Source of the DNA: an uncultured Candidatus Saccharibacteria bacterium | GTDB taxonomy: Bacteria; Patescibacteriota; UBA1384; 2-12-FULL-50-11; DASWYB01 | Direction: 5' to 3' | NCBI GenBank assembly: GCA_964372935.1 | Contig: CAYJRF010000001.1 | Span: 8,993-72,992, forward strand | DNA: 64,000 nt | Shown here: positions 1 to 64,000 of the stretch, in pieces | Position numbering within the stretch: the first letter of the stretch is position 1 | Layout of the letters: the number at the start of each line of letters is the position of its first letter | Made by a program: the position numbers and the translations under genes | Notes under the pieces: model-generated | Databases searched by the model: none | Seen by the model: the letters and a program-made list of their open reading frames with translations, nothing else | Told to the model about the DNA's origin: nothing

Positions 1-330
1 TTCGGCCGAACAGGCCAAGAAGGAGCACCAAAACTCAATGACCAGTGGCGGGTATCGTTTCGCGCTGCGGAGGATAGAGAACAGATTGGCCGGCGAATCT
101 GGTTGAGCAGGTCTGTCTTCCATCCTCCGCGGTCGCGGGACTCCCAAGATCCGCACTGTTGTTCTTTTTATCTCCACAGTCGGTCTTTGCCAAACGTCCG
201 CGTTTGGTAAACAACGCCGAGATTAGGTCTTCCCGCCGAGAATAAGCTTCTTTTGGGATCAGATCTGATTTCTGGAGGGGCACATGCCTGCTACTGGCCC
301 GAGTTTGGGTGAGACGACGAAACTGAAAAA

Positions 331-1221
331 ATGAGATCCCACATGCGTCACATTCCGGTTCTGGTTGATGAAGTGCTCGAGGTGCTGGCGCCGCGTCCCA
401 AAGCGGTGTTACTAGACGCCACGCTGGGGGATGGCGGACACGCTCAAGCTTGGCTGGAAGCCACCCAACCCCTTGGTCGCGTTTGGGGGGTGGAGCAAGA
501 TTATCAACAGCTGGTCGTGGCGAAAGCCAACCTGGCCTCCTTCGGTGGCCGAGTGGATGTCAGCCATGGACGGTTTGGCGATTTGGCCAAGTTGGCGGAC
601 AGCCTGGGTTTGAAAAAGTTTGACGCAGCTCTGTTTGACTTGGGAGTGTCTTCGCGCCAACTGGCTGATCTAAAGTACGGCTTAACGTTTGACGATGCCG
701 CGCCCCTTGACATGCGATTAGCCGGCCAAACGACCACCGCGGCCGATTTTCTCAACCAGACGGGCGAAAAGACGCTTGCCGACGCCCTGTATCGCTTCGG
801 TGATCGTCACGACAGTCGACGCCTGGCCCAAAAAATTGTCGTGGCGCGGCGCAACCAGCCCTTTAGAGTGGCTGGCGACCTGAAACGGGCGCTGAAAATA
901 TGTCGGCCAAACGAGCTCGCGCCAATCTTCCAGGCCTTGCGTATTTGGGTCAACGACGAGGCCGGTCAACTGGCAGGGGCGTTGCCTCAAGCGGTCGAAC
1001 TGCTTCGTCCGGGAGGACGGTTGGCGGTGATTTCGTTTCATTCGGGCGAAGATCGCGCGGTGAAACATTTTCTGGCCGCGGCTCCGGAGATCGAATCGCC
1101 CAAGGGCGTGATTCGTCCCACGTTGGATGAAATTCGGGCCAACCCCCGCGCCCGGAGCGCCAAATTGCGTTGGGGGGAGAAAGTCTCACGTTCTACCGCG
1201 AGGTCTGGCGAGTTCAATTGA
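331..1221 (+). CDS. rsmH: 16S rRNA (cytosine1402-N4)-methyltransferase RsmH/MraW
   Basis: N-terminal HIPVLVDEVL... and DATLGDGGH SAM-binding motif; sits at the head of the dcw cluster directly upstream of ftsL/ftsI. Confidence 0.9.
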   Translation: MRSHMRHIPVLVDEVLEVLAPRPKAVLLDATLGDGGHAQAWLEATQPLGRVWGVEQDYQQLVVAKANLASFGGRVDVSHGRFGDLAKLADSLGLKKFDAALFDLGVSSRQLADLKYGLTFDDAAPLDMRLAGQTTTAADFLNQTGEKTLADALYRFGDRHDSRRLAQKIVVARRNQPFRVAGDLKRALKICRPNELAPIFQALRIWVNDEAGQLAGALPQAVELLRPGGRLAVISFHSGEDRAVKHFLAAAPEIESPKGVIRPTLDEIRANPRARSAKLRWGEKVSRSTARSGEFN

Positions 1222-1254
1222 CGCCAAAAATCGCGAAAGCCCGGGAGGCATCAT

Positions 1255-1575
1255 ATGATACCCGTGAGTTATAATCAGCGTCTACTCGGCTATAAACCGA
1301 GCAAACGTTTGGGAAATCTTGGATTCATCACCAGTCGGCTGGCTGGGTTTGTTTTGTTGGCGTCGCTGGCTTTGCTGTATATCGCCCAGTCAAGTCAAGG
1401 AGCGGCCAAGCGGATAGAAGTTCAGTCGCTGCGAACGCAAGCCGAAAATTTGGTCACTCAAGAAGATCAGTTGCGATTAGAGGCGTTGCGTCTCCAGTCG
1501 CTCGACACGATTTCTCAAGCCATCGATCCCCTTGGCTTACAGGCGGTAACCGACGTCGAGGACTCGCGCCCTTAA
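1255..1575 (+). CDS. ftsL: FtsL-like small bitopic cell-division protein
   Basis: 106 aa with one N-terminal TM helix followed by a coiled-coil-like tail; lies between rsmH and ftsI, the conserved FtsL position. Confidence 0.6.
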   Translation: MIPVSYNQRLLGYKPSKRLGNLGFITSRLAGFVLLASLALLYIAQSSQGAAKRIEVQSLRTQAENLVTQEDQLRLEALRLQSLDTISQAIDPLGLQAVTDVEDSRP

Positions 1576-1581
1576 ATATGT

Positions 1582-3288
1582 ATGAATTCAAAGGAGTGGC
1601 AACAACGGCTGGGGTTTGTTTTCACTGTCAACGTCCTAGTTTTTGTGAGTGTGGTTAGTGGGTTGTATCAAAAGTCGGTAATCGATCATCCGCAGATTCT
1701 AGGTGAGGCCGAGAAACAATACGCTTATCGAAAAACTACCGCCGGAGAACGGGGCGAGGTTGTTGTTGCCGACTCCGACAAAAACTACTTTCCTCTGGCG
1801 ACCAATGAGTGGCGTTATCAGGCGTTAGTGATTCCGAATCGTTTGGCTGATCCCTCCGCCGCCGCCACAGCTCTCGCGCCGGTGCTGGGGCTTGGTCGGA
1901 TGGATATTTTTAACAAAATTAATAATAAAAAACCGTATATTCCGCCCCTGAAGCGCCGCTTAACATTGCCCGAGGCCGATCAAGTCGCCGCCCTTCGGCT
2001 CGACGGAGTTCTTCTAATTCCCGAGCTGGTGCGCTATTATCCGGAACAGGCGACGGCGGCCCATGTTTTGGGGTTTGTGAATTACGACGGCAACGGCAGC
2101 TATGGCGTCGAGGGCGCCTACGACGCGATTATGAAAGGGGCATCGGGTTATCTTGTGGGCGAAAAAGACAACCAAGGGCGTCCGATAAGTTTGGGCGAAG
2201 AAATTAAAGCCAAAAAAGGGGCGAGCTTGGTGTTGACGATTGACCGGCCAATTCAGGAGTTTGTCGAAAAATCGCTCGCTGACGCCGTAAAGGAATTCGA
2301 GGCCGACGGCGGCACGGCGATTGTGATGCAGCCTTCGACCGGCGACATTGTCGCGCTAAGTAATGTTCCGAATTTTAACCCGAACACTTTCAACAGCGTT
2401 GGGACCGATCAGCAAGGGGTGTTTCTTAATCCGGCAGTTTCGGCTGTATGGGAACCCGGGTCAATCGTCAAGCCGCTTATTATGGCCCTGGCGATAGAAA
2501 AAAAATTGTTCGAACCAGACACTAAAGGCGTCTTTGGGGCGTCGGTCCAAGTTCTCAATCACGTCATCTGGACCGCCGAAAAAAAGGCTTTCGGGGAAGA
2601 AACGATGACCCAAGTGCTGGAGAATTCCGACAATGTCGCCATGGTGTCGGTGGGCGACAAGCTGGGCAACGAGGCGGAATATGCCGGACTAAAACAATTC
2701 GGTTTTGGCAATGTCCCAAAACTCAAGCTTCAGGGTGTCATCTCGGGGGTTCTCCCGCCGGTCAAGAATTGGAACGATTTAACTCGGGCCACGCTGACTT
2801 TTGGTCAAGGGATGTCGGCCACGCCGCTCCAGATGATTATGGCCTACAGCGCGTTGGCCAATAAAGGGGTAATGATGCAACCGCGCTTAGTCTCGCGGAT
2901 TGTCGACGATAAAGGCGACTTGGCGGTTACGGCTCCGAGGGAAGTTGGTCGGGCGGTGAGCGAAGAAACGAGTCGAAAAGTTATCGGCATGCTCGAATCG
3001 GTGGTTATCAACGGCCATGGCAAGCGGGCGGCGGTTCCGGGTTATCGAATCGGCGGGAAAACTGGCACGGCGCAAGTCGCGAATCCAGCCGGAGGATACT
3101 TTGACGATCGTCATATCGGCTCGTTTGTCGGTTTTTTTCCGGCATCGGACCCTCAATACTCGGTGCTGGTAAAGCTCGACAACCCCAAAACTGTTCGGTT
3201 TGCCGAATCATCGGCGGCCCCGACGTTCGGTAAAATCGCCGCCTGGATACTCCACCAAAAGCAGATTAAGCCCGACAAGGTTCAATAG
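1582..3288 (+). CDS. ftsI: Class B penicillin-binding protein FtsI (transpeptidase)
   Basis: SIVK (SxxK), SDN and KTGT transpeptidase motifs; N-terminal TM; dcw synteny. Confidence 0.9.
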   Translation: MNSKEWQQRLGFVFTVNVLVFVSVVSGLYQKSVIDHPQILGEAEKQYAYRKTTAGERGEVVVADSDKNYFPLATNEWRYQALVIPNRLADPSAAATALAPVLGLGRMDIFNKINNKKPYIPPLKRRLTLPEADQVAALRLDGVLLIPELVRYYPEQATAAHVLGFVNYDGNGSYGVEGAYDAIMKGASGYLVGEKDNQGRPISLGEEIKAKKGASLVLTIDRPIQEFVEKSLADAVKEFEADGGTAIVMQPSTGDIVALSNVPNFNPNTFNSVGTDQQGVFLNPAVSAVWEPGSIVKPLIMALAIEKKLFEPDTKGVFGASVQVLNHVIWTAEKKAFGEETMTQVLENSDNVAMVSVGDKLGNEAEYAGLKQFGFGNVPKLKLQGVISGVLPPVKNWNDLTRATLTFGQGMSATPLQMIMAYSALANKGVMMQPRLVSRIVDDKGDLAVTAPREVGRAVSEETSRKVIGMLESVVINGHGKRAAVPGYRIGGKTGTAQVANPAGGYFDDRHIGSFVGFFPASDPQYSVLVKLDNPKTVRFAESSAAPTFGKIAAWILHQKQIKPDKVQ

Positions 3289-3320
3289 ACAAACCAGTCG
3301 GCTATGTTACACTGGGAACG

Positions 3321-4553
3321 ATGAAATCACCGCTCGCCAAATTGATCGCGGCAGTGCTGTATTGGGAAGCGATGTTTTTTCGCTCTCGCTACCGTGGGCC
3401 GGTGGTAACAATCTCCGGCAGTGTGGGCAAAACCAGTGTCAAGGAGGCGATCGGCCAGATGACACGACGCGCTTATGGCGAGTTCAGTCTCGTAACTCCC
3501 AAAAGTCTCAACACCGAGTTCGGCGTCCCCCTGACTTTGCTGGGATTTCAAAAAACACCCCACGGATTTGGTTGGCTGACGGCGATATTTCGGGGACTAT
3601 TGACCGCTTTTTTGGGCGCTTCTCCCAAGTGCATTGTGCTGGAACTGGGCGCTGACCGACCGGGCGACATGGCCTATTTAGGACGATTGGCGCGGCCGAC
3701 GCACGCCGTGATTACGAGCGCGAGCGAAGCCCATTCGGCGAATTTTTCGAGCGTCGCGGCCATGAAAGACGAGGAAGCCGCGATCACGCGATTTGTTGGC
3801 CTTGATGGCGTTGTGGTGGTTAACGCCGACGATCTTTTTTTGGCCAAGCTTTCCGTCGCGCCCGGTCAGACAAAGGTAACTTGCCGCCTTCACGTCCACG
3901 CCGATTATTTCGCTTCCGGTACGCGAGTAACGCTCGACGGCACGGCGGCGGTAATTCACCACCGGAACCGTACCCAGCGGGTGCAAGTGTCGCGCTATGG
4001 CGAGCATCAAATATACAGCGTGCTGTTCGCGGCGGCCATCGGCGACGCCTTGGGTATTTCCCGCGATATTCAGGTGGAAACCTTCAAGGGCTTAAAACCG
4101 GTCGCCGGTCGCGGCGCTCTCTTGCCCGGACTCAAGAACAGTTGGATTATTGACGAGTCTTATAACGCCCAGCCGGAAGCGATGCGTTTGGCGCTCCAAC
4201 TTTTGGGTCAGATGCCTGGGCGTAAACGAGTCGCCGTGCTGGGGGATATGCGCGAGCTAAAAACTCCCGAGCCGGTTCACCGCGCGATTGGGGCGATGGC
4301 CCGTCAGGTGTCGGATGTTGTCATCGGGATCGGGCCGCTGGCGCGCAGTTACAAAGCCGATTCCTGGTTTTTAACGGCCCAAGAAGCGGCGCCGGCGGTG
4401 TTGAGCCAGCTGGGGGACGGTGTTATAGTTCTGGTTAAAGGTTCGCAAAACACGATTAGGCTCGAACGGCTGGTGAAAGCGATCATGCGTCAACCCGAGC
4501 GAGCTAACGACCTCCTTGTTCGGCAGGAAAAGGAGTGGCAAAAAATCCCTTAG
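3321..4553 (+). CDS. murF: Mur ligase family protein, probably UDP-MurNAc-tripeptide--D-Ala-D-Ala ligase MurF
   Basis: Intact P-loop ISGSVGKTS; Mur ligase middle/C-terminal features; lies between ftsI and mraY where murE/murF sit. Confidence 0.7.
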   Translation: MKSPLAKLIAAVLYWEAMFFRSRYRGPVVTISGSVGKTSVKEAIGQMTRRAYGEFSLVTPKSLNTEFGVPLTLLGFQKTPHGFGWLTAIFRGLLTAFLGASPKCIVLELGADRPGDMAYLGRLARPTHAVITSASEAHSANFSSVAAMKDEEAAITRFVGLDGVVVVNADDLFLAKLSVAPGQTKVTCRLHVHADYFASGTRVTLDGTAAVIHHRNRTQRVQVSRYGEHQIYSVLFAAAIGDALGISRDIQVETFKGLKPVAGRGALLPGLKNSWIIDESYNAQPEAMRLALQLLGQMPGRKRVAVLGDMRELKTPEPVHRAIGAMARQVSDVVIGIGPLARSYKADSWFLTAQEAAPAVLSQLGDGVIVLVKGSQNTIRLERLVKAIMRQPERANDLLVRQEKEWQKIP

Positions 4554-4561
4554 CCGCGCCA

Positions 4562-5584
4562 ATGGAAACTTTATCAATTTACATCAGCGATCTCAAGTTT
4601 GTGTTTCTGTTAACGAGTCTAAGCTTTGTTGTCGCCATGCTTTGGACTCCGCTGTTCACCAATTTTTTGTTTAAGAACCGTTTAGGCAAGAGAATTAGGC
4701 AAACGGGATTTGACGCCAAAGCGGCCCCGATTTTCTTTCGTCTGCATAAGGGCAAGATGAACACCCCCACCATGGGCGGGTTGTTGATCTGGATCACGGT
4801 GGCCGTCATCACCCTCGTCTTCAATCTCAACCGCGCCGGCACATGGCTGCCGCTGTTCGTGTTGACGGCAACCGGAGTGATTGGGGCAATTGACGATTTA
4901 ATGAATATTTATGGCGTCGGTCCGCATAACGGCGGAATGCAGTTCAAGTTACGGCTCCTGCTGTACGTCTCAATCGCATCGGTTGGGGCGTGGTGGTTTT
5001 ACTACAAACTCGGATTTAGTATTTTTCATCTCCCGGGCATCGGTAATCTCGATCTTGGAATACTCTACCTGCCGTTATTTGTTGCCGTCTTAGTCTGGAC
5101 GGCGTTTTCAGCCAACCAAACCGACGGTCTGGACGGCCTTGCCGGTGGCGTCATGGCGATATCTTATGTGGCGTACGCTTTTATCGCTCTCTCGGAAGGT
5201 AAAGTCGAACTGGCGGCATTTTGCGGCTCGATTGTGGGCGCGACGCTGGCGTTCTTGTGGTTTAATATTTATCCGGCGCGATTTTTTATGGGCGACACCG
5301 GCATCATGCCACTGGGCATGACGCTGGGCGTGATCGCCTTTCTCACCAACAGCGTATTTGTCTTGCCGGTGATCGGGATTATTTTGATGGTCGAAGGGTT
5401 AAGCACGGTGATCCAACTCACCTCAAAAAAACTTTACCACCAAAAGGTCTTTCTGTCGGCGCCGATTCATCATCATTTCGAGGCTTTGGGCTGGCCGGAG
5501 ACCAAAGTTACGGCTCGATTTTGGATAATTTCGGCCGTGTTCGCGGTGATTGGTCTCATAGTGGCGCTTATCGGCAAAGGATAG
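4562..5584 (+). CDS. mraY: Phospho-N-acetylmuramoyl-pentapeptide transferase MraY
   Basis: Polytopic membrane protein matching the MraY family pattern (DD and HHH motifs); dcw synteny. Start taken at ATG 4562 (METLS...); the computed ORF starts earlier at 4535. Confidence 0.9.
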   Translation: METLSIYISDLKFVFLLTSLSFVVAMLWTPLFTNFLFKNRLGKRIRQTGFDAKAAPIFFRLHKGKMNTPTMGGLLIWITVAVITLVFNLNRAGTWLPLFVLTATGVIGAIDDLMNIYGVGPHNGGMQFKLRLLLYVSIASVGAWWFYYKLGFSIFHLPGIGNLDLGILYLPLFVAVLVWTAFSANQTDGLDGLAGGVMAISYVAYAFIALSEGKVELAAFCGSIVGATLAFLWFNIYPARFFMGDTGIMPLGMTLGVIAFLTNSVFVLPVIGIILMVEGLSTVIQLTSKKLYHQKVFLSAPIHHHFEALGWPETKVTARFWIISAVFAVIGLIVALIGKG

Positions 5585-5630
5585 TCGATTGTGGTTCTGG
5601 CCAAAATTTCCTGCTATACTTGACAGTGTT

Positions 5631-6338
5631 ATGCCGACAACCTTAGTTATCCCTCATCATGTTGGTTTTATTCTCGACGGCAATCGTCGCTTTGCCAAAC
5701 TGAAGGGGTTAAAACCGTGGCGCGGGCACGAGTATGGGCGCGAAACTGTCCGCCGCCTTGTGGGGTGGTGTCGAGAGTTTGGGGTTATCGAGCTGACACT
5801 GTATACATTTTCGATCCAAAATTTTTACCGCCCGGCGCGCGAAGTCAAAAAACTCATGGAACTGATTGAGCAAGAGCTGGATATCCTTGCCAGCGACCCC
5901 AAAGTGGCGGAGAATGGCGTGCGTATTAGAGTAATCGGTAAAGTTGATCTTTTGCCCGAACCGGTTCAGCGAGCGGTTGAGCGAGTCGAGACGGCGACGG
6001 CCGGTAACGACACCTTCTTTCTTAATTTTTGTATTGCGTACGGCGGCCGAGAAGAAATCCTTGAAGCGGTCCGAAAAATCGTTGCCAAAGTTAAAGCGAA
6101 AGTTATTGACGTCAAGGACGTTACTTTGGAAATGTTTGAATCGCACCTTGCCCTTCCTTCCGAACCGGATCTGATTATCCGTACCGGCGGAGAGCGACGG
6201 ACGAGTAATTTTTTGCCCTGGCAATCGAGTTATAGCGAATGGTTTTTCATTAAAAAATTGTTGCCGGAATTTCAACGCGAAGATCTTCGCGACATTTTGC
6301 GCCAGTTCGCGAGACGCGAGAGACGTTTCGGTCGATAG
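5631..6338 (+). CDS. uppS: Undecaprenyl-diphosphate synthase (cis-prenyltransferase) UppS
   Basis: HVGFILDGNRRFA motif and C-terminal RTGGERRTSNFLPWQ motif typical of UppS; start chosen at ATG 5631. Confidence 0.85.
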   Translation: MPTTLVIPHHVGFILDGNRRFAKLKGLKPWRGHEYGRETVRRLVGWCREFGVIELTLYTFSIQNFYRPAREVKKLMELIEQELDILASDPKVAENGVRIRVIGKVDLLPEPVQRAVERVETATAGNDTFFLNFCIAYGGREEILEAVRKIVAKVKAKVIDVKDVTLEMFESHLALPSEPDLIIRTGGERRTSNFLPWQSSYSEWFFIKKLLPEFQREDLRDILRQFARRERRFGR

Positions 6339-6386
6339 TCTGTCCAAAGGGGAGGGCGTGGGAGGGGTGTGATATGATGGCCTAAG

Positions 6387-7508
6387 ATGCCACTCGACCG
6401 TTTTCGCATCCACCGACTTTTGCCGGATTACGTGTATTTTAGTCTCGTTCTGGGGCTGTGTTTGTTTGGCTTGATCATGATTTCTTCCAGTTCGGCAGTA
6501 CTGTCAGTCGAAACGTACAGTCTAAGCTACGCCATTACCGTCAAACAGGCCGTAACCCTTGTTTTTGGCCTGATGGCGATGTCGGTCATCAGTCGTCTCG
6601 ATTATCACAAATGGCGGCCGTATGCCGCTTGGATGTTTGCCCTAAGCCTGGTCCTGTTGCTGGCGGTCTTTATTCCGGGTTTGGGAAAGACCGCGAACGG
6701 CGCGGCCCGTTGGATCGACCTCGGCGCGTTTCAAATTCAGCCGTCGGAGATACTCAAACTGACTGGGGTGATCTATTTTGCCGCTTGGCTGGAAGCCAAA
6801 GGTTCGGGGGTAAAATCTTTTCGCCACGGTCTGTTGCCGTTACTGCTGTTGTTATTGCCAATAGTCGTGTTAATGATGTGGCAGAGAGATCTGGGGACGT
6901 TGCTGGTGATGGTCGTGACGGCGATAGCGATGATTTTTGTTGCCGGTGGGACGATCAGTCATATCATCGCGAGCTGCGGGGCGGGATTGTCCCTCATCAC
7001 GGGTTTGATTTTAATTGAACCTTATCGCCTCAACCGCCTGACGACGTACCTTAATCCCACGGCCGACAAACTTGGCCTGGGTTATCATATTAATCAGTCA
7101 CTTATCGCCATCGGCTCGGGCGGGTTACTGGGACGCGGGTTCGGTCGCAGTCTCCAGAAATACCTCTATCTTCCCGAACCGCACACTGATTCGATTTTTG
7201 CCATTATTGTTGAGGAGCTGGGATTTTTTCGGACCCTAATTGTGCTAGCGGTTGTCGCGTTATTGATTTGGCGGGGCTATCGCATTGCGTTTCAGGCCGG
7301 CGATGATTTTGGCCGAATGATGGCGTTCGGCATCACAACTTGGTTCGCCTGTCAGTTCGCCATCAACATCAGCGCCATACTCGGGTTGGTGCCGTTAACG
7401 GGGGTAACATTGCCGTTTGTGAGTTATGGTGGCACGTCGCTGATTATGTCGCTTTGCGCCGCTGGCGTGGTGTTGAGCGTGTCGCGCTACGGATTTGGCA
7501 AGGCCTGA
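6387..7508 (+). CDS. ftsW: SEDS-family peptidoglycan polymerase FtsW
   Basis: About 10 TM helices and conserved SEDS segments (PEPHTDSIFA, VPLTGVTLPFVSYGG); location inside the dcw cluster. Confidence 0.85.
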   Translation: MPLDRFRIHRLLPDYVYFSLVLGLCLFGLIMISSSSAVLSVETYSLSYAITVKQAVTLVFGLMAMSVISRLDYHKWRPYAAWMFALSLVLLLAVFIPGLGKTANGAARWIDLGAFQIQPSEILKLTGVIYFAAWLEAKGSGVKSFRHGLLPLLLLLLPIVVLMMWQRDLGTLLVMVVTAIAMIFVAGGTISHIIASCGAGLSLITGLILIEPYRLNRLTTYLNPTADKLGLGYHINQSLIAIGSGGLLGRGFGRSLQKYLYLPEPHTDSIFAIIVEELGFFRTLIVLAVVALLIWRGYRIAFQAGDDFGRMMAFGITTWFACQFAINISAILGLVPLTGVTLPFVSYGGTSLIMSLCAAGVVLSVSRYGFGKA

Positions 7509-8634
7509 CGCGATGAGCCAGGTTTCTCAACGTGAACCGGCCGCGCGATTAATTTGGCTGGTGGGTGGTGGAACCGGAGGACATGTGATGCCCCTTTTGG
7601 CGGTGGCGGAAATTCTACGGCGCGACCCGAGAATTAAACTCCAGTTTATCGGCACCGCCGAGGGACCGGAGGTCGATTTAGCCCACGCCGCCGGTATTCC
7701 GTTTACGGCAATTCCCGCCGGCAAGTTGCGTCGGTACCTTACGCTTGAAAGCGTGGTGTTAAACGTGCGTGACTTGGCGCGTTTGGCTCGCGGCGTCTTC
7801 GTGGCGCGGAGACTGGTCCTTAAGCGAAGACCGGCAATAATTTTTACTAAAGGCGGGCCAGTCGCGCTACCGGCGGCGGTGGCGGCCTGGTGGACAAAAA
7901 CGCCATTGGTGATTCACGAATCCGACGCCGTGATGGGGGTGGCGAATCGGATTGTTGCCGGCGTTGCCAAACAGGTTTTTACGGCTTTTCCGGCGTCAGT
8001 CTATCCGCCGTCTCTGGCAAAAAAAATCATTCCCGTCGGCGTCCCTTTGAGGCGCGATTTTGGACGCCAGTCTCGCGTTCCCAAAAGTCGGCGGCCAATG
8101 GTTCTGATAACCGGCGGCAGTCAAGGGGCGGCGGCGATTAATCGGGCTATCGGCGCAATTTTGCCCCGCCTGCTCAATCGAGTGGCGGTGATGCACATCA
8201 CTGGCGCGGCGTCGTATCCAACGATGTTGCGGCTCAAAGAAGAGTTGCCGCCGCGTTTGGCGGAACATTACGGCGTGGTTGATTTTGCGAGCAATATTGC
8301 CGATTATATGCGCGAAGCCACGCTGGTAGTGTCTCGCGCCAGCTCGACGATCTTCGAGATCGCTACCCTTGGGAAGCCGATGATCCTGATTCCATTGCCT
8401 TCGTCGGCCAATGATCATCAAGTGAGAAACGCTGAAATATTCGTGGAAAATCGCGCCGCCTTAATGTTGCGACAGGAGAATTTGACGCCCGAACGGTTGT
8501 ATGAGACGATCAGCGAACTCCTCGGGGACTCGGTTTTGAGGAGACAGCTGGAGGAGGGGACGCGAGTATTTGGAAGCCGCGGGGCTGCCCAAGAGGTAGC
8601 CTCGTCGCTTAAACGGACAATTTTGATGGTATGA
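7495..8634 (+). CDS. murG: Undecaprenyldiphospho-muramoylpentapeptide beta-N-acetylglucosaminyltransferase MurG
   Basis: LVGGGTGGHVMP N-terminal motif and GT28 C-terminal domain; dcw synteny. Confidence 0.9.
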   Translation: MARPDAMSQVSQREPAARLIWLVGGGTGGHVMPLLAVAEILRRDPRIKLQFIGTAEGPEVDLAHAAGIPFTAIPAGKLRRYLTLESVVLNVRDLARLARGVFVARRLVLKRRPAIIFTKGGPVALPAAVAAWWTKTPLVIHESDAVMGVANRIVAGVAKQVFTAFPASVYPPSLAKKIIPVGVPLRRDFGRQSRVPKSRRPMVLITGGSQGAAAINRAIGAILPRLLNRVAVMHITGAASYPTMLRLKEELPPRLAEHYGVVDFASNIADYMREATLVVSRASSTIFEIATLGKPMILIPLPSSANDHQVRNAEIFVENRAALMLRQENLTPERLYETISELLGDSVLRRQLEEGTRVFGSRGAAQEVASSLKRTILMV

Positions 8635-10055
8635 CTTCTCCTCCCCACTCGCTTCACTTCATCGGCGTTCTTACGCCGGAAATGGCAAGTCTGGCCAGCT
8701 ACGCTCTCAAATCTGGGGCGTCGGCCAGCGGTTCTGACGACCATCGCGACTCGCTCTATTTGTCTTCGTTACTCGCGGCCGGACTGCGTTTTTGCGACAC
8801 GTTTAATCAGCATAATATTGCCTCAACAACCCAGGGCGTGGTGATTTCGCGCTATTATGACGCTCGCCACCCCGAATATCTGGCGGCGGCGAAGGCAAAA
8901 ATTCCGCTGATGACCGAGGCGGAGTACGGGCGGCAAATTACTCAAAACAGTCGCCGAGTGGCAGTTTTAGGTGAGTACGAGGGGCCGTTGGTGGCGACAT
9001 GGTTGCATCATGTTTGGCGCCAAGCTCATGTTTCGGTCCAAGCGTTGACTCATTCGGTGACGGAGAGTGATGATGGTTTGGCGTATCCGTCGGAAAGCGA
9101 GTGGTTTGTCGTGCCGTTTTCGGGCTTTAAACGCGACGCGACGGTATACGAGGCCGATTTTTTGTCAGCCGACGCCGAAATCGTCATCATGCCAAGCATC
9201 CGTTACGACTACCCGGAAATATATATGACGCTCGACGATGTTTATCACGCTTATTACACCTTTGCCCGACGAGTGCCGCGCCGCGGGTTAATAGTTGGTG
9301 ATAGCGACTACGCTCGAATGAAACGTTTGCGCACTCACTTGGTTGACCGGCATATCGAAACTTACGGGTTTGACCGCGATGCCGGCTGGCAGATTCGAGA
9401 TGTTGAAGAATCGGCCAACGAGGCGTCGTTTTCTCTCCTAAAAGGCAACCAGCTCTACGGGCCGTTTACCATCCCCTGTCACGGCCGCTGTTTTATCGCC
9501 GCGGCGGCGGCGGTGAGCGTGGTATCGCTCATGCTCGAGCTTAGTCCGGCAATCATCGCCCGCGGTCTGGCAACCGTGCCACGACTAAAACGATTCGGTT
9601 CAACCTACACCGACAGGGAGGGACGAGTCATCATTGACGACCGAGCCGATCACCCCGAAACGATTGAGGCGATTTTGACTTATTGCCGTCAAACATATCC
9701 ATCAAAAAAAATTTGGTGCTTGTACCAACCGGGATCTTTTTTAAGAACTAAAGCGGAAAACGACGGCCTGCAAAAGGCCCTGGGCTTGGCCGACAACATT
9801 TTTATCGCCGATATTAAGGGCTATCCGAAAGAAAAGTCGGAAGGTTTGCACGCCCGTCATTTTGTGGCCGAGTTCCGTCGGAAGCATCCCACAACTTACT
9901 ATCTTGAACCGGAATCGGACGTCAGTCGCTTGCTGTCCGATCGGGTTCCCCGTGATGATTGCATCGTCATACTGGGGGCGGACGGTCTGTTCGATCGCGC
10001 GGCGCGGCCGTTAATTAGGAGCGTTGCCAGCCAACCGGCTGGGTTGTCTTCGTAA
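8631..10055 (+). CDS. MurC-like Mur ligase homologue with degenerate nucleotide-binding motifs
   Basis: N-terminus LHFIGV...SGSD aligns to the MurC HFIGIGGxGMSGIA...SGSD Rossmann segment, but the glycines are replaced (LTPEMASLA). The position of the GTxGKTTT P-loop reads AVLGEYEGPLVAT. It lies between murG and murB, the canonical murC slot. Confidence 0.55.
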   Translation: MTSPPHSLHFIGVLTPEMASLASYALKSGASASGSDDHRDSLYLSSLLAAGLRFCDTFNQHNIASTTQGVVISRYYDARHPEYLAAAKAKIPLMTEAEYGRQITQNSRRVAVLGEYEGPLVATWLHHVWRQAHVSVQALTHSVTESDDGLAYPSESEWFVVPFSGFKRDATVYEADFLSADAEIVIMPSIRYDYPEIYMTLDDVYHAYYTFARRVPRRGLIVGDSDYARMKRLRTHLVDRHIETYGFDRDAGWQIRDVEESANEASFSLLKGNQLYGPFTIPCHGRCFIAAAAAVSVVSLMLELSPAIIARGLATVPRLKRFGSTYTDREGRVIIDDRADHPETIEAILTYCRQTYPSKKIWCLYQPGSFLRTKAENDGLQKALGLADNIFIADIKGYPKEKSEGLHARHFVAEFRRKHPTTYYLEPESDVSRLLSDRVPRDDCIVILGADGLFDRAARPLIRSVASQPAGLSS

Positions 10056-10062
10056 CGCCATC

Positions 10063-11031
10063 ATGGCCCTGCGAGACAACGTTGCTTTGCGGGATTCTGT
10101 TTGGTTTCATACCGGCGGTGTCGCCCAATACTTTGCTTTGGGCGAGTCGGTGGGGAAGATTGTCGAGGCCGTTGGCCAGGCCGTGAAAGAAGGGCTGGCT
10201 TATCAAGTGATTGGCGCCGGTTCCCACATTTTAGTTAGCGACGCCGGCTTTCCCGGCTTAATTATCAAAAATGTTACCCGTGGCTTTGTGTTCGTGCCCG
10301 AGCGATCGCAAATAATCGCCGACGCCGGACTGTCGCTCGGGGAGTTGGCAACTCAAACCGTATCACGCGGCTATGGGGGGTTGGAGTTTTTATTAGGTTT
10401 ACCCGGGACGGTGGGCGGAGCGATTTACAACAATGTTTCGGTTGGCTCGCGGGCGTTGGGCGACTACGTTCGGAGCGCGACCTTGCTCGACGCCGCGGAG
10501 CTCGGCGCGCCGCCGCGCGACTATCAACTTGGAGGGGCGATTCGCAAGGTTGATCGGGCGTGGTTTGACTTTGCCCATCGCATGAGCCGCCTAAAAAAGG
10601 AGCGACGGCAGTCACCGACTCCGCCGATTATCTTGTCGGCAACACTCCAACTCGCCCTCATGTCGCCGGACACGCTCAAGCGGAGATTGCAGTCGGCTCG
10701 TCCCGATCGCCGGAAAAGTCCAGACGGCGGGTTGCCTCAACTGGAGTGTTTTGACAATTTGGCGGCGCGCGAAACTTTTAGGCATCGCCAAGCGAGCGAC
10801 GTGGCGCGGTCGGTGGATCGGCCGGTCTATATCGTTGACCGAGCGACGGTCAAAAACTGGCGAGTTGGCGCGATTGGCTTCGCGCCGAGCAACCCGAACA
10901 TGCTGGTAAATTATGGCCAGGGCTCCAGCCGCGACGCCGCCGCGGCGATTGAATTAGCGCGAACCGCTCTGGAACCGATCGTCGGCCAGCGTCCAACACC
11001 CCTGATTGAATTTGCCGGCTATTGGGAGTAG
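10063..11031 (+). CDS. murB: UDP-N-acetylenolpyruvoylglucosamine reductase MurB
   Basis: FAD-binding N-terminus (GGVAQYF, IGAGSHILVSD) and MurB C-terminal domain; start taken at ATG 10063 just after the murC-like stop. Confidence 0.8.
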   Translation: MALRDNVALRDSVWFHTGGVAQYFALGESVGKIVEAVGQAVKEGLAYQVIGAGSHILVSDAGFPGLIIKNVTRGFVFVPERSQIIADAGLSLGELATQTVSRGYGGLEFLLGLPGTVGGAIYNNVSVGSRALGDYVRSATLLDAAELGAPPRDYQLGGAIRKVDRAWFDFAHRMSRLKKERRQSPTPPIILSATLQLALMSPDTLKRRLQSARPDRRKSPDGGLPQLECFDNLAARETFRHRQASDVARSVDRPVYIVDRATVKNWRVGAIGFAPSNPNMLVNYGQGSSRDAAAAIELARTALEPIVGQRPTPLIEFAGYWE

Positions 11032-11093
11032 CGCGATCGAGCGGGTGCCGCCTGACTTCGCCCACTTCCCGCGTTGGTTCGGTGGGGTATGTT

Positions 11094-11873
11094 ATGATGA
11101 AGGGCAGGAAGGAGTTTGTGGGTCGGCCTATTCACCGTTTGCCCGGGGTTATTCCTGCCGGGAAGGTTTTTTCATCGCCCCGCAAGCTGGCGCCTTATTG
11201 GAGCGTGGGTTTTGTTGTCTTAGGGGTGATTGTCGGCGGTTATTGGTTCGTGTTTCAAAGCGAGGTATTTCGGGTTACGTCGGTCGAGGTGGTGGGAATC
11301 GAGTCTAGCGCCGTTGTCGCGGTGACGGGACGATTTGTTGGGGAGAATATTTTTCGACTCAATAGCGCGGCGGTTGGACAGGATTTGCGTCAAGCATATC
11401 CCGCCATTGCCGACGTAACTATCATTCGCGGTCTGCCTCGAACGGTAAGACTTTCGGTTAGCTTGCGCGAACCGAAGGTACGCTGGCAGCGCGGCGGCAC
11501 TGTTTTTATTGTCGACGCCACGGGACAAATATTTGCCGCCGGCGAGCAGCCGGAACACGCCAATCTTCCCAAAATAGTCGATCTGTCCTCCGCGCCGGTC
11601 GCCGCCGGTCAGATGATTGTGACGCCGGTGTTCATTACGTTTGTTGAAAAGCTTCAAAATCAGCTGTCGGATTTTGGTCGGGACCACATCGCCAACGAAA
11701 TTACCGAAACCACCTACCATCTCGACGTGGTGCTATCTGGCGATTTGCGCTTGCGTTTGACAACCCAACGCCCCCTTGATGAACAACTGGCCGCGGCTCG
11801 GAGTATTTTTGCATCTCATCCCGAAGCGCGGGTGATTGACGTGCGGGTTCCGCGCTGGGGCTATTGGAAATAA
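11094..11873 (+). CDS. ftsQ: Cell-division protein FtsQ/DivIB (POTRA domain)
   Basis: N-terminal TM, then a POTRA-like segment (FRVTSVEVVG); last gene of the dcw block. Start at ATG 11094 preceded by GGTGGGG. Confidence 0.7.
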   Translation: MMKGRKEFVGRPIHRLPGVIPAGKVFSSPRKLAPYWSVGFVVLGVIVGGYWFVFQSEVFRVTSVEVVGIESSAVVAVTGRFVGENIFRLNSAAVGQDLRQAYPAIADVTIIRGLPRTVRLSVSLREPKVRWQRGGTVFIVDATGQIFAAGEQPEHANLPKIVDLSSAPVAAGQMIVTPVFITFVEKLQNQLSDFGRDHIANEITETTYHLDVVLSGDLRLRLTTQRPLDEQLAAARSIFASHPEARVIDVRVPRWGYWK

Positions 11874-11879
11874 ACGGTC

Positions 11880-13553
11880 TTGATGGTCATGGAAAAGTTT
11901 TGGCGCGATGGTCCCAGAGTAACAACAAGTCTGTTTGATCATATCGTGGCCGAGCGTCGGTTGAACAATATTGATCGTTTTTTGTCCCCGAATTGGCCTG
12001 ACGATCTCCATGATCCTAGCGCTCTTGATTCGCTCTCGACGGCAGTCGAGCGGCTTTGGCGCGCCGTGGAGGCCGACGAGACGATTGGGATTATGGGCGA
12101 TTACGATATGGACGGCACGCCGGCGGCGGCGCTGCTTTATGAGTTTTTTCGCCTGGTTGGCGCCAGTGTGGTGGTGGAACTGCCAACGCGGCAGGCCGGT
12201 TACGGTCTGACGACCGAATATGTCGAAAAGTTTGCCCGCCGCGGCGTTAGCCTAATCGTTACGGTTGACTGTGGTATTCGCGACAAAACCGCCGTTGACG
12301 CGGCGACGGCGTTGGGAATGGCGGTGATTATTACCGATCACCACGAACCGCCCGAAGAGGTCGTGGATGTCCCGTCGGCCTTCGCCATTGTTAATCCGAA
12401 CTTCGGACGACGGGCTTACCCCTTCTTGGGTTTAGCTGGCGCCGGCGTGGCGGCCAAGCTCGTTGACGGCCTTATTCGTCTTTCGCCACATAAGTATCAA
12501 GCTATGATACCCGCCAATTGGTTTGGCTGGGAGTTAGATTTGGTGGCTTTGGCGACGATTGCCGACATGGTGCCATTGATCGGGGAAAATCGTCTCTTTG
12601 CTTGCTGCGGATTAAAGATTATTCGCGCTGGCCGACGCCCCGGGCTACGTCGGTTAATCGAAACAGTCGGCTTAACTATCGAGGCGGTAACGTATCGTGA
12701 CGTTGCCTACAAAATTATTCCCCCGTGCAACGCGGCCGGACGGATTGATCGTATGGACGACGTTTTTACTCTTTTGGTCAGTCGAAGAGTTGATGAGATT
12801 GACGCGGCGATCGGCCGGATTATGACATGTTGGGAACGGAGCCAGAGTCTGACTGGGCGAATGGTTGACGAAGGCAGGCAAAAACTTGATCGGCTATCCG
12901 ACCGAGGGTGTTTAGTGGCCGACGCGGGCTGGCACGCCGGTTTGACTGGCGTAGTGGCCGGGCGACTGGCCGAGGAACGCCGAGGGATAGTCGCTGTTTT
13001 AGCTCCGGCCGGCGCGGGGGTGTACCGCGGGAGTATTCGAGGGATCGCCGGTAGTCATTTGCCGGAACTCTTGGGTCAATTTCGTCATTTGCTCGTGGCT
13101 TTTGGCGGTCACCCCCTAGCGGCCGGTTTAACGATTAAGGAAGAAAACATTCCCCAGCTGGCGGCCGGTTTGGCCGACAACGGTGCGATGGCGGCCGATG
13201 GCAGTCAGGCTATTTCCGACGGCTTGATTACACCCGGTCAGACCACCCTGGAGGCGTTGGGCTCGCTTGAGCGTCTCGAACCATGGGGAGTCGGCAACAT
13301 CGAGCCGACATGGAGTTTGCGCCAAGTCGTGTTGCGAGACGTTCGTTGGCTAAAAGACGGCGCCCACCTCCGCGCCGCGGCTCTCGGTGAAGGCATAGAA
13401 CAGGTGCCGATCATCTATTTTGGCGCCCACAAGGCCAAAACGCTGGTTGATGGTTCGCTTGACATCTACGGAACCCTTGGGATTAATGAGTTCAGAGGTA
13501 ATCGCTCGCCCCAAATGATCGTGAAAGGAATGGCGCGACATGGCCAAGATTAG
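11880..13553 (+). CDS. recJ: Single-stranded-DNA-specific exonuclease RecJ
   Basis: DHH motifs (GDYDMDG, ITDHH) and DHHA1 C-terminal region. Confidence 0.85.
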   Translation: MMVMEKFWRDGPRVTTSLFDHIVAERRLNNIDRFLSPNWPDDLHDPSALDSLSTAVERLWRAVEADETIGIMGDYDMDGTPAAALLYEFFRLVGASVVVELPTRQAGYGLTTEYVEKFARRGVSLIVTVDCGIRDKTAVDAATALGMAVIITDHHEPPEEVVDVPSAFAIVNPNFGRRAYPFLGLAGAGVAAKLVDGLIRLSPHKYQAMIPANWFGWELDLVALATIADMVPLIGENRLFACCGLKIIRAGRRPGLRRLIETVGLTIEAVTYRDVAYKIIPPCNAAGRIDRMDDVFTLLVSRRVDEIDAAIGRIMTCWERSQSLTGRMVDEGRQKLDRLSDRGCLVADAGWHAGLTGVVAGRLAEERRGIVAVLAPAGAGVYRGSIRGIAGSHLPELLGQFRHLLVAFGGHPLAAGLTIKEENIPQLAAGLADNGAMAADGSQAISDGLITPGQTTLEALGSLERLEPWGVGNIEPTWSLRQVVLRDVRWLKDGAHLRAAALGEGIEQVPIIYFGAHKAKTLVDGSLDIYGTLGINEFRGNRSPQMIVKGMARHGQD

Positions 13554-14892
13554 GACACGCTATGTGTGCGGCAGTTGCGGGGAAGAATCTATCGCCTGGC
13601 AAGGACGGTGTCCCGCGTGCCAGGAATGGAACACTCTTCAGCCGTTTACGCCCAAGAAGACGTCGGGTAATCAGCCGGCGGCTGTTTTGGCGTTGACGCC
13701 GCTGGACGTGAACGCGTCGTCGGGTCAGAGATTAGTCAGCCGGATTGGCGAGTTTGATCGGGTGGTCGGCGGCGGCATCGTCCCGGGAAGCGTGATCTTA
13801 CTGGCGGGAGAACCGGGAATCGGGAAATCAACGTTGCTTCTCCAAGTTGCCCAGGCGGTGTCGGAGCGAACGGTGATCTATTTTTCCGGCGAGGAATCAA
13901 CGGCCCAAGTGGCCGGTCGGGCTCGGCGGCTCGGCATAACGCCGACGTTTCTTTTTTCCAACGAGACGCATTTGCCGGCAATCCGCGCCGCGATCGAAGC
14001 GCGGTCGCCCGATGTCGTGATCATCGATTCGATTCAAACCATTTATGACGAAACTTATCCCAGCACGCCGGGCAGCTTAGTGCAGGTGAGGGAGTGCGCC
14101 CTGATCCTGCAAACATTGGCCAAGAGCCTGGGGGTGAGTATGATCCTTGTTGGCCACATTACGAAAGAGGGAACGGTGGCCGGGCCGAAAACTCTCGAGC
14201 ACATGGTGGACGTAGTTCTAACCTTGGAAGGCGACCCGCGCGGCGATACTCGTATTTTGCGCGGGATGAAGAATCGTTTTGGGGCGACGTACGAAACGGG
14301 CTTATTCCAGTTGGGCGAGAACGGCATGGTTGGGGTGGACGATCCATCGGTGTTATTCGTTGAGTCGCATCGCCAGGCGGCGCCGGGCACCGCCCTGACG
14401 GCCGTTATCGAGGGACAGCGCCCGATGTTGATCGAAATTCAGGCTTTGGTGGCGGCAACGCCGTTTGGTTACCCCAAACGCGCCAGTTCGGGATTCGATC
14501 CCCAACGGCTCCATCTCTTATTGGCAATTCTCGACAGTCGCGGCGGTGGCGCGTTCGCGTCGTCGGACGTATTTTGCAATGTTGTTGGGGGATATAGTGT
14601 TCAAGATCGCGGGGCTGATTTGGCGGCGTGTTTGGCATTACTGTCGGCGGCCAGCGGGGTGGCGTTGCCCGCGCGGTCAGTTTTTTGCGGAGAAGTTGGC
14701 TTAACCGGCGAAATTAGACCGGCAACTTATCAAAAGCGACGCCAAGACGAAATTAATCGCTTAGGTTACCATGTTGGCGCGCCGGCCAAGACGCTGGCTG
14801 AACTGGTGGCCGCATTGGGACTAAAGGTCGCCGGCCGTCCTCGCGGGCGGACGTCGGCGAGCGTTAGCGCCGCGGAGACGCCATGGCCCTAG
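13540..14892 (+). CDS. radA: DNA repair protein RadA/Sms
   Basis: N-terminal C4 zinc finger (CGSCGxxxxxWxGRCPAC), RecA-like Walker A GEPGIGKST and a Lon-like C-terminal domain. Confidence 0.9.
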   Translation: MAKIRTRYVCGSCGEESIAWQGRCPACQEWNTLQPFTPKKTSGNQPAAVLALTPLDVNASSGQRLVSRIGEFDRVVGGGIVPGSVILLAGEPGIGKSTLLLQVAQAVSERTVIYFSGEESTAQVAGRARRLGITPTFLFSNETHLPAIRAAIEARSPDVVIIDSIQTIYDETYPSTPGSLVQVRECALILQTLAKSLGVSMILVGHITKEGTVAGPKTLEHMVDVVLTLEGDPRGDTRILRGMKNRFGATYETGLFQLGENGMVGVDDPSVLFVESHRQAAPGTALTAVIEGQRPMLIEIQALVAATPFGYPKRASSGFDPQRLHLLLAILDSRGGGAFASSDVFCNVVGGYSVQDRGADLAACLALLSAASGVALPARSVFCGEVGLTGEIRPATYQKRRQDEINRLGYHVGAPAKTLAELVAALGLKVAGRPRGRTSASVSAAETPWP

Positions 14893-15833
14893 AGAGTCAG
14901 CCGGATCTGGTTTTTCTGCTGATCGCCCTGATAGTTGCCCTGTCGGCCTACCTGATTTTTCGCCGACTGATTCACGTCTCTTTTCCATATTTTTTTCTGG
15001 GCTTGACGGGCCTGATTATCGGCTTGATCATCGGTTCGTTGGTGGGGCGACTGCTGGCGAATTTACCGGGCATTTTTGGCCGGTGGCTGCCGATTATCGT
15101 CAATGTCATTATTGCCGTGGGGGTGTTCGATCTTTTTCTGGCTCAAGCCCAAGCGGCGAGCGATTTTATCCGCGCCCTGATTAAGCGGGAGGATCGCGGC
15201 AGTCACGAATCCATCATCGACACTTCGGTCCTGATTGACGGGCGGATTGAAAGCATTGTCGAAACCGGTTTCTTGCCCGGGGGACTAATTGTGCCGCAGG
15301 TCGTGTTGAAGGAGTTGCAAAAACTGGCTGATGCCCGCGATCCGGTGAAGCGGGCGCGGGGCAAGCGGGGCTTGGATCGCTTGGCGTCAATTCGAAATCA
15401 GCCACGGCTGAAAATTACCGTGATGCAAGAACCCCAAGTCGAGGACACCGTTGACGGCGAATTGATCCGCCTCGCCCAGAAGCATAATACTTCTCTCTTG
15501 ACCCTGGATTATAACCTCAATCAAATTGCCCAAATTCGCGGTGTCCGTGTCCTGAATATTAACGCTCTGGCCAGTTCGCTTCGACCGGTCCTGCTTCCCG
15601 GGGAGGCAATTATGGTCAAAGTGATTCAAAAAGGCAAAGAATCCGGACAAGGGGTTGGCTATTTGCCGGACGGCACAATGATTATCGTCGAGGGCGGCGA
15701 CAGGGCGGTGGATCAGGAAATCGAGTGCGAAGTCGCCCGCATCTATCAAACGGTGAGTGGAAAAATCGTGTTCGTTACCCCGAAAAAAACTTCCCTTAGG
15801 GTCAAATTAGACCAAGGGCGCGGGGTGCGTTAA
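14883..15833 (+). CDS. Membrane-anchored PIN and TRAM domain protein (YacL-like)
   Basis: N-terminal TM helices, a PIN domain (IIDTSVLIDGR...) and a C-terminal TRAM-like beta domain. YacL-like genes follow radA in Firmicutes. Confidence 0.7.
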   Translation: MALESQPDLVFLLIALIVALSAYLIFRRLIHVSFPYFFLGLTGLIIGLIIGSLVGRLLANLPGIFGRWLPIIVNVIIAVGVFDLFLAQAQAASDFIRALIKREDRGSHESIIDTSVLIDGRIESIVETGFLPGGLIVPQVVLKELQKLADARDPVKRARGKRGLDRLASIRNQPRLKITVMQEPQVEDTVDGELIRLAQKHNTSLLTLDYNLNQIAQIRGVRVLNINALASSLRPVLLPGEAIMVKVIQKGKESGQGVGYLPDGTMIIVEGGDRAVDQEIECEVARIYQTVSGKIVFVTPKKTSLRVKLDQGRGVR

Positions 15834-15854
15834 CCGGTCGTAGCTTAGCCGATG

Positions 15855-18725
15855 CTACAGCGGCACGACAGAATATTGGATGGTTGTAGCCCGAGCGTTG
15901 CCGTTTTTGTCGCTGGGGACGAAAGTCACGTAGTTGGCCACTCCACTTGCCAGGCCAATCAGGGGGGTTGATTGATTAACGCCCGGAGTGGCGACATAAA
16001 CGCTGTTTTTGGCGCCTTTGACATTAGGCGATTGAGATACGTACACTGTTACACTCGCCAGATCGCTGTCGGCGGGGTTAGTCCAGGTGGCGATGGCCGC
16101 GCCCTTGGCGCTGGAGACGACGAGGGTGACGTTGGTAACTTCACCGGGCGCTGTAACGTCGCCGGCGACCGTGATTGATGCCGTCGCCGCGGCCGACGTA
16201 TTTAAGGTTGTTTCGGCTACGGCCTTGAGCTCGTGGGGGCCGGGAGTAAGGCTGCCGGCGTCAATCGTCGCGGTGTACGGCTCGATAGCGTCGGTGGATT
16301 GGGGCGCGCCATCTACCAAAAACCGGACTGTTCCAGCCGCGTTGGGTGGCCAGGTTACGTCGGCTTCCACCGTAAAAACTCCGCTCACCGTCGCCCCGCT
16401 GTCGGGCGCGGCGATGGCAATTTTGGGGTCGCGAAAAACAATCGAGCATTTGGTGGTTGGCGGCTCGCTGGTCAAATTCTGGCCACTGGCCCACGCCTGA
16501 ACCGGGCCTTCCCAGGCGGGATTATCGGGTTTTTCCGAGTGAACGCGGGTGAATGTTCGAGTTTCGATCTCATCGCTCGGGGTGGCGTCGGTGGCGAGGA
16601 GGCCGTTGCTTTTGCAGACGTTGACGATTCGATGGACGTCATCGTTTTGGGTGGGTATTTGCCATGGCGCGAACACGTCCGAGATGAGCTGGCCGGACGC
16701 CGGGGTGGGGTTTTTCCCGGAAAACTGATCAACGGTGTGATCGGTAATGGTTGAGGGTCGGAAAAAAGCTTCATTGGGAGATTTGGCAAGGGCCTTCACC
16801 ATAAAAGCGTGCCAAATCGGCGCCGCGGCGGTTGATCCGCCGCCGCGATCCATTTCGCGACCGTCATTATTGCCGGCCCAAACGCCGGCAGTCAAGCTGG
16901 GGGTAAAACCGACGGTCCAGGCATCTTTAAAGTTGTTGGTCGTGCCGGTTTTTACCGCCACGGTCTTGCCCGAGACGGTGAGGATGCCCAACGTATTGGC
17001 GAAGGTGGGGCGCTTGGCGTCAACGTCGGACAGGACGTCGCTTATCTGGTAGGCGATCTCTGGCGCGAGGACCGATTTGGTTTCCGGCTTCCACTCGTCG
17101 ATAATTTTATTGCTGCTGTCGGCGATCTTGAGAATGGAAGTGAGGGGAGCCCGATCGCCATGGTTGGCAATTACCCCGTAGGCGGCGGTTAGATCAATTA
17201 ACTTGACCTCTCCGGCGCCTAAGGCCAAGGCCAAACCGCCGCTCGCCGCCTTGCCCTCGAGCGTGGTAATGCCCATCTCGCCCGCGGTTTTGATAAATTT
17301 CGGGACACCGGTGACCGCCAAGGCCTTGACGGCTGGAATATTGAGCGAGTTTCCCAAAGCCTGGCGCATTGTTACCGGTCCGCGGAATTTGCCGTCGTAG
17401 TTGTTTGGTTGATAACCGTTAAAGTTGGTTTCCAGGTCCCATAGCAACGACGCCGGCGACCAATTCTCTTTGAGTAAGGTTGAATAGACAATCGGTTTAA
17501 TGGCCGAACCGGGCTGGCGCTGGCCGGTGGTGGTGTTAAAGTTGCCTTCGTTGGCTTGATTAAAGTAATCGAGCGATCCCACCATGGCGAGAATTTGGCC
17601 GGTTTTAGGGTCTAAGGCAACCAGGCCGGCATTGGAGGCGTGAACCTTGGGGAGAGTTTTAGCGCCTTGGTCTTTGATCGCCGAGTCGGCGATGGTTTGG
17701 AGGTCCAAATCCAAGGTGGTGGTAACGCGCAAACCGCCGCGCTGGACCATATCCTCGCCATATTTTTTGACCAATTGCTCCCGAACATACATCACGAAAT
17801 GAGGCGCGGGAAAGTTTTGGCTTTTTTGGGCGAAATCTTTCGCCTCGAGCGGCGGGTCTTTTTTCGCCTGATCGGCCTCGTCTTGAGTGATAGCGCCCGA
17901 CTTGACCATCGCCTCCAGAACGAGATTTTTTCGCGCCACCAGGAGGTTGATATTGTTGCCGTAAGGGGAGTAGCGTGTCGGCGCTTGGGGAAGAGCCGCC
18001 AAAGTTGCGGCTTGCGCCAAGGTTAATCCGTCCTTGGCCGATTTGCCGAAGAAGGCTTGACTGGCGGACTCAACGCCGTAAATGCTCGACCCGTACGGGA
18101 TTTCGTTCAAATACAAGGTTAGGATATCGTCTTTGGAATAGATCGCCTCGATTTCGATGGCTAAGATAACTTCTTTAATTTTCCGCGCTAGGGTGCGTTT
18201 GGGCGACAGAATGGCGTTTTTAATATACTGCTGGGTAATCGTGCTTCCGCCCTGAAACCCCCTGCCAGTGATGGGTTTTAATATTGCCCCCCTGATCAAG
18301 CCGCGAAAATCGAGACCGCGATGTTGGTAAAAGCTCTTGTCTTCGATCGCGACGGTCGCGTGCTTCATCACGTTAGGGATGTCGCCGGATTTCAGCAAAA
18401 TTCGGCGCTCGTCCCCCGAGATATCGTAAATTTGTTTTCCATTGCGATCGTAGAGAATCGTCGATTCGCTCGTCGAACGAGTCCGCAACTCGCCCGGCCG
18501 GGGCAAATCTTTGAAATACCAGCCAAAAACCAGGCCGGCCGACACCAGGCCGACCAGACATACCATAATCATCCCACGCAAAACGCGGCGCCAGGTAAAA
18601 AAGCGACGCCAGTGGCGGAGGTTAAAACTTCGCAACCGCGCGCCGCTCTGATCTAGCATCAGGCGGCGGAGACGCTCCAGCCGTTTGCGATCAATCCCAA
18701 AATCAGGCCGTCTCGGGTGGGGCAT
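15855..18725 (-). CDS. Class A penicillin-binding protein (PBP1A; glycosyltransferase plus transpeptidase) with a long C-terminal beta-rich extension
   Basis: GT51 motifs (EDKSFYQHRGLD, GGSTITQQ) and transpeptidase motifs (SAIK, KTGTTNN). The final ~250 aa are Ser/Thr/Ala/Val-rich Ig/FN3-like repeats. Confidence 0.9.
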   Translation of the reverse strand: MPHPRRPDFGIDRKRLERLRRLMLDQSGARLRSFNLRHWRRFFTWRRVLRGMIMVCLVGLVSAGLVFGWYFKDLPRPGELRTRSTSESTILYDRNGKQIYDISGDERRILLKSGDIPNVMKHATVAIEDKSFYQHRGLDFRGLIRGAILKPITGRGFQGGSTITQQYIKNAILSPKRTLARKIKEVILAIEIEAIYSKDDILTLYLNEIPYGSSIYGVESASQAFFGKSAKDGLTLAQAATLAALPQAPTRYSPYGNNINLLVARKNLVLEAMVKSGAITQDEADQAKKDPPLEAKDFAQKSQNFPAPHFVMYVREQLVKKYGEDMVQRGGLRVTTTLDLDLQTIADSAIKDQGAKTLPKVHASNAGLVALDPKTGQILAMVGSLDYFNQANEGNFNTTTGQRQPGSAIKPIVYSTLLKENWSPASLLWDLETNFNGYQPNNYDGKFRGPVTMRQALGNSLNIPAVKALAVTGVPKFIKTAGEMGITTLEGKAASGGLALALGAGEVKLIDLTAAYGVIANHGDRAPLTSILKIADSSNKIIDEWKPETKSVLAPEIAYQISDVLSDVDAKRPTFANTLGILTVSGKTVAVKTGTTNNFKDAWTVGFTPSLTAGVWAGNNDGREMDRGGGSTAAAPIWHAFMVKALAKSPNEAFFRPSTITDHTVDQFSGKNPTPASGQLISDVFAPWQIPTQNDDVHRIVNVCKSNGLLATDATPSDEIETRTFTRVHSEKPDNPAWEGPVQAWASGQNLTSEPPTTKCSIVFRDPKIAIAAPDSGATVSGVFTVEADVTWPPNAAGTVRFLVDGAPQSTDAIEPYTATIDAGSLTPGPHELKAVAETTLNTSAAATASITVAGDVTAPGEVTNVTLVVSSAKGAAIATWTNPADSDLASVTVYVSQSPNVKGAKNSVYVATPGVNQSTPLIGLASGVANYVTFVPSDKNGNARATTIQYSVVPL

Positions 18726-18835
18726 AACTAGTAGTATTGTATGTCAGAACCAATAAGAGCGCAACCGAGAGGCGGATTGGCGGTTTGACGAGCGCGTTTT
18801 TGCACTATCACGGGCCGATCGGGTATAATTTCTTT

Positions 18836-20065
18836 ATGGAACGGACAGTTTTGACTGCCGATGCCGACGACTTGCTGTCGCGCGGGGTGGCGGAAATAAT
18901 TGACGCCGACAAGCTGCGCCACCGCCTCAAAACCGGGGGGCGTTTGCGCGTGAAGTTGGGTATCGACCCAAGTAAACCGGCTTTGCATATCGGTCATGCC
19001 TTAACCCTGCGCAAGCTCCGACAGTTTCAGGACGCCGGTCATACCGCCGTGGTGATTATGGGCGACATCACAGCCCAACTTGGCGATCCGACCGATCGGG
19101 AAACGGCTCGCCCGCGCCTGTCTGCGGCCGAAGTTAAGGCGAATAGCGATGCCCTGATAGGTCAGATCGGCGGCTTGATTGATGTCGCCTCGGCCGAAAT
19201 TCACGCCAATTCAGAATGGTTCGGAGAATTCGATCTTGTCCGAGTGGTGGAGTTGATGGCCAAAACAACCTTAAATCACTTGCTGTCTCACGAAACTTTC
19301 GTTCACCGTCTCGAAAAAAATCAGCCGCTATATTTTCATGAGGCGTTGTACCCTCTTCTCCAAGGGTATGATTCGACAATGGTACGCTCCGATGTCGAGC
19401 TGGGCGGGATTGATCAGAAATTCAACGTCCTGATGGGCCGACACCTTCAAAGAACATTGGGTCAAGCCGAGCAGGATGTCTTGCTGGTGCGCTATTTGCC
19501 CGGCACCGACGGTCGGGAAAAAATGTCGAAAAGCTTGGGCAATTCGATAGACCTAACAGACTCGCCCGACGACATATTCGGTAAAACCATGGCTATTCCG
19601 GATCGGCTGATTTTACCTTATTTCGTTCTGGCGACACAAGTATCGTCAAACGTCATAGAGACCTATCGCAACGCCTTGGCGAAGCAAGAAAATCCGCGGG
19701 AGATAAAGTTCGCTTTGGCCAAAACAATCGTGGGCGAATTGAAGGGAGCGGCCGCCGCCGAGGCCGCCGCCGAACGGTTCAATGCCGTGTTTCGAGATAA
19801 GACCGTGCCGGCTGACGCCGAAATTTTAACCTTGCCCGCCGGTCAGTATAGCTTGCTTGAAGTCTTGACTCGGCGGACCACTTTGGCGCCGAGTAACAGC
19901 GCGGCGCGCCGTTTGGTGGCGCAGCGCGGGGTAAAAAAGAACGGACGGGTTGTCGAGGACGTTGAAGACGTCATCGCCCCAAATGACGGAGACACGGTGG
20001 TGATCCAAGTCGGCTCGCGGCGCTTCGTGAAAATTACCTGGAAGACGCCTCATGAAGCCGCTTGA
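18836..20065 (+). CDS. tyrS: Tyrosyl-tRNA synthetase (with C-terminal S4-like domain)
   Basis: HIGH-type motif LHIGH, KMSKS motif and a C-terminal S4 fold (RRLVAQRGVKKNGRVV). Start at ATG 18836 with TATAAT only 8 nt upstream. Confidence 0.85.
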   Translation: MERTVLTADADDLLSRGVAEIIDADKLRHRLKTGGRLRVKLGIDPSKPALHIGHALTLRKLRQFQDAGHTAVVIMGDITAQLGDPTDRETARPRLSAAEVKANSDALIGQIGGLIDVASAEIHANSEWFGEFDLVRVVELMAKTTLNHLLSHETFVHRLEKNQPLYFHEALYPLLQGYDSTMVRSDVELGGIDQKFNVLMGRHLQRTLGQAEQDVLLVRYLPGTDGREKMSKSLGNSIDLTDSPDDIFGKTMAIPDRLILPYFVLATQVSSNVIETYRNALAKQENPREIKFALAKTIVGELKGAAAAEAAAERFNAVFRDKTVPADAEILTLPAGQYSLLEVLTRRTTLAPSNSAARRLVAQRGVKKNGRVVEDVEDVIAPNDGDTVVIQVGSRRFVKITWKTPHEAA

Positions 20066-21662
20066 AACCTTAAACCGCGCTTTGCGGGCGGCGGTGGAGA
20101 AGCATTTTCCTCAATTCACGGACGCGGTTGAGTTTGAGCCGGCGGCCAATATTCGCCACGGCGACTGGGCCTCGGTGGCGGCGTTCAATATCGGCCGAGG
20201 TTTGGGTCTGTCGCCTCACGCCGTGGCAACGACTTTAGCCGCCGAGCTGAACGATCGTCTGGCAAAACGTGCCAGCTTTAGCGTTTTGCCGAACGCGCCG
20301 TATATCAACGCTCGTCTCGCCAACAGCATGTGGCGAGACGTCCTCGCGGCGGCGCGAGAGACGAGTGAACAGCTGACCGACCATTCGCGGCTCTTTGGCT
20401 ACGTGGTCGTGGAATTCATCTCGGCCAACCCCACCGGGCCGCTGACTCTCGCCAATGGCCGCGGCGGGTTTTACGGCGACGCTTTAGCCAACATTCTTGA
20501 AGCGGTGGGGGCGAAAGTGGAGCGAGAATATTACTTTAACGATTCCGGCAACCAAATTATGGCCCTTGGCCGTTCGGTGGAGGCGGCGCGCCTAAAGTCG
20601 CCACCGGTGGCCGACGGTTACACCGGACCGTATATTCAAGAAATAGCCGCTCGAATCCCGACCTTCGGCGACCCTTACGATGTCGGTCGTCAGGCGGCGG
20701 ACATGATCTTTAACGACTGGATCAAACCGGCAATTACTCGCATGGGGGTAACTTTTACCCGCTACACCTCCGAGCAAAGCTTGGTGGACACCGGCCAGGT
20801 GGCAGGGCTCCTGCAAGACCTTAAGCGGGCAAAATTGGTTTACGAAAAAGACGGCGCCGCTTGGCTCAAAACAACCGAGTTGGGCGACGACAAGGATCGC
20901 GTCATCCGTCGCTCCGACGGCGCCGAAACTTACCTGTTGAAAGATTTGGCCTATCATCGGGAAAAAATCGCTCGGCGACCAAGCCACATCGTGACCTTGG
21001 TGGGCGCCGATCATTTTGCCGAGGCGAAAGTTTTAGCTATGATCATTCGGTCGGTAATCGCGCCTCAAAACGATTGGGACGGCGAGTTTGTCCAGCCGAT
21101 CATTCAATTCGTTCGATTAATTCGCGATGGTCAAGAGGTGTCGATGTCTAAGCGCGCCGGCGCCTACGTGACCATTGACGATTTGTTTGACGAGATCAAC
21201 CCCGATGTGGCGCGATTCTTTTTTTTGTTGCGTGATTTGGACAGCCACATGGATTTCGACCTTAGCTTGGCGAAAGAACAGAGCGAAAAAAATCCCGTGT
21301 TCTACGTTCAGTACGCCTATGTTCGAGCCAAGCATATCATGGAAAAACACTCGGCCGATATCAATCTCACCACGGTGGAATTGAGCGACGATGAACGGTT
21401 ACTGGCCGTCAAACTGCTCTGTTTTCCCCTTGTTATCGACGCGATATTAAAAACTTGGTCGGTCCATCAGTTGGCCCACTACGCAATCGAAGTGTCACGG
21501 CTGTTTCACCGGTTTTACGCTCGCTATCCCGTCCTCCAAGCCGCGGCGCCTTATCGGGATCAGCGGCTGGTCCTAACGGCCATGACTTCGGCGGTGCTTA
21601 CCCGCACTCTGTCTCTTATGGGGATCTCCAGGCCCGATCGGATGGTGGCGTCGGAGAAATAA
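20052..21662 (+). CDS. argS: Arginyl-tRNA synthetase
   Basis: Class I catalytic core and the DALR anticodon-binding C-terminal domain. Confidence 0.85.
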   Translation: MKPLETLNRALRAAVEKHFPQFTDAVEFEPAANIRHGDWASVAAFNIGRGLGLSPHAVATTLAAELNDRLAKRASFSVLPNAPYINARLANSMWRDVLAAARETSEQLTDHSRLFGYVVVEFISANPTGPLTLANGRGGFYGDALANILEAVGAKVEREYYFNDSGNQIMALGRSVEAARLKSPPVADGYTGPYIQEIAARIPTFGDPYDVGRQAADMIFNDWIKPAITRMGVTFTRYTSEQSLVDTGQVAGLLQDLKRAKLVYEKDGAAWLKTTELGDDKDRVIRRSDGAETYLLKDLAYHREKIARRPSHIVTLVGADHFAEAKVLAMIIRSVIAPQNDWDGEFVQPIIQFVRLIRDGQEVSMSKRAGAYVTIDDLFDEINPDVARFFFLLRDLDSHMDFDLSLAKEQSEKNPVFYVQYAYVRAKHIMEKHSADINLTTVELSDDERLLAVKLLCFPLVIDAILKTWSVHQLAHYAIEVSRLFHRFYARYPVLQAAAPYRDQRLVLTAMTSAVLTRTLSLMGISRPDRMVASEK

Positions 21663-21724
21663 TTCCGGATACTTATATGTCGTTTAGCGATTAAGTATCA
21701 TGAACAATGGGTGATCTGCTGTCT

Positions 21725-23896
21725 TTAATGTTTTGAAAATGTCTGAACGGCGTTAGACTCGGTGAGGCACACGAATCCATCGGCGGTTTTGTCGCAATCG
21801 GTGACTTGCTGATCTCCAAAGGTGAACTGACCACGATAGGCTCCGTCGGGGGAAATTTCTAAAACCCGCTGTTGTTCGCGGTCAAAAAGATAGAGCGTGC
21901 CTTCGACCCCCGAGATGATTCGGCTGTATTTGGCTGGTAAAAATTCTTTCGGCACTTCGGTGATGGCGATAGCCGATTTGGGAGTGTTGGCGGAAATGCG
22001 CCACAAGGTTGAATTGTTTTCAATCGCATAGAAGGCCGTGCCGTTATTGACGATGGACGAAATGTTGCTGGTTGACTCGGCGCTGGCGTATGGCACAACT
22101 CGGTACGCTTCGCCCTTCGGAATGGCTTTTTCCATAGCGTCGCCGACAAGGTAGAGATTGGTCTGATAACTGGCCAGGGCGCGCGTTTCCGGCCACGCTT
22201 GGCCGTCGAGACGGGTGAGTGATTTTACGGCGCGGTCGGGGGTGATGGCATTAAGCGTTGGCGTGCCGTTCGCCGCTCGGCCGTAAACCGCCAGCCGTTG
22301 GCCGGAATCGTAGACGACAGCGGCAACAGTGGTCCAGTTGTCGGGCAGGCCTTGAACCGTCGTCGCGGTGGCGTTGTCAATACTGACAACCAAATTGTTG
22401 GCTGTCAGGACATAAGTGATTTTACCGGCGGCCACAATGGCTTTCGGGGCGGACAAAATGCCAACGGGCGGCGCGCTAGCGACTAACGGAACGCTGTTCA
22501 CTAAGGCGTTAAGCGTCGAGTCAAGGCGTTTGTCGAGCGCCCGGCTGGCTTCGTTGCGATTTTTTTCGTTCAGGCGGGTGAGAAAATCTTTCGCTTTCAA
22601 AATTTCCACTATCGCCGTGGGGTTGTCGTCTTTGGCTTGGGCGGCATCGGCGGTGCGAGCGGCATCAAGCGACTGGGCGATCAGACTGTCGCGCTCACTT
22701 GCCGACTGGGTGGTAGTTTCGCTCCGCGACATCAACCGATTGACGAGTCGCGCCGTGAGGCCGATAACGATAAGCGCCCCGACTAATAGGTAAACGGCTC
22801 GGAAGGACGGCAGACTTTGGGGCAATTTAAGCCGACTGATCGGGCGTGAAATCGGCGCGGCCGGCGCCGTGGCTCGGCGGTCTTGGGGGGTTGGTTTTGG
22901 TTCGTGCGGCGCTGCCGCAGACGGGTGCCAATACTGGTGAACGGCGAAAGCTTTGGGTTGATGTCGGTCATTGGTTGGCGTCGGAACCGGAGGCGGAAGC
23001 GGCTCGGCTTCTTCGGGTGGCCTAACCGGCGCGACTTCCGCCGAAGAGTCCGGTACGTCAACTGCCGCTTGCTCGGGTGGCGGACGTTTTATTCGTCCCC
23101 ACGCGCTTTGTCCCAGTTTTGATATTCGGCCGGCCACGAACCCCGCGCCGCCGCCTACTTGGGAGAGATGTTTGGCCAGGATTCGTTGGACTCGCTCCAA
23201 CCGTTCGGCTGTCGTTTCGAGCGAGCGATCGACGAAGATTTGATATGTCGCTTCGGACTCCGGTTCAATCCGGACAAATATCGCTTCCGCGGTGCGCTCG
23301 AGTCGTTGTTTGATCGTTCGGGCGTAGGCGCGTCCCGATTCGTAGAGAGGTTGGTGTGTCAAGGCGAGTGCCACCGCCCGTTCGGTGGCCGCCGGTGTCT
23401 CGATCGTCGTGGCCAGAACTAGAATGTCGCCGGAGTGAATTTCGCCCGAAGTAATCACCGAAAACCGATGCGGCAAGTCTTCGTTCTGGCGGTGTTCAAT
23501 AAGTGGAAGCATATCGTCGTCGCGCTTAAGGAAAGCCGACGGGTGGCCAATTGACGTTATATGTATTTCGCTGCCGCACACCAGCACGAATACGCCGTCC
23601 AGTATTATTGGATCGCTCGTGCCGTCGGCGTAGGTTTTTAGTTGCCCGTTGACCCGTTGGAGCGCGATTTCGAGGCACTCCAACCGGTCGGCCTTATCCT
23701 GTCGGTAATACTCGCGGATAAGGGTATTAATGAGCGAAGCAACAAAACTTCCGCTGGCGGTGTTGGTCTGTTGAAAGAGAATAAAAAAATTTCCCCGTAG
23801 GCTATGATCGTCGTCAACCGGATGATAAACCTGGTTGGAGATAAAACAATTAGGAACGCTTTGGGCGTGGGTTAGACGGACATATTCGAGCTTCAT
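21725..23896 (-). CDS. Membrane protein with an N-terminal PP2C/SpoIIE-like phosphatase domain, one TM helix and an extracytoplasmic beta-rich domain
   Basis: PP2C-like segments (DGVFVLVCGSE, SGDILVLATT), a Pro-rich linker, a TM helix (AVYLLVGALIVIGL) and a C-terminal repeat-like beta region. Start at ATG 23896 with GGAGG upstream; the longer computed ORF runs into tRNA-Pro. Confidence 0.5.
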   Translation of the reverse strand: MKLEYVRLTHAQSVPNCFISNQVYHPVDDDHSLRGNFFILFQQTNTASGSFVASLINTLIREYYRQDKADRLECLEIALQRVNGQLKTYADGTSDPIILDGVFVLVCGSEIHITSIGHPSAFLKRDDDMLPLIEHRQNEDLPHRFSVITSGEIHSGDILVLATTIETPAATERAVALALTHQPLYESGRAYARTIKQRLERTAEAIFVRIEPESEATYQIFVDRSLETTAERLERVQRILAKHLSQVGGGAGFVAGRISKLGQSAWGRIKRPPPEQAAVDVPDSSAEVAPVRPPEEAEPLPPPVPTPTNDRHQPKAFAVHQYWHPSAAAPHEPKPTPQDRRATAPAAPISRPISRLKLPQSLPSFRAVYLLVGALIVIGLTARLVNRLMSRSETTTQSASERDSLIAQSLDAARTADAAQAKDDNPTAIVEILKAKDFLTRLNEKNRNEASRALDKRLDSTLNALVNSVPLVASAPPVGILSAPKAIVAAGKITYVLTANNLVVSIDNATATTVQGLPDNWTTVAAVVYDSGQRLAVYGRAANGTPTLNAITPDRAVKSLTRLDGQAWPETRALASYQTNLYLVGDAMEKAIPKGEAYRVVPYASAESTSNISSIVNNGTAFYAIENNSTLWRISANTPKSAIAITEVPKEFLPAKYSRIISGVEGTLYLFDREQQRVLEISPDGAYRGQFTFGDQQVTDCDKTADGFVCLTESNAVQTFSKH

Positions 23897-23937
23897 TTTC
23901 CCGATTCCTCCTTCAGCGCGAGTTTGGGGCGATGGTC

Positions 23938-24013
23938 TGGTCAGGGTGGTGGGACTCGAACCCACGACCACCAGACCCCCAGCCTGGTGCGCTACCAACT
24001 GCGCTACACCCTG
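23938..24013 (-). tRNA. tRNA-Pro (anticodon GGG)
   Basis: The reverse complement folds as a cloverleaf: acceptor CAGGGTG/CACCCTG, D-arm GCGC-AGTTGGTA-GCGC, anticodon loop CTGGGGG, T-arm GTGGG-TTCGAGT-CCCAC, discriminator A and an encoded CCA. Confidence 0.85.
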
Positions 24014-24304
24014 ACGTTGACGGCACTGGAGCTCCCCGCCCGGCTACGGGATTGGTCACAACTTCAAGTGGGAGTCCTGTCGCCTCGTCCTCGGACGAGG
24101 CGAACGCCCGCTCCCAGCTTCTTCAAGATTTAAGTCAGATAAACCTGGAAGGAGCTGGGGACGGGGCCGTTTGGCCGGACCGATACATGCGTCATGACAT
24201 GTTTCGGCATGAGAACATGCCGAACCCAAAAACACACGTAGGCCAATTCGTAACCGAGCAAAAGAGCCCAGTATCATGATACCACACTCTGACTAATGCC
24301 ATTT

Positions 24305-24925
24305 TCACCATAACGCCGGTTGACCGGTCAAGAGAAAAAACAGCCTACCGACGGCTCCGCCCAAAGCGCTCCCCAATCCCACGTTGCCGACTCTCAGGAA
24401 TAACAACAACACAATCAAAATAATGAAGCTGAATTGATCGAGCGTTGCCATGATGGCGTCGGGTAAAAACAGCCGCAACACTTTAGAGCCGTCGAGCGGT
24501 GGCAGGGGAATGAGATTGAAAATCATCAGCGCGAGGTTGATATAAACAAAGGGAGACAAAACATCACTTACCGCCCCGAGAACGCTGAAGCGAATCGGCA
24601 GGGCCAGGGCTATCGCCAAAAGGAGATTACTCGCTGGTCCCGCCAGAGCCACATAGATGACGTCATAACGACTGCGAAGCCGGTGCTCGTTCACCGGCAC
24701 CGGCTTACCCCAACCAAAGCCGGCGATTAGAAAGAGGAGAGAACCGATCAAATCCAGATGAACCAAGGGATTGATGTTGGCGCGTCCGAGCAACTTAGCG
24801 GTGTTGTCGCCAAGCTTGTCGGCCGTCCAGGCGTGGGCGGCCTCGTGAACGCCAACGGCCAAACCGATCGCCAGTAAAAATATTAAACCGGCGGCGGGAT
24901 GGGCGATTAAATCGTTCAGGATCAT
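24305..24925 (-). CDS. Site-2 protease family (M50) membrane zinc metalloprotease
   Basis: HEAAH (HExxH) motif within a polytopic membrane protein of about 200 aa. Confidence 0.6.
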   Translation of the reverse strand: MILNDLIAHPAAGLIFLLAIGLAVGVHEAAHAWTADKLGDNTAKLLGRANINPLVHLDLIGSLLFLIAGFGWGKPVPVNEHRLRSRYDVIYVALAGPASNLLLAIALALPIRFSVLGAVSDVLSPFVYINLALMIFNLIPLPPLDGSKVLRLFLPDAIMATLDQFSFIILIVLLLFLRVGNVGLGSALGGAVGRLFFLLTGQPALW

Positions 24926-24988
24926 ACGGTTGGTTTATATCGGCTGGTGTGTTACTATAATTTATAATGATTTGCCCGAGGACACAAC

Positions 24989-25195
24989 ATGAACAGAACA
25001 TTTGACCGAACCCAACTGGGCCGAAGTTGTTTAGTGTGCTCAAAACGAAGCGCCACGCGCCTAAACCGGCCGCACTCCTTAAAACGCACTCGGGGGGTGG
25101 TGAAAGCGAACATCCAGACCCGTTTTGGGGTACCGGTGTGCACGCGCTGTCTCCGAACCATGAATCGGACAACGGCACCGGTCGAGCGAAGTTGA
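24989..25195 (+). CDS. rpmB: 50S ribosomal protein L28
   Basis: CLVCSKRSATRLNRPHSLKRTRGVVKANIQTRF matches the L28 consensus C-x-V-C-G/S-K-R...N.VSHS..KTKRR..PN.Q..RF; a second Cys pair indicates a zinc-binding type. Confidence 0.75.
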   Translation: MNRTFDRTQLGRSCLVCSKRSATRLNRPHSLKRTRGVVKANIQTRFGVPVCTRCLRTMNRTTAPVERS

Positions 25196-25224
25196 AGATT
25201 TTTTTTGCGGGCGATTGAGCGAGG

Positions 25225-25572
25225 TCAGGTGTGGGTCGCCTTGGAGTCTAGACCCAGCGGCGCGGCGGTCTTGCCAATGCCGTTCTTTGCCTGCCACTCC
25301 TCGTAAAAACAGCCGGCGCAATAAACATCGTCCGGTTTGCGCGGCTCGGTGGCCATTTCGCCAACTTTACCGCACTTCTTGCAGGTTATTTTGTGGAGGA
25401 TTCGGTTTTCTTTGGCCTCGATGTTGCGCTTTTTATTCGCGCGACACTCCCGACAGCGCGTGGGCGCGTTGGTAAAGCCTTTCTGGGCAAAGAAATCCTG
25501 ATCACGCGCTGTGAACACAAACTGTTTACCGCAGTCCCGACAAGTGATAGTTTGATCTTGATAAACGCTCAT
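25225..25572 (-). CDS. Zinc-ribbon (zf-trcl-like) protein
   Basis: TCRDCGKQFVFTARDQDFFAQKGFTNAPTRCRECR plus a second CxxC...CxxC pair, the hallmark of the probable zinc-ribbon zf-trcl family. Start at ATG 25572; it is divergent from the holB-like gene. Confidence 0.6.
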   Translation of the reverse strand: MSVYQDQTITCRDCGKQFVFTARDQDFFAQKGFTNAPTRCRECRANKKRNIEAKENRILHKITCKKCGKVGEMATEPRKPDDVYCAGCFYEEWQAKNGIGKTAAPLGLDSKATHT

Positions 25573-25635
25573 GTTTTCGCTACTAATAATATTGTACACT
25601 ATCGTACCGATAAGGCAAAGGGGGGGATTAAAGGC

Positions 25636-26265
25636 ATGAAATACCTTGACTGCGTCGCTAATTTGACCCACGCCACATTGATAATCGGTTGGAACGACGG
25701 GCAAGTCGGTGAGCGACTGGGCGTCTCGCCGTTTGACGTTGTCTCGATGCGAGCCGATGACGGCGGGGGCATTCAAGCGGCGCGCGCGTTTTGCAATCAA
25801 ATGATGCTCTCGCCCCAATTCGACGATTGTCGGCTTGGAGTGGTCCATCAAGCCGATTTGCTTACCCCCGAGGCTCAAAACGCCCTTCTCAAAATATTGG
25901 AAGAGCCGCCGTCTCGAGCCAAAATTATTCTTCTAGCTGAACGAGAAGCCAGTATCCTGCCGACGATACGATCCCGCTGTCGCGTGGTTTATGTTCCAAG
26001 AGACGGGCCGCGAGAGTTGATCGAGCCGTACGGAGAGAATGATTTGGGACGATTCAAGGCGATGGAAGCTCTGGCGGCCGGCGACAATGTTCGTCTGGTA
26101 GTACAGTCGTGGCTGACGGAAAAATATCGCGCTTGGTGCGCCACTGGTCGGCCGGCTGACGGAATTGACGAGGTGGAAAGATTTTGGACCTGCTACCTAA
26201 ATATTGGCCCCAATGTGAGCAAACGGTTGATTTTAGAACGGCTTGTGGTATCTTCACTACAGTAG
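25636..26265 (+). CDS. holB: DNA polymerase III delta-prime subunit-like clamp-loader protein (short form)
   Basis: LLKILEEPP...LPTIRSRC box typical of delta-prime/gamma clamp-loader subunits with a degenerate Walker A. Start at ATG 25636 preceded by AAGGGGGGG. Confidence 0.65.
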   Translation: MKYLDCVANLTHATLIIGWNDGQVGERLGVSPFDVVSMRADDGGGIQAARAFCNQMMLSPQFDDCRLGVVHQADLLTPEAQNALLKILEEPPSRAKIILLAEREASILPTIRSRCRVVYVPRDGPRELIEPYGENDLGRFKAMEALAAGDNVRLVVQSWLTEKYRAWCATGRPADGIDEVERFWTCYLNIGPNVSKRLILERLVVSSLQ

Positions 26266-26273
26266 GGAGGATA

Positions 26274-27080
26274 ATGTTTTTTCTAGGTATCAGCATATTC
26301 GCCGCGGTTGTTTTGGTGGGGATTGCGATTCGTCGCTTGCCTGATCTTCGGCCTAGCCGAATTGGCTTGGAAATCAACCCCCCGCGGTCCATCATGACGC
26401 CAGTTTCGCCTTTGGGTCGTTGGTGGCAACGCGTTAGCGCTTTTGCCTCGCGGCTTTGGTTTAATCCGGCGCGGGCGATCATGTCCTCCCGGACACCTTC
26501 AGTGGCGTTATTGCGGCAAACCCTCCATCGAACCGAAAATAAAGTTTCGATCGAATCAGTCTTCCACGAGGAAACTTTGACGACGGCTTATCCGTTGTCG
26601 GCGTCGACTGCGAGCGAATCGCCAGCCACGCAAGAATTTTGGCAAGAATCGGCGCCCAAGCCCTTGAACACTTATGAGCTTCCCACTCAAGGTTTGATCA
26701 CCAGACGGGGCGAGGCCCAAAAGCTGGCCCAAGTATTGATGACTCAAGCCGATGCGGCTTTTCGAAAAAAGGATTATAAGGTCGCGGAAAAGTATTATCT
26801 TCAGTCGGCGGTAAAAGACCCCGACAATCCCCGAATCTACAGCCGTCTGGGCGTGATCTATTTGCAGACAAGAAATTATCGCGATGCCGTCGAAGCTTTT
26901 CGCGGGGCAATAAAATTTGACGATCGCGTGGCTAGTCGCCACTATAATTTATCCCTGGCCTACTTGGGAAAGCGCGATTATCGTTTAGCCGAAAAAGGTC
27001 TCCGTGAGGCGATTCGGCTCGATCCGACCAACGACAAATATCGCAAAACTCTGGTGGCCGTCGGCGACCAAAAGTCCTAG
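26274..27080 (+). CDS. TPR-repeat protein with N-terminal TM anchor
   Basis: N-terminal hydrophobic helix and C-terminal tandem TPR-like repeats (AEKYYLQSAVKDPDN...AVEAFRGAIKFDD...AEKGLREAIRLDP). Confidence 0.55.
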   Translation: MFFLGISIFAAVVLVGIAIRRLPDLRPSRIGLEINPPRSIMTPVSPLGRWWQRVSAFASRLWFNPARAIMSSRTPSVALLRQTLHRTENKVSIESVFHEETLTTAYPLSASTASESPATQEFWQESAPKPLNTYELPTQGLITRRGEAQKLAQVLMTQADAAFRKKDYKVAEKYYLQSAVKDPDNPRIYSRLGVIYLQTRNYRDAVEAFRGAIKFDDRVASRHYNLSLAYLGKRDYRLAEKGLREAIRLDPTNDKYRKTLVAVGDQKS

Positions 27081-27158
27081 ACGCGCCGTCTTATTCGATC
27101 CGAAGCGTTGGAGACGCTCGGAGGTTGTAGTATACTTTAGGGTGGCTTGTTTTCTCCC

Positions 27159-27233
27159 GCCACCTTAGCTCAGCGGAAGAGCAGCACTTTTGTAAAGTGA
27201 CGGTCGTCGGTTCGAATCCGACAGGTGGCTCCA
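27159..27233 (+). tRNA. tRNA-Thr (anticodon UGU)
   Basis: Cloverleaf with acceptor GCCACCT/AGGTGGC, D-arm GCTC-AGCGGAA-GAGC, anticodon loop TTTGTAA, T-arm GTCGG-TTCGAAT-CCGAC and an encoded CCA. The G27/A43 mismatch is also found in E. coli tRNA-Thr. Confidence 0.85.
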
Positions 27234-27330
27234 TAATTAGACTTTCCGATTTTTGACCGACGAACTGCTGGGCGGCACGAAGTGCCACCCGGTGGTTTTG
27301 TGGGGAAAATCCTCTTAGCTCGAACTTACT

Positions 27331-29094
27331 TTATGCCCCAACTCTATTTAAGTAATCCAAGCGATTTTTCTTGACGATCAAATTTTGTTGGGCCTTTATT
27401 AGCTCATCCTCAACCTTCCAAGGGCTCCCGGTTTTGTATGACTTCACCAGCTTTCCCAAGTAATCTTTCTCGCCATTATACCCGGTAAGTTCGTGGTCTA
27501 TTCTTAATATTTCATTCCTCAATTCCTTTTTCCGCCTGAATGAGAGCGCGCCGAGCTCATTAAGTTCTTCTTCGGCTTGAGCGCGTCGTGGTTCTAGATT
27601 TGCAATGGTGTTGTTTACTTCAGCAAGTCTCCTTTGGGCTTCATTTTCGCTATAAATATTTCCCCGTAGCGCTTGTTCTATAAAGACGTTCGCATCTTTT
27701 GCTTCAGATAATTTGACTTGAAGTTCTTGCGCTTCTGCCGCTACCTTAAAAATCTCGGCATTTAACTGGGCCTTTTCCTGTTCAATGGTCGCTTTTTCCC
27801 AATCTTGAATCGCTTTCATATCTTTTCGAAACTGTGCTTGTGCTCTGTCTTTTGTGTTTTTATCAGCATCACGGGAAACTATTGCGCTACCCTCATAAGC
27901 GTTCAGTTCATACCTGCCCATGTCCTGGTCAAATGATCGCCGTGAGTCCTTACTAAACCGTTGACCCAAAATGGTATCGCGGGAAAATGTAAGTCCTGAA
28001 GCGCTGGCACGCAAAAAGTTTAAGGTCCCTAAATGTTGGCGGATATAGTCGCCAACTGCGGCATCATTTTGGGGGCTACCACCAAATTCCCGATCACCGC
28101 TCGCAAGTCCTAAAAATCCTGCGGTGCCAGCCATAGTGCCGTGTTTGCCGACCAAATTTTTTAACAAAACTCCGACATACTCGTCTCTTTTAAGACCAGC
28201 CAAACTCAAAGGACCGCTTTCCGCTCCACCACCAGCTTGAGATGCAACGGCTTGAGTAACTTCTCGCATAGCTCGTTCTCTTTCCTTGGGATCTTTGATT
28301 TTATTGAATCCGCGAGCTTCAAATTCCTCTGTCAAAAAACTCTGCACCACTTGCGACATTATTTCCGTCTCTTTTGGGTCTCTCCGAACTCCCCACATCG
28401 CACATTCAACCACATTATCCCTCATCTCGTTCTCCGCTTTAGCTTCAGCAAACAGGCGTTCAATCATGTAGGGGTTAGCTTCTATATCAGCAACTTGCGC
28501 GTTAAGGTCACCCATTCCCTCTAAAAGCTTTTGGTATCTTTGAATTTGCACATCGGAAATAGATTCGGCCTTCATTGTTTCGAGTTCTTGGGTTAGTTCT
28601 CGCAGAATTTTTTCCACCTCCGACTTTTTCCCTTGAGCCTGCTTGAAAGCCCCTTTTACTTCTTCGGCAATCTCTCGTTCTTCTCTGCTTGCCATTAGGG
28701 ATTGGATTTCTGTGAGTTGGCGTTCAATCTGACCAAATTCGCCTTGCGCTTTTTGGAGTTCTGCTTCTTTAGCCGTTTGACTTTCTCTGAGTTTTTCAGA
28801 GTTAGCAATTCTTTCCTCAATGTGATACGCTCTAAGTCTGTCAACTTCAGATTGAGACGATCTTAACCCCGCCAAAGCTGATTCTCTCGGCGCTATATCT
28901 TCCTTGGCGCGAGCTTGTAGCTCTTTTTGGTGTTGTTCTTCCGCCTCCTGTTCTCTTTTCGTTTCAACTGTTTCGGCGTCTTTTCTGGCTTGTGCCGCTC
29001 TTAATTCTTCTAAGCTCAATGTCTCTGGCTCAGTTTTTTCTTGCTCTGGTGGCGCCGCCTGCGGTGGTTGGTTGAATGGATTTTCCGTGCTCAT
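27331..29094 (-). CDS. Large acidic coiled-coil protein (hypothetical)
   Basis: 587 aa, extremely E/K/Q/R-rich with heptad-like periodicity throughout and no enzymatic motifs. The gene is visibly lower in GC than its flanks. Confidence 0.6.
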   Translation of the reverse strand: MSTENPFNQPPQAAPPEQEKTEPETLSLEELRAAQARKDAETVETKREQEAEEQHQKELQARAKEDIAPRESALAGLRSSQSEVDRLRAYHIEERIANSEKLRESQTAKEAELQKAQGEFGQIERQLTEIQSLMASREEREIAEEVKGAFKQAQGKKSEVEKILRELTQELETMKAESISDVQIQRYQKLLEGMGDLNAQVADIEANPYMIERLFAEAKAENEMRDNVVECAMWGVRRDPKETEIMSQVVQSFLTEEFEARGFNKIKDPKERERAMREVTQAVASQAGGGAESGPLSLAGLKRDEYVGVLLKNLVGKHGTMAGTAGFLGLASGDREFGGSPQNDAAVGDYIRQHLGTLNFLRASASGLTFSRDTILGQRFSKDSRRSFDQDMGRYELNAYEGSAIVSRDADKNTKDRAQAQFRKDMKAIQDWEKATIEQEKAQLNAEIFKVAAEAQELQVKLSEAKDANVFIEQALRGNIYSENEAQRRLAEVNNTIANLEPRRAQAEEELNELGALSFRRKKELRNEILRIDHELTGYNGEKDYLGKLVKSYKTGSPWKVEDELIKAQQNLIVKKNRLDYLNRVGA

Positions 29095-29233
29095 ATTTAT
29101 ATGGTTTATTAATTGACTTTTTTATACTAGCATAAAACAAAGTCAACAAGCTACTTGTTAACAATTTCCGTCACAGCAAAAAAGCGAGGACGGCTCGGCA
29201 TACCTCCCCCTAACCCCCTCCTGTCGAGCCGTT

Positions 29234-29521
29234 GTGAAAATTTTGGGAGGGGTTCATGTGTCAACAGAAACAGCTCAACCAGTCGAATTGCCATCGGAAT
29301 CTCCTGAAGAAAACCCTCCTGCGACGGAAGTAAAAAAGGAGTTGCCTCAATTAAGTCCGCCTGATAATAAAGGGTGGTGGTTTCACCATTTGCCAGACGG
29401 TGGTAAGCATTCTGACAAATTAAGCAGGATGGATAGGCGCAATTATGATGCCGGAGAGCGAATCAACGTTCATTGTCAGTCATGTCCCGACAATCCGTTG
29501 GTTGGTTATTTACAAAAATAA
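29234..29521 (+). CDS. Small hypothetical protein
   Basis: 95-aa ORF in a low-GC intergenic stretch with no recognisable motifs; coding status uncertain. Confidence 0.25.
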   Translation: MKILGGVHVSTETAQPVELPSESPEENPPATEVKKELPQLSPPDNKGWWFHHLPDGGKHSDKLSRMDRRNYDAGERINVHCQSCPDNPLVGYLQK

Positions 29522-29724
29522 TTAATATATATATGTATCGACGAATTACCAGAACAATATAAAAAGGATAATTGACGCTGAGGGCAGATTTAGAAGAAAA
29601 AATCGGGTGGGAGCAAAATCAGAATCGCAGACAAGACTTTTCTGTAGTGGGGCAGCTTCCGTAGGACAGGAATTTTTGATAAAGTAAGGTTCGAGCGAAG
29701 TCATAAAGATACTCCATAAGACCG

Positions 29725-29812
29725 GCTGGGGTAGTCTAAGCGGTCAAAAGCGGTAGACTGTAAATCTACTGGCATTATGCCTTCGGGGGTTCGAATCCCT
29801 CCCCCAGCACCA
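29725..29812 (+). tRNA. tRNA-Tyr (anticodon GUA), long variable arm, anomalous D-arm
   Basis: Acceptor GCTGGGG/CCCCAGC, perfect anticodon arm GTAGA-CTGTAAA-TCTAC, variable arm GGCA-TTA-TGCC, T-arm GGGGG-TTCGAAT-CCCTC and an encoded CCA. The D region (GTCTAAGCGGTCAAAAGCG) does not form a canonical stem and contains a direct AGCGGT repeat. Confidence 0.7.
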
Positions 29813-30031
29813 CGTAGTAACTTTATCGGAATTGACTGCTCCGCGCGGGCTGGCAAATTTTTGAGCGGCGACTTATCAAAAATGATGTAAGGAAGGCGTC
29901 GCCAATCGCAGTGGCCCCATCTGCCGATTTATTTATTGAGAAACCAAGTAACAAGTTTTTGATTCACAGATAAATGGTAGTTAATTTTGCCTAATTTGGC
30001 CAGCGTTCTTTGACCGCAGAATGCCCGTTAA

Positions 30032-32227
30032 TTATAACTTCTGCTTTTTCAGCATCAGGGCGTTTAACGCCACAATGACCGTGGATAGCGACATCAATAC
30101 AGCGGCAAGGGCCGGTTGAAGAAAAATACCTTTGAACGCCAGCACGCCCGCGGCGAGGGGAATGGCGACAACATTGTAGCCCGTAGCCCAAAAAAGATTC
30201 TGAATCATTTTGCCGTAAGTCAGGCGAGACAAGCGGATGATTTTGGGAATATCGCGCGGATCGTTTTTGACCAAAACAATGCCCGCCGATTCAATCGCCA
30301 CGTTAGTCCCCGCGCCGATTGCGATGCCCAGATCGGCTTGAGTCAGCGCCGGAGCGTCATTTATGCCGTCGCCCACCATGGCAACTTTTCGGCCTTTTGA
30401 TTGGAGCATTTTTACTTTCTGCGATTTTTGGCCGGGCAATACCTTGGCATAGTACTCATCAATGTCAAGCTCTTTCGCCACCCACTGAGCAACGTCTCGG
30501 CTGTCGCCGGTAATCATGGCAGTTTTAATGCCCATGTTGCGGAGCGATTTAATGGTCTCGCGCGATTCTTCGCGAATAATGTCGGCGAGAGCGATCGCGC
30601 CGAGGAGGGATTTTCCCTTGACGGCGAATATGATCGTTTTCCCTTGCGCCGAAAGCTGGTCAATTTTAGTTTTCGTTTGATCGTCAAGAGGCAATCCCAA
30701 GTCGGTTAGCAACGTTTGGCTGCCAACTAAAACCTCCAACCCGTCTACATTGGCTCGCGCCCCTTTTCCGGCTATCCGCTGAAAATTTCTTGCCGCGGAA
30801 AGTTTGAGATTTTGTTTGTTGGCTTCGGCAACGATGGCGCGGGCGATAGGGTGTTCCGACTGACGATCCACCGAAGCGGTATACCGCAGCACAGTCGCCT
30901 CGCTTTCTTTGCCCATGGGGATAATCGCCTCGACGCCGAACTCTCCCTTGGTGAGCGTTCCGGTTTTATCAAACAGCACGATGTCAATATTGCGTGCCGC
31001 TTCAAGCGCCAACCGTTGTTTGACCAAAAAACCGTTCTGGGCCGCTTTAGTGGTCGAGATTGAAGCCACTAAGGGAATTGCCAACCCGAGGGCGTGAGGG
31101 CAAGCAATCACCAGCACGGCCACCATCCGCTCGATGGCAAACACCGGGTCCGCCAAGATAAGCCAGCTGGCTAATGTGATTGCGCCAACGGCGACGGCGA
31201 CGACAGTAAGGTAAAAGGCGGCTCTGTCGGACAATATTTGCAAGCGCGATTTGGAACTTTGGGCTTCGGCAACAAGACGCATTACCCCCGCCAAAAAAGT
31301 TTTCTCGCCAATGTTGGTGACTTTTATTTTGAGGGTGCCATCGCCGTTTATCGCTCCGGCGATCACGGCGCTCTCTGGTTTTTTGGGCACCGGTTTGGAT
31401 TCACCGGTGGCGATTGACTCGTTAACGTCGGAGATACCCTCCACCACAACTCCATCTGTCGGAATTTTTCCCCCGGGTTTTACCATCACTATGTCGCCAC
31501 TTTTAACATCAGCAAGGGGAATAATTCGCGTCTTGTCGCCTTGGATAATCTCCGCTTGATCGGGCAAGATCTTTGACAGCTCTTTTAAGGCGCCTTGGGC
31601 GTTCGAGACTGCCCGCATTTCCATCCAGTGTCCAAGAAGCATGATTGTGATCAGCGTCGCCAGTTCCCAAAAAAGAGTTTCCGTGCCTCCCGAAAGAATA
31701 GTGTAAACGCTGTAAATGTAGGCAACGGAGATGGCCAAGGAAATGAGCGTCATCATGCCGGGCAGTTTGGCTTGTAATTCCCGTCCGGCCGCGGCGATGA
31801 ACATCCAACCGCCATAGAAAAAAATGACCGAAGCGAGGATAAACGGCACATAGGTCGAGCCGGGAAATGTTGGCGCGGTAAAGTTCACCAGCTCGCGGAC
31901 GATGTTCGAGTAAAGAATCACCGGAACGGAGAGAATCAAACTGACCCAAAACTTTGTCTTGAATATATTGGTCGAATGTCCCTTGTGTTTGTCAAAGTCG
32001 TCATGATGATGACGCGTCTGTGGTTTGGCGGCAGGTACAAGCTGCATGCCACATTCCGGGCACTGCCCGTGGCTTTGACGACGAATTTCGGGATGCATGG
32101 GGCAGATGTATGTTTGCACTGGTTCGGGCATAATATCTTTCAGCGACTGGCTAGCCGCGACATTGAGCGTCGCGCGACGTTTTCCGGTGAAGCCGTTGGT
32201 TTGTTGAATTTGAGCCGCATCAACCAT
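30032..32227 (-). CDS. Heavy-metal P1B-type ATPase, CopB-like (CPH motif)
   Basis: DKTGTLT phosphorylation motif, TGES and GDGINDAP motifs and a CPH motif in TM6. The N-terminal His-rich stretch and CPMHPE...CPECGM metal-binding domain are also present. The true start may be internal, at MPEPVQ... Confidence 0.85.
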   Translation of the reverse strand: MVDAAQIQQTNGFTGKRRATLNVAASQSLKDIMPEPVQTYICPMHPEIRRQSHGQCPECGMQLVPAAKPQTRHHHDDFDKHKGHSTNIFKTKFWVSLILSVPVILYSNIVRELVNFTAPTFPGSTYVPFILASVIFFYGGWMFIAAAGRELQAKLPGMMTLISLAISVAYIYSVYTILSGGTETLFWELATLITIMLLGHWMEMRAVSNAQGALKELSKILPDQAEIIQGDKTRIIPLADVKSGDIVMVKPGGKIPTDGVVVEGISDVNESIATGESKPVPKKPESAVIAGAINGDGTLKIKVTNIGEKTFLAGVMRLVAEAQSSKSRLQILSDRAAFYLTVVAVAVGAITLASWLILADPVFAIERMVAVLVIACPHALGLAIPLVASISTTKAAQNGFLVKQRLALEAARNIDIVLFDKTGTLTKGEFGVEAIIPMGKESEATVLRYTASVDRQSEHPIARAIVAEANKQNLKLSAARNFQRIAGKGARANVDGLEVLVGSQTLLTDLGLPLDDQTKTKIDQLSAQGKTIIFAVKGKSLLGAIALADIIREESRETIKSLRNMGIKTAMITGDSRDVAQWVAKELDIDEYYAKVLPGQKSQKVKMLQSKGRKVAMVGDGINDAPALTQADLGIAIGAGTNVAIESAGIVLVKNDPRDIPKIIRLSRLTYGKMIQNLFWATGYNVVAIPLAAGVLAFKGIFLQPALAAVLMSLSTVIVALNALMLKKQKL

Positions 32228-32409
32228 AATTGTACCATCAACCTAGTCTTTTATCCCTTTTAACTGGCAACAGTGGCGTCGGCCGCGTCCGACTGGGCGC
32301 CAGCCTTTTTTTTTGGTACAATTTCCGTGATAATCGCTCTAGGTTGGCTTAATATGTCGAGCGATAAAAAATCGCCGGTTGACGACAGGCCGATGGAGCG
32401 ACCGCCCGC

Positions 32410-32484
32410 GCCCACGTAGCTCAGCGGTAGAGCAACTCCATGGTAAGGAGTAGGTCGGCGATTCAAATTCGCCCGTGGGCTCCA
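32410..32484 (+). tRNA. tRNA-Thr (anticodon GGU)
   Basis: Acceptor GCCCACG/CGTGGGC, D-arm GCTC-AGCGGTA-GAGC, anticodon arm ACTCC-ATGGTAA-GGAGT, T-arm GGCGA-TTCAAAT-TCGCC, discriminator T and an encoded CCA. Confidence 0.85.
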
Positions 32485-32503
32485 CAGAAAGGAAATACTT
32501 CTT

Positions 32504-32665
32504 ATGGCCAAAACTAAAGTTCATCAAGCGATTATGGAGTGCTCGGTTTGCGGCGAGCGTAATTATCACACCAAACGCAACGTCAACAATATTAAGGAGC
32601 GTTTGGTGTTAAAAAAACATTGCCCAAAATGCCGCAAACATACCGAACACGCCGAAACTAAGTAA
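32504..32665 (+). CDS. rpmG: 50S ribosomal protein L33
   Basis: 53-aa ORF not in the supplied track: MAKTKVHQAIMECSVCGERNYHTKRNVNNIKERLVLKKHCPKCRKHTEHAETK, matching the L33 pattern with two CxxC pairs. RBS AGAAAGGAAA lies upstream. Confidence 0.8.
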   Translation: MAKTKVHQAIMECSVCGERNYHTKRNVNNIKERLVLKKHCPKCRKHTEHAETK

Positions 32666-32714
32666 CTGGCGATTCGGCGTTGGGCAAGGTTTGCCGTTTG
32701 TGATTGTGATTCAC

Positions 32715-32785
32715 GGGGGGTGCGCTGGGCGCGGGAGGGTCTCCAAAACCCACCTCGAAGCGTTCGATCCGCTTACCCCCTGCCA
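32715..32785 (+). tRNA. tRNA-Trp-like (anticodon CCA) with truncated D-arm; possibly a pseudogene or non-canonical tRNA
   Basis: Acceptor GGGGGGT/ACCCCCT (one G-U pair), canonical Trp anticodon loop CTCCAAA on a GGGT/ACCC stem, T-arm AAGCG-TTCGATC-CGCTT, discriminator G and an encoded CCA. Only 14 nt (GCGCTGGGCGCGGG) lie between the acceptor and anticodon stems, so the gene is 71 nt. The 3' end overlaps the start of repeat R1. Confidence 0.45.
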
Positions 32786-32830
32786 AAGAAACCTAGGAAT
32801 CGAACCATAAAAAGAGAACCGTCCCCAATT
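32780..32830 (+). repeat. 51-bp intergenic direct repeat R1, copy a
   Basis: ctgccaaagaaaCctaggaatcgaaccataaaaagagaaccgtccccaatt, repeated at 33374..33424 with a single mismatch. Confidence 0.9.
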
Positions 32831-32878
32831 CGAGAACAATTCGAGAAGCCATGTTCGAACATCCTCGACAATGGCCCC

Positions 32879-32917
32879 TAACCCAGTAAGCAGCAGAGCG
32901 GCTACTTTTTTGGTATA
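32879..32917 (+). repeat. 39-bp direct repeat R2 (hairpin plus T-run plus TATA-like box), copy a
   Basis: taacccagtaagcagcagagcggctacttttttggtata is identical at 34435..34473 and degenerate at 33519..33552. In all three copies it sits 20-25 bp upstream of an ORF start. It contains an imperfect hairpin AGCAGC-AGA-GCGGCT followed by T6 and GGTATA. Confidence 0.85.
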
Positions 32918-32937
32918 GTTGTTGAAACGGAGGTTGT

Positions 32938-33357
32938 ATGTCAGAGCATCTATCACCGAACGATGAATACGCAAATTGGACAGCTCCAGACCCTTCTCCA
33001 CAAAGCGAGCGTCCTGGCGGTGAATTACATACCCGGCCAATTCAAGGATCGGACGGACAGTGGCAGGATGGGTATGGCAATAGAATATCGGAAACAGAAG
33101 CTAGGGATATTGATTACGCAACCCGATTCTGGCGCCAGCAACCCGCAGGACAAAAGCAAGCAATGCAAGAAATAATTCAAAATCAGGTAGAATTGGGCAA
33201 ATTTAGCTTATTTGTTAGCCCATCGGGGATAAGCGAGGGAGATGAGGAAAAACTTTCTGCTTATCGTCTGTTAGCACGAGAAATGGGGTATGAGATTGGT
33301 TCGTTTCATTTTAACCCAAACGCTCACACAGTCACTGCCGAAATAAAAACATTCTAG
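32938..33357 (+). CDS. Hypothetical protein (cassette ORF 1)
   Basis: 139-aa acidic ORF with a good RBS (ACGGAGG) and no recognisable motif; followed by motif R3 (ctccacgatggcc) and repeat R1b. Confidence 0.45.
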   Translation: MSEHLSPNDEYANWTAPDPSPQSERPGGELHTRPIQGSDGQWQDGYGNRISETEARDIDYATRFWRQQPAGQKQAMQEIIQNQVELGKFSLFVSPSGISEGDEEKLSAYRLLAREMGYEIGSFHFNPNAHTVTAEIKTF

Positions 33358-33373
33358 CGTTCTCCACGATGGC

Positions 33374-33424
33374 CTGCCAAAGAAATCTAGGAATCGAACC
33401 ATAAAAAGAGAACCGTCCCCAATT
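33374..33424 (+). repeat. 51-bp direct repeat R1, copy b
   Basis: ctgccaaagaaaTctaggaatcgaaccataaaaagagaaccgtccccaatt; 50 of 51 bp identical to copy a. Confidence 0.9.
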
Positions 33425-33452
33425 GCCTTGCAATTGCCTTGCAATTGCCTTG
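33420..33452 (+). repeat. Tandem repeat, 3 x 11 bp (caattgccttg)
   Basis: Three perfect head-to-tail copies immediately after R1b. Confidence 0.9.
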
Positions 33453-33560
33453 GATTGGCGGTAACCGAATTACTATCTAACCGATACCCTTGCGGTAACC
33501 TTCTTTTCTATCTAATGCGAGTAAGCAGCATAGCGGTTGCTTTTTTGGTATTGTGCAAGA

Positions 33561-34376
33561 ATGATAAAAATTCAAGCGAGTGGTGAAATTCAACCATTAG
33601 ACATTGATGGCTATATTATTAATACCAGCTCTCTGGATAAGATAGTTCCACCTTGGAAAGAAGCAATTGAAGACGTTTGCCAGACATATATCAAAAAGTT
33701 TGGTGAGGGGCTACATAGCATTTATTTGCGTGGTTCGGTTCCTAGTGGAAAAGCAATAGATGGAATCTCGGATTTAGATTCAATTGTGATTATTAAAGCT
33801 GATCATTCAGACTCGGTTGACCTTTCGTGGTTTAATGATTTTGCTGAGACGCTCATTATTAAATATCCATACGTGAGCGAACTTGAATTACTATGGGTAA
33901 ACTATGCTAGCTTACTCAACCCGGATAAGTTAACAAATGTACGTATCCAGCTGGCTATCTATGGCTTGTGCATCTATGGCGAAGACATTATTCCACAGTT
34001 ACCAAAATTTAAACCAGGACGCGACACTATTATTCATGCGCCATGTATTGATAAACAGATTGATGAAGCGATCGAAAAGATTAAACTGCGCGACACATCG
34101 GATGGGGTAAAGGGAGCTTGTACTTGGATCATGAAATCATTTCTACGAGTGGGTTGTGAGCTGGTGATGGAACGCGAACATGTATATACGCGCGACCTTT
34201 ATTGGTGTTATAAGTTATTCGCTCAATACTATCCAGGTACAGCAGATGCTATGTATCAGGTGCTCGATTATGCACTTAACCCAATTGACGATCGAGAAAA
34301 GTTAAGCTCATTTGTAAAAGATTTTGGATTTTGGCTTAGTCAAGAAGTAAAAGCACAAGGATTGGTTAGAAAATAG
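33561..34376 (+). CDS. AadA/ANT(3'')-ANT(9)-like nucleotidyltransferase (Pol-beta NTase domain plus DUF4111-like C-terminal domain)
   Basis: N-terminal NTase motif LRGSVPSGKAIDGISDLDSIVII (G[GS]...DhD). The C-terminal region (VKGACTWIMKSFLRVG...DLYWCYKLFAQYYP) parallels the AadA C-terminus (VVLTLSRIWYSAVTG...ADWAMERLPAQYQP). The gene is strongly low-GC and begins at ATG 33561; the computed ORF begins at an upstream TTG. Confidence 0.6.
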   Translation: MIKIQASGEIQPLDIDGYIINTSSLDKIVPPWKEAIEDVCQTYIKKFGEGLHSIYLRGSVPSGKAIDGISDLDSIVIIKADHSDSVDLSWFNDFAETLIIKYPYVSELELLWVNYASLLNPDKLTNVRIQLAIYGLCIYGEDIIPQLPKFKPGRDTIIHAPCIDKQIDEAIEKIKLRDTSDGVKGACTWIMKSFLRVGCELVMEREHVYTRDLYWCYKLFAQYYPGTADAMYQVLDYALNPIDDREKLSSFVKDFGFWLSQEVKAQGLVRK

Positions 34377-34434
34377 GTTCGAACATTGTCGGCGATCCTC
34401 CGCCGTTAAAACTTCGGAAGGACAAGTGGTCTGA

Positions 34435-34473
34435 TAACCCAGTAAGCAGCAGAGCGGCTACTTTTTTGGTATA
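34435..34473 (+). repeat. 39-bp direct repeat R2, copy c
   Basis: Identical to 32879..32917; ends 8 bp before the ATG of the next ORF. Confidence 0.9.
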
Positions 34474-34481
34474 ACACGGAC

Positions 34482-34949
34482 ATGGAAGGTGATCCCAAAA
34501 AACCGATTCCAATTTTATATGACACGTATCTTGCGGTTATTAAAAATGGCGTCGAATCAAAAATGTTCCGTCATTTTTATGCTTATGTCGACGGCAACAA
34601 GGTGGATATTGTAAAGGGCGGGGAGTTAGCTTGTGGTTTTTTTGTTTCGTTCGTCCTCCACAATTTTAAGCTAATAGGCGAGCCTCATTTAACTGTGGCC
34701 GGCACAGAGAAAGATCTCCAAGAATTGGGTTGGCAAGAAATTGGTAGAGATAATCTTAAAGAAGGATGTGTCTTAATCTGGCAGAGTGAGGCCTCTGATG
34801 CCGACGCCCACAAACATATTGGATTCTATATCGGGAACGACCGAGCAGTGAGTACAGATTCCAAGCTGGGAGTTGTTTCCGAGCATCACTTTACTTTTAA
34901 TAACAGCCGACCAATCGAAAAGGCGTATTGGTTCGAACAATTGAAATAA
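34482..34949 (+). CDS. Putative papain-fold hydrolase, NlpC/P60-like (cassette ORF 3)
   Basis: Cys in GGELACGFFVSFV, then about 60 aa later HIGFYIGNDRAVS...EHH, resembling the NlpC/P60 Cys...H(V/I)GIY(I/V)GNG...H arrangement. Low GC; followed by motif R3 (ctccacgatggcc). Confidence 0.35.
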   Translation: MEGDPKKPIPILYDTYLAVIKNGVESKMFRHFYAYVDGNKVDIVKGGELACGFFVSFVLHNFKLIGEPHLTVAGTEKDLQELGWQEIGRDNLKEGCVLIWQSEASDADAHKHIGFYIGNDRAVSTDSKLGVVSEHHFTFNNSRPIEKAYWFEQLK

Positions 34950-35077
34950 GAATCGTCCTAGCGGCCTCCACGATGGCCCGGTAAAGAAAAAAGCGGCTCA
35001 TGGCCTTAGGGGGCTTGCCGAGATGATGATTCAAGAATTACGCTAAAAACTAATGACATCCCACCAAAAGAAGCAAA

Positions 35078-35109
35078 TTACAATTAATACTTATTACAAT
35101 TAATACTTA
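35078..35109 (+). repeat. Tandem repeat, 2 x 16 bp (ttacaattaatactta)
   Basis: Two perfect copies in the AT-rich spacer after the cassette array. Confidence 0.85.
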
Positions 35110-35128
35110 CAATGCCGCCGCGACGGCG

Positions 35129-35404
35129 TTGGCAAAAAAATATCGCGCTATCGGTTCTCGCCGACAAGACGTCGAACGGGTGATGAATTACGTCAGCGCG
35201 ACCAATCCGAAAGTAGTCGAGTTGGGCAGTGCAGGTCAAGTGGTTGATGGGGCTCGGCATTGTTCCGAATGCGGGATGCTCCTCGCCTTCGGAAGAGACT
35301 TTTTTCCGCTAGGCGAGTCGGTGCCGCTTGCGCGCAGCAGTCCTCCGGCGGGAAAGCGACGGGCGAAGGCAGAAAAGAATATGCCCACGGACGACGACGA
35401 CTGA
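35129..35404 (+). CDS. Hypothetical protein (TTG start), doubtful
   Basis: 91-aa ORF with a non-ATG start and a single CxxC pair. GC jumps sharply here; coding status uncertain. Confidence 0.2.
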   Translation: MAKKYRAIGSRRQDVERVMNYVSATNPKVVELGSAGQVVDGARHCSECGMLLAFGRDFFPLGESVPLARSSPPAGKRRAKAEKNMPTDDDD

Positions 35405-35690
35405 TGCCGCGCCCGTAACAACCGACAGCCTGCGGCTCGCTCGCGCCCGCTATTCATCAAACAAGAATATTGGGCGTTTTTTTAAATTTTTAGGAAAGTG
35501 ATTGTCGAAAACGAGGCGGGAGGCACTCGCCTATCTGTTCATGACTCCCCCCTTTCGCCTAAAGGTTACCAAAACGAGGGGAGTTTGTCATGGTAGAGTT
35601 GCGGTCTTTCCCCTTTGCTCGTGGGGCGTGTCTTGCTTCTCGGTTGACGACAATCCGGACTTAAAAAGTCCTTGCCGGGCGACGGGCAAG

Positions 35691-35712
35691 AAAAAAGGAG
35701 CCGATTGGCTCC
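35691..35712 (-). terminator. Rho-independent terminator for the 35730..36170 minus-strand gene
   Basis: On the minus strand: ggagcc-aatc-ggctcc followed by TTTTTT, about 20 nt after the stop codon. Further small hairpins lie beyond (ggactt-aaaa-agtcc, cttgccg-ggcga-cgggcaag). Confidence 0.6.
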
Positions 35713-35729
35713 AAAGTGCCGTATGTCCT

Positions 35730-36170
35730 TTACGGAGCGGGGCGTAGGGCGCGGATCGCCGCAGTTACGTCTCTCACTCCCCGCCGAAACCACGGTTGAC
35801 CGAAGAAGGGCGGTCGGAAGCGTCCTTTCCGGTAAAGAAAGCGAACAGGTGATCCGCCATTGCCGGCGATCAGGATCGGCCCGGTTCCTCCCGCGACGGG
35901 ATAGACATCGATAACATTGCCCATCGCGGTGCGCATCCACGAGTGTTGGTAGTTGGGATAATAGTAGCCGTCAACTACCTCAAGGTTGTGGTCTCGATAC
36001 ACGCGAGCGATGGCGCGAACAAGCATATGGCACGAAACTTCTTGAGGGTATCCCCACTGATCGCGCTTTATGCTTATTTCCGGAAGCTGCTCTAAGATTG
36101 CAGCCAATTCCGTGACTAACTCACGTTCAGCAGCGGTTACCGCCCCCTCACGGACAGCGTAGGGTACCAT
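35730..36170 (-). CDS. Hypothetical protein
   Basis: 146 aa with GAGGAGA RBS upstream of the ATG, GC-rich, no recognisable motif (contains GNGGSP and YYYPNYQHSW). Confidence 0.5.
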   Translation of the reverse strand: MVPYAVREGAVTAAERELVTELAAILEQLPEISIKRDQWGYPQEVSCHMLVRAIARVYRDHNLEVVDGYYYPNYQHSWMRTAMGNVIDVYPVAGGTGPILIAGNGGSPVRFLYRKGRFRPPFFGQPWFRRGVRDVTAAIRALRPAP

Positions 36171-36430
36171 GACTTTCTCCTCGTAAAGATCGTGCGATAA
36201 AGATCGCCTGCAGTATACATCGACACGACTGCTAGTGAAAACATGCGGTAGGTGGGGGAACTTGCCGATTGGCAGAGGAGGATATTTGCTGGTCAGGCAG
36301 TCTAACTGGAGGATACGGAAAATTATCTGGCCGCTCTCCGCTCTATCTCGACACCGAAATAATTCTGAACCGAGAAAAGCGGCGGTTCCATCAGATAGTC
36401 ATCCACCTGATGGAACCGGCTGATTAACAT

Positions 36431-36727
36431 CTAGCCGCCGCTGGGGTGGCGAGATGTCAAGAGGTAGTTGTGGGCGGTTTTCAACGCCCACACGCCGAGA
36501 ATCGGTGTCACCAAAAACATCCAGGCCACGAACATGATGCACGGCACTGGTGGGGGCGTGATCCCACCGAACACCGCCTGCTTCGCCAGCATCGCCGCCT
36601 GCCATGAGGCGGCGAGAACGGTGAACATACTGGCCGCCAGGATACCATCATCCTTTCGTGCCACCCCGCATATCAGCAGGGCGCCGAAGGACAACACCAC
36701 GAGGTGCATGGCCAGAAGGCCGAACAT
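36431..36727 (-). CDS. Small membrane protein (3 predicted TM helices)
   Basis: Start at ATG 36727 preceded by GAGGAGGAGGGG; hydrophobic helices MFGLLAMHLVVLSFGALLICGV, ILAASMFTVLAASWQAAML and IMFVAWMFLVTPILGVWAL. Confidence 0.5.
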   Translation of the reverse strand: MFGLLAMHLVVLSFGALLICGVARKDDGILAASMFTVLAASWQAAMLAKQAVFGGITPPPVPCIMFVAWMFLVTPILGVWALKTAHNYLLTSRHPSGG

Positions 36728-37024
36728 TTCCCCTCCTCCTCTCATCACACCGACCGATTTAGACCGGACTGCAGACAACATAGCATAAAAGGTATATTTT
36801 GTCAAGTGTCTGCATGCGTCCATAACATATGAGATTTTTGGTCATACACATGAACGGCAGTACTCGCTCCGGTTCGCACGCGGTGTTGTACTGCGCCGCG
36901 ATGTGCGCTAGAGTTTAGGCATGATTTCAAATCATAAATTAATGACTTGGTCGAGTTTTATCAAAGCGTTGTTTTATTTTTCTGTCTGAGAGGGCAGATT
37001 TTTTGTTTGAAAAAGGGGGAAGGG

Positions 37025-37624
37025 ATGAGTGATATGCTTGTTGAGCTGCTCGGGGTTGAACGAGAACAGGCAAGACAACGACTGCGTTGCGACGGCGTAG
37101 TGGTCGTGCGAAACGTCTTTAGTCAAGACGCCGCGACGGCGTTGGCCCACGAAGCGCAACGGCTGAAGTTTGAGCTTCAGCCGGCAGTTTACGGCTCGCG
37201 CAGTGTGCAGCAGGCGGTGGCCTGCGCCGATATCGCCCCGAGGGGTCGGCTGTGGGAGTTTGCCGACGCCGTGGAGATAGCTATGCAGAACATGGTTGGA
37301 GACGAAGCGATGACTGTGCCGCTCGGCTTCAACCGCCGCGTCGTTCAATGGTATCGCCCCGAGACTATCGGTATTGGGTCTCATCGCGACGAGAGTCGCT
37401 ATCGCAACCTTGTTGTCCTGTGCGGTTTGAGTGGCTATGGTCGGTTCAAGCTCTTCAGGGGGTCAAGCGGGGCGCTTTACCTCACCAGAAAGGTGGGTCC
37501 GGGCGACGTCGTGGTAATGATCGCGCCCGGATTTAACGGCCGTGACGATCGTCCGGTGCATGCCGTCGATCAAATTCAAGGAGAACGCTATGTTCTGGCG
37601 TTGCGTCGGGACGATCGGGCGTGA
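37025..37624 (+). CDS. Putative 2-oxoglutarate/Fe(II)-dependent oxygenase superfamily protein
   Basis: HxD...H arrangement (IGSHRDE ... PVHAVD) in a predicted beta-rich protein of about 200 aa; assignment by motif pattern only. Start at ATG 37025 with GGGGGAAGGG upstream. Confidence 0.3.
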   Translation: MSDMLVELLGVEREQARQRLRCDGVVVVRNVFSQDAATALAHEAQRLKFELQPAVYGSRSVQQAVACADIAPRGRLWEFADAVEIAMQNMVGDEAMTVPLGFNRRVVQWYRPETIGIGSHRDESRYRNLVVLCGLSGYGRFKLFRGSSGALYLTRKVGPGDVVVMIAPGFNGRDDRPVHAVDQIQGERYVLALRRDDRA

Positions 37625-37677
37625 GGAGAGTAATCATGGACCGGATCACAAACCGAGCCGTAACACCTTTATTTTTA

Positions 37678-37711
37678 CCACCCGTGGCGGTCGTCGGCGG
37701 GTGGTTTTTTT
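37678..37711 (+). terminator. Rho-independent terminator
   Basis: ccacccg-(13-nt loop)-cgggtgg followed by TTTTTTT, 55 nt after the stop of the oxygenase-like gene. Confidence 0.6.
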
Positions 37712-37814
37712 CTGGTTTACTAACCCACCTCGGGCGACGTTGGACGGCGGCCGTAACGCCCGGTGAGTTCGCCACTTGACGGCGGTGGGCGATGAAGAGT
37801 TACAATGAAAGCTG

Positions 37815-39398
37815 ATGAATCCCGAAAGCTCACCAAGCCCCGAAGACATATTAGCCCAGCAGGCCCGCTATGCCGAAGAGCGACGGTCGGAGGTCGCGAA
37901 TCAGGAGTTAACGCGCCGCTTTGACGACATGAAGTCCCAGCCGCGGCCCCCAGTTTCAACCGATAGGGAGTGGCAAAACCGCCACGCTCCGCCAAGTGAC
38001 GAAAGAAGCCGTACTGTTGCCGCCTTAGAGAACGTCCGGGCCAGCATTGCCGATCTGCCCGAGGGTTTAATCAACCCGGCAACACGCCAATATATTAAAA
38101 GTTTGGAGACTCGATTGGCCGAACTGCCCGAGCCAACGGTGGCGAGTCCGGCGCGGGAGGGTGAGCCGTATCCGCAGCATCCCTTGAAAGAAGAAGCCGA
38201 AATTGGCGCCGACAAGCTGAACGAATTATACCAGCGCGAGAGAGAGGTGATCGAGCAATTCGGTACGGATCTGGCCCGATCCACTGACTTGGAGTCTCGA
38301 CAGCGAGATCGCCCCCGCTACGATTGGCGTAAGAATTTGATACTCGAGTATCTTTTACCCGACTTTATTCTTAGTTGCGAGCGGCGGGCGATGGAAGAAC
38401 GGGGGGATGATGTTCCCTCGTCGGCCACCCATGCTCTGGAGACGGTGGAGCAGACGCTCAGGAAGTTATCTGACCAACTCGATGAATCGCGTAGGTCCCC
38501 AACCTCAAGTGGTGATTATGTTCCCTATCTCTCCGACAGATTAGGGTCGCAGGAAGGTTCGCAGGCGTACGACGTCTTCCTGCTGACTCTGTTATGCGAC
38601 AATCGTGGGTCCAAGGGGAGTCATGTCCCTACCTACCGCGAGGGCGATCAGAAAAATCGGGTTCGTTATTATCGTCCCAGGGAAAGGGAGCATAGCGGCT
38701 ACTTTCGCCCAGAGGAGCATTTAGGATCGCTTACGCCTCTCTTTACCAGGCACCCGGAAGTGGGGCGGCTGGTGGCGCTTGTCCAAGAAGCGGAACGCCG
38801 GACGGGCGAGCGAGATTCGTTCTTCGCGCCCTCTGTTGAGCCCCGCTATGCCATAGTGGAAGATGACGCCGTAATGCTCGATAATCTGGTGAGGCGTTTT
38901 CAAGCCATGAACGCCGAACGGCTGGAGGAAATAGCCCGCCAAAGGGACCGCGTAACGACCCTGAAAGACGGTATCTTGCGCCTGGGAGAACTGTATCACT
39001 ACCTCCAGGAATTCGGACAAGCCCTCGAGAACAATCAACAGACTTTAGCCCAAGCTACGAGGGGTAGGCGGGAGATGGAGCTTGACTTCAACCACCTTTC
39101 TTTGCGCCGCCCAGAATTTTGGCAGTTTGCCAGGCGTCGGGAGTTAAACGTGGCGGAGGCGAATCTGGAAGAAAGTCGGCGTTGGGAAAACCAGTGTGCG
39201 GAAACGGTTCAAACCACCCAGGAGAAATCGGAAGCCATACGCCAAGAGTTCAATGACCTCCACGGTATGATAAAAAGAGAGTATGGGCTGTATTATTCGC
39301 GAAACGAGGTAGGGAAGGCCGATGATTTTTTGGAAACCGAAAACAGACGATTGACTGAGCTTGAAGGGTTTGTGGCGCATCCAATCGAGTCGGGCTGA
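37815..39398 (+). CDS. Large charged hypothetical protein
   Basis: 527 aa, R/E/D-rich, predicted mostly alpha-helical, no P-loop or other catalytic motif; GC-rich. Confidence 0.5.
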   Translation: MNPESSPSPEDILAQQARYAEERRSEVANQELTRRFDDMKSQPRPPVSTDREWQNRHAPPSDERSRTVAALENVRASIADLPEGLINPATRQYIKSLETRLAELPEPTVASPAREGEPYPQHPLKEEAEIGADKLNELYQREREVIEQFGTDLARSTDLESRQRDRPRYDWRKNLILEYLLPDFILSCERRAMEERGDDVPSSATHALETVEQTLRKLSDQLDESRRSPTSSGDYVPYLSDRLGSQEGSQAYDVFLLTLLCDNRGSKGSHVPTYREGDQKNRVRYYRPREREHSGYFRPEEHLGSLTPLFTRHPEVGRLVALVQEAERRTGERDSFFAPSVEPRYAIVEDDAVMLDNLVRRFQAMNAERLEEIARQRDRVTTLKDGILRLGELYHYLQEFGQALENNQQTLAQATRGRREMELDFNHLSLRRPEFWQFARRRELNVAEANLEESRRWENQCAETVQTTQEKSEAIRQEFNDLHGMIKREYGLYYSRNEVGKADDFLETENRRLTELEGFVAHPIESG

Positions 39399-39460
39399 AC
39401 CAAGGGGTGACGCGACACGGCCTAGAGGAGTTAAGAAACGTTCGCCGATCGTTTGAACCG

Positions 39461-39736
39461 ATGAAGAAAGGGAAAATGAAAATAGTTATCGGTTGGGCGT
39501 CGTCGATTTTTGTGATCACACTCTTTATGGGGACGCTCTATGTTGTTGTTTGGCAAGTGTGGCGACAGAGCGCCAACGACCCTCAAATTACTTTGGCCGA
39601 GAGACGAGTGGCGACTTTGGGCTGGATGATCGCCGGTTCGTGGTTGGTCGGAATTGTTGGCGTCTTGATCTGGGACGGGCTGTTGGCCCTCGCGAGACAA
39701 AACAGCTCCACGACTCCAGAGCGGCGCTTGGAGTAA
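39461..39736 (+). CDS. Small membrane protein (2 TM)
   Basis: MKKGKMKIVIGWASSIFVITLFMGTLYVVVW... and a second helix LGWMIAGSWLVGIVGVLIW; immediately downstream of the 527-aa gene. Confidence 0.4.
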   Translation: MKKGKMKIVIGWASSIFVITLFMGTLYVVVWQVWRQSANDPQITLAERRVATLGWMIAGSWLVGIVGVLIWDGLLALARQNSSTTPERRLE

Positions 39737-39821
39737 TGACGCGTCCTCATGCCACCAGTTATGACTGGCGAGCCGGAAACTTAAGTTGACACGGAGTGAT
39801 GTTTCGAGCCTAATTAAGGTA

Positions 39822-40664
39822 ATGTCGCGCTCCGATATTCTTTGCCGAAACCTGCTGGCCACCGCGGCGTTTTTGGGAATTGCCACGCTGTTGGCCGGGT
39901 CGGCGCGGGCCAGCGTAAACATCACTCTGAACACCAAAGCATGGCTAAACGGGATTAGCAGTATCGCTAACGTTAACCTCGGACCGTTGGGAGTGTTGGT
40001 AACGGATCAATCGGCGCCCGCGCCTGTTGCCGGCGTTATCGCCAACTATCGTCCACCAACAGCCGGCCAGGCGGTTTGGGCCGGTGAGACTCAATGGAAC
40101 GCGGTTACCAACTTGCTGGCGCGTCGAGCCGAGGAGGCAACGGCCGCGAGATACGCTCGAGAGATTGTCGGCAAAAGCATAGCCGGGGCGGCCTGTTTTA
40201 CCAACCTTAATTTGCAAAGCGGGCCGTGCCGGGCCGATTGGCCGGCGGTGTGGTATTTTGACACCGCGGCTGGTCTCTGTCCGGCGAGCGGATTCCTCCT
40301 TAGCGACCTGACATTTTATTCCACCGGTACGATTATCAACTCGACAGGCTGCAACCTAAAACTGTCGGGGGAGATTAAAAGTCACGACGGCACACAAACC
40401 TTGGCGATTATTGATTTAGCCAAAAGCGGGGCGTTGACGATTGACGACTCGGCGATTCTCACTAATGTCGCGGTATTTTCCCGACGCCGAGTAATCATTG
40501 CGCCGCGAACAGGCGCTGTAACTCATCGCGCGAGCATTGTGGCGCAAGAGATTCAGTTTCCAGCGAGCGGCCAGGTGACGTTCGACAGTTCCCCAGCCCT
40601 GTTATTGAGTCCGCCGCCATTGTTGTCGGCGCCGCTCGGTGTTGCCGTTCGCGATGTTTGGTGA
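39822..40664 (+). CDS. Secreted hypothetical protein (signal peptide)
   Basis: N-terminus MSRSDILCRNLLATAAFLGIATLLAGSARA-SVN has a signal-peptide shape. The mature part is Cys-containing, Ala/Thr/Ser-rich and beta-like. It directly precedes the pilus locus. Confidence 0.45.
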   Translation: MSRSDILCRNLLATAAFLGIATLLAGSARASVNITLNTKAWLNGISSIANVNLGPLGVLVTDQSAPAPVAGVIANYRPPTAGQAVWAGETQWNAVTNLLARRAEEATAARYAREIVGKSIAGAACFTNLNLQSGPCRADWPAVWYFDTAAGLCPASGFLLSDLTFYSTGTIINSTGCNLKLSGEIKSHDGTQTLAIIDLAKSGALTIDDSAILTNVAVFSRRRVIIAPRTGAVTHRASIVAQEIQFPASGQVTFDSSPALLLSPPPLLSAPLGVAVRDVW

Positions 40665-40786
40665 ATTATTCCACCACGGTTAATTGACAAGGTTTTTCTC
40701 CATATGGCATGATGGAACGGAGGTAAGGAGGGTGTATCGAAGCGCCGCTGCGGGTAGATTCTCAAAGCGAGCCGGAAGAGAGTCGA

Positions 40787-41308
40787 ATGACGACGATCCG
40801 CGCCCGAGACCCCGTGTTTATTACGGGTGTTTTGACGTGCGCTCTCGTCTTGGCGGTCTGGTTGCTCTTGATGGTTTTGGGAGCAATTAGGGGTCGCGAA
40901 ATTTCCGCGGCCCAAGCCAGTTTGGACACCTTTGACCAAAAATTAAATTCCGATCCGTCGCTCAAACAGGCCTATCAAACGTATGTCGCCCTCGAATCGG
41001 TGGCGAATCAACTGACCGGGTTGCGTCAAGCGCGCGTTCTGTTCTTGCCGACGTGGAAAAAAATCAAATCGAGCGTGCCGAAGGATGTTAAACTAACGAG
41101 CGTGATGATGAGCGAGGGTAATCAATTTCTGGTGAGCGGCCGCGCGGCATCTCTTGGATCGGTGGCGGCATTCGTGACGGCATTGGACAGCGCCGGCAAT
41201 TTTGATTCATCTCAAACTCAAAACATCGCTTATCAGGAAGAAACGAAAGAGTATACTTTCACCTTGTCTTTCGCCTCGGTAATTCCCCCGCGGGCGGGAG
41301 CGTCATGA
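40787..41308 (+). CDS. pilN: Type IV pilus assembly protein PilN-like
   Basis: Bitopic: short cytoplasmic N-terminus, a TM helix (VFITGVLTCALVLAVWLLLMVL), then a periplasmic coiled-coil/ferredoxin-like region. Lies upstream of the pilO-like gene and pilB. Confidence 0.5.
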   Translation: MTTIRARDPVFITGVLTCALVLAVWLLLMVLGAIRGREISAAQASLDTFDQKLNSDPSLKQAYQTYVALESVANQLTGLRQARVLFLPTWKKIKSSVPKDVKLTSVMMSEGNQFLVSGRAASLGSVAAFVTALDSAGNFDSSQTQNIAYQEETKEYTFTLSFASVIPPRAGAS

Positions 41309-41841
41309 CCCGGAGCGTCGTTAGTTTTCTCCTGTTGCTGGCCGCGGCGGTGTTTGGCGTGACCCTGCTGTTACCAAAAATGCGTCAAGTGCGCGCCCTA
41401 ACATTAGAAAAGAACGCGTTGGTTTCGCTAGCGGAAACGCGGGCCCAACAGAAACGCAATTTGGATAGTTTGCAGGCAACATTTATCTCTCGCCGGGCCG
41501 AAATTTCTCAGATATTGGCCACTTTGCCCGATTCATCCAATCTGCCGGAATTGCTTGTTACCATCGAAGCCATGGGAAAAGAGAGCGGCGCGACATTCGA
41601 GTCGCTTGTTCCAAACACCGAGGCGCGAGACCACGTGATGCTTAACCTTACTGGCCGCGCTTCGCTGGCGTCATACGAGGCGCTGATGAACGCCGTGGCG
41701 GCCAATCATCGGCCCATGTCGGTCGAGAGTTATTCTCTCTCGGCCGGTAGCGACGTTAATTCGTTGACGTTTTCCGTGGCGCTGGCGGTACCGTTTCGCG
41801 CCGCCATTGACGCCGCCCCGCCAACCGAGGCGGCGCCGTGA
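41305..41841 (+). CDS. pilO: Type IV pilus assembly protein PilO-like
   Basis: N-terminal TM helix followed by a coiled-coil and an alpha/beta periplasmic domain; overlaps pilN by 4 nt. Confidence 0.45.
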   Translation: MTRSVVSFLLLLAAAVFGVTLLLPKMRQVRALTLEKNALVSLAETRAQQKRNLDSLQATFISRRAEISQILATLPDSSNLPELLVTIEAMGKESGATFESLVPNTEARDHVMLNLTGRASLASYEALMNAVAANHRPMSVESYSLSAGSDVNSLTFSVALAVPFRAAIDAAPPTEAAP

Positions 41842-42092
41842 AGCAATCGGATATGATTTCCGCAATAACTTTTGTTGTTTGCGTCGTTGGCTTGTTGGGC
41901 TACGTCGTGTATTACGCTTCGCCGCGCGAGCCGGGGAGCGTGGCCGAAGAAGCGAATGTGCCGTTTGGGACGATTGACACCGGCATTCTCGACAGTCGGC
42001 TGATTAAGGAAGTGCAGAGTTATCGGACATTTGGCCAACCACCGATTGTCGGCAATACTCCTTCCCAACGCGATAACCCCTTCGGGCCGTAA
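41838..42092 (+). CDS. Small membrane protein of the pilus locus (PilP-like?)
   Basis: 84 aa with one TM helix (ISAITFVVCVVGLLGYVVYY) and a 4-nt overlap with the pilO-like gene. Confidence 0.3.
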   Translation: MKQSDMISAITFVVCVVGLLGYVVYYASPREPGSVAEEANVPFGTIDTGILDSRLIKEVQSYRTFGQPPIVGNTPSQRDNPFGP

Positions 42093-42105
42093 TATTTCCC
42101 ACGTT

Positions 42106-43701
42106 ATGACACATTCTTCGCAGACAGCAACTTTGGCCAAGCCGTCAGTTCAGGGACGGGTTGATTTGGATAACGAAACTATCTCACTGGCTACCCTGCT
42201 GGAGTTGCCTCAAGAGACGGCGAGTGGTTATCGGGCGGTGTTGTTTCGCGAGCGGACAGACAAGAAAACGAAAGAGCGCGTTATATCGCTGGCGGTGGAC
42301 GACCCGTCAAGCGAAGCGATTGGCCGATTGGTCGGTTTTCTCGAGCACAATAATAAAGTTAAGGTTGAATTATACGAGGCGTCTCGCGATGCCATTGACG
42401 CGCAGTTGGCGCGATATCTCGGAGCCGAAACATCGCCGGATGCCAACGAGAGTTCTTCAATCGCCTCGCGCCAGTCGGCGGTTGAATCGGTGGGCGAGCT
42501 GGAAGCGGTCGTCCAGTCGGCCGTTGTGCCCAACATTATCAACGCGATTATTTTCTTTGCTCGGTCGCGCAAAGCGTCCGATATTCACATCGAACCGATG
42601 GCTGAAACGGTTCAAGTGCGTTATCGTATCGACGGAAGCCTAACGACGGTGTTGGCGATTCCGCGCTATTTTCGCCACGCCTTGATTTCGCGGATCAAGA
42701 TTCTCGCGGGGATGAAAATTGACGAACAGCGAATTCCCCAAGACGGGCGCTTTGAATTCGATCACCAGGGTCACAGCATTGACATTCGCGTCGCGACGTT
42801 ACCGACGGTTCACGGCGAAAAAGTGGAAATGCGGCTCTTGGATAAAGATGCCGGGATTCTTACTCTGGAACAACTGGGCATTACCGGAAACAGTTACGAC
42901 GCGGTCGTGCGGGCGATATCTAAACCGTACGGGATTATTTTTGCCACTGGCCCGACCGGCAGCGGCAAATCAACCACCCTTTACGCCATCTTGAATCGAA
43001 TTGCCAAGCCCAACACCAACGTCGTTACTCTCGAAGATCCGGTGGAGTACGAAATTGCCGGCGCCAACCAAAGTCAGGTCAATCCCAATATCGGCTACAC
43101 CTTTGCCGAGGGATTGCGGGCGGTGTTGCGCCAAGACCCGAATATTATCATGGTGGGCGAGGTGCGCGATCAGGAAACGGCTGGCATGGTGACCCACGCC
43201 GCTTTAACCGGCCACTTGGTGCTGACAACCCTTCACACCAACGACTCGGCCGGCGCCTTGCCTCGTTTGACTAACATGGGAGTAGAGCCCTATCTGCTCA
43301 CATCGTCCATTAACGCCATCATCGCCCAAAGGTTGGCGCGCAAGTTGTGCATCGCCTGTCGCCAGCAGGTGGAATTGCCCCCGGCATTAATCGACAACGT
43401 TCGTTCCGAACTGGGACAACTGAAAAATTTTCCCCAACGAGATCAGTCAAGTTTCACTTTCTACCAAGCTGTCGGTTGCGGTGAGTGTACCGACGGCTAT
43501 GCCGGCAGGATTGGATTGTTTGAAGTTCTCGTTCCCGACGAGACGATTGAACAACTTGCCCTGGTCAAACAGTCGGCCAGCGCCATCGCTCAAGCGGCCC
43601 GCGTCGCTGGCATGATCACCTTAAAACAAGACGGCATCCTCAAAGCCCTGAAGGGGATTACTTCAATCGACGAGGTCTTGCGCGTGACGACCGAAGAGTA
43701 A
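42106..43701 (+). CDS. pilB: Type IV pilus assembly ATPase PilB (GspE family)
   Basis: Walker A GPTGSGKST, Asp and His boxes, a tetracysteine CxxC...CxxC motif and an N-terminal GSPII_E N-domain. Confidence 0.85.
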   Translation: MTHSSQTATLAKPSVQGRVDLDNETISLATLLELPQETASGYRAVLFRERTDKKTKERVISLAVDDPSSEAIGRLVGFLEHNNKVKVELYEASRDAIDAQLARYLGAETSPDANESSSIASRQSAVESVGELEAVVQSAVVPNIINAIIFFARSRKASDIHIEPMAETVQVRYRIDGSLTTVLAIPRYFRHALISRIKILAGMKIDEQRIPQDGRFEFDHQGHSIDIRVATLPTVHGEKVEMRLLDKDAGILTLEQLGITGNSYDAVVRAISKPYGIIFATGPTGSGKSTTLYAILNRIAKPNTNVVTLEDPVEYEIAGANQSQVNPNIGYTFAEGLRAVLRQDPNIIMVGEVRDQETAGMVTHAALTGHLVLTTLHTNDSAGALPRLTNMGVEPYLLTSSINAIIAQRLARKLCIACRQQVELPPALIDNVRSELGQLKNFPQRDQSSFTFYQAVGCGECTDGYAGRIGLFEVLVPDETIEQLALVKQSASAIAQAARVAGMITLKQDGILKALKGITSIDEVLRVTTEE

Positions 43702-43707
43702 CCGACA

Positions 43708-44769
43708 ATGGCAAACCCCCAAGAATATTTTCGCGACCTAGTTGCCACCGCCCAGAACCAGCGGGCAAGCGACATTCATTTGATTAGCGATTCTCCGCCG
43801 ATTATTCGCCGCGATGGCCGCTTGTATTCGGTTGGTCAGCCGTTGCATTCCCAGCACGTGGCCGAAATTTTAAGCGCCATTCTCCCGCCGGAGCGTTACG
43901 CCCAGCTGGTTCAAAAGCGCGAGCTGGACTTTTCTTTTGCCTATAACGGTTTGCGTGTCCGGGGCAACGCCTATTTCGAAAAGAATAATCCGGCAACGTC
44001 GTTGCGCCTGATTTCGCCCGAGGTGCCCACGCCGGACAATCTTGGGTTGCCCGAGGTTCTGTTGAATTTCACCAACACTTCTCAAGGCTTGGTCTTAATT
44101 ACCGGTCCGACGGGACACGGCAAGTCTACCACCATGGCGGCCTTAGTTGAGCGGATTAATGCCAGTCAAACCAAGCACATCATTACTCTGGAAGACCCGA
44201 TTGAGTTTGTGTTTAAGCCTCAAAAGTCGATTATTTCTCAGCGCGAAGTTGGGAGCGACACGCTTAGCTTTTCGGCTGGTCTGCGCGCCGCCTTGCGCGA
44301 AGATCCAGACATTATCATGGTGGGCGAAATGCGCGACCTCGAAACGATCGAAACCGCCCTCACTTTGGCGGAAACCGGGCATTTGGTGATGGCGACCATG
44401 CATACCAACTCGGCCGCTCAAACCGCCGATCGGATTATCGACGTCTTCCCCGGCCACAAGCAGCCCCAGATTCGTCTCCAGCTCGCCAGCGTGTTGGTCG
44501 GCGTTATTTCTCAGCGGCTTCTGCCGCGGATTGGTGGTGGGCGGGTGCTGGCGGCCGAGATTTTGGTGGCGACACCGGCGGTGCGTAATCTGATTCGCGA
44601 AGGCAATATCTTCCAAATCCCAAACGTCATTCAAACCAGCGCCGCCGACGGCATGGTGGGCTTGGACGGCAAGTTGTCCCAATTGGTTAGCCAAGGGATG
44701 ATAACTCTCGATGAAGCCCTAATTTGGTCTCTCGACCCGAAAAGTCTCAAAATGCAACTGTACCATTAG
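43708..44769 (+). CDS. pilT: Twitching-motility/retraction ATPase PilT
   Basis: Walker A GPTGHGKST, about 350 aa and no N-terminal extension; PilT-type AIRNLIRE motif. Confidence 0.85.
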   Translation: MANPQEYFRDLVATAQNQRASDIHLISDSPPIIRRDGRLYSVGQPLHSQHVAEILSAILPPERYAQLVQKRELDFSFAYNGLRVRGNAYFEKNNPATSLRLISPEVPTPDNLGLPEVLLNFTNTSQGLVLITGPTGHGKSTTMAALVERINASQTKHIITLEDPIEFVFKPQKSIISQREVGSDTLSFSAGLRAALREDPDIIMVGEMRDLETIETALTLAETGHLVMATMHTNSAAQTADRIIDVFPGHKQPQIRLQLASVLVGVISQRLLPRIGGGRVLAAEILVATPAVRNLIREGNIFQIPNVIQTSAADGMVGLDGKLSQLVSQGMITLDEALIWSLDPKSLKMQLYH

Positions 44770-44772
44770 CCC

Positions 44773-45834
44773 ATGTCGTTTTCCAGTTTGTCGCTATTTG
44801 GCCGTGTCAGCCCGCGATCGCGGGCGAATTTGACGCGACAACTGGCGATTATTATTTCGAGCGGCTTGCCGGTGGCGACGGCGCTCCAAATGGTGTCCCA
44901 ACAGACTGGGGAACCTCGGCTAAAGGCGGCCCTAATCGTGATGACCCGCGACGTGGAACAAGGTCAGGCGTTTTCCGCCGCCGCCGCCCGATTTCCCGAG
45001 TTGTTCAGCGAGGTGATGATCGCCATGTTACGGAGCGGCGAGGCCTCCGGCCAGCTGGAGACTGTCTTTCCCCAGATTGCCGAAATCGCCGAAAAACAGC
45101 TCGATCTCCTTACAAGACTGCGCAACGCCTTAATCTATCCGGCGTTCGTGGCAGTAGTGGTGGTTATCGTGGCGATTATTACCACCGTGGTGATCATCCC
45201 GCGACTTACCGAGGTGTTTGACGCCTTGGCGGGTGATTTGCCCTGGAGCACGCGTATTTTGATCGCTTCAAGCCGGATTGTTCTTAACTATTGGTACATA
45301 ATTCTGGCGGTAGGTGGGGCGACGATCTTTTTTCTTCAGGCTTATTTGCGAACGGACGATGGGCGGGAGGTAATCTATCTGTTAGAGCGACAGGTGCCCC
45401 TCGTTCGGGACTATGCCGCGAACGTTCAATTGGTCCGATTTGCCATGATTTTCTCGATGTTAATCCGAGCCGGAGTAACTTTGCCCGAGGCCCTGCGCTT
45501 GGTTGGCACCACCGCGACCACTCCCGCCTGGTCGAGGGCTTTTGGCAATGTTCGCCGCGAGGTGGAGCGCGGTGTCGGGTTGGCGGCGGCGATGAGTCGT
45601 CATGACGTCTTCCCCAAGAATCTGACGCAAATGGTGGCCGTTGGCGAGCAAACCGGCACGCTGGTTAAAGTTTTGGAAACCCTTGCCGTGGCTTACGAGG
45701 AACAAATGAATAACGACCTCAAGGCATTAACCTCACTCCTCGAGCCAACGATAATTCTCATCGTCGCGATGGGCGTCGGTTTTGTGGTGATTTCGATTAT
45801 TTTGCCGATTTATCGCGTGGCCCAATATTTGTGA
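44773..45834 (+). CDS. pilC: Type IV pilus platform protein PilC (GspF family)
   Basis: Two GspF repeats with 3 TM helices; typical position after pilB/pilT. Confidence 0.8.
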   Translation: MSFSSLSLFGRVSPRSRANLTRQLAIIISSGLPVATALQMVSQQTGEPRLKAALIVMTRDVEQGQAFSAAAARFPELFSEVMIAMLRSGEASGQLETVFPQIAEIAEKQLDLLTRLRNALIYPAFVAVVVVIVAIITTVVIIPRLTEVFDALAGDLPWSTRILIASSRIVLNYWYIILAVGGATIFFLQAYLRTDDGREVIYLLERQVPLVRDYAANVQLVRFAMIFSMLIRAGVTLPEALRLVGTTATTPAWSRAFGNVRREVERGVGLAAAMSRHDVFPKNLTQMVAVGEQTGTLVKVLETLAVAYEEQMNNDLKALTSLLEPTIILIVAMGVGFVVISIILPIYRVAQYL

Positions 45835-45882
45835 CTCACCGAGACCGATTGACAGACCAACAATAATTGCTACGATGAAAAC

Positions 45883-46383
45883 ATGACCAAACCGCTCCCT
45901 CGCTTTGCCGGCTTCACGCTAATTGAGTTATTGGCGGTGATTGCCATTATCGGCGTCCTTGCGACTGTGACGATTACCGGAATCTCCAGCGCCAGTAAGA
46001 GCGCTCGTGACGCGAGACGGAAGAGTGATTTGGCTTCCTACAAGCAGGCCTTAGTGCTTTATTACAGCGCTAATGGCACGTTCCCCGCCGCCAGTTCCGG
46101 GAGCGTTAACACGAACGACGCCAAAACTTTTTTGAGCGGCAAATTGCGTACTTACATGAAGAGTTTTCCCAACGATCCATTGGCGGGACGAAAGTATCAC
46201 TATCGTACCGATAGCAACGACTTTGTGCTTTATGCCGTTCTCGAAGATAATAACGCCAAAACCGATCCGGGGGTTAACTGCGCTACGGCCACTGCCGACG
46301 GCGGCTCTTTCCGAATGCCTAACGGCGTTGGTCAAATTACCGGTACGCCGGCCGGCCGGTGCTTTGTTTTGGTTAATGATTAG
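45883..46383 (+). CDS. Type IV pilin (prepilin with class III signal)
   Basis: N-terminal ...RFAGFTLIELLAVIAIIGVLA prepilin cleavage/methylation motif (G|FTLIEL). Confidence 0.8.
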   Translation: MTKPLPRFAGFTLIELLAVIAIIGVLATVTITGISSASKSARDARRKSDLASYKQALVLYYSANGTFPAASSGSVNTNDAKTFLSGKLRTYMKSFPNDPLAGRKYHYRTDSNDFVLYAVLEDNNAKTDPGVNCATATADGGSFRMPNGVGQITGTPAGRCFVLVND

Positions 46384-46404
46384 AAACAGAGCGGCCTAGG
46401 TCCC

Positions 46405-47238
46405 ATGATTTTAGAGCTAATCTGGTTCGGGGGCTTGGGTTTGGCCATGGGATCGTTTTTGACTTTGGTAGTCGAGCGATTCGATACCATCGAATCTATT
46501 TGGCGCGGGCGTTCCCACTGCAACTTCTGTAAAAAACCCTTGGGCTGGCGAGAGTTGGTGCCATTTCTGGGTTATTTTTTAATTCGAGGGCAGTGTCGCC
46601 AGTGCCAGCGAGCGATCCCGAAGATTTACCCCGTGTTCGAGTTGATCACGGCGGCGGTGTTTATGGTCACGCGGGCCGTGGCGACCAGTCCGACTAACTA
46701 TGGTCTCTTGGCGTTAGAGCTAGGTGTGATGTCGGTATTGTTGGCTCTGGTGTTTTATGACTGGCTCAACCAAGCCTTTCCGAGCTGGTTTCTGGCCACG
46801 GCCGCCGTGATGGTGGTCGGCTTGGTGGTCTACCGACACTTGACGGGCCAAATACCGCCCAAAATTGGCTTCAATCCAGTTTTTAGTTGGCTGGCCCCGC
46901 CGGACAACTTTTGGTTCTCCCGCATTTTGGGGGCGTCTGTTGGCGCCGGATGGCTTGGACTACTGGCGTTTCCGTCCCGCGGTCGCTGGATGGGCTACGG
47001 CGACGTCATCCTAATTACTATTTTAGGTTTTTGGCTCGGCTACCCCGATATTATCATCTGCCTACTGCTGGCGTTTTACGCCGGGGCGTTAGCCGGTCTG
47101 GCGCTAATGGCAATAAAAAAAGTTCCGCGCGATCATCGGGTGGCGTTTGGGCCGTTTCTGATTTTTGCCGCAATTGCCACCGACATTTGGAGACCGTTTT
47201 TCTTTTCGATTATAATTAGGCTGTGGGGCGCGGCATAG
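46405..47238 (+). CDS. pilD: Prepilin peptidase PilD (A24 family)
   Basis: N-terminal zinc-binding CxxC...CxxC (CNFCKK...CRQCQR) and a polytopic membrane domain. Confidence 0.8.
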   Translation: MILELIWFGGLGLAMGSFLTLVVERFDTIESIWRGRSHCNFCKKPLGWRELVPFLGYFLIRGQCRQCQRAIPKIYPVFELITAAVFMVTRAVATSPTNYGLLALELGVMSVLLALVFYDWLNQAFPSWFLATAAVMVVGLVVYRHLTGQIPPKIGFNPVFSWLAPPDNFWFSRILGASVGAGWLGLLAFPSRGRWMGYGDVILITILGFWLGYPDIIICLLLAFYAGALAGLALMAIKKVPRDHRVAFGPFLIFAAIATDIWRPFFFSIIIRLWGAA

Positions 47239-47309
47239 ATGGTGGCGTGACTGATTGTTGGCCGCGTCTCAAGCCGCCAAGGTAAGTGTGAATTTGAAAC
47301 TATGGAGGG

Positions 47310-48056
47310 TTGATGCCAAAGCGTTGGCCGGGGAAAAAAAAGGCGGTTGTTCATCGAGCGTCGGGGAATTATTCTGGCCTGACGCTTCTTGAGCTGGTCG
47401 CGACGATGACAATTATCGGCACGATAGCGGCGTTGGGGTTGCCCAGTATGAGTCGGTTGGCGGGCGGTTGGTCGGTGCGCAACGCCCAAGAGCGCGTGGG
47501 CCAGCTGGCCACGCGGGCGGCGCAGTTAGCTCAAGCTCCGGAAGACACTTTAGGTCGGACGACGATTGCCTACGGTATCCTCGCCTTCAACGCCCGCGAT
47601 GACTTGTCCCCGCACAATACCGTGGATGCTTCAGGGAACATCTTGGAGTGCAATGTTACCTTGTATGCCGGAAGACACAGGAGCTTTGTGGCAATCGTGG
47701 CCTACGATTACGACGCCGCTACGGGCAGTGTTAATTCAAGACTATTGGAGGGTTCAAAGCCGTGCGATATCAGACCACGAGATTTCTTCGTCCTGCCCGA
47801 GTCGGTGGACATTTATACTCCGCTGGGTCAGCCAGCCGCTTGGCTTTTGCCATTGGTAACGCCATCGGCCGCCACCCGTTGGGGCGCCACCGGTCACAAA
47901 CTGCCCACGCCATATCCCAATCCTCTGGAGGAGGGTGTCGAGCGACTCCAACTATACGAGACGGCATCGCCCGACAATTGTCTGTCGATTAACCTGCCGA
48001 CTCCTGACGGCGCGCGGACTTTCGAGGTGATTAATCGGACTGGCGTATGTCGATGA
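47310..48056 (+). CDS. Pseudopilin/minor pilin
   Basis: N-terminal ...SGLTLLELVATMTIIG prepilin motif. Confidence 0.65.
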   Translation: MMPKRWPGKKKAVVHRASGNYSGLTLLELVATMTIIGTIAALGLPSMSRLAGGWSVRNAQERVGQLATRAAQLAQAPEDTLGRTTIAYGILAFNARDDLSPHNTVDASGNILECNVTLYAGRHRSFVAIVAYDYDAATGSVNSRLLEGSKPCDIRPRDFFVLPESVDIYTPLGQPAAWLLPLVTPSAATRWGATGHKLPTPYPNPLEEGVERLQLYETASPDNCLSINLPTPDGARTFEVINRTGVCR

Positions 48057-48625
48057 ACCCCCGTTTGGGCTTTAGTATTATTGAAGTTTTAGCCGCGACG
48101 GTGATGGTGGCAACCTTAACTGGCGGGGTGTTGGCCGTGGTAACGGGTGTCACTCGCGCCACGGCCATGGCCGAACGACGGGTGGTGGCGGCTCAACTGG
48201 CTCGCGAGGGGATAGAAGCGGCGCGTCAAATTCGCGATCATAACATCACTCTTGACGCGGCGTGCGCCAGAAGCGATAACGCGTGCGCCAGCTGGGACGC
48301 CGGTATTTTAGGTCCTGACCAATCTAGCCAGTTTCGGGTGGTAACGGAGACCGATTTCGGCTTTCTGTTATCCGAACCGGCCAATGAGGGGGGGTGCCTA
48401 ATGGCGGCGGCGATTGAGTTGAATCGCGTCATTTATTGTCGGCGGCTGTTTGTTGAGCTCACGGCGCCGTCGTCTGGAAGAGTTCGTGTTCGATCTCAAG
48501 TTGTTTGGCTCGGCGACAACCGAAACGTCTTTCAGTGGCCGCAGGCGACTTGCCGACCCGACAATCAGGCGACTGAATGGTGCCTCGAAAACACGGGCAT
48601 TCTGACTGATTGGGCGGCGCCGTGA
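48047..48625 (+). CDS. Pseudopilin/minor pilin
   Basis: N-terminal ...LGFSIIEVLAATVMVA prepilin motif. Confidence 0.65.
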   Translation: MSMNPRLGFSIIEVLAATVMVATLTGGVLAVVTGVTRATAMAERRVVAAQLAREGIEAARQIRDHNITLDAACARSDNACASWDAGILGPDQSSQFRVVTETDFGFLLSEPANEGGCLMAAAIELNRVIYCRRLFVELTAPSSGRVRVRSQVVWLGDNRNVFQWPQATCRPDNQATEWCLENTGILTDWAAP

Positions 48626-49380
48626 AACGACGACTTTCGGGGTACACCCTTATTGAGCTTCTGGCGGCGCTGGCGATTTTTTCTGGTCTGATGGTGGCGG
48701 TGTTGTCTGTGCTTCCGCCATTGGCAAAATCCAATCGGCAAAGTCGCGCCACCGCTGGCGGTGTGGCCGCGGCGCAAACGACGCTGGAAACCATGGCGCG
48801 GGCGATTGCGCGGTCCGAGGTGGTGGACGGCGTTTGGCAAGACAACCAATGTTATTATCTTCGCGGCTTTTACCTTATGAACGCTAACGATCAGCCAGTC
48901 ATTTTGCCCGTTGGTCGGGTGGTGGTGGCGGCGGCGGATCGCGCTTTGGTAACTATGACGCGAGAAACCGCCTTCGACCCCGACCTTGGGGGGGAATATC
49001 CCCGCTGGATACGGCGTACGTACCGAATTGACCGCAAGGCGATGGTCGAGGAAACGCAAATTATGACCCAGCCGCCAACGGCCTGCCAGCAGGTCGGCGT
49101 GGCCACCAATTGGGGCAAAAAAACGTCTCGGTCGCTCACGGCTGCTGATGTTATTGTGCGGTCGTTTACAGTCAGAATGGCGCCGCCATTCCTGGGACAG
49201 GTAAAGCGGCGAAGTTCGTCAACGGGATATGTCTTTGAGCCGGTAGCTCGTTTGGCGCCGTTCGCCACCATTCGACTGACGGTAGGCATCAAACCATCGG
49301 CGGCGATTTTGGCCGAACCGATCACCCTGCAAACCACAATAACCCCTCTGGTAACATTAGGCGGGACAAATGACTTTTAA
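48610..49380 (+). CDS. Pseudopilin/minor pilin
   Basis: N-terminal ...SGYTLIELLAALAIFSG prepilin motif. Confidence 0.65.
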   Translation: MGGAVKRRLSGYTLIELLAALAIFSGLMVAVLSVLPPLAKSNRQSRATAGGVAAAQTTLETMARAIARSEVVDGVWQDNQCYYLRGFYLMNANDQPVILPVGRVVVAAADRALVTMTRETAFDPDLGGEYPRWIRRTYRIDRKAMVEETQIMTQPPTACQQVGVATNWGKKTSRSLTAADVIVRSFTVRMAPPFLGQVKRRSSSTGYVFEPVARLAPFATIRLTVGIKPSAAILAEPITLQTTITPLVTLGGTNDF

Positions 49381-50317
49381 GGCTTCAGCCGTTCTGTTTA
49401 TGGTCTTAATTGTCGCCGGAGTAACCGCTCTGGCGTTGGGGATGGCTCAATTATTGCCGGGCGACTTGCGACAAAGTTTGAGCGCCGAATCGGCCCTGCG
49501 GGCCGAAGAGGCGGCGCGTTCCGGGCTTGAGATTGGATTGCAACACCTCCGAACGGCGGGGAAGACTGAATGGCAGGCCAGTCGTGAGCCGGACAACGTT
49601 AACGGGGTGAATTGCGTCATAGTCAGAACCGCCGGGGAGTGTCGAGGGGTTGACCGATTGACTGGATTGGCCGACGATGTGACGCCAAACTTGGTTGATG
49701 ACTTGGCGGACGACAAACTAACCGTCGAGCTGGCGGAATGGTTTCAGCCGTTGACGGGGAATTATCCAGGCGCGATGCTAGGCGATTATCTCGACGCCGC
49801 CACTAACGCTTTCCCGTGGGCGGCCAATCGCAATCCCCGTTTAGAGCGCGACGACACTCGCGTGCTGGCCGTGCCGTTATCGGCGAGTTTAGTGCTCTAT
49901 TGGCAGCCCGAGCCGTCGTCTTGCCGGATGAGTGACGTCGCAATCAAAACGCAAGCGGTACTACTGGTGTCCCAATTCGATCAAGATGGTGTGGTTCTTA
50001 GCCGCGATATCAGTCACGCGACCACCGCAGACGTCCAAACTTACTCTTTTACAACTGATTCCCGGGCCGTTTATCTGACGGTGAGTTTTCTGGCGACACG
50101 TCCCGACGAACCAACTCTAAGTGGCTGTTTTGCTCGATACGCCCTTGCCCCGACCGCTGGGCGGCTCCCGCTTAACACCGGCGCGATGATCATCCGCTCG
50201 AAGGGTAAATATCTCGACACGACGCGGCAATGGCAACTCATTGTCGAGCGAGAGATTCCGACGGTGTTACCGATTTTTTCCTATGGTTTAGTTTGTCAAA
50301 CGTGCGCAGGGTTATGA
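49370..50317 (+). CDS. PilX-like minor pilin (no canonical cleavage motif)
   Basis: N-terminal hydrophobic helix MTFKASAVLFMVLIVAGVTALALG, then a Cys-containing beta domain; last gene of the pilin block. Confidence 0.4.
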   Translation: MTFKASAVLFMVLIVAGVTALALGMAQLLPGDLRQSLSAESALRAEEAARSGLEIGLQHLRTAGKTEWQASREPDNVNGVNCVIVRTAGECRGVDRLTGLADDVTPNLVDDLADDKLTVELAEWFQPLTGNYPGAMLGDYLDAATNAFPWAANRNPRLERDDTRVLAVPLSASLVLYWQPEPSSCRMSDVAIKTQAVLLVSQFDQDGVVLSRDISHATTADVQTYSFTTDSRAVYLTVSFLATRPDEPTLSGCFARYALAPTAGRLPLNTGAMIIRSKGKYLDTTRQWQLIVEREIPTVLPIFSYGLVCQTCAGL

Positions 50318-50387
50318 TATCTCTGTTCAAACATCGGGGAAACAGCGAGTTGTCCCTGATGGCGTTTTGTTTTATACTGGCGTGGTA

Positions 50388-50822
50388 ATGAATGCGCCAT
50401 CTTCTTACGTCGTGTTCGCCGACGGTGGCTCGCGCGGCAACCCGGGTCCGGCGGCGTATGGATATGTTGTTTTCCATCCTGATGGCCGGGTCGTGGCCGA
50501 AAAAAGCTGTTATTTGGGCGTCCTGACCAACAATCAAGCGGAATATCGGGGAATCGTCGCCGCTCTCGAAGAACTGGCCAATCTGGAAGTTAATCAGCCG
50601 GTGATTTGCAAACTTGACAGCGAGTTGGTCGTCCGTCAGATTACCGGCGTTTACAAAACCAAAAACGCCGCTCTGCGTCCCTGGCTGGATCGCATTCGTA
50701 TAGCAGTCCGATCGTTAGGTGTCGCAGTTCAATTTGTTCATGTGCCGCGGCGCGACAATCGTTACGCCGATAAATTAGTTAACGACGCTCTCGATGGCCA
50801 GGAAAGGATCGCCGGTGATTGA
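50388..50822 (+). CDS. rnhA: Ribonuclease HI
   Basis: VVFADGGSRGNPGPAAYGYV and NNQAEYRGIVAALEEL motifs of RNase H type 1; start at ATG 50388. Confidence 0.8.
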   Translation: MNAPSSYVVFADGGSRGNPGPAAYGYVVFHPDGRVVAEKSCYLGVLTNNQAEYRGIVAALEELANLEVNQPVICKLDSELVVRQITGVYKTKNAALRPWLDRIRIAVRSLGVAVQFVHVPRRDNRYADKLVNDALDGQERIAGD

Positions 50823-53721
50823 CTTAGCCCGTGAGCTTCCGCAAATCGAAGCCGACATTCTGGAGTTTTGGCGCCGACGGAACATCCCCTCAAAAGTGAT
50901 GGCGGCCCGACACGGTGGCCCGCCATTTGTGTTTTACGACGGCCCGCCGTTCGCCACCGGTCTGCCGCACTACGGCCACATTCTTCAGATGGCGATTAAA
51001 GACGCTGTTTTGCGCTATAAGACGATGGAGGGCTTTGCGGTGCCGAGGAAAATCGGTTGGGACACCCACGGCTTGCCGGTGGAATACGAGCTCGAAAAAG
51101 AATTAGGTCTCGCTGGGAAAGGAGCAATCGAGGCCTACGGTATTGACCGGTTTGTGACGGCGGCGCGGGCGATTGTCTTGCGTTACACCGATCAATGGCA
51201 AAAAACCATGGAACGGATGGGGCGGTTGGTTGACACCGCCAAACCATATACGACGATGGATAACGATTACATCGAGTCGGTCTGGTGGGGTTTTGCCACC
51301 CTCTACGATAAGGGGCTGATTTATCAAGATTATCGGGTCGGCCCGTACTGCCCAAGGTGCGGCACGGTCTTGTCTAATTTTGAAGTCAATTTGGGGTACA
51401 AAGAGACCGAGGCGGAAAGTATCACCATTAGTGTCCCGATTACCACGGCTGGCCGGTTTAAGGATGCTCGCCTTGTGGCGTGGACCACGACGCCCTGGAC
51501 TTTGCCGGCCAATGTCGCTTTGGCCGTGGCGGCCGAGGCCTGGTATGTGGTGTGCGCGGCGGCGGGTCGTCGCTATATTATGGCCGAAGGACGAAAATCG
51601 GCTGTTCTGGACAATGCCGTGATCGAAGGGAAGTTTCGGGGGCATGAACTGGTTGGTCTCAATTACGCTCCAATTTATGACCTTGCCAACGACTCGACGG
51701 CGTATCGCGTCGTGGCCGGTCACCATGTTGATATTGACGAAGGCACCGGGATTGTCCATATCGCCCCGGCTTATGGCGAGGACGATGCCGAGCTGGCGAA
51801 AAATGCCGGTCTGCCCATGATCCAAACGGTTGAATCGGACGGCACAATTACTGTTGGACGGCACATTCCCGGCGAAGGAGAGTTTGTCAAACGGGCGGAT
51901 AAGGCAATCATTGCCGACTTGAGCCAGCGGCAGTTGTTGGTTCAACAGTCAAAACTGCGCCACACCTATCCGTTTTGCTGGCGGTGCGACTCGCCCCTGT
52001 TGTATTATCCGGCCGCTTCGTGGTACCTTCGCGTCTCGGAATTAAAAGACACCTTGGTGGCAGAGAACGGCAAAATTAATTGGCAGCCGGAGCATCTCGG
52101 CACTGGCCGGTTTGGCCGCTGGCTTGAAGGCGCGCGCGATTGGGCCATCTCCCGCGAGCGTTATTGGGGCGCGCCGTTGCCGGTGTGGGAGTGCTCAAAT
52201 AAGGCACACCCCCTCCCGGTGCGTCAAGTAATTGGCTCGCGGGCCGCGCTGGCCCAAGCGGCCGTCAATCCCAAAGATCTGCCGAGCGATCTCCATCGGC
52301 CGTATATTGACGCCGTCCGCTTGACTTGTCCCGACTGCCGGCAGCCAATGGAGCGCGTGCCGCAGGTGTTTGACTGTTGGTTCGAGAGCGGTTCGATGCC
52401 GTACGCCCAGCACCACTATCCTTTCGAATCAGACGAGCGATTTGACCCAAAATCGGGCCGCGGCTATCCGGCTGACTTCATTGCCGAAGCCCTCGACCAA
52501 ACCCGCGGCTGGTTTTATACCCTTCACGTTCTTGGGGTGGCGCTGTTCCGGCAACGGGCATTCAACAACGTGGTGGTGAGCGGGTTGATTTTGGCGGCCG
52601 ACGGCCGCAAATTGGCCAAGCGTCTCCGTAATTATACCGACCCGGAAGTTATGTTCGACCAGCAAGGTTCCGACGCTCTGCGACTGTTTTTCTTCACCAA
52701 CACCGCTCTCGGCGAGGATTACCGTTTTTCCGATTCCGCCGTTCATGAAGGTCGCCGACGCTGGATCGCCCCCCTGTTGCATTGTCTCGCCTACTACCAC
52801 ATGAGTTTGTCGTCGCGAGATCAAAAGACGGAAACGGTGCCGGCCCATAGCGCCCTCGACGCGTGGATCAAAGCTCGGGTAGCCGAAGCACGCGCCTCAA
52901 TCGCTCGGGCAATGTCGTCTTATGGCCATCATAGTCCGTTCGATCTCGTTGCCGCTTGTCGGACGTTCGGGCCGTTGGTTGAAGATCTGTCGACTTGGTA
53001 TATTCGTCTCTCGCGTGGACGGCGCGACCCGGCGTTCACCGCCACCCTTCAAGATTGTTTTATCATGATGGCGCGCTCTTTTGCCCCGTTCTTGCCATTC
53101 CTGTCCGAGGCTGTCTACCAGAGCGTCAACAAAGACGGACTCGAATCGGTCCATTTGGAGCTGGCGCCGGACCTGTCTTCCTGGGAAAATGCGGCGATAT
53201 TAGATGCGATGCGTCAAGCTCGCGGCATTGTCGCCGTCGGACGGGAGTTGCGCTCCGGGGCCGGAATCCCTCTCCGTCAGCCTCTTGATTGTGTGACGAT
53301 TGTCAGTCCGACACCGATTGACTCGGCGATTTTAGGCCTGATTGGTCAGGAATTGCAGGTGACTCGGGTTGTTCCCGCTCGCCAGCTCGCGGACGGGTCG
53401 CTTAGGGGTAAAACAGGCAATATCGCGGTCGGACTAGACCCGACAATCACCCCGTCGCTTCGCGCTAAAGGCGCGGCCAACTTGGCGCGTCGGGCCATTC
53501 AAGACCTGCGCAAACAACTTCAATTACATCCCGACGATGTTGTCTCGGTGTATGTTACCGGCTTGACGAAGACGGCGCGCGACTGTCTTGCCCAGCAGCT
53601 TCACCACACGCGACTCCTTGCCGTCATGCCCGATGTCCCCGTTTTAGGCCAAACGCGGGCTACGGACAACGACGCCGTTTACGAGATTCAACTTTATCGC
53701 TCCAACGATGTCCCGTCTTAA
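50794..53721 (+). CDS. ileS: Isoleucyl-tRNA synthetase, eukaryote/archaea-like type 2
   Basis: PPFATGLPHYGH (HIGH-type), WTTTPWTLPAN editing-domain hallmark and a zinc-binding CxxC region. The start overlaps the rnhA 3' end; alternative GTG at 50815. Confidence 0.85.
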   Translation: MARKGSPVIDLARELPQIEADILEFWRRRNIPSKVMAARHGGPPFVFYDGPPFATGLPHYGHILQMAIKDAVLRYKTMEGFAVPRKIGWDTHGLPVEYELEKELGLAGKGAIEAYGIDRFVTAARAIVLRYTDQWQKTMERMGRLVDTAKPYTTMDNDYIESVWWGFATLYDKGLIYQDYRVGPYCPRCGTVLSNFEVNLGYKETEAESITISVPITTAGRFKDARLVAWTTTPWTLPANVALAVAAEAWYVVCAAAGRRYIMAEGRKSAVLDNAVIEGKFRGHELVGLNYAPIYDLANDSTAYRVVAGHHVDIDEGTGIVHIAPAYGEDDAELAKNAGLPMIQTVESDGTITVGRHIPGEGEFVKRADKAIIADLSQRQLLVQQSKLRHTYPFCWRCDSPLLYYPAASWYLRVSELKDTLVAENGKINWQPEHLGTGRFGRWLEGARDWAISRERYWGAPLPVWECSNKAHPLPVRQVIGSRAALAQAAVNPKDLPSDLHRPYIDAVRLTCPDCRQPMERVPQVFDCWFESGSMPYAQHHYPFESDERFDPKSGRGYPADFIAEALDQTRGWFYTLHVLGVALFRQRAFNNVVVSGLILAADGRKLAKRLRNYTDPEVMFDQQGSDALRLFFFTNTALGEDYRFSDSAVHEGRRRWIAPLLHCLAYYHMSLSSRDQKTETVPAHSALDAWIKARVAEARASIARAMSSYGHHSPFDLVAACRTFGPLVEDLSTWYIRLSRGRRDPAFTATLQDCFIMMARSFAPFLPFLSEAVYQSVNKDGLESVHLELAPDLSSWENAAILDAMRQARGIVAVGRELRSGAGIPLRQPLDCVTIVSPTPIDSAILGLIGQELQVTRVVPARQLADGSLRGKTGNIAVGLDPTITPSLRAKGAANLARRAIQDLRKQLQLHPDDVVSVYVTGLTKTARDCLAQQLHHTRLLAVMPDVPVLGQTRATDNDAVYEIQLYRSNDVPS

Positions 53722-54814
53722 GACGTTTGATTGGTCGTTCGTCGTCGTGCCTTTCATCCTGTCGGTTATCAGCGTTGCGACCATATATACGATTACTTAC
53801 GCCGGCGTGGGCGCCCGCTTGGCCATCAGTCAAACCGTCTTCGTTGCCATTGGATTTGTTCTCATGGGCCTGTTCACTTTGATGGACTACCGCCGAGTAA
53901 AAATCATCGCCTGGCCGATGTTTGTCGTCGGCTTGATTTTGCTTCTCCCGCTCCTGCCGTTTTGGTCGAGCCGCCTGCCATTCGTGGTCTGTTCCTTCAA
54001 CGCCTGTCGTTGGTTGGATTTTAAGATATTCCATTTTCAAACAGGCGAATCATTCAAGCTATTGGTGACGATTCTTTTTGCGGCTTTCCTGTCCGAGCGG
54101 GCGGGTCGGGCGGTATGGTGGCACGCCCTGATTTATCTGACGATTCTTGTAATACCGGTGGCAATGATTGCCGAACAACCCGATCTCGGAACGGCCGTGG
54201 TGGTGTTGGTGTGCGGCTTAACGGTGTTGCTTCTTAGCCGCTTTCCGTGGTGGTTGTGGGCCGGATTATTGACCCTAGCCCTGATTGTCGCGCCGGTTGG
54301 TTGGCAACGCCTTAAGAGTTACCAGCGTCAGCGGGTGGAAGTGTTTTTGAACCCCCGCCACGATTTGAGTAAAACGGGTTACAATGTCCGTCAAGCCGAA
54401 ATCGCCGTGGGGAGTGGCGGACTGTTCGGTCGCGGCTTTGGGCAGGGGAGTCAAAGCCAGCTCAATTTTTTGCCAGTTGCCCACACAGATTTTATTTTTT
54501 CCGGTTACGCCGAAGCCACCGGTTATGTCGGTACGACGTTTCTCATCGGCGCCTATGTTTTCTTGGTTTGGCGCGCCCTGCGCGTTGCCGAGTTGGCGAA
54601 AGATGCCTTCGGACGTTATCTCGCCGTCGGTATCGCGGCGATGATCGGGGTTCAGGTTCTGGTCAATATCGGCATGAATATTCGGCTGGTGCCGGTGACG
54701 GGCATTCCGTTGCCGTTCATGTCTTACGGCGGCACGGCGCTGTTTGTCGCTATGCTGTCGGTGGGGCTGCTCCAAAGTATCGCTATTCGGCATAAAAAGA
54801 TCAGTTTTGGTTGA
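53708..54814 (+). CDS. rodA: SEDS-family protein RodA-like
   Basis: Second SEDS paralogue with 10 TM helices and conserved FLPVAHTDFIFS and IPLPFMSYGGT segments; lies outside the dcw cluster. Confidence 0.75.
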   Translation: MSRLKTFDWSFVVVPFILSVISVATIYTITYAGVGARLAISQTVFVAIGFVLMGLFTLMDYRRVKIIAWPMFVVGLILLLPLLPFWSSRLPFVVCSFNACRWLDFKIFHFQTGESFKLLVTILFAAFLSERAGRAVWWHALIYLTILVIPVAMIAEQPDLGTAVVVLVCGLTVLLLSRFPWWLWAGLLTLALIVAPVGWQRLKSYQRQRVEVFLNPRHDLSKTGYNVRQAEIAVGSGGLFGRGFGQGSQSQLNFLPVAHTDFIFSGYAEATGYVGTTFLIGAYVFLVWRALRVAELAKDAFGRYLAVGIAAMIGVQVLVNIGMNIRLVPVTGIPLPFMSYGGTALFVAMLSVGLLQSIAIRHKKISFG

Positions 54815-54868
54815 CGAGCGGCATGGATGTTGGTACAATTTACATGATTAAATGAGGTGGTGAATAAT

Positions 54869-55198
54869 ATGATTGCCGTGATTGAATCGGGCGGAAAGCA
54901 GTTCTGCGTCCAGCCGGGCGCGACCGTAAAAATCGATCGGATCGTCGCGCCAGCCGGGGAAACGATAACGTTTCCCGATCTTTTGGGCGGCGGCGTGATC
55001 ACTGCCACCGTCGTGGAGTCGCGCCTTGCCCCGAAAGTGCGCGTCGCGAAATTTCGTCCCAAAACCCGCTATCGTCGTTGGCGGGGTCATCGCCAGCCCA
55101 TAACCTTAATTCGGATTAGCGACCCAACGCCCGATACCTCGGCAAAGCGACAACCGACTCGGCGCGTTCCCCCCAAAACTGTCAAGGAGTTGAAGTAA
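54869..55198 (+). CDS. rplU: 50S ribosomal protein L21
   Basis: MIAVIESGGKQFCVQPGATVKIDRI... matches the L21 N-terminus (MYAVIxxGGKQ); start at ATG 54869. Confidence 0.75.
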   Translation: MIAVIESGGKQFCVQPGATVKIDRIVAPAGETITFPDLLGGGVITATVVESRLAPKVRVAKFRPKTRYRRWRGHRQPITLIRISDPTPDTSAKRQPTRRVPPKTVKELK

Positions 55199-55405
55199 AT
55201 GCGGTTTGTTGCCACGGGATTGAATTTCGTAGTAAATTATCTTCAGACAGCTTATCGCGAGTTTCGCCAAGTAACTTGGCCGACCCGCGACGCGGTCATG
55301 CGCTACACGGTTTTAGTTGTCGTGGCGGTTGTTGTCAGCGTCCTGATTTTAATCGCGTTTGATTACGGCATGCAGCAGTTGTCCAATCGTTATATTCTGA
55401 AATAA
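55199..55405 (+). CDS. secE: Preprotein translocase subunit SecE
   Basis: 68 aa with a single C-terminal TM helix and KVTWPT-like motif (VTWPTRDAV); immediately upstream of nusG. Confidence 0.75.
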   Translation: MRFVATGLNFVVNYLQTAYREFRQVTWPTRDAVMRYTVLVVVAVVVSVLILIAFDYGMQQLSNRYILK

Positions 55406-55415
55406 AAGGAGCTTC

Positions 55416-56033
55416 ATGGGTTCTTTTTTGACGGATCACGAATCTTTAGACCAATCAGACCAAGAATTGGTCACGGTTTCGTCATCGGAGAAACTGCTCA
55501 AACAAACTGGCCAGCGCGGATGGTACGCCATCCACACTAACACTGGCTACGAGGATCAGGTGGCCCAAAATCTGAAACAGCGAATAGAATCGTTCGAAAT
55601 GCAGGCGAAAATTTTTAATGTCATCGTGCCAAAAGAAAAAGAGATCGAAATCAAAAATGGCAAGCGTCGCGTGGTGGAAAAAAAAATCTTCCCTAGCTAT
55701 GTTTTGGTCGAGATGATCGTCACCGACGACTCGTGGTATGTCGTTCGCAATACCCCGAATGTGACGGGATTTATCGGTATGGGAGTTCGTCCGACGCCAA
55801 TGTCGGGGCCGGAAATTGACCGAATTTTTAAGCGAATGGGGGTAGAAGAGCCAAAATACAAAGTTGAACTGGCGATCGACGACCTTGTGCGCATCAAGGA
55901 CGGTCCGCTGAAGGGATTCGAAGGGAAAATTACTGAAGTTGATCAAGACAAGGGACGAGTGAAAGTCTTGGTCTCGATGTTTGGTCGAGAAACGCCCGTA
56001 ACCCTCGACTTTCTCCAGGTTGTCAAACTGTAG
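55416..56033 (+). CDS. nusG: Transcription termination/antitermination factor NusG
   Basis: NGN domain (WYAIHTNTGYE) and a C-terminal KOW motif (KDGPLKGFEGKITEV). Confidence 0.85.
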   Translation: MGSFLTDHESLDQSDQELVTVSSSEKLLKQTGQRGWYAIHTNTGYEDQVAQNLKQRIESFEMQAKIFNVIVPKEKEIEIKNGKRRVVEKKIFPSYVLVEMIVTDDSWYVVRNTPNVTGFIGMGVRPTPMSGPEIDRIFKRMGVEEPKYKVELAIDDLVRIKDGPLKGFEGKITEVDQDKGRVKVLVSMFGRETPVTLDFLQVVKL

Positions 56034-56057
56034 GCGCGGGAAGGCGGAGAATATTTT

Positions 56058-56480
56058 ATGGCAAAAGCGATCAAGCAAATTATTAAAGTTCAGGCTCCGG
56101 CTGGCCGAGCGGTGCCCGGCCAATCTCTTGGTCCCGTTCTTGGCGGGGCGGGAATTAATATTATGGAGTTTATCAGTCAGTTCAACGAACGCACCCGTGA
56201 AATGGGCGACACGGTCATCCCGGCCGTGATTACCGTATTTGAAGACAAAACGTGGCGCTTCGTAACTAAAACGCCACCGACTGCCGAGTTAATAAAAAAG
56301 TGTCTCGGCTTAGAGAAAGGGAGTTCTTCGGTCAAGAAACAGAAAATTGGTCGTCTCACCGCGGCTCAAGTGCGGGCGATCGCCGAAACCAAACTGCCCG
56401 ATGTCAACGCCCGCTCGCTTGAGGCGACAGAGGCAATGGTGCGAGGCACCGCCCGTTCCATGGGCGTGGATGTCGAGTAA
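56058..56480 (+). CDS. rplK: 50S ribosomal protein L11
   Basis: IKVQAPAGRAVPGQSLGPVLGGAGINIMEF matches the L11 consensus; follows nusG. Confidence 0.9.
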   Translation: MAKAIKQIIKVQAPAGRAVPGQSLGPVLGGAGINIMEFISQFNERTREMGDTVIPAVITVFEDKTWRFVTKTPPTAELIKKCLGLEKGSSSVKKQKIGRLTAAQVRAIAETKLPDVNARSLEATEAMVRGTARSMGVDVE

Positions 56481-56488
56481 GCTGGCGG

Positions 56489-57739
56489 CTAAACCCAGCT
56501 CTTGAGCCACATATGTTGTCGGTAGAACCACTCGGGAATGGCGAGACCCATGAGCAAGGGGAGAAAATAAATAAAAAACAGTGTCGCGGCGAAAAGTACC
56601 GCCCAAGCCACGACGCGCCATTGCTTGTGCGGCAATAAATAGCGATCAAACATGATACCTAACAGGATCATGAGCGTCAAAGCCGGCACAAAATAGTGAT
56701 AGATAAATTTCACTCGGCTGATAAACGCCCACGGCAAATATAACACCAGGTAGGTAATCGCCAGATAGACATAGGGCTGAAGGTTTCTGTCATGCCGCTT
56801 GGACGAAACAACCGACCGACCGATTAGGCCAAGGGTAAAAATCAGGGCCACCAGCCCGGTGGTCCAGGTGATAATGTTGCCTAGCTCCAAAATGCCAATC
56901 ACCGATTTGCTCTCCGACAACAATTGGAAGTAAAGCCAAATCGGGCGAATCATGAACGCCCAGGTCCACCAGGCCGAGCCGTACGGGTGGGTCGCTTGGA
57001 GAGTGGCGTGATAATTGTAGGCGCTGGTGTGCCACCAAACAATATTTTGCCCCCGCAGAATGTCGGGAATAAATGTCGCCAGATAAACGCAGACCGGCAA
57101 AACCAGAACCCACCATTGCCGCCAGTTAAGCGATTTTCGCTCGAGACGGGGACTGATCCACGACCAAATCACGAAGATCGCCATGACGGCGCCGACGCCA
57201 ACGCCAACCCACTTGACGCTAATGGCCGCGCCATAGGCAATGGCGGCGATGGCGAGTTGGGTTGTTGCTCGGTCCGGCCGCCGCCACCAGCGCCAAAAAA
57301 ACCATAGACTGACGAGAGAAAACAGGGCGAGGTAGATGTTAATCAATCCAATGCGAGATTCTACCAGCGCCATTGGCTCAATGGCCGCGAAATAAAGGGC
57401 GATGATTCCGGCAGACGGTCGCGAAACCAGGTCGGTGGTGAAGGCGTAAATTACCCACAATAACAGCGTGCCGGCGAGGGCGTTCATAATCCGCCAACCG
57501 ATTGGCGAATTGCCGAAAATGGCAATACCGCCGGCAATTATTAGCTTTCCGAGCGGCGGATGGGCGTCATAAAAATCTGTGCCGGAAAGATAGTCGTGGG
57601 CGAAGACAGGGAAGTATATTTCGTCGAACACTTTTTCGTTTGGATGAGTTAAGCCGACCAGGCGAATGGTTAAGGAAATGACCAGAATCGCCCAAGCGAT
57701 TAAATGATACTTTTTCGTCCGGAACAACCGCGTGATCAC
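56489..57739 (-). CDS. GT-C superfamily glycosyltransferase (PMT/ArnT-like, GT39/GT83-type)
   Basis: First extracytoplasmic loop carries FDEIYF (DE motif); about 11 TM helices; convergent on rplK. Confidence 0.65.
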   Translation of the reverse strand: MITRLFRTKKYHLIAWAILVISLTIRLVGLTHPNEKVFDEIYFPVFAHDYLSGTDFYDAHPPLGKLIIAGGIAIFGNSPIGWRIMNALAGTLLLWVIYAFTTDLVSRPSAGIIALYFAAIEPMALVESRIGLINIYLALFSLVSLWFFWRWWRRPDRATTQLAIAAIAYGAAISVKWVGVGVGAVMAIFVIWSWISPRLERKSLNWRQWWVLVLPVCVYLATFIPDILRGQNIVWWHTSAYNYHATLQATHPYGSAWWTWAFMIRPIWLYFQLLSESKSVIGILELGNIITWTTGLVALIFTLGLIGRSVVSSKRHDRNLQPYVYLAITYLVLYLPWAFISRVKFIYHYFVPALTLMILLGIMFDRYLLPHKQWRVVAWAVLFAATLFFIYFLPLLMGLAIPEWFYRQHMWLKSWV

Positions 57740-57786
57740 ACTCTGTATTTAAGCAATGATTGGTTAATTAAACAATGGACAGTTAC

Positions 57787-57821
57787 AAAACCACCCCCGA
57801 GTGAACGGGGGTGGTTTTGTT
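57787..57821. terminator. Symmetric hairpin flanked by A-run and T-run (bidirectional-terminator-like)
   Basis: aaaa-ccacccccg-agtgaa-cgggggtgg-ttttgtt: a 9-bp GC-rich stem with A4 upstream and T4GTT downstream. It sits upstream of the minus-strand GT-C gene and about 370 nt upstream of dprA. Confidence 0.5.
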
Positions 57822-57935
57822 CCCCTCCATTACTTCCTTGCCTCCATAAATGGATTTTTTCGTCCCGAGGTATTTTAACGGGGACGGGCCGTAGGTGTAA
57901 CAGAGAGGGTTCTCGGCCTAAGACAACGCCGAAGG

Positions 57936-58005
57936 AGGGGCACAGCGTTTTCGCCCAAATGAGCGCTTAGGACCGAGAACTCTCTCTCTTACAATCCGGA
58001 TTATA
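57936..58005. ncRNA. Candidate structured RNA: long imperfect hairpin (about 22-bp stem) enclosing a roughly 45-nt internal segment
   Basis: cagagagggttctcggcctaag ... cttaggaccgagaactctctct are near-perfect inverted repeats. The enclosed segment, acaacgccgaaggaggggcacagcgttttcgcccaaatgagcg, is itself self-complementary (aacgc/gcgtt). No ORF is present and identity is unknown. Confidence 0.25.
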
Positions 58006-58189
58006 AGAGAAACATTTTAGGCTGTCAATACCTCAATGTGCGCGCGACAAATAAGGTACTGCATGTTAGGGGAATAATCACGAGCTTGTTACGCTTGAGA
58101 CTACTAAGTATTCAACGAACCAGATTCTAGCATGTTATATCCGATTTGTCAAGGTACCGCCGAGAATAATCATGGTGTAATATAATTTT

Positions 58190-59248
58190 ATGGAACTAGT
58201 CTTAGCCGCGGCGTTGTCGCGGGCAACCGGCTGGTACGACGAGAAGCTTCGTTTATTGGCCGCAGTTGTCGGTTCACTCGAAAAACTCCATCGTATGCCC
58301 GCTTCGGAGCGTAGTCATTTACTCCCACCGGCGGCTCACAGCGCTGTGCGTCAAGCCTGGTCGTCCCGCGAGCTAAAATTAACCGGCGATCTTTTACAGC
58401 AGTATGACATTAAGGGAGTATGTCTCCGGTCGCCTGATTATCCCCAACGATTGGGAGCCATCGATGACCCTCCCTATGTTTTGTACTATCGCGGAGATTT
58501 AGCGGTTTTGCATCGGCCAATGGTTGTGAGCTGCGTTGGAACTCGCGCGATGACGGTTTATGGCAAGCGAGTAGTTGTTGATTTAATAACCGGCTTGAGG
58601 GGACTCGAATGCTGCGTCGTTTCGGGTCTCGCCTTGGGCATTGACGGCCAGGTCCATCAATCAGCGCTGGCGTGTCAGGTGGCGACAGCGGCGGTGTTGG
58701 GCGGGGGACTGGATCGCTTTGAGCCCGTAACCAACGCCAGACTTGGGCGAAAAATCGCCGATCAGTATGTTGTCGTAAGCGAGTATCCGCCCGGGGTACG
58801 ACCCCAAAAACATCATTTCTTATCTCGTAATCGTATTATCGCCGGGCTGTCCCAAGCAACAGTGGTAATAGAAGGCCGAGAAAACTCCGGCGCCCTGGTG
58901 ACCGCCCGGGCCGCCGGGCGTTACGGCCGCGATGTCGGGGCGGTGCCCGGGGATATTTTTTTACCGGGGAGCCAAGGCCCTCATCAACTACTGGCCGACG
59001 GCGCGACGCCGGTAATTGGCCGTGACAGCTTTCTTTTGTTGTGCGGGTTGGAGCCGCGGTCACGCCCTGTTTCGGACTCGTCGAATCCGATAGTTAGCGT
59101 TTTACGCGCCGGGCCGTTAACCTTAGATAAACTTCACTCTACTCTAGACGTTGAATTGTCGGATCTCCAGCGACGGCTAACATTATTGGAGATGGACGGG
59201 GCGATAGGCACTACCGCCCAAGGTCAATACTACCTCGTGGATCCATGA
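58190..59248 (+). CDS. dprA: DNA processing protein DprA/Smf
   Basis: Rossmann-like DprA core (VVSGLALGIDGQVHQSAL, GALVTARAAGRYGRDVGAVPG) and a C-terminal winged-helix-like tail; classic dprA-topA linkage. Confidence 0.8.
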   Translation: MELVLAAALSRATGWYDEKLRLLAAVVGSLEKLHRMPASERSHLLPPAAHSAVRQAWSSRELKLTGDLLQQYDIKGVCLRSPDYPQRLGAIDDPPYVLYYRGDLAVLHRPMVVSCVGTRAMTVYGKRVVVDLITGLRGLECCVVSGLALGIDGQVHQSALACQVATAAVLGGGLDRFEPVTNARLGRKIADQYVVVSEYPPGVRPQKHHFLSRNRIIAGLSQATVVIEGRENSGALVTARAAGRYGRDVGAVPGDIFLPGSQGPHQLLADGATPVIGRDSFLLLCGLEPRSRPVSDSSNPIVSVLRAGPLTLDKLHSTLDVELSDLQRRLTLLEMDGAIGTTAQGQYYLVDP

Positions 59249-59327
59249 CATTACTTATCGCGCTAAATTACCGCCTCTCTTGCGGCATGGCTGTATCAAA
59301 CGCGCGTGTTCTGGTATAAATTAGCTT

Positions 59328-61640
59328 ATGGCAACCTCAAAATTAGTTCTTGTGGAATCGCCGGCCAAGGCCAAAACTATCCAACGCTTCTTGGCTGATG
59401 GCACATTGGTTAAAGCGACCTTTGGACATATCCGCGACTTGCCGAAAAGTCGTCTTGGGGTTGATGTTGCCGACAACTTTAAGCCCGAATACGTGATTCC
59501 GAAAAAAGCCGGCCCGATCGTCCGCGAGCTAAAAGCCTTAGCTCGACGGGCGCAATCAGTCTATTTAGCGACCGATCCGGACCGAGAAGGCGAGGCAATC
59601 GCTTGGCACGCCTCGCTGGCCCTGGACCTTCCGAAAGAAAAAATTCACCGTATCTTATTTCACGAAATTACCCCGGCGGCGATCACGCGTGCCCTGGAAA
59701 AGCCGTCAACCATCAACGAAGGATTAGTCCACGCCCAACAGGCGAGGCGGGTGCTAGACCGTCTCGTGGGCTATAGCTTGAGCCCGTTGCTCTGGAAAAA
59801 AATCTATCGCGGACTGTCCGCCGGCCGCGTCCAGTCGGTGGCGTTGCGATTGATTACCGATCGAGAGTCAGATATCGTAGCGTTTAAGGCAAAAGAATAT
59901 TGGTCTATCTGGGCAGTCTTTACTACCGTTCGGCAGGCGTCATTTTCCGCCAAGCTGACGTCAATTGCCGGCAAAGACGTGTCCAAACAGCCCTCTCACG
60001 CCCAAATTGCTCCAGCCGAAAAGCTGGGCCCGAGCGACGGTTGGGTAATTCTTGATCGGGCGGTCGAGCAAAAGCAGCGTCACCCCAAGCCGCCGTTCAC
60101 GACCTCGACACTCCAACAAGTAGCCGGCCGTCAACTTCGCTTCTCTGTTAAACAGACGATGATGTTGGCCCAAGCGTTGTACGAAGGCGTTGACATTGGC
60201 GGTGAAACGGCGGGGTTGATTACCTACATGCGAACCGATTCTTTTAACCTTGCCGCGACGGCGGTTGAAGAGGTGAGAAAACGCATCGTCAAGAGTTTTG
60301 GGGCGGAGTATCTTCCCGAGAGTCCGCGACGGTACAAAACAAAAAGCAAAGGGGCTCAAGAAGCCCACGAGGCGATCCGACCGACGAGTGTTAATTATCT
60401 CCCCGAGAATGTGAAGCGTTATTTAACGCCACAGCAATATAAGCTCTATGACTTGATCTGGCGGCGGACAATGGCTTGCCAAATGGCCTCGGCCGATCTG
60501 GAAGCCACGCGATTATCGGTGAGCTTAGAGCGAGATCACGCCGCCGTGGTGTACACCGCCCACGGAATTCGAGTCCTTTTTCCCGGTTTTACCCGGATTT
60601 ATGAGGAAGAACGGGATGAAAGCTCTTCTCACGGCGAATCATCCGAGGGCGACGACTCAACCCAGATACTGCCGGAAGTGGCCATTGGCGATCCAGTTGT
60701 TCTGGATAAAATGGCACCGAAACAACACTTCACCCAACCGCCGCCACGATATACCGAAGCAAGCTTGGTACAAGAACTCGAACGGCTGGGAATCGGTCGA
60801 CCGTCAACTTATGCCCCAACAATCAGCACGATCCAAGATCGGGGCTATGTAACCAAGGATCAAGGCAAGTTTATGCCTCAAGAGGTCGGCGGGATAGTCA
60901 TCAAACTACTGCGGGAACATTTTCCCGACATCATTGATTATGATTTTACGGCTGGGATGGAGAAAGATCTCGACAAAATCGCCGCCGGTCAAAAAAAATG
61001 GGTTGAAGTAGTTCGAGCTTTCTACCAGCCATTCTCCGCGCTGGTCGAGAAGGCCCAGAAGACGGTTGATAAAAAATCGCTCGTCGAAACCGCCACCGAT
61101 GAAAAATGTCCCGAGTGCGGTAAACAGTTGATGAACAAATTTGGTCGCTACGGTCGGTTTTTGGCCTGCACAGGATTTCCCGAATGCCGCTATACGCGCC
61201 CGGTGAATATGGACGAAAAAACGCGCGAAAAACAAGAGGCTCTGGTTGAGGGCCGACACTGTCCCAATGACAAGGGAGAACTGATTATCCGAACTGGTCG
61301 TTTCGGGAGCTTTATTGGCTGTATTAATTACCCGAAGTGCGATTATGTCGAAACAATTATAAAAGAGATCGGTGTGGTATGTCCCGACGACGGTGGGCAA
61401 ATAATTGAGCGTCGCTCGCGACGAGGCAAGATATTTTGGGGGTGTAGCAACTACCCAAAATGTCATTTCGCATCGTGGGACAAGCCGCTGAATCAAACGT
61501 GCCCGACTTGTCACAAAATGATGGTTGAGCGTCGGGGCCAAGCCGTCTGCCGACAATGCGCTCAATCTCTCGGCGATACAGAGGCGCCAAAGAAGCGACG
61601 TTCTGTTCCCGTTGGTCGCCGACAACGGAGTCAGAAATGA
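59328..61640 (+). CDS. topA: DNA topoisomerase I
   Basis: TOPRIM N-terminus (LVLVESPAKAKTIQRFL, DPDREGEAIAWH), type IA core and three C-terminal C4 zinc-ribbon repeats. Confidence 0.9.
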   Translation: MATSKLVLVESPAKAKTIQRFLADGTLVKATFGHIRDLPKSRLGVDVADNFKPEYVIPKKAGPIVRELKALARRAQSVYLATDPDREGEAIAWHASLALDLPKEKIHRILFHEITPAAITRALEKPSTINEGLVHAQQARRVLDRLVGYSLSPLLWKKIYRGLSAGRVQSVALRLITDRESDIVAFKAKEYWSIWAVFTTVRQASFSAKLTSIAGKDVSKQPSHAQIAPAEKLGPSDGWVILDRAVEQKQRHPKPPFTTSTLQQVAGRQLRFSVKQTMMLAQALYEGVDIGGETAGLITYMRTDSFNLAATAVEEVRKRIVKSFGAEYLPESPRRYKTKSKGAQEAHEAIRPTSVNYLPENVKRYLTPQQYKLYDLIWRRTMACQMASADLEATRLSVSLERDHAAVVYTAHGIRVLFPGFTRIYEEERDESSSHGESSEGDDSTQILPEVAIGDPVVLDKMAPKQHFTQPPPRYTEASLVQELERLGIGRPSTYAPTISTIQDRGYVTKDQGKFMPQEVGGIVIKLLREHFPDIIDYDFTAGMEKDLDKIAAGQKKWVEVVRAFYQPFSALVEKAQKTVDKKSLVETATDEKCPECGKQLMNKFGRYGRFLACTGFPECRYTRPVNMDEKTREKQEALVEGRHCPNDKGELIIRTGRFGSFIGCINYPKCDYVETIIKEIGVVCPDDGGQIIERRSRRGKIFWGCSNYPKCHFASWDKPLNQTCPTCHKMMVERRGQAVCRQCAQSLGDTEAPKKRRSVPVGRRQRSQK

Positions 61641-62260
61641 GACCGAAACAATTCCTGCCCCAATCGGTCCAAAATCTTAGCCGCGCGCTGTGTCGTTTGC
61701 CGGGGATCGGCCCCAAAACGGCCAATCGGCTAACTTTCTACCTCCTTAACCGACCGACAGATGAGGTAGAGGAAATTGGCCGAGCTTTCAATCAACTAAA
61801 GCTCAACCTCAAAACATGCGGCGTTTGTTATACGATAAGTGAGTCCGATCCATGCCTTGTCTGCGCGGATGCCGAGCGCGACGGCGCGAAAATAATGATA
61901 GTAGAGGAGCCGCTCGATATGCTGGCGATGGAACGCACCGGCTTTGACGGCGTTTACCACGTTCTAGGCGGCGTGATTTCGCCAATTAATGGCGTTGGCC
62001 CGCGTGATTTAAAAATTGCCGAGCTCGTTTTACGCGCGACTAATAAGGTGGTTGTGGAAGTAATTCTCGCCACAGACCCCAGCCTAGAGGGGGAGGCGAC
62101 GGCATCGTATATCACGGAAAGTTTGGGTGTTATCGATCGTAAGGATCTACACATATCGCGGCTGGCTCGCGGACTTCCGGTAGGCGGCGACTTGGAATAC
62201 GCCGATGAAATGACCCTACGACGCGCTCTGGAAGGTCGCCAAAATTATCGAGTAAGTTAA
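61637..62260 (+). CDS. recR: Recombination protein RecR
   Basis: HhH N-terminus (LPGIGPKTANRL), C4 zinc finger (CGVCYTISESDPCLVC) and Toprim domain; start ATG overlaps the topA stop (ATGA). Confidence 0.85.
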   Translation: MRPKQFLPQSVQNLSRALCRLPGIGPKTANRLTFYLLNRPTDEVEEIGRAFNQLKLNLKTCGVCYTISESDPCLVCADAERDGAKIMIVEEPLDMLAMERTGFDGVYHVLGGVISPINGVGPRDLKIAELVLRATNKVVVEVILATDPSLEGEATASYITESLGVIDRKDLHISRLARGLPVGGDLEYADEMTLRRALEGRQNYRVS

Positions 62261-62262
62261 GT

Positions 62263-63627
62263 ATGCCGTCGCCAATCACGTTATTTAATACTCTGGGGCG
62301 GAGACCTGAAACGTTTCAGCCGATTAGTGACGAGGCAGTTCGAATATACGTCTGTGGCCCGACGGTGTATGACGATGTTCACATTGGGAATTTACGGACA
62401 TATATATTTAACGATGTTCTCCGACGAACGCTCGAATACTTTGGTTGTCGAGTTATTCAGGCGATGAATATTACCGACGTTGGCCATCTGACCGACAATG
62501 CAATCGCCGAAGACAAGATGGAAACGACTGCTCGCCGAGCGGGACGTCATCCGCTCGAAATTGCAAAACTTCACACTGAACGATTTTTTGCCGATTTGAC
62601 TAAGCTCAATATCCTCGCGCCACATAAGGTGCTTAGCGCTTCGGAAACAGTCGCGGACCAAATCGAACTTCTCCGAGAATTGGAAAGTAATGGTTTTACG
62701 TACCAAACGAGTTATGGAGTCTATTTTGATACGGCAAAATTTTCGACATATGGCCAACTGACTCGTCAGTCTCCCGACGAGATGCGCGTGGGGGCACGCT
62801 CCGAAGTCGTTGTCGATAGCGAAAAAAAACATCCGCGCGATTTTGCTCTGTGGTTATTTGTTGTTGGACGTCATGCCCGCCATACGATGCGCTGGCCGTC
62901 GCCGTGGGGTGAAGGATTCCCGGGATGGCACTTGGAATGCTCGGCAATCTCGCGACGGTTACTTGGTCAGCCGTTTGACATCCATACCGGAGGGGTTGAT
63001 CTGATTGGGACTCATCATACCAACGAAATGGCCCAAAGCGAGGCGGCCTACAAAAGCCCGTTGGCTAATTTCTGGCTTCACGGCGAGCATTTGCTGGTAG
63101 ACGGGGAGAAAATGAGTAAAAGTCGCGGCAATGTTTATGGACTGGATGATTTGAAAAAACGCGGATTTGATCCCTTGGATTATCGTTATCTCACCTTAAC
63201 TGTCCATTATCGCAGTAGGCTGAATTTTACCTGGTCCGCCTTGGCCGCGGCGGCAAAAGCCCGAGACCATATTCGACGCGATTGTCTGAAGTTGCCGCAG
63301 CAGCCACCGGATCAGACCTCTGTTGCCAGCGTGGAAGCGGCGCTACGGGACGATTTGAACCTGCCCCAAGTTCTGGGAATTTTGCATCAGTCGCGCTCGG
63401 CGGCGGCGTGGCGGCGGTTCGAGCCGATATTAGCCCTTGGACTAACCGCGCCGGCGGCGCGCCCCGTTGCCCCATCGCCCAAAATCGCTCTGCTTCTCGA
63501 AGAAAGAAGTCTCGCCCGTGCCGCGGGAAAATGGGCACGAGCCGACGATATTCGCCGTCAATTGGAACAATTCGGCTATGCGATTATTGATACGCCCGAC
63601 GGCAGTCGTCTGGAGGCCAAAGATTAG
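62263..63627 (+). CDS. cysS: Cysteinyl-tRNA synthetase
   Basis: CGPTVYDDVHIGNLRT (HIGH-type), KMSKSRGN and zinc-ligand residues typical of CysRS. Confidence 0.85.
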   Translation: MPSPITLFNTLGRRPETFQPISDEAVRIYVCGPTVYDDVHIGNLRTYIFNDVLRRTLEYFGCRVIQAMNITDVGHLTDNAIAEDKMETTARRAGRHPLEIAKLHTERFFADLTKLNILAPHKVLSASETVADQIELLRELESNGFTYQTSYGVYFDTAKFSTYGQLTRQSPDEMRVGARSEVVVDSEKKHPRDFALWLFVVGRHARHTMRWPSPWGEGFPGWHLECSAISRRLLGQPFDIHTGGVDLIGTHHTNEMAQSEAAYKSPLANFWLHGEHLLVDGEKMSKSRGNVYGLDDLKKRGFDPLDYRYLTLTVHYRSRLNFTWSALAAAAKARDHIRRDCLKLPQQPPDQTSVASVEAALRDDLNLPQVLGILHQSRSAAAWRRFEPILALGLTAPAARPVAPSPKIALLLEERSLARAAGKWARADDIRRQLEQFGYAIIDTPDGSRLEAKD

Positions 63628-63757
63628 GTTGCGGTAATTTTTTACCGAACCTGTGACACATATACCCAATAGTTTTATATTTGACGCGGACGCTTCACTG
63701 CTAGAGTTTGCTTCGGTTAGAAGGACATTAACAAGGCACCGATGAGAGGAGACGGTT

Positions 63758-64000
63758 TTGAGACGATTGAACGTGGTTTGGACGACAGTCGTATTGGGGC
63801 TGTTGGTGATGACAGCGCCGAGTGCGGCCGGACCGTTTGTTGGGTCGAAAACGGTTCGACCCTTTGGACCGAACGGAAATGTCGCGGTCATGATTGATGG
63901 CCGGGACCTGGCGGTCGGACTCCAAGGGCCGCCCGGGGAGACGAAGGTTTATTTCGTCTCTTCGCCTTTGGAAATCCGGCCAACCGGCCACTATCCGGCC
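63758..64000 (+). CDS. Secreted hypothetical protein, 5' partial (runs off the window end)
   Basis: TTG start preceded by GAGGAGA; N-terminus ...VVWTTVVLGLLVMTAPSAAGP has a signal-peptide shape; open to the end of the window. Confidence 0.3.
   Translation, partial: MRRLNVVWTTVVLGLLVMTAPSAAGPFVGSKTVRPFGPNGNVAVMIDGRDLAVGLQGPPGETKVYFVSSPLEIRPTGHYPA

Follow-up and report, generated by a model that had tools for sequence, protein, structure and literature searches.

The MurC-like gene and its cluster

The window, i.e., the whole stretch of DNA that was analysed (64 kb), carries on its plus strand a division and cell-wall cluster (331..11873) composed of rsmH, an ftsL-like gene, ftsI, murF, mraY, uppS, ftsW, murG, a MurC-like gene, a MurB-like gene, and ftsQ. 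The MurC-like ORF (8631..10055, plus strand) starts with ATG, ends with the TAA at 10053-10055, and encodes 474 amino acids. The stop codon of murG (7495..8634, plus strand) overlaps its start codon (ATGA, 8631-8634), an overlap coupling that is conserved in the family, and the MurB-like gene begins on its 3' side with the ATG at 10063. The synteny of the cluster was matched at L001, L004, L005, L008, and L014-L020, and murG, the MurC-like gene, the murB-like gene, and ftsQ follow in this order at every locus, save for a deletion of the MurB-like gene in L016, L017, and L018. The nearest canonical MurC (P0044) is likewise encoded after a murG. By its position, the gene is orthologous to murC in one clade of Patescibacteria (CPR).

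The derivation from MurC is also evident from family models and structure. The top family match is TIGR01082 murC (172.1 bits, E=2.1e-50), below the curated equivalog cutoff of 335.1, and the alignment is full-length (residues 8-454 on model positions 2-442). Pfam and NCBIfam returned Mur-ligase families only, and the top PDB sequence matches were MurC without exception (phmmer/profile). The AF2 model (pLDDT 90.7, pTM 0.90) has the three-domain Mur-ligase fold, with an N-terminal Rossmann-like, a central ATPase-like, and a C-terminal domain. The top 22 Foldseek matches of this model were MurC or Mpl (TM up to 0.89), with TM 0.87-0.89 to the ligand-bound Haemophilus influenzae MurC 1p3d vs 0.51-0.71 to the apo form 1gqq. 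The model shows a closed-form MurC, a conformation that counts as weak evidence.

Residues lost and retained

The first-pass annotation proposed that this protein had lost both the glycine-rich loop and the ATP P-loop, and the alignments bear this out. Residues were compared in a 163-sequence MAFFT alignment between 132 nearest canonical MurC representatives and 29 core family members; canonical numbers are those of E. coli MurC, residue roles are taken from PMC3060825, and replacing residues carry the numbers of the MurC-like protein. All 132 canonical MurCs retain the catalytic residues, and the losses are common to all 29 core relatives. Lys130, Gly129, His199, Arg327, and Asp351 are each found in 132/132 canonical MurCs, and the first four of these in none of the 29 family members, a pattern of loss that is far beyond chance.

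The remnant of the UDP-diphosphate glycine-rich loop (8655..8696, plus strand; residues 9-22) reads HFIGVLTPEMASLA, where the nearest MurCs carry HF(I/V)GI(K/G)G(x)GMS(A/G)LA, so that GVLTPEMA stands in place of G(I)(G/K)GxGMS. Gly29 is present in 127/132 canonical sequences and 0/29 of the family (replaced by T/S/N), position 30 has become Pro, and Gly31 is E/S/D (Glu in 16/29). The SGSD motif (8727..8738, plus strand), which had been reported as retained, is indeed read at residues 33-36 of the translation, with Ser35 in 29/29 and Asp36 in 24/29 of the family. The equivalent residue of Mpl, Asp31, is a proposed UDP contact (PMC3060825).

The former P-loop (8952..8993, plus strand; residues 108-121) reads RRVAVLGEYEGPLV where MurC carries (I/V)AV(A/T)GTHGKTTT, and GEYEGPL does not fit GxxGK(T/S). 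His128 is replaced by Tyr116 (29/29), Gly129 by Glu117 (E/D in the family), Lys130 by Gly118 (G/A/S), and Thr131 by Pro119 (P/R), while in the AF2 model the region keeps its strand-loop-helix architecture. A misaligned or offset P-loop was considered and rejected: phmmer/profile alignments to eight solved MurCs and the MAFFT alignment agree, and G-E-Y-E-G-P-L aligns on G-T-H-G-K-T-T in every one of them. The neighbouring MurF has the intact P-loop ascribed to it (ISGSVGKTS, nt 3411-3437).

The losses reach further than the two loops named at first, which understated their extent; Glu174, Glu177, Asn194, His292, Asn293, Asn296, His354, His382, and Arg383 are gone as well. The former Mg2+ site EADE(Y/S) (9114..9167, plus strand) reads PFSGFKRDATVYEADFLS, with Glu174 replaced by Pro162 (P/S/A in the family) and Glu177 by Gly165 (29/29). 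In MurC, Glu174 and His199 are Mg2+ ligands, and Glu177 stands where MurD, MurE, and MurF have a carbamylated Lys (PMC3060825); none of the three is left in the family. The same segment has gained the invariants Lys167, Arg168, Tyr173, and Glu174 and ranks second in conservation among the family's 15-mers. The former (T/N)N(I)xxDH motif (9192..9218, plus strand) reads PSIRYDYPE, in which Asn194 has become Ser189 and His199 (Mg2) has become Tyr194 (Y/F/D/S in the family).

The former adenine-binding motif G(R)HNxxNA (9480..9512, plus strand) reads HGRCFIAAAAA; none of His292, Asn293, and Asn296 (now Ala) is left, and family members differ at these positions. At the former G(V)xRRF motif (9582..9596, plus strand; RLKRF), Arg326 is retained as Arg321 (29/29), and Arg327, a triphosphate contact in MurC (PMC3060825), is replaced by Phe322 (Y/F in the family). 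The former DDYAHHP motif (9636..9656, plus strand) reads DDRADHP, with Asp351 retained as Asp337 (29/29), His355 also retained, His354 replaced by Asp340 (29/29), and Tyr352 by C/Q/R. All of the adenine and triphosphate contacts (Asn194, His292, Asn296, Arg327, and His354) are replaced. The proposal that ATP is not bound in the canonical way is strongly supported as a prediction, since family-wide replacement has affected the P-loop Lys, both Mg2+ ligands, and the residues that contact adenine and, in domain 3, the triphosphate.

The substrate-binding side of domain 3, taken as Asp351 plus Tyr346, His348, His376, Arg377, and Arg380 of H. influenzae MurC, gave a mixed picture. The former FQPH(R/T)YSRT loop (L-Ala/UNAM site; 9711..9755, plus strand) reads IWCLYQPGSFLRTKA and is the family's most conserved 15-mer. 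Here His382 has become Gly368, position 383 is Ser369 (29/29), and Arg386 (= H. influenzae Arg380) is retained as Arg372 (29/29), as is Asp351; Tyr352, His354, His382, and position 383 are replaced. A family signature, FIADIKGYPKEKSEG (9801..9845, plus strand), goes back to the (S)ARE(K) loop that canonical MurCs have in domain 3, and has Glu401, Lys402, Glu404, and Gly405 invariant. Another, highly conserved segment, PR.G.I.GN.D..RMKRL..HL.DR.IETYG in the family alignment (9276..9368, plus strand), has the new invariants Arg217, Arg229, Arg232, His236, and Asp239 and is a candidate partner surface. Nucleic-acid binding by the Arg-rich helix 229-240 is unsupported, the family being acidic overall (pI 5.8 vs 7.4 for MurC); the protein is also Gly-poor.

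Conservation of the family and its neighbours

The 29 aligned core relatives, which come from Patescibacteria metagenome assemblies, are 45-58% identical to the MurC-like protein, and pairwise identity in the family ranges from 39% to 88%. Intact family ORFs of 444-476 amino acids were found in >35 independent assemblies (NCBI, JGI, ENA, Logan); a scan of genome contigs gave two family loci only, and two metagenome scans three further short loci. Orthologue identity is 54% for the MurC-like protein, 56% for MurG, 60% for FtsI, 60% for FtsW, and 48% for RecJ. For the L014/L004 pair, the closest with DNA, dN was 0.112 for the MurC-like gene vs 0.162 for murG, 0.170 for ftsQ, and 0.168 for recJ; because dS is saturated in this pair, these values stand as dN with an upper bound only and not as a proper dN/dS. 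Across the 29 sequences 44 alignment columns are invariant, ~32 invariant residues are family-specific and absent from canonical MurC, and the most conserved 15-mers are the loops of the former active site. Selection maintains the protein no less strongly than the essential genes next to it.

In a sister clade (P0043, P0311), GK[TS] is retained and most of the new invariants are present. Since it already lacks Glu174, Glu177, Asn293, Asn296, Arg327, His354, His382, and the glycine loop, the P-loop was lost late or last. Given the GK[TS] of these two sequences, nucleotide binding may still be relevant in part of the family.

The MurB-like flavoprotein (10063..11031, plus strand) keeps its FAD-domain motifs, with AG(S/C)xF(K/R)NP lacking the catalytic Ser. 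Its gene is the fastest-evolving one of the cluster and is deleted in the subclade L016, L017, and L018, in which the MurC-like gene persists. MurC-MurB fusions are seen among the nearest canonical relatives. This stepwise history, in which other catalytic residues went before the P-loop, and MurB degenerated and was then deleted, is a clean natural experiment in pseudoenzyme evolution.

MurF (3321..4553, plus strand), the short Patescibacteria form without the N-terminal domain, keeps every ligase motif and serves as an internal control, a ligase of predicted active type in the same operon. Its shortness is not an oddity tied to the dead MurC, as forms of 405-453 amino acids without PF01225 are general in Patescibacteria. 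That the cluster contains no murD or murE was likewise discarded as evidence of gene loss, as the clusters of outgroup Patescibacteria are fragmented (L010, L011). In the 64-kb window, phmmer/hmmsearch on six-frame ORFs and Pfam found no second murC and no murD, murE, murA, or ddl, and no Mur ligase besides MurF and the MurC-like gene; Pfam covered 48 of the 50 window ORFs of at least 150 amino acids not nested in a longer gene, and the plus-strand ORFs 33537-34376 and 36947-37624 had no match.

Possible roles and comparison with known systems

We think it rather probable that the family is a selected non-ligase derivative of MurC, either a pseudoenzyme or a retooled binding module, and that the early part of the peptidoglycan-precursor pathway is altered in its lineage. 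The protein would no longer be an ATP-dependent UDP-MurNAc:L-alanine ligase, as both of its anion-binding sites are dismantled, the glycine loop for the UDP diphosphate as well as the site for ATP with its P-loop, Mg2+ ligands, and contacts to adenine and, in domain 3, to the triphosphate; from these replacements we infer that ATP and UDP binding have been lost. At some of the sites, acidic or aromatic residues that are themselves conserved have taken over (Gly129 to Glu/Asp, His128 to Tyr, Arg327 to Tyr/Phe, and His354 to Asp). The fold, the selection, and the conserved loops of the former active site with their new invariants together argue for a pseudoenzyme with a binding cleft. This remodelled interdomain cleft may still bind a peptidoglycan-related small ligand or a segment of a partner, the placement of the conserved residues in it following from homology to solved MurCs rather than from a measured three-dimensional cluster. 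The protein, probably co-translated with MurG, would contribute to the supply of lipid II precursors without catalysis, as a scaffold, regulator, or sensor. MurG itself has been described as a scaffold for Mur ligases (PMC6420597). A different gene in another part of the genome would account for L-alanine addition, or the step would be bypassed via salvaged preformed muropeptide precursors. A more specific reading, to which we give limited credence, is that the clade abandoned de novo synthesis of UDP-MurNAc-L-Ala and builds lipid II from host or environmental precursors, with the MurC-like protein as a binding, hand-over, or sensing module for salvage. What it accounts for is a dead MurC and a MurB first crippled and then deleted alongside MurF, MraY, MurG, SEDS proteins, and PBPs that are kept; if true, the Mur-ligase fold would have a new function, and CPR bacteria would depend on hosts in a new way.

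A cleft rebuilt so that a peptidoglycan-related substrate (possibly a muropeptide, a stem peptide, or a host-salvaged precursor) undergoes a new, ATP-independent reaction or a tight small-molecule transaction would explain why the former active-site loops are the most conserved parts and bear new invariant polar or charged residues (Tyr116, Glu117, Lys167, Arg168, Tyr173, Glu174, Asp340, Ser369, Lys402, and Glu404). The amino-acid- and carboxylate-binding residues of MurC are partly kept (Arg372 = Arg386, Asp337 = Asp351, His341, and Asp388; roles from PMC3060825), and the MurC-like protein appears to act alone, since its MurB-like partner is dispensable in L016-L018. A new catalytic function is also conceivable because in a pure scaffold one would expect the outer surfaces to be better conserved than the cleft loops. 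However, no known catalytic motif was recognised in the protein, the domain searches see Mur-ligase families and nothing else, and neither the MurC nor the Mpl full-length model reaches its curated cutoff. To our knowledge there is no precedent for ATP-independent chemistry on the Mur-ligase fold, and we regard a retooled enzyme as unlikely.

Of the options first offered, a pseudoenzyme and an inactivated MurC with a modified wall pathway both fit, given the strong purifying selection, the loss of the catalytic Ser from the MurB-like protein, and the deletion of its gene in a subclade. The further option of a ligase with another mode of nucleotide binding is unlikely, as not only the metal ligands but also the UDP-diphosphate loop have been lost, and acidic residues stand at several of the replaced positions (Gly129 to Glu/Asp and His354 to Asp). 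It would have the protein still acting as UDP-MurNAc:L-alanine ligase through non-canonical binding of ATP, or another phosphoryl donor, and of the UDP-sugar. In its favour, the protein sits in the murC slot, lipid II and peptidoglycan are clearly made in this clade (MraY, MurG, FtsW, RodA-like, FtsI, PBP1a, and MurF are present), MurF is the only other Mur ligase found in 64 kb, and Arg326, Asp351, His355, and Arg386 are retained. Nevertheless, both Mg2+ ligands have been lost along with the Lys of the P-loop, the second Arg of RR, His354, the adenine contacts, and also the UDP-diphosphate loop, three phosphate-binding positions are now acidic or aromatic, and positions 130, 292, 293, and 296 are variable in the family, as expected of a relaxed site. 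Bouhss et al. reportedly found in 1997 that Ala at Lys130, Glu174, His199, Asn293, Asn296, Arg327, or Asp351 of E. coli MurC severely impairs activity, which also speaks against a working ligase, and we consider one highly improbable. The many missing catalytic residues, and a frameshift in one short metagenome contig (L021), might even suggest that the gene is a pseudogene in decay, has come about under relaxed selection, or is an artefact of assembly or annotation. This is barely credible and is effectively refuted by the conservation data: the ORF is intact in independent assemblies, dN is under that of the neighbouring essential genes, the invariant columns are numerous, the predicted fold is confident, translational coupling to murG is conserved, and the family is not dominated by near-identical sequences.

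The preferred reading, a selected non-ligase, bears on annotation. PGAP names one family member (P0003) 'cyanophycin synthetase', which appears to be a domain-level misannotation, and JGI labels family members 'UDP-N-acetylmuramate--alanine ligase'. Because pathway reconstructions for CPR take a Mur-ligase domain or a match of the latter name as MurC being present, automated calls of that kind are probably wrong for genomes of this clade, which would therefore have an unrecognised second ligase or depend on external peptidoglycan precursors; which of the two applies bears on how ultra-small, host-dependent bacteria build their walls. Our literature search on bacteria and CPR found no described degenerate MurC or Mur-ligase pseudoenzyme, and no report of a conserved non-ligase Mur ligase inside a bacterial division and cell-wall operon, which this family would be. 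The Mur enzymes have long been discussed as forming a physical complex, and the family offers test material for that idea, as the protein is seemingly kept for a non-catalytic purpose.

MurC itself (EC 6.3.2.8; TIGR01082; PDB 1P3D, 2F00, 9IR5) is the closest known system, with a shared fold, the best full-length match, and the murG-murC-murB slot. SGSD, Arg326, Asp351, His355, Pro356, Arg386, and Asp402 are kept in the MurC-like protein, which however scores at half the curated cutoff. Missing from it are the Gly-rich UDP loop, Lys and Thr of the P-loop, and Glu174, Glu177, Asn194, His199, His292, Asn293, Asn296, Arg327, His354, and His382. MurT (of MurT/GatD) and cyanophycin synthetase share the Mur-ligase central and C-terminal domains and are active ATP-dependent enzymes with intact P-loops; their models are absent from the NCBIfam matches of the MurC-like protein at E <= 0.01. 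Mpl (TIGR01081), a MurC paralogue of the same fold, is a weaker match (52.8 bits vs a cutoff of 388.7; Foldseek TM ~0.76) and is relevant as a salvage ligase that bypasses MurC, MurD, and MurE. Mpl keeps GKTT, Glu178, Glu181, His210, Asn205, His323, Asn327, Arg358, Asp373, and His376 (PMC3060825). The MurC-like protein, in contrast, has none of the ATP or Mg residues.

A host-dependent lifestyle is commonly ascribed to Patescibacteria, which fits an analogy with salvage of the Tannerella forsythia type. T. forsythia is not known to carry murA or murB and relies on AmgK/MurU. It is a MurNAc auxotroph that depends on MurNAc from cohabiting bacteria (10.1101/2021.12.02.470905), and is an analogue at the pathway level that fits the degenerate or deleted MurB. 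It differs in that dead homologues are retained and conserved in the MurC-like clade; salvage genes were not found in the 64-kb window.

The clearest precedent for a non-ligase role is PAP11/MurE-like, in which the Mur-ligase fold is a structural subunit of another machine. The angiosperm MurE homologues are a peripheral polymerase component, and AtMurE is described as functionally divergent from bacterial and moss MurE (PMC12681378); the polymerase chain 8r6s_Q is among the Foldseek matches of the MurC-like model. The MurC-like protein shows what marks a non-catalytic Mur derivative, its fold being kept under purifying selection with the catalytic residues lost. PAP11 is, however, MurE-derived, eukaryotic, plastid-located, and outside the wall pathway, whereas the MurC-like protein stays in a bacterial division and cell-wall operon.

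The MurC-like gene and its cluster

The MurC-like gene (8631-10055, +) begins with ATG, encodes 474 aa, and belongs to a division and cell-wall cluster packed closely on a single strand (+), in the order rsmH (331-1221), an ftsL-like gene (1255-1575), ftsI (1582-3288), murF (3321-4553), mraY (4535-5584), uppS (5589-6338), ftsW (6387-7508), murG (7495-8634), the MurC-like gene, a murB-like gene (10063-11031), and ftsQ (11022-11873). The stop codon of murG overlaps the MurC-like start codon (ATGA), the MurB-like gene starts 7 nt past the MurC-like stop, and no convincing internal promoter or terminator was found in the cluster. After ftsQ, recJ, radA, and a gene for a PIN-domain protein (11880-15833, +) stand in place of ftsA and ftsZ, neither of which was found within the 64-kb window, and are followed by a class A PBP gene on the opposite strand; the ftsQ-recJ-radA-PIN order is kept across all related loci. 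The uppS product, undecaprenyl-diphosphate synthase, is encoded between mraY and ftsW, a slot that is often murD's in other bacteria. Among the loci with the same synteny, L014-L018 have uppS and L005 and L008 do not, while in L014 uppS is separated from ftsW by a ~5-kb insertion (2579-7469) encoding small nucleotide/phosphate-metabolism proteins (HIT, ASCH, CYTH, PNPOx-like, NUDIX, and two of the inositol-monophosphatase family).

The best family model for the MurC-like protein was TIGR01082 (murC), which aligned end to end and scored 172 bits, below its curated cutoff of 335; the Mpl model gave 53 bits, and cyanophycin synthetase and MurT were absent among the family-model matches. All significant PDB sequence matches were MurC or Mpl, and an AlphaFold2 model built with 29 homologues as input (pLDDT 90.7, pTM 0.90) was superposed on ligand-bound H. 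influenzae MurC with a TM of 0.87-0.89. Judging from these sequence, PDB, and model matches, the protein is a MurC in both descent and fold. It holds no hidden or offset P-loop by family-model, PDB, or structural comparison, which settles the doubt in the first-pass annotation that its P-loop alignment might be displaced; the strings quoted there for the N-terminus (HFIGVLTPEMASLA...SGSD, residues 9-36) and the P-loop segment (RRVAVLGEYEGPLV, residues 108-121) are exact, and the intact P-loop that it reported in the neighboring murF was borne out (ISGSVGKTS). P0044, the closest canonical MurC, is likewise encoded directly 3' of a murG, and the family is therefore the positional orthologue of murC, rather than an additional paralogue there. 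Family members in the databases (among P0003, P0007, P0020, and P0028-P0030) are labeled 'UDP-N-acetylmuramate--alanine ligase' by JGI or 'cyanophycin synthetase' by NCBI PGAP, both of which are probably functional misannotations.

Loss of the catalytic residues and its order

Residues were compared in an alignment of 29 close relatives (the core family), two sister-clade proteins (P0043 and P0311), cluster representatives of the 132 nearest canonical MurCs, and the MurC of Y. pestis, which supplies the E. coli numbering; residue roles are those given for Mpl and for the MurCs of H. influenzae and E. coli (PMC3060825). As judged from this alignment, the losses exceed those of the first-pass annotation, which had listed the glycine-rich loop and the ATP P-loop. 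In the P-loop, Lys130 (132/132 in canonical MurCs) is Gly, Ala, or Ser in the core family (Lys 0/29), Gly129 (132/132) is Glu or Asp, and His128 (110/132) is Tyr in all 29. The Mg1 residues Thr131 (Thr or Ser in canonical MurCs) and Glu174 (131/132) are replaced by Pro/Arg and Pro/Ser/Ala, the Mg2 residue His199 (132/132) by Tyr/Phe, and Glu177 (129/132), which takes the place of the carbamylated Lys in MurD-F, by Gly (29/29). The conserved adenine-site residues Asn194, His292, and Asn296 are Ser, variable, and Ala, respectively. Arg327 (triphosphate; 132/132) has become Tyr/Phe, and His354 (triphosphate/L-Ala; 130/132) is invariably Asp (29/29), while His382 (123/132) and position 383 (Thr, Arg, or Ser) of the L-Ala/UNAM site are Gly and Ser. 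The glycine-rich UDP loop, G-I-(K/G)-G-x-G-M-S, reads G-V-L-(T/S/N)-P-(E/D)-M-A. Residues kept in the family are SGSD, Arg326, Asp351, His355, Pro356, Arg386, and Asp402. The purely ATP-contacting positions 130, 292, 293, and 296 vary inside the family, the pattern expected if a nucleotide site has been abandoned. The family is also acidic (pI 5.8 and net charge about -10, vs 7.4 and +1 in canonical relatives) and lower in Gly. The alignment establishes, at residue level, that the apparatus for ATP, Mg2+, and the UDP diphosphate has been lost, and the earlier view that canonical ATP binding is unlikely is sound, the ATP and Mg2+ residues being lost family-wide.

P0043 and P0311, which share 58% identity with each other and 37-45% with the core family, form its sister clade in a neighbor-joining tree, and the context of P0043 is likewise murG-X-murB-like-ftsQ-recJ. 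Most of the new invariants are common to both (Tyr116, Lys167, Tyr173, Tyr205, Arg217, Arg232, Asp239, Arg332, Asp340, Ser369, and the PKEKSEG signature), and both are already without the Gly loop, Glu174, Glu177, Asn293, Asn296, Arg327, His354, and His382. Their P-loop, however, remains G-S-Y-G-K-(T/S)-T, and His199 is kept in one of the two. Function thus changed first, and the P-loop lysine was lost afterwards, within the core clade to which the window belongs.

The MurB-like neighbor, the wall pathway, and the rest of the window

The MurB-like protein was compared with the MurB portions of seven MurC-MurB fusions, which occur among the nearest canonical relatives, and with the solved MurB 4pyt. 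FAD-domain motifs (GxGSN-like, PGTVGGA) and the C-terminal Glu are present, but the catalytic Ser of AG(S/C)xF(K/R)NP is found in no lineage copy examined, the motif reading LECFDN, LYIFDS, LQVFDS, or LEMFLN or being replaced by a gap; two copies have also lost the Arg of YR(S/T)S, and the core clade the His of HxN. No other cluster gene evolves as fast as the MurB-like gene (37-42% identity). It is present in the window and in L004, L005, L008, L014, L015, L019, and L020, and cleanly absent between the MurC-like gene and ftsQ in L016, L017, and L018, one subclade of the tree, with all other genes in place. MurB has thus degenerated and been lost in parallel beside the MurC-like gene, and the persistence of the latter in all three of these loci indicates that its function is independent of the MurB-like protein.

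MurF keeps all ligase motifs. It is a short form (410 aa) with an N-terminal hydrophobic stretch (MKSPLAKLIAAVLYWEAMFF) and without the N-terminal UDP-binding domain, its alignment on P. aeruginosa MurF starting at residue 95; because MurF matches in Patescibacteria are generally 405-453 aa without PF01225, this is a phylum-level trait, not a clade-specific one. MraY is the most conserved cluster gene (77-79% identity), and FtsW, FtsI, PBP1a, and a second SEDS protein (RodA/FtsW family; 53708-54814, +, directly after IleRS) are also encoded in the window. Judging from this gene content, lipid II and peptidoglycan synthesis clearly operate in the clade. A PMT-family (dolichyl-phosphate-mannose-type) glycosyltransferase gene (56489-57739, -) lies near the second SEDS gene. 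The gene survey covered the 64-kb window and 10-kb flanks of related loci; no canonical murC, mpl, murA, murB, murD, murE, ddl, or AmgK/MurU pair was found within the window. Because mur genes are scattered in outgroup Patescibacteria, absence from the cluster proves nothing.

Elsewhere, a stretch at about 26000-36000 has a G+C content of 45-52%, vs about 55% in the rest of the window, and may be an island or integration hotspot. Within it are genes for four tRNAs (Thr-TGT, Tyr, Thr-GGT, and Trp) and for a P-type ATPase that has a heavy-metal-binding domain (30032-32227, -), together with a 587-aa ORF with no Pfam match (27331-29094, -) and a weak match to a phage-type peptidoglycan hydrolase (34482-34949). 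The 71-nt tRNA-Trp (32715-32785, +) was called by ARAGORN (CCA, anticodon at position 29) and not reported by the Rfam tRNA model at its gathering threshold. No Pfam match at E <= 0.001 was obtained for several sizeable ORFs: 21725-23998 (-), 37815-39398 (+), 39786-40664 (+), 47310-48625 (+), and 49370-50317 (+). The 5' end of the 757-aa ORF among them runs into tRNA-Pro (23938-24013), and the true start of this ORF must therefore lie further in. A complete-looking type IV pilus set (40787-47238, +) encodes PilN, PilO, PilB-like and PilT-like ATPases, PilC, a pilin that bears an N-methylation motif, and a prepilin peptidase; pilin-like ORFs continue past it, including another with the N_methyl motif (48610-49380).

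Conservation and possible roles of the MurC-like protein

A first search (NCBI, JGI, ENA, and Logan assemblies) returned 36 relatives at 45-58% identity, with the next matches at <=26%, and when 1.84 billion representatives were searched exhaustively with a profile, scores dropped from 737, 564, and 491 bits to 271 for the top canonical MurC. This gap, the same in both searches, marks the family as small, rare, and sharply set apart. Pairs within it share 39% to 88% identity, and 44 columns are nonetheless invariant; 32 invariant positions are family-specific (residue in <15% of canonical MurCs). As compared by identity to orthologous loci, the MurC-like protein (54%) is conserved on a par with its essential neighbors (MurG 56%, FtsI 60%, FtsW 60%, RsmH 54%, and RecJ 48%). 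In L014/L004, the closest pair with DNA, for which dS is saturated (above about 2.7), its dN was 0.112, vs 0.162 for murG, 0.163 for murB-like, 0.170 for ftsQ, and 0.168 for recJ. The protein is thus under strong purifying selection and is not a wreck; decay or artifact is effectively excluded by the invariant columns, the low dN, and the confidently predicted fold. One family member, on a 1-kb ENA contig labeled 'Hain-H14-01um' (L021, 3-949), is split across two frames, owing to a frameshift or to an error in sequencing.

Conservation is highest in the 15-residue segments IWCLYQPGSFLRTKA (361-375), GFKRDATVYEADFLS (165-179), FIADIKGYPKEKSEG (391-405), RMKRLRTHLVDRHIE (229-243), YDYPEIYMTLDDVYH (192-206), and GRVIIDDRADHPETI (331-345). 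All except 229-243 fall at canonical active-site loop positions (FQPHxYSRT, EADExD, the ARE loop, DHxD, and DDYAHHP), from which we conclude that the cleft has been rebuilt and is still constrained. Taken with the residue losses, we infer that L-Ala ligation has been abandoned; that the protein remains a ligase is very improbable. The MurC-like protein probably serves precursor supply instead, as a binding module without catalytic activity (a scaffold, regulator, or sensor) that is probably co-translated with MurG. A scaffold role for Mur ligases has been described for MurG (PMC6420597), and the MurC-MurB fusions among the nearest relatives lend plausibility to a structural role. Conservation falls on the cleft loops and not obviously on outer surfaces, and the main rival is therefore a protein retooled to bind a ligand or even to catalyze a reaction, which we consider unlikely.

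No paper that describes this family was found in the literature. As read from its sequences, the family is new: it derives from MurC, is conserved and catalytically disabled, and occupies the murC slot in a single CPR clade, whose MurB is degenerate or deleted. In practice, genomes of the clade are very probably mis-scored as 'MurC present', and an implication open to test is that the clade gets early wall precursors by some other route. The kind is already known, namely a pseudoenzyme or neofunctionalized Mur-ligase fold. PEP chain 8r6s_Q was among the structural matches of the model, and a Mur-ligase fold kept for another role has a precedent in angiosperm MurE-like/PAP11 (PMC12681378).

What the first reader, a model, noticed from the sequence alone, without database searches (positions are those of the whole stretch)
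32666..35130. Cassette-like array: three unrelated low-GC ORFs, each bracketed by the same short intergenic modules, beside tRNA-Thr/rpmG/tRNA-Trp-like
Seen in sequence: a 51-bp element (R1) occurs at 32780 and 33374 with one mismatch. A 39-bp element (R2: imperfect hairpin plus T6 plus GGTATA) occurs identically at 32879 and 34435 and degenerately at 33519. Each R2 copy lies 8-25 bp upstream of an ORF start. A 13-bp motif (ctccacgatggcc) follows the stops of ORF1 and ORF3, and two perfect tandem repeats (3x11 bp, 2x16 bp) sit in the spacers. The three ORFs (139-aa unknown, AadA-like nucleotidyltransferase, NlpC/P60-like) are unrelated to each other and markedly AT-richer than the flanking core genes. 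Inference: repeated terminator-promoter-like modules between independently acquired genes, next to a tRNA cluster, resemble a gene-cassette or integration hotspot. No integrase is present in the window, so this could be a sedentary cassette array, a novel mobile arrangement or a lineage-specific repeat family.
Basis: partly seen in the sequence, partly recalled or inferred. Interest (0 to 1): 0.8.

Follow-up and report, generated by a model that had tools for sequence, protein, structure and literature searches.

The report
Accessory-gene islet beside tRNA-Trp
A 2.3-kb patch of foreign, AT-rich DNA sits directly after a tRNA-Trp gene and holds three unrelated genes separated by copies of one short terminator-plus-promoter linker; it resembles a gene-cassette array but lacks the defining parts of an integron.

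Summary
The repeats are real, at the stated coordinates, and occur nowhere else in the 64-kb window. All four spacers are versions of one bipartite linker of about 75 nt. Its second half is R2: a terminator hairpin, a T-run and an extended -10 box. The ATG lies 6 nt after the -10 box for ORF2 and ORF3, which suggests leaderless mRNAs.

The three ORFs are unrelated and strongly atypical (GC3 0.34-0.42 against 0.61 for core genes). Their closest homologues lie in 42-46% GC contigs that carry the same linker family. One of these contigs (L107) starts with rpmG and tRNA-Trp, followed by at least 20 small accessory genes. Its D-box is 24/28 identical to the window's, although the L33 proteins are only 51% identical.

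I found no attC-like fold, no integrase in the window, and no phage or plasmid match.

Best reading: an imported accessory-gene islet at a tRNA-Trp hotspot, reshuffled by recombination between its own linkers. Identity blocks end at CCTGCCA, TTTTTTGGTATA and GAAATAA. A site-specific cassette system anchored on tRNA-Trp is not excluded (about 0.2).

The parts
32410..32484 (+). tRNA-Thr(GGU), left neighbour in the conserved tRNA/rpmG cluster; preceded by T9+GGTACAAT at 32306
32504..32665 (+). rpmG (ribosomal protein L33)
   Evidence: Pfam PF00471 E 4e-18
32715..32785 (+). tRNA-Trp(CCA)-like gene with a shortened acceptor/D-arm region; its 3' end CCTGCCA is the left border of the islet
   Evidence: ARAGORN; not found by Rfam tRNA; alignment with 6 other tRNA-Trp genes
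32779..32830 (+). R1a, a 52-nt direct repeat (last 7 nt of the tRNA plus 45 nt)
32826..32847 (+). perfect tandem repeat 2 x CAATTCGAGAA
32847..32920 (+). complete linker: D-box (D6a, 32852-32878, GTTCGAACATCCTCGACAATGGCCCC) followed by R2a (32879-32917: decayed hairpin, T6, TGGTATAGT)
   Evidence: linker profile E 1e-19; alignment with L107; hairpin only -4.9 kcal/mol
32938..33357 (+). ORF1, 139 aa, unknown function, GGAGG Shine-Dalgarno; small family with a 65% homologue on L104
33340..33385 (+). D-box D3a (28-nt core 33352-33379, contains the 13-mer); overlaps the last codons and stop of ORF1 and ends in CCTGCCA
33373..33424 (+). R1b, 51/52 identical to R1a; with R1a it brackets a 594-bp one-gene unit
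33420..33452 (+). perfect tandem repeat 3 x CAATTGCCTTG (palindromic GCAATTGC)
33514..33552 (+). R2b, 79% copy: hairpin -7.7 kcal/mol, T6, TGGTATTGT; the ORF2 ATG lies 6 nt after the -10 box
33561..34376 (+). ORF2, 271 aa, two-domain nucleotidyltransferase with an ANT(3'')/AAD(9)-like fold
34371..34473 (+). linker with about 35 nt inserted: D-box D6b (34376-34400) ... R2c (34435-34473, identical to R2a); the ORF3 ATG lies 6 nt after the -10 box
34482..34949 (+). ORF3, 155 aa, weak NlpC/P60-type hydrolase similarity; homologues of 74%, 65% and 60% identity on L107, L106 and L105
34943..34989 (+). D-box D3b plus a degenerate R1 start (CCCGGTAAAGAAA); its 5' part looks like a remnant of an ORF1-type 3' end (GAAATAAGAATCGTCCTAG)
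35077..35113 (+). perfect tandem repeat 2 x ATTACAATTAATACTT and the right border of the low-GC segment (GC rises after about 35113)

Best explanation
The stretch from 32786 to about 35113 is a small island of horizontally acquired, low-GC DNA. It is inserted exactly at the 3' end of tRNA-Trp in the conserved tRNA-Thr/rpmG/tRNA-Trp cluster and holds three unrelated single-gene transcription units.

All four spacers are versions of one bipartite linker of about 75 nt. The first half is a D-box that starts at or over the stop codon of the gene before it. The second half is R2: an intrinsic-terminator hairpin, a T-run and an extended -10 promoter (TGGTATAnT). R2 starts transcription 6 nt before the ATG of ORF2 and ORF3 (leaderless) and 18 nt before that of ORF1, which has a Shine-Dalgarno sequence.

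This linker is the standard gene separator of a low-GC gene pool, probably Patescibacteria-like. One member of that pool (L107) has the same chromosomal address, rpmG-tRNA-Trp, followed by at least 20 small accessory genes.

The islet was imported from that pool and then rearranged by recombination between the linkers themselves. These would be short-homology or microhomology crossovers, including Campbell-type insertion of a circle through the 52-nt R1. No dedicated site-specific recombinase is needed.

Shown here: the repeats, the foreign composition, the shared linker family and shared locus, and the absence of attC-like folds and of an integrase in the window. Inferred: terminator and promoter function, leaderless starts, direction of transfer, and the recombination mechanism.
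For: Composition. ORF1-3 have GC3 of 0.34-0.42, against 0.61 +/- 0.04 for core genes. This matches L107 genes (0.40), while the ORFs downstream (35.1-40.7 kb) are host-like.

Source pool. The closest homologues of each ORF (65-74% identity) lie on 42-46% GC contigs in different, non-syntenic contexts. The GCAGC..GCTGCTTTT terminator occurs only in the array and in those contigs (L003, L103/L107, L104, L105), among 950 kb of fetched DNA.

Linker function. The T-run plus G-TA-A-T box followed by ATG 6-7 nt later recurs at 0.4-0.5 per kb in L103 and L105, against 0.06 per kb in the window. The hairpins in L107 fold at -11 to -14 kcal/mol (z -2.8 to -3.9). R2a and R2c share the same decayed stem (-4.9 kcal/mol), so they are copies of each other.

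Shared locus and linker. L107 begins with rpmG and tRNA-Trp, then the gene array. Full-length linker matches are found at window 32847 and 34371 and at L107 1040, 1738 and 2344. The D-box is 24/28 identical between the window and L107, although the L33 proteins are 51% identical.

Junctions at microhomologies. R1 starts at CCTGCCA, which is shared by the tRNA 3' end and the D-box ends. The R2a/R2c identity ends inside the -10 box, after which each ORF has its own native 5' end, as seen in L104 and L103. The ORF3 stop joins an ORF1-type tail at GAAATAA.

DNA uptake and processing. DprA, RecJ, RecR and type IV pilus genes are in the window.
Against: Only two genomes share the locus, and a third contig (L003) carries a diverged D-box. 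The same address in distant genomes, D-boxes at the ends of the first two units after the tRNA in both, and the D-box's resemblance to the tRNA-Trp 3' part would equally fit a site-specific system. The rest of the 107-kb contig and of the genome could not be read, so a recombinase or further linker copies elsewhere are not excluded. R1 has no copy outside the window. The D-box has no assigned function and no conserved structure. Promoter, terminator and leaderless status are untested predictions. The simple promoter scan did not flag R2, because it requires a -35 box.
Confidence: 0.5

Rival explanations
1. A site-specific, integron-like cassette system anchored on tRNA-Trp. The tRNA 3' end (..CCTGCCA) would act as the chromosomal attachment site. 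Each mobile unit would carry a D-box as its own tRNA-like site, and a recombinase encoded elsewhere would insert new units next to the tRNA, pushing older ones outward.
For: Arrays start at rpmG-tRNA-Trp in two genomes whose L33 proteins are only 51% identical. D-boxes ending in CTGCCA close the first two units after the tRNA in both genomes. The tRNA-proximal unit has the best-preserved flanking repeats (R1a/R1b 51/52), while the distal copy is decayed. The D-box resembles tRNA-Trp more than other tRNAs (z up to 6.5, against less than 2.6). The D-box is conserved at 24/28 across genomes despite having no structure.
Against: No recombinase was found in the 64-kb window, and none among the called genes of the 11.7-kb L107 contig as annotated. 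Most of the 20 or more genes on L107 are not bounded by D-boxes. A diverged D-box on L003 has no tRNA within 8 kb. The 5' part of the D-box at ORF1 is native ORF1 coding sequence. The tRNA similarity allows two incompatible alignments. The unit between D3a and D3b holds two genes.
Confidence: 0.2
2. The decayed remnant of a larger integrative element (prophage, ICE or island) that once integrated at tRNA-Trp. Only a few moron-like genes and att-type direct repeats would now remain.
For: The islet is adjacent to a tRNA. The direct repeats include the tRNA 3' end. The composition is foreign. ORF3 gives weak hits to a phage-type peptidoglycan hydrolase family (Amidase_5). Each gene has its own promoter and terminator.
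Against: No similarity to phage, plasmid or viral collections. No integrase or structural genes. The repeat covers only 7 nt of the tRNA. Homologues of the ORFs sit in chromosomal accessory-gene arrays, not in phage contexts.
Confidence: 0.1
3. A vertically inherited, lineage-specific variable region. The genes would be resident, and the repeats would result from local tandem duplication and divergence of one spacer.
For: The interleaved repeat order (R1, D, R2, gene, D, R1...) can be derived from a segmental duplication followed by a deletion. Perfect tandem repeats show active local slippage.
Against: GC3 is 4-6 SD below the core genes. The linkers are absent from the other 61 kb of the window. 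ORF1 and ORF3 occupy equivalent frames but are unrelated. Nucleotide-level linker conservation with a genome whose L33 is only 51% identical argues for transfer.
Confidence: 0.08
4. A classical integron cassette array without an integrase (CALIN).
For: Unrelated small genes on one strand with repeated elements between them. The gene types in the related arrays (GNAT, glyoxalase/Ble, DUF1801, MazG) are typical of cassette arrays. ORF2 has the AadA fold.
Against: No attC-like hairpin on either strand. No R''/R' core pair in the sequence. Promoters lie in front of each gene. No IntI was found.
Confidence: 0.03

Closest known systems
Integron cassette arrays / CALINs (clusters of attC sites lacking an integrase)
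   Same: Co-oriented, unrelated small accessory genes are separated by a repeated element that can overlap the 3' end of the upstream ORF. Gene repertoires in the related arrays are similar. The best-preserved (apparently newest) unit lies next to a fixed anchor.
   Different: The spacer is not an attC. It has no long imperfect palindrome and no R''/R' cores. It carries a terminator and a promoter, so the genes are self-expressed. The anchor is a tRNA gene rather than attI. No IntI is present.
tRNA-linked genomic islands or islets made by tyrosine integrases
   Same: Foreign DNA lies immediately 3' of a tRNA gene and is bounded by direct repeats that include the tRNA 3' end. Several units lie in tandem.
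   Different: No integrase is present. The repeat shares only 7 nt with the tRNA plus 45 nt of downstream flank. The units are 0.6-1.6 kb and hold one or two genes.
Putative mobile promoters / promoter propagation (Matus-Garcia et al. 2012, PMC3488235)
   Same: Near-identical promoter-bearing sequence lies upstream of non-homologous genes, with non-homologous genes upstream of it (R2a/R2c before ORF1 and ORF3).
   Different: The identical block is 39 nt, below that study's criterion of at least 50 nt at 80% identity. Here the promoter is fused to a terminator and a D-box as a complete gene separator, and it is shared between distant genomes at one locus.
Phage morons and conserved boundary (linker) sequences of mosaic phage genomes
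   Same: Self-contained promoter-gene-terminator units of deviant base composition. Short conserved boundary sequences act as crossover points for module exchange.
   Different: The context is chromosomal, with no phage genes, and there are no hits in phage or viral collections.
Homology-facilitated illegitimate recombination in naturally transformable bacteria (from my own knowledge: de Vries and Wackernagel 2002; Prudhomme et al. 2002)
   Same: Foreign DNA is joined at 3-12-nt microhomologies next to a conserved anchor. Competence-type genes (DprA, type IV pilus) are present in the window.
   Different: Transformation is not demonstrated here. The anchor and the donor are inferred only.

Membership tests
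Integron / CALIN | attC sites: 55-140-nt imperfect inverted repeats (R''-L''...L'-R') that fold as a single-stranded hairpin with extrahelical bases | tested here: not met
   ssDNA folds of all four spacers on both strands give z from -0.06 to +0.9. Only the stretch with the palindromic 11-mer repeat reaches z -2.7. No RYYYAAC...GTTRRRY pair was seen on reading the sequence.
Integron / CALIN | IntI tyrosine recombinase with attI and Pc next to the array (not required for a CALIN) | tested here: not met
   Pfam scans of 43 window ORFs (those of at least 180 aa judged likely genes, plus the ORFs next to the array) found no recombinase. The rest of the genome could not be read.
Integron / CALIN | A score above threshold with IntegronFinder's attC covariance model | not testable with these tools
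   That model is not in Rfam. An Rfam scan of 31500-36500 found only tRNA-Thr.
Integron / CALIN | Cassettes mostly promoterless and expressed from a common Pc | tested here: not met
   Each ORF is preceded by a T-run plus an extended -10 box at a fixed 6-nt (ORF2, ORF3) or 18-nt (ORF1) distance, as in L103 and L105. This is a prediction, not a measurement.
tRNA-targeting integrative island | Integrase gene at one end of the island | tested here: not met
tRNA-targeting integrative island | Direct repeats made of the 3' part of the target tRNA gene at both island ends | tested here: inconclusive
   R1 shares only CCTGCCA with the tRNA. The D-box upstream of R1b and R1c resembles tRNA-Trp (z up to 6.5), but with gaps and two alternative alignments.
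tRNA-targeting integrative island | Composition foreign to the host | tested here: met
   GC is 0.43 against 0.54; GC3 z is -4.4 to -6.2.
Putative mobile promoter (PMC3488235) | At least 50 nt at 80% identity or more upstream of non-homologous CDSs, with non-homologous upstream CDSs | tested here: not met
   R2a/R2c is 39/39 identical and then diverges. The extension to the D-box needs a 32-nt gap and is 75% identical. The gene-content conditions are met.
Intrinsic terminator | GC-rich hairpin directly followed by a T-run | tested here: inconclusive
   R2b passes the scan and folds at -7.7 kcal/mol. R2a and R2c have a decayed stem (-4.9 kcal/mol, z -0.6). Relatives on L107 fold at -11 to -14 kcal/mol.
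Dispersed intergenic repeat (REP/BIME/MITE type) | Many copies scattered over the genome, often with terminal inverted repeats | tested here: not met
   No copy outside the array in 64 kb. The rest of the genome was not available.

The most novel reading that the evidence does not exclude
The tRNA-Trp 3' end and the D-box are partner sites of an undescribed site-specific gene-capture system in uncultivated low-GC, Patescibacteria-like bacteria. It would stack self-expressed (terminator plus leaderless promoter) one-gene units behind tRNA-Trp. Functionally this would be an 'integron' built on a tRNA gene, with a non-attC site and a recombinase acting in trans.
Probability: 0.2. Interest if true: 0.8.

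Novelty: new variant of a known kind. Interest (0 to 1): 0.5.

Why it matters
If the linker-recombination reading is right, accessory genes in small, uncultivated genomes travel as ready-to-run units that carry their own terminator and leaderless promoter. They accumulate at a conserved tRNA/ribosomal-protein locus, and the stereotyped separators double as crossover points. This would give cassette-like gene turnover without an integron. The linker profile is also a practical marker for finding such arrays and tracing gene flow between distant lineages. If the site-specific reading is right instead, this would be a new class of gene-capture system.

Tried and rejected
1. I looked for close relatives through the neighbouring L33 gene. 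Genome and metagenome collections gave only relatives of 60% identity or less, and none shares the array.
2. The R2 pattern found nothing in viral or JGI metagenome contigs, and the R1 pattern found nothing in viral contigs.
3. The D-box core gave 17 viral hits. That is about the number I estimate by chance, all lie in high-GC sequence, and none shows flanking similarity.
4. Searches of phage and plasmid collections with the whole region found no match.
5. Exact-protein look-ups returned only two short unitigs identical to ORF2, which end inside R2 copies.
6. A cluster link (P0047, loci L005 and L006) proved unrelated to the window.
7. The attC hypothesis was rejected on folding and core motifs.
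8. The D-box and the whole linker as a structured RNA were rejected. Only the terminator stem is predicted, and the D-box shows no covariation.
9. R1 as an antisense tRNA fragment (GGTTCGATTCC on the minus strand) was rejected, because there is no matching T-stem and the element order is wrong (reading).
10. D3 as a simple contiguous copy of the tRNA 3' end was rejected, because it is 5 nt too long and does not fold as a T-arm.
11. ORF2 as a recognised resistance gene was rejected at sequence level (no NCBIfam or Pfam hit). Only the fold is shared.
12. No fold match was found for ORF1.


Full report
OBSERVATION.
- R1 is a 52-nt direct repeat at 32779-32830 and 33373-33424, with one mismatch.
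- R2 is 39 nt, identical at 32879 and 34435 and 79% identical at 33514.
- The 13-mer CTCCACGATGGCC follows the stops of ORF1 and ORF3.
- None of these elements occurs elsewhere in the 64-kb window with up to 3 mismatches, and chance expectation is about zero.
- They are the only high-identity non-coding repeats in the window.
- The three ORFs show no similarity to each other.

SETTING. The array begins at the last base of a tRNA-Trp-like gene. Upstream lie rpmG and tRNA-Thr(GGU), and further upstream tRNA-Tyr and tRNA-Thr(UGU). This tRNA/rpmG cluster is compact in Armatimonadota, Anaerolineae and Saccharibacteria loci. Here, and in Gottesmanbacteria loci, it is split by inserted genes. nusG, which in my experience usually lies (with secE) just after tRNA-Trp, is 22.6 kb away. 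The region is therefore a place where genes accumulate.

The tRNA-Trp copy is odd. It is about 5 nt short at the acceptor/D-arm junction and the Rfam tRNA model does not detect it.

THE ISLET IS FOREIGN. The array has 42.6% GC, against 54% on both sides. GC3 of ORF1-3 is 0.37, 0.34 and 0.42, against 0.61 +/- 0.04 for 28 core genes. The unannotated ORFs just downstream are host-like.

Each ORF is a real gene with homologues:
- ORF2 belongs to a nucleotidyltransferase family. Its model (pLDDT 96) best matches AAD(9)/AadA at fold level only.
- ORF3 belongs to a family with weak NlpC/P60 similarity. Some more distant members (about 48% identity) are named Azambacteria and Vogelbacteria by their sources.
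- ORF1 belongs to a small family of unknown fold.

The closest homologues (65-74% identity) lie on contigs of 42-46% GC. On those contigs they are not neighbours of each other.

WHAT THE MODULES ARE. Comparison with those contigs resolves the spacers into one bipartite linker of about 75 nt.

The 3' half is R2: an A-tract, a GCAGC..GCTGC hairpin, T5-6 and G-TATA-T.
- In L103/L107 and L105 the hairpins are strong (-11 to -14 kcal/mol).
- In those loci the -10 box is followed after 6-7 nt by ATG in most copies. This is the geometry expected for leaderless mRNAs.
- ORF2 and ORF3 have exactly this 6-nt spacing.
- ORF1 has an 18-nt leader with GGAGG, and its homologue on L104 has the same arrangement.
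- This terminator type occurs only in the array and in the contigs that hold the ORF homologues, among 950 kb of fetched DNA from many phyla.

The 5' half is a D-box. Its consensus is roughly GTTCkAAC or TTCTAgCG, then rTCCTCsAyrATGsmCyGCCA.
- It starts at or over the upstream stop codon.
- The GTTCGAACAT boxes at 32852 and 34376 are variants of it.
- A profile built from four full linkers finds full-length copies at window 32847 and 34371 (the latter with an insertion) and at L107 1040, 1738 and 2344. It finds half-copies at window 33347, 33519 and 34950, and nothing else in the window at E<1.
- No secondary structure beyond the terminator stem is supported.

THE SAME ADDRESS IN A DISTANT GENOME. 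Reading the whole 11.7-kb contig (L107) showed that it starts with rpmG and a normal tRNA-Trp. These are followed by at least 20 small, mostly co-oriented, unrelated accessory genes, including GDSL, AAA_18, OmdA, a racemase, RibD_C, three DUF1801 genes, glyoxalase/Ble and the ORF3 homologue. D-boxes close the first two units after the tRNA.

The L33 proteins of the two genomes are only 51% identical. Even so, the 28-nt D-box core is 24/28 identical, and the linker upstream of ORF3 is orthologous to the one upstream of its L107 homologue. Non-coding DNA this similar between such distant genomes argues for horizontal movement of the array DNA.

HOW THE ARRAY WAS PUT TOGETHER (inference). The blocks of identity end at short sequences shared by otherwise different partners.
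- R1 begins at CCTGCCA. This is both the end of tRNA-Trp and the conserved end of the D-box in both genomes.
- R2a and R2c are identical up to TTTTTTGGTATA. They then continue into the native 5' ends of ORF1 and ORF3, judged against L104 and L103.
- The ORF3 stop is joined at GAAATAA to a tail that matches the native 3' end of ORF1-type genes.
- R2a and R2c share the same decayed hairpin, so one is a copy of the other made within this lineage.
- The ORF1 unit (594 bp) is flanked by 51/52-identical R1 copies. That is what a single crossover between a circle and the chromosome would produce.

I therefore favour recombination between the stereotyped linkers. This could be short-homology RecA events or microhomology-mediated joining, acting on DNA imported from a gene pool that uses the same linkers. 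Competence-type genes (DprA, RecJ, RecR, type IV pilus) are in the window, but uptake itself is not shown.

RIVALS.
- A site-specific system anchored on tRNA-Trp is the serious alternative (about 0.2). It would explain the shared address, the D-boxes next to the tRNA, the better preservation of the tRNA-proximal repeats, and the D-box's resemblance to tRNA-Trp (z 6.5 and 4.3 against the L107 tRNA-Trp, below 2.6 for non-Trp tRNAs). Against it: no recombinase in 64 kb, most L107 genes lack D-boxes, a diverged D-box on L003 has no tRNA nearby, part of the D-box at ORF1 is native coding sequence, and the tRNA alignment is ambiguous.
- A classical integron or CALIN fails its defining tests.
- A decayed prophage or ICE has no support from phage, plasmid or viral searches.
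- Vertical inheritance with local duplication conflicts with the composition and with the cross-genome linker identity.

VERDICT.

It is a new variant of known kinds (tRNA-linked islet, promoter propagation, moron-like units). Its notable feature is a conserved bipartite linker shared across distant genomes at the same rpmG-tRNA-Trp address.

The main limits are these. Only two to three genomes carry the linker in the data I could reach. The remainder of the source genome was not readable. All functional assignments of the linker are predictions.

Noticed in passing
window 32715-32785: The tRNA-Trp(CCA) gene lacks about 5 nt at the acceptor/D-arm junction relative to six other tRNA-Trp genes. 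Its anticodon is at position 29, it does not fold as a cloverleaf by minimum free energy, and the Rfam tRNA model misses it at E<=1. It may be a pseudogene or an unusual tRNA.
   Followed up: partly
window 27159-32785: The ancestral cluster tRNA-Thr(UGU), tRNA-Tyr, tRNA-Thr(GGU), rpmG, tRNA-Trp is split by a 587-aa ORF with no family hit and foreign composition (27331-29094, minus strand, GC3 0.40, z -4.9) and by a P-type ATPase (30032-32227). Gottesmanbacteria loci L008, L023 and L029 show similar splitting.
   Followed up: partly
window 55416-56033: nusG lies 22.6 kb downstream of tRNA-Trp instead of next to it. In between are the islet, about 6 kb of ORFs with no Pfam hit but host-like GC3 (35.1-41 kb), type IV pilus genes (42-50 kb), IleRS and RodA.
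   Followed up: partly
window 32826-32847, 33420-33452, 35077-35109: Three perfect tandem repeats, all containing CAATT, sit at module junctions. They include the two best-scoring tandem repeats of the whole window. The 3x11 repeat forms the palindrome GCAATTGC. Their cause (slippage, protein-binding sites or junction scars) is unknown.
   Followed up: partly
window 32853, 34377, 34931: The 8-nt palindrome GTTCGAAC occurs three times in 2.3 kb, against 0.017 per kb in 951 kb of window and fetched loci together. Two copies start D-boxes and one lies inside the 3' end of ORF3.
   Followed up: partly
L001 (Logan ERR4904390), equivalent to window 33491-34464: Unitigs identical to ORF2 end inside R2 copies, as expected at a repeat. 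One of them starts at window 33491, where no long repeat exists. This may mark a variant junction in the sampled population.
   Followed up: no
L107 1-11709; L105 1-12468: Long arrays of small, unrelated accessory genes (GNAT, glyoxalase/Ble, DUF1801, OmdA, MazG, CYTH, RibD_C, UDG and others). Most have a -10 box 6-7 nt from the ATG. On L107 the GDSL lipase gene appears split into 110-aa and 86-aa pieces.
   Followed up: partly
window 58190-59248, 11880-13553, 61556-62260, 42031-50317: DprA, RecJ, RecR and a type IV pilus gene set are present. These are competence-type DNA uptake and processing functions and are relevant to how foreign DNA could enter.
   Followed up: no
L003 3229-3269: A diverged D-box (TTCTAACATTCTCTATGACGCAGAGCCA) sits directly at the stop codon of a 329-aa gene, on the contig that holds the 67% homologue of ORF2. 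No tRNA lies within its 8.4 kb.
   Followed up: partly
window 33351-33380, minus strand: The reverse complement of D3a reads as a good sigma-70-type promoter (TTGGCA, 18 nt, TAGAAT; 10 of 12 matches) pointing into the 3' end of ORF1. The other D-box copies match less well.
   Followed up: no

Follow-up and report, generated by a model that had tools for sequence, protein, structure and literature searches.

A tRNA-Trp gene with a minimal D-arm next to rpmG in a CPR bacterium: possibly a natural non-canonical bacterial tRNA, possibly a fresh pseudogene

A 64-kb stretch of DNA (hereafter the window) carries, directly downstream of rpmG, a short gene with the anticodon loop of tRNA-Trp and only 14 nt in the place of a D-arm. 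Is it a tRNA that still works with a minimal D-arm, or is it what remains of a tRNA gene? An initial annotation of the locus set out these two alternatives, which we judge to be the right ones, and suggested in the second case that the remnant marks a breakpoint where rpmG and tRNA-Trp were separated from secE. The features on which the following discussion is based are collected in Table 1.

Table 1. Positions of the tRNA-Trp gene, its parts and its surroundings in the window
Feature	Position	Strand	Description and basis
tRNA-Pro	23938-24013	-	Rfam tRNA model
tRNA-Thr(TGT)	27159-27233	+	ARAGORN, Rfam tRNA model
587-aa ORF	27331-29094	opposite to tRNA cluster	no family match
tRNA-Tyr	29725-29812	+	Rfam tRNA model, 52.2 bits
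Heavy-metal P-type ATPase	30032-32227	opposite to tRNA cluster	
Promoter-like motif TTTTTGGTACAAT	32310-32322	+	upstream of tRNA-Thr(GGT)
tRNA-Thr(GGT)	32410-32484	+	ARAGORN; Rfam, 67.1 bits
rpmG	32504-32665	+	ribosomal protein L33, 53 aa, zinc-ribbon form; Pfam PF00471, E 4e-18
tRNA-Trp(CCA)	32715-32785	+	71 nt including encoded CCA; ARAGORN, own tRNA-Trp model
Acceptor 5' strand GGGGGGT	32715-32721	+	pairs with ACCCCCT 32775-32781; sequence, ARAGORN fold
Shortened D region GCGCTGGGCGCGGG	32722-32735	+	14 nt; sequence, ARAGORN, covariance model
Anticodon arm AGGGT / CTCCAAA / ACCCA	32736-32752	+	anticodon CCA at 32743-32745
T-arm AAGCG / TTCGATC / CGCTT	32758-32774	+	5 Watson-Crick pairs, G53-C61, canonical T-loop
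Discriminator G73 and encoded CCA	32782-32785	+	sequence
52-nt direct repeat	32779-32830 = 33373-33424	+	98% identical; copies flank a 139-aa ORF
rplU	54857-55198	+	
secE	55199-55405	+	
nusG	55416-56033	+	
rplK	56058-56480	+	
PMT-family glycosyltransferase	56489-57739	-	convergent

The acceptor stem of the gene has 7 bp, with a G.U at pair 1-72. This stem with the discriminator and CCA end, and the T-arm with its G53-C61 pair and T54-Psi55-C56-R57-A58 loop, are those of a canonical tRNA; a CCA end is encoded in all five tRNA genes of the window. The anticodon stem consists of 4 bp (GGGU/ACCC) beneath an unpaired A27.A43 and closes the 7-nt loop CUCCAAA. An extension of this stem by G26-C44, and further, is possible according to both the ARAGORN fold and a constrained fold. 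The variable loop is CCTCG. In the ARAGORN drawing there are a 3-nt spacer, a D stem of 3 bp (CUG/CGG) with a 4-nt loop and a variable loop of 4 nt, the A.A mismatch of the anticodon stem lies under one extra G-C pair, and the T-arm is perfect. The sequence is as the initial annotation had described it, with acceptor stem, CUCCAAA loop, variable loop, T-arm, CCA end and about 14 nt standing in for the D-arm. Work on E. coli and B. subtilis has established G73 and the 1-72 pair as determinants for TrpRS. The window gene carries the identity elements of tRNA-Trp, namely the anticodon C34 C35 A36, G73 and the 1-72 pair of its lineage.

ARAGORN calls the 71-nt gene as tRNA-Trp(cca) and places its anticodon at position 29. 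Among the 131 tRNAs that ARAGORN finds in 598 kb of fetched loci, none has its anticodon before position 33 and none is shorter than 72 nt. With the Rfam model RF00005 (gathering score 29 bits) the gene stays below threshold. The best model of the tRNA clan in an 81-nt scan is tRNA-Sec with 25.5 bits; since this is the top of the clan, the RF00005 score is at most 25.5 bits. The other four tRNAs of the window are all canonical and reach 52-67 bits with the Rfam tRNA model; the lowest of these four scores belongs to tRNA-Tyr, which has a non-standard D-stem pair. A covariance model of our own was built from 31 distinct tRNA-Trp genes collected in this analysis. It gives the candidate 34.0 bits (E = 6e-8), with the next non-tRNA match at 11.7 bits, and such an E-value places the tRNA-Trp match far beyond chance. 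Normal tRNA-Trp genes reach 69-87 bits under this model, but these are its training sequences. The same model scores the window's tRNA-Pro at 56.8 bits and its two tRNA-Thr genes at 41.7 and 39.7 bits, all above the candidate, so that only one of the five tRNAs in the window ranks below it. In the covariance alignment positions 8-9 and three positions of the D loop are treated as deletions, and the 27.43 pair is flagged as non-standard. Thus neither the Rfam model (below 29 bits) nor our own (34.0 bits) scores the gene as a normal tRNA; a normal score is what the initial annotation had named as counting against its proposal. The gene is certainly derived from a tRNA, with a D-arm that stands clearly apart.

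The D region is about five bases short, with 14 nt compared to about 18-19 nt in a canonical tRNA. U8, A14 and A21 are absent while GG is kept in the loop. Across the 31 aligned tRNA-Trp genes U8, G19 and A21 are invariant; in the window gene position 8 is a G, and A21 has no equivalent. What it contains is therefore not a canonical D-arm, which would have U8, a purine at position 9, a stem of 3-4 bp and a loop of 7-11 nt with A14, G18G19 and A21. Three short hairpins can be drawn from the 14 nt. The first, GCGC/GCGC with a UGG loop, abuts the acceptor stem directly; the second, CGC/GCG with a UGGGC loop, is the choice of the covariance model; and the third, CUG/CGG with a GGCG loop, is that of ARAGORN. 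Compared with a normal D-arm, U8/A9 are lost, the loop is shorter on both sides, and extra G residues lie 3' of the stem. A 4-bp hairpin by itself carries little weight as a sign of selection, since shuffling this G-rich 14-mer yields one in 9% of cases. The rest of the window was also considered as a source of filler DNA for the D region, and no second copy of it was found there.

The predicted folding is not that of an ordinary cloverleaf. When the acceptor, anticodon and T stems are enforced, the best fold has -29.6 kcal/mol and contains the GCGC hairpin, and the anticodon stem is lengthened to GGG.A.GGGU/ACCC.A.CCU. Left unconstrained, the sequence reaches its minimum of -32.3 kcal/mol in a rod-like fold that destroys the T-arm. 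In the ensemble the T stem has a probability of 0.01, compared to 0.64-1.0 in the window's other tRNAs. This value is weak evidence against function, because 3 of the 31 bona fide tRNA-Trp genes also lie below 0.1.

An odd D-arm in a single sequence could be an error, and a true D-arm of normal shape might have been spoiled by a sequencing error or by a chimeric join in a repeat-rich region. The source is indeed a metagenome assembly. The same organism is present in the Logan assemblies of ERR4904390 and ERR4904391; the contigs of these independent assemblies that were found through the ATPase and cysS stop at tRNA-Thr(GGT) or fall inside the window, and none of them spans tRNA-Trp or extends the source contig. 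Against an error of this kind, the D region lies outside the repeats, and a simple homopolymer indel would not account for its departure from a normal D-arm. The neighbouring genes are intact and in frame, and the flanks (rpmG on one side, the 3' half of the tRNA on the other) are contiguous and sensible. We regard an artefact as very improbable.

The organism can be placed by its proteins. The closest NusG homologues, with 80-88% identity, include proteins whose source names are Patescibacteria group and Candidatus Berkelbacteria, and the gene content (type IV pilus genes, DprA, a PMT-type glycosyltransferase, PBP1A) fits a CPR bacterium. Relatives also bear on the question of the breakpoint. 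In the window the rplU-secE-nusG-rplK block (54857-56480) lies 22.4 kb downstream of tRNA-Trp, and we confirm the coordinates of the initial annotation, which had placed rplU before secE-nusG-rplK and a convergent glycosyltransferase instead of rplA after it. Four relatives whose NusG is 80-84% identical (loci L099, L100, L101/L102 and L107) have the same order ileS-rodA-rplU-secE-nusG-rplK-convergent PMT. More fully, the order in relatives is prepilin peptidase, pilus genes, RNase H, ileS, rodA, rplU, secE, nusG, rplK and PMT; some have one to three small ORFs between rplK and PMT, and three of the four continue with dprA and topA. As in the window, rplA is absent after rplK in all four. In one of the four (locus L103, described below), nusG lies 60.7 kb downstream of tRNA-Trp on the same contig and strand, the corresponding distance in the window being 22.7 kb. 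The same rpmG...secE separation, which the initial annotation had proposed to look for in relatives, is therefore found there. It is an old, clade-wide feature with a variable stretch after tRNA-Trp, and being shared by relatives it is not a breakpoint made together with the odd tRNA. Furthermore, the separation coexists with a canonical tRNA-Trp in this one of the four relatives, so that the D-arm reduction is a separate, later event. The suggestion that a tRNA remnant marks the breakpoint is thus not supported.

The orthologue of the window gene was reached through holB. With an E-value of 1e-15, which proved too strict, the holB anchor search gave one usable relative, locus L103 on contig JAXOUH010034028.1, whose holB is 48% identical. 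Its gene order is PBP1A, tyrS, argS, a large ORF, tRNA-Pro, M50 peptidase, holB and a TPR protein, then tRNA-Thr(TGT), tRNA-Tyr, tRNA-Thr(GGT), rpmG and tRNA-Trp, which matches the window from 15.8 to 32.8 kb. The gene of the window is thus orthologous to the relative's tRNA-Trp and stands at a conserved place directly after rpmG. As a side observation, tuf is absent between tRNA-Thr(GGT) and rpmG in the window and is present there in an Armatimonadota locus (L001).

The relative's tRNA-Trp (L103 12402-12475) is normal, with 74 nt, a regular D-arm and a D region of 18 nt. Segment by segment it reads GGGGGCG TA GTTT AGTGGTA AAAT G CTAGA CTCCAAA TCTAG CGTC GGGGG TCCGATT CCCTC CGCCCCT G CCA. It shares with the window gene the site after rpmG, the CUCCAAA loop, G73, the CCA end and G1.U72, and both have a 7-bp acceptor stem, a 5-bp T stem and a canonical T-loop. 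In contrast to the relative's gene, the window gene has the 14-nt D region without U8, A14 and A21, a D loop of 3-5 nt and an open 27.43 pair. Because the syntenic orthologue has a normal D-arm, the shortening is derived and took place in the window's lineage. Concerning the first base pair, G1 is found in 2 of the 31 aligned tRNA-Trp genes and A1 in the other 29; the G1.U72 of this clade (window 32715/32781; L103 12402/12471; L053) replaces the A1-U72 usual in bacteria.

The five tRNAs of the window are 66% (Pro), 86% (Thr), 74% (Tyr), 77% (Thr) and 59% (Trp) identical to their counterparts in the relative. The two genomes are thus distant, and the D-arm change may be old or recent. By a manual count, eight stem pairs differ between the two tRNA-Trp genes and seven of the eight are still paired in both; the count lists 6-67, 7-66, 49-65, 50-64, 52-62, 28-42, 29-41 and 31-39, with 27-43 as the broken pair. 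The seven kept pairings indicate that selection on the stems has acted through most of the time since the lineages diverged. The short D-arm is seen in a single genome, which counts against function. An rpmG-anchored search of genome and metagenome contigs yields relatives of at most 67% identity from many phyla, and the tRNA-Trp genes at these loci are normal in 50 out of 50 cases. A search for rpmG homologues returned only the query itself, and exact look-ups of rpmG and of the first ORF of the window matched no record. In viral contigs scanned with a pattern of the anticodon and T arms, the only find was a phage tRNA array that is unrelated and carries a tRNA-Trp of normal shape.

How would such a gene be expressed? 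We presume that tRNA-Thr(GGT), rpmG and tRNA-Trp form one transcription unit, with tRNA-Thr(GGT) as the first gene. The promoter-like motif TTTTTGGTAYARY occurs only four times in 64 kb, always on the + strand and between 32310 and 34475, once before tRNA-Thr(GGT) (32310) and once before each of three small genes downstream. Directly upstream of the window tRNA-Trp this motif is absent, whereas the relative carries TAGGTATAAT immediately before its tRNA-Trp. In the window a weak terminator-like hairpin, GGCAAGGTTTGCC followed by GTTTGTGATT, stands at 32683-32695, after the stop codon of rpmG and before the 5' end of tRNA-Trp. As tRNA-Trp has no promoter motif of its own, its expression would need read-through from the tRNA-Thr-rpmG unit past this hairpin.

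On its 3' side the gene borders a repeat-rich variable region with a GC content of 0.47-0.48 compared to about 0.55. The overlap of the CCA end with a repeat, noted already in the initial annotation, is real: the last 7 nt of the tRNA, CCTGCCA, open the 52-nt direct repeat, and only these 7 nt are shared. Three small genes (139 aa, 279 aa and a weakly NlpC/P60-like 155 aa) lie within 32779-35000, each after a repeated intergenic module. These modules include the 52-nt repeat as well as a 39-nt repeat, which is present in three copies (32879, 33514 and 34435) and ends in the promoter-like TTTTTGGTATA; the terminator scan does not call the 39-nt repeat as a terminator, and it looks like a promoter-type motif. 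Intergenic tandem repeats are also found, CAATTGCCTTG three times at 33420-33459 and ATTACAATTAATACTT twice at 35077-35108. Downstream of tRNA-Trp the genes of the relative (L103 12480-20650) and of the window (32786-39800) are unrelated, and the length of the stretch differs by about 38 kb. The relative's stretch codes for small hypothetical proteins, RibD_C, DUF1579 and an acetyltransferase. Such differences resemble those at the site of a variable genomic island.

In this setting the gene could be a tRNA-like element with another role, either a signal for RNase P and 3'-end processing of the rpmG transcript or a recombination target of the cassettes. The 52-nt repeat that starts within the tRNA flanks the first downstream cassette, and cassette genes 1 and 3 are followed by sequences (CTAGCGTTCTCCACGATGGCCTGCCAAAGAAA and a 79% copy) with a faint likeness to the 3' end of this tRNA (AGCGTTC...CCTGCCAAAGAAA). 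However, no integrase or recombinase is found among the ORFs of 32.8-39.4 kb, and the 7 nt in common with the repeat are few. For the same two reasons the tRNA as an attB/attL integration site was rejected. Another role would also require a second tRNA-Trp and would make the perfect Trp anticodon loop and the G73-CCA end superfluous. It is the least probable of the explanations considered here.

Whether the cell depends on this gene is a matter of the genetic code and of copy number. The code was examined because D-arm mutations and 4-bp anticodon stems let tRNA-Trp(CCA) read UGA. TGA terminates 21 of the 54 long ORFs of the window, ileS, topA, nusG, rplK and PBP1A are full length under code 11, and UGG is used as in the standard code. 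On this basis a reassignment of UGA to Trp was rejected, as nothing points to it. Our tRNA-Trp model finds no second tRNA-Trp-like match in the 64-kb window, and the relative has one tRNA-Trp only in 41 kb. A survey of 42,109 genomes counted 38,615 tRNA-Trp(CCA) genes, i.e. less than one per genome (PMC13092985). A second copy in this genome is a priori unlikely, and the window gene is probably its only tRNA-Trp(CCA).

The strongest competitor of a working tRNA is a tRNA-Trp pseudogene that was recently inactivated by a complex D-arm lesion while a second, canonical tRNA-Trp elsewhere, e.g. on a mobile element, does the work. The failure with the Rfam tRNA model, the low rank under the Trp model, the loss of the invariant U8 and A21, the predicted preference for a rod-like non-cloverleaf fold, the lack of an own promoter motif (which the relative has) and the position bordering variable DNA that is rich in repeats and lower in GC all fit a pseudogene, and they also weigh against function. 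In addition, tRNA-Thr(TGT) and tRNA-Tyr, the two other tRNA genes of the cluster, are each followed by inserted DNA in this genome. In the relative, tRNA-Thr(TGT), tRNA-Tyr and tRNA-Thr(GGT) are spaced by 9 and 170 nt (L103 11599-12012), and in the window these three genes (27159-32484) are separated by two blocks of about 2.5 kb with one opposite-strand gene each. The GC content drops to 0.45 in these blocks, and no att-like duplications flanking them were found.

On the other hand, a pseudogene needs an unusual second tRNA-Trp, given the average of less than one gene per genome, the single match in the window and the single gene in 41 kb of the relative. The damage is restricted to the D region; outside it, 16 of 17 stem pairs hold and no conserved loop base is lost. 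Also, the D region shows several independent changes and not one deletion; confined as they are to 14 of 71 nt, they fit remodelling under selection better than neutral decay. Function is further favored by the orthologous site, by the intact identity elements and EF-Tu/RNase P domain, by the encoded CCA end that the other four tRNA genes also have, and by the fact that tRNA-Trp(CCA) is usually single-copy in bacteria and that this organism uses UGG. It is also favored by the precedents, described below, for an open 27.43 pair and for the acceptance of a D-arm-less tRNA in E. coli. To the reading that the gene is an orthologous tRNA-Trp with a remodelled minimal D-arm, still in use, we give about an even chance, judging from its sequence and context. 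It is favoured over the recent pseudogene, which we consider less probable and yet a serious contender.

A working tRNA could arise and be used as follows. In this lineage the D-arm would have been remodelled to a short G+C-rich hairpin of 3-4 bp with a loop of 3-5 nt that contains GG. The U8/A9 connector would have been lost or changed, and pair 27.43 at the top of the anticodon stem would have opened. The gene would be co-transcribed with tRNA-Thr(GGT) and rpmG, and the tRNA excised by RNase P and a 3' nuclease. TrpRS may then charge it via the intact identity elements (anticodon CCA, G73 and acceptor stem), and EF-Tu may carry it via the acceptor/T-arm domain, which is intact. The D hairpin might stack on an anticodon stem that is possibly extended and so substitute for the core that a normal D-arm provides, comparable to the reduced-D-arm tRNAs of animal mitochondria. 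The present analysis shows the anatomy of the gene, its orthology and synteny, the derived nature of its D-arm and the age of the split between rpmG and secE, and from these we infer expression, folding, charging and use in translation, as well as the lack of a second copy. Somewhat more tentatively, the gene may encode the sole working tRNA-Trp of the organism and the first natural bacterial tRNA of a minimal-D-arm, non-cloverleaf type, which might also decode UGA to some extent in a genome where UGA still serves as a stop codon, since changes in the D-arm and anticodon stem of tRNA-Trp are known to relax the reading of the third codon position. In short, the gene may encode the first non-canonical tRNA of a bacterium known from nature, or it may be a fresh pseudogene, in which case the finding is an ordinary one.

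tRNAs with a reduced D-arm are familiar from mitochondria. In animals, tRNA-Ser(AGY), tRNA-Ser(UCN) and the nematode tRNAs have a shortened D-arm and connectors and keep the acceptor/T domain, like the window gene (PMC7609411). A lengthened anticodon stem may serve as compensation in both; for the window gene it is suggested by the predicted folds. The mitochondrial tRNAs are organellar and work with co-evolved factors, whereas the window gene is bacterial and stands beside four canonical tRNAs in the same window; it also retains a short hairpin with GG where the mitochondrial counterparts have a bare connector.

A closer bacterial setting is provided by the engineered 'mini HisT' of E. coli, which likewise has no normal D-arm (PMC11551756). 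HisRS, EF-Tu and the ribosome of E. coli accept this D-arm-less tRNA, and the same study states that a D-arm of this kind is not known from any bacterial tRNA in nature (PMC11551756). Mini HisT is artificial, acts as a His suppressor and needed a pnp mutation for its stability (PMC11551756), whereas the window gene is natural and has Trp identity. If the window gene is functional, a normal bacterial translation apparatus tolerates a minimal-D-arm tRNA-Trp in the wild.

A second comparison is with variants of tRNA-Trp itself. A 4-bp anticodon stem is present in 8.9% of bacterial tRNA-Trp(CCA) genes, the function of which was inferred from conservation and expression (PMC13092985). Only tRNAs whose anticodon lies at positions 33-37 were retained in that survey, and the window gene, with its anticodon at position 29, would drop out of it. 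If functional, it would mean that surveys which discard low-scoring or off-register tRNA genes may miss real tRNAs and misread the gap as genome incompleteness. The 'Blastocrithidia-like' 4-bp-stem tRNA-Trp(CCA) has an open 27.43 pair and a 7-nt loop in common with the window gene, and the Hirsh G24A suppressor is, like it, a tRNA-Trp with an altered D-arm; in both cases, the D-arm mutation and the 4-bp anticodon stem, tRNA-Trp(CCA) becomes able to read UGA (PMC13092985). In other respects the window gene differs from the UGA-reading 4-bp-stem type, with its off-register anticodon and with UGA as a frequent stop codon in its genome. A functional gene would thus be a natural test case for the control of UGA misreading by the D-arm of tRNA-Trp, next to the Hirsh suppressor and the 4-bp-stem tRNA-Trp.
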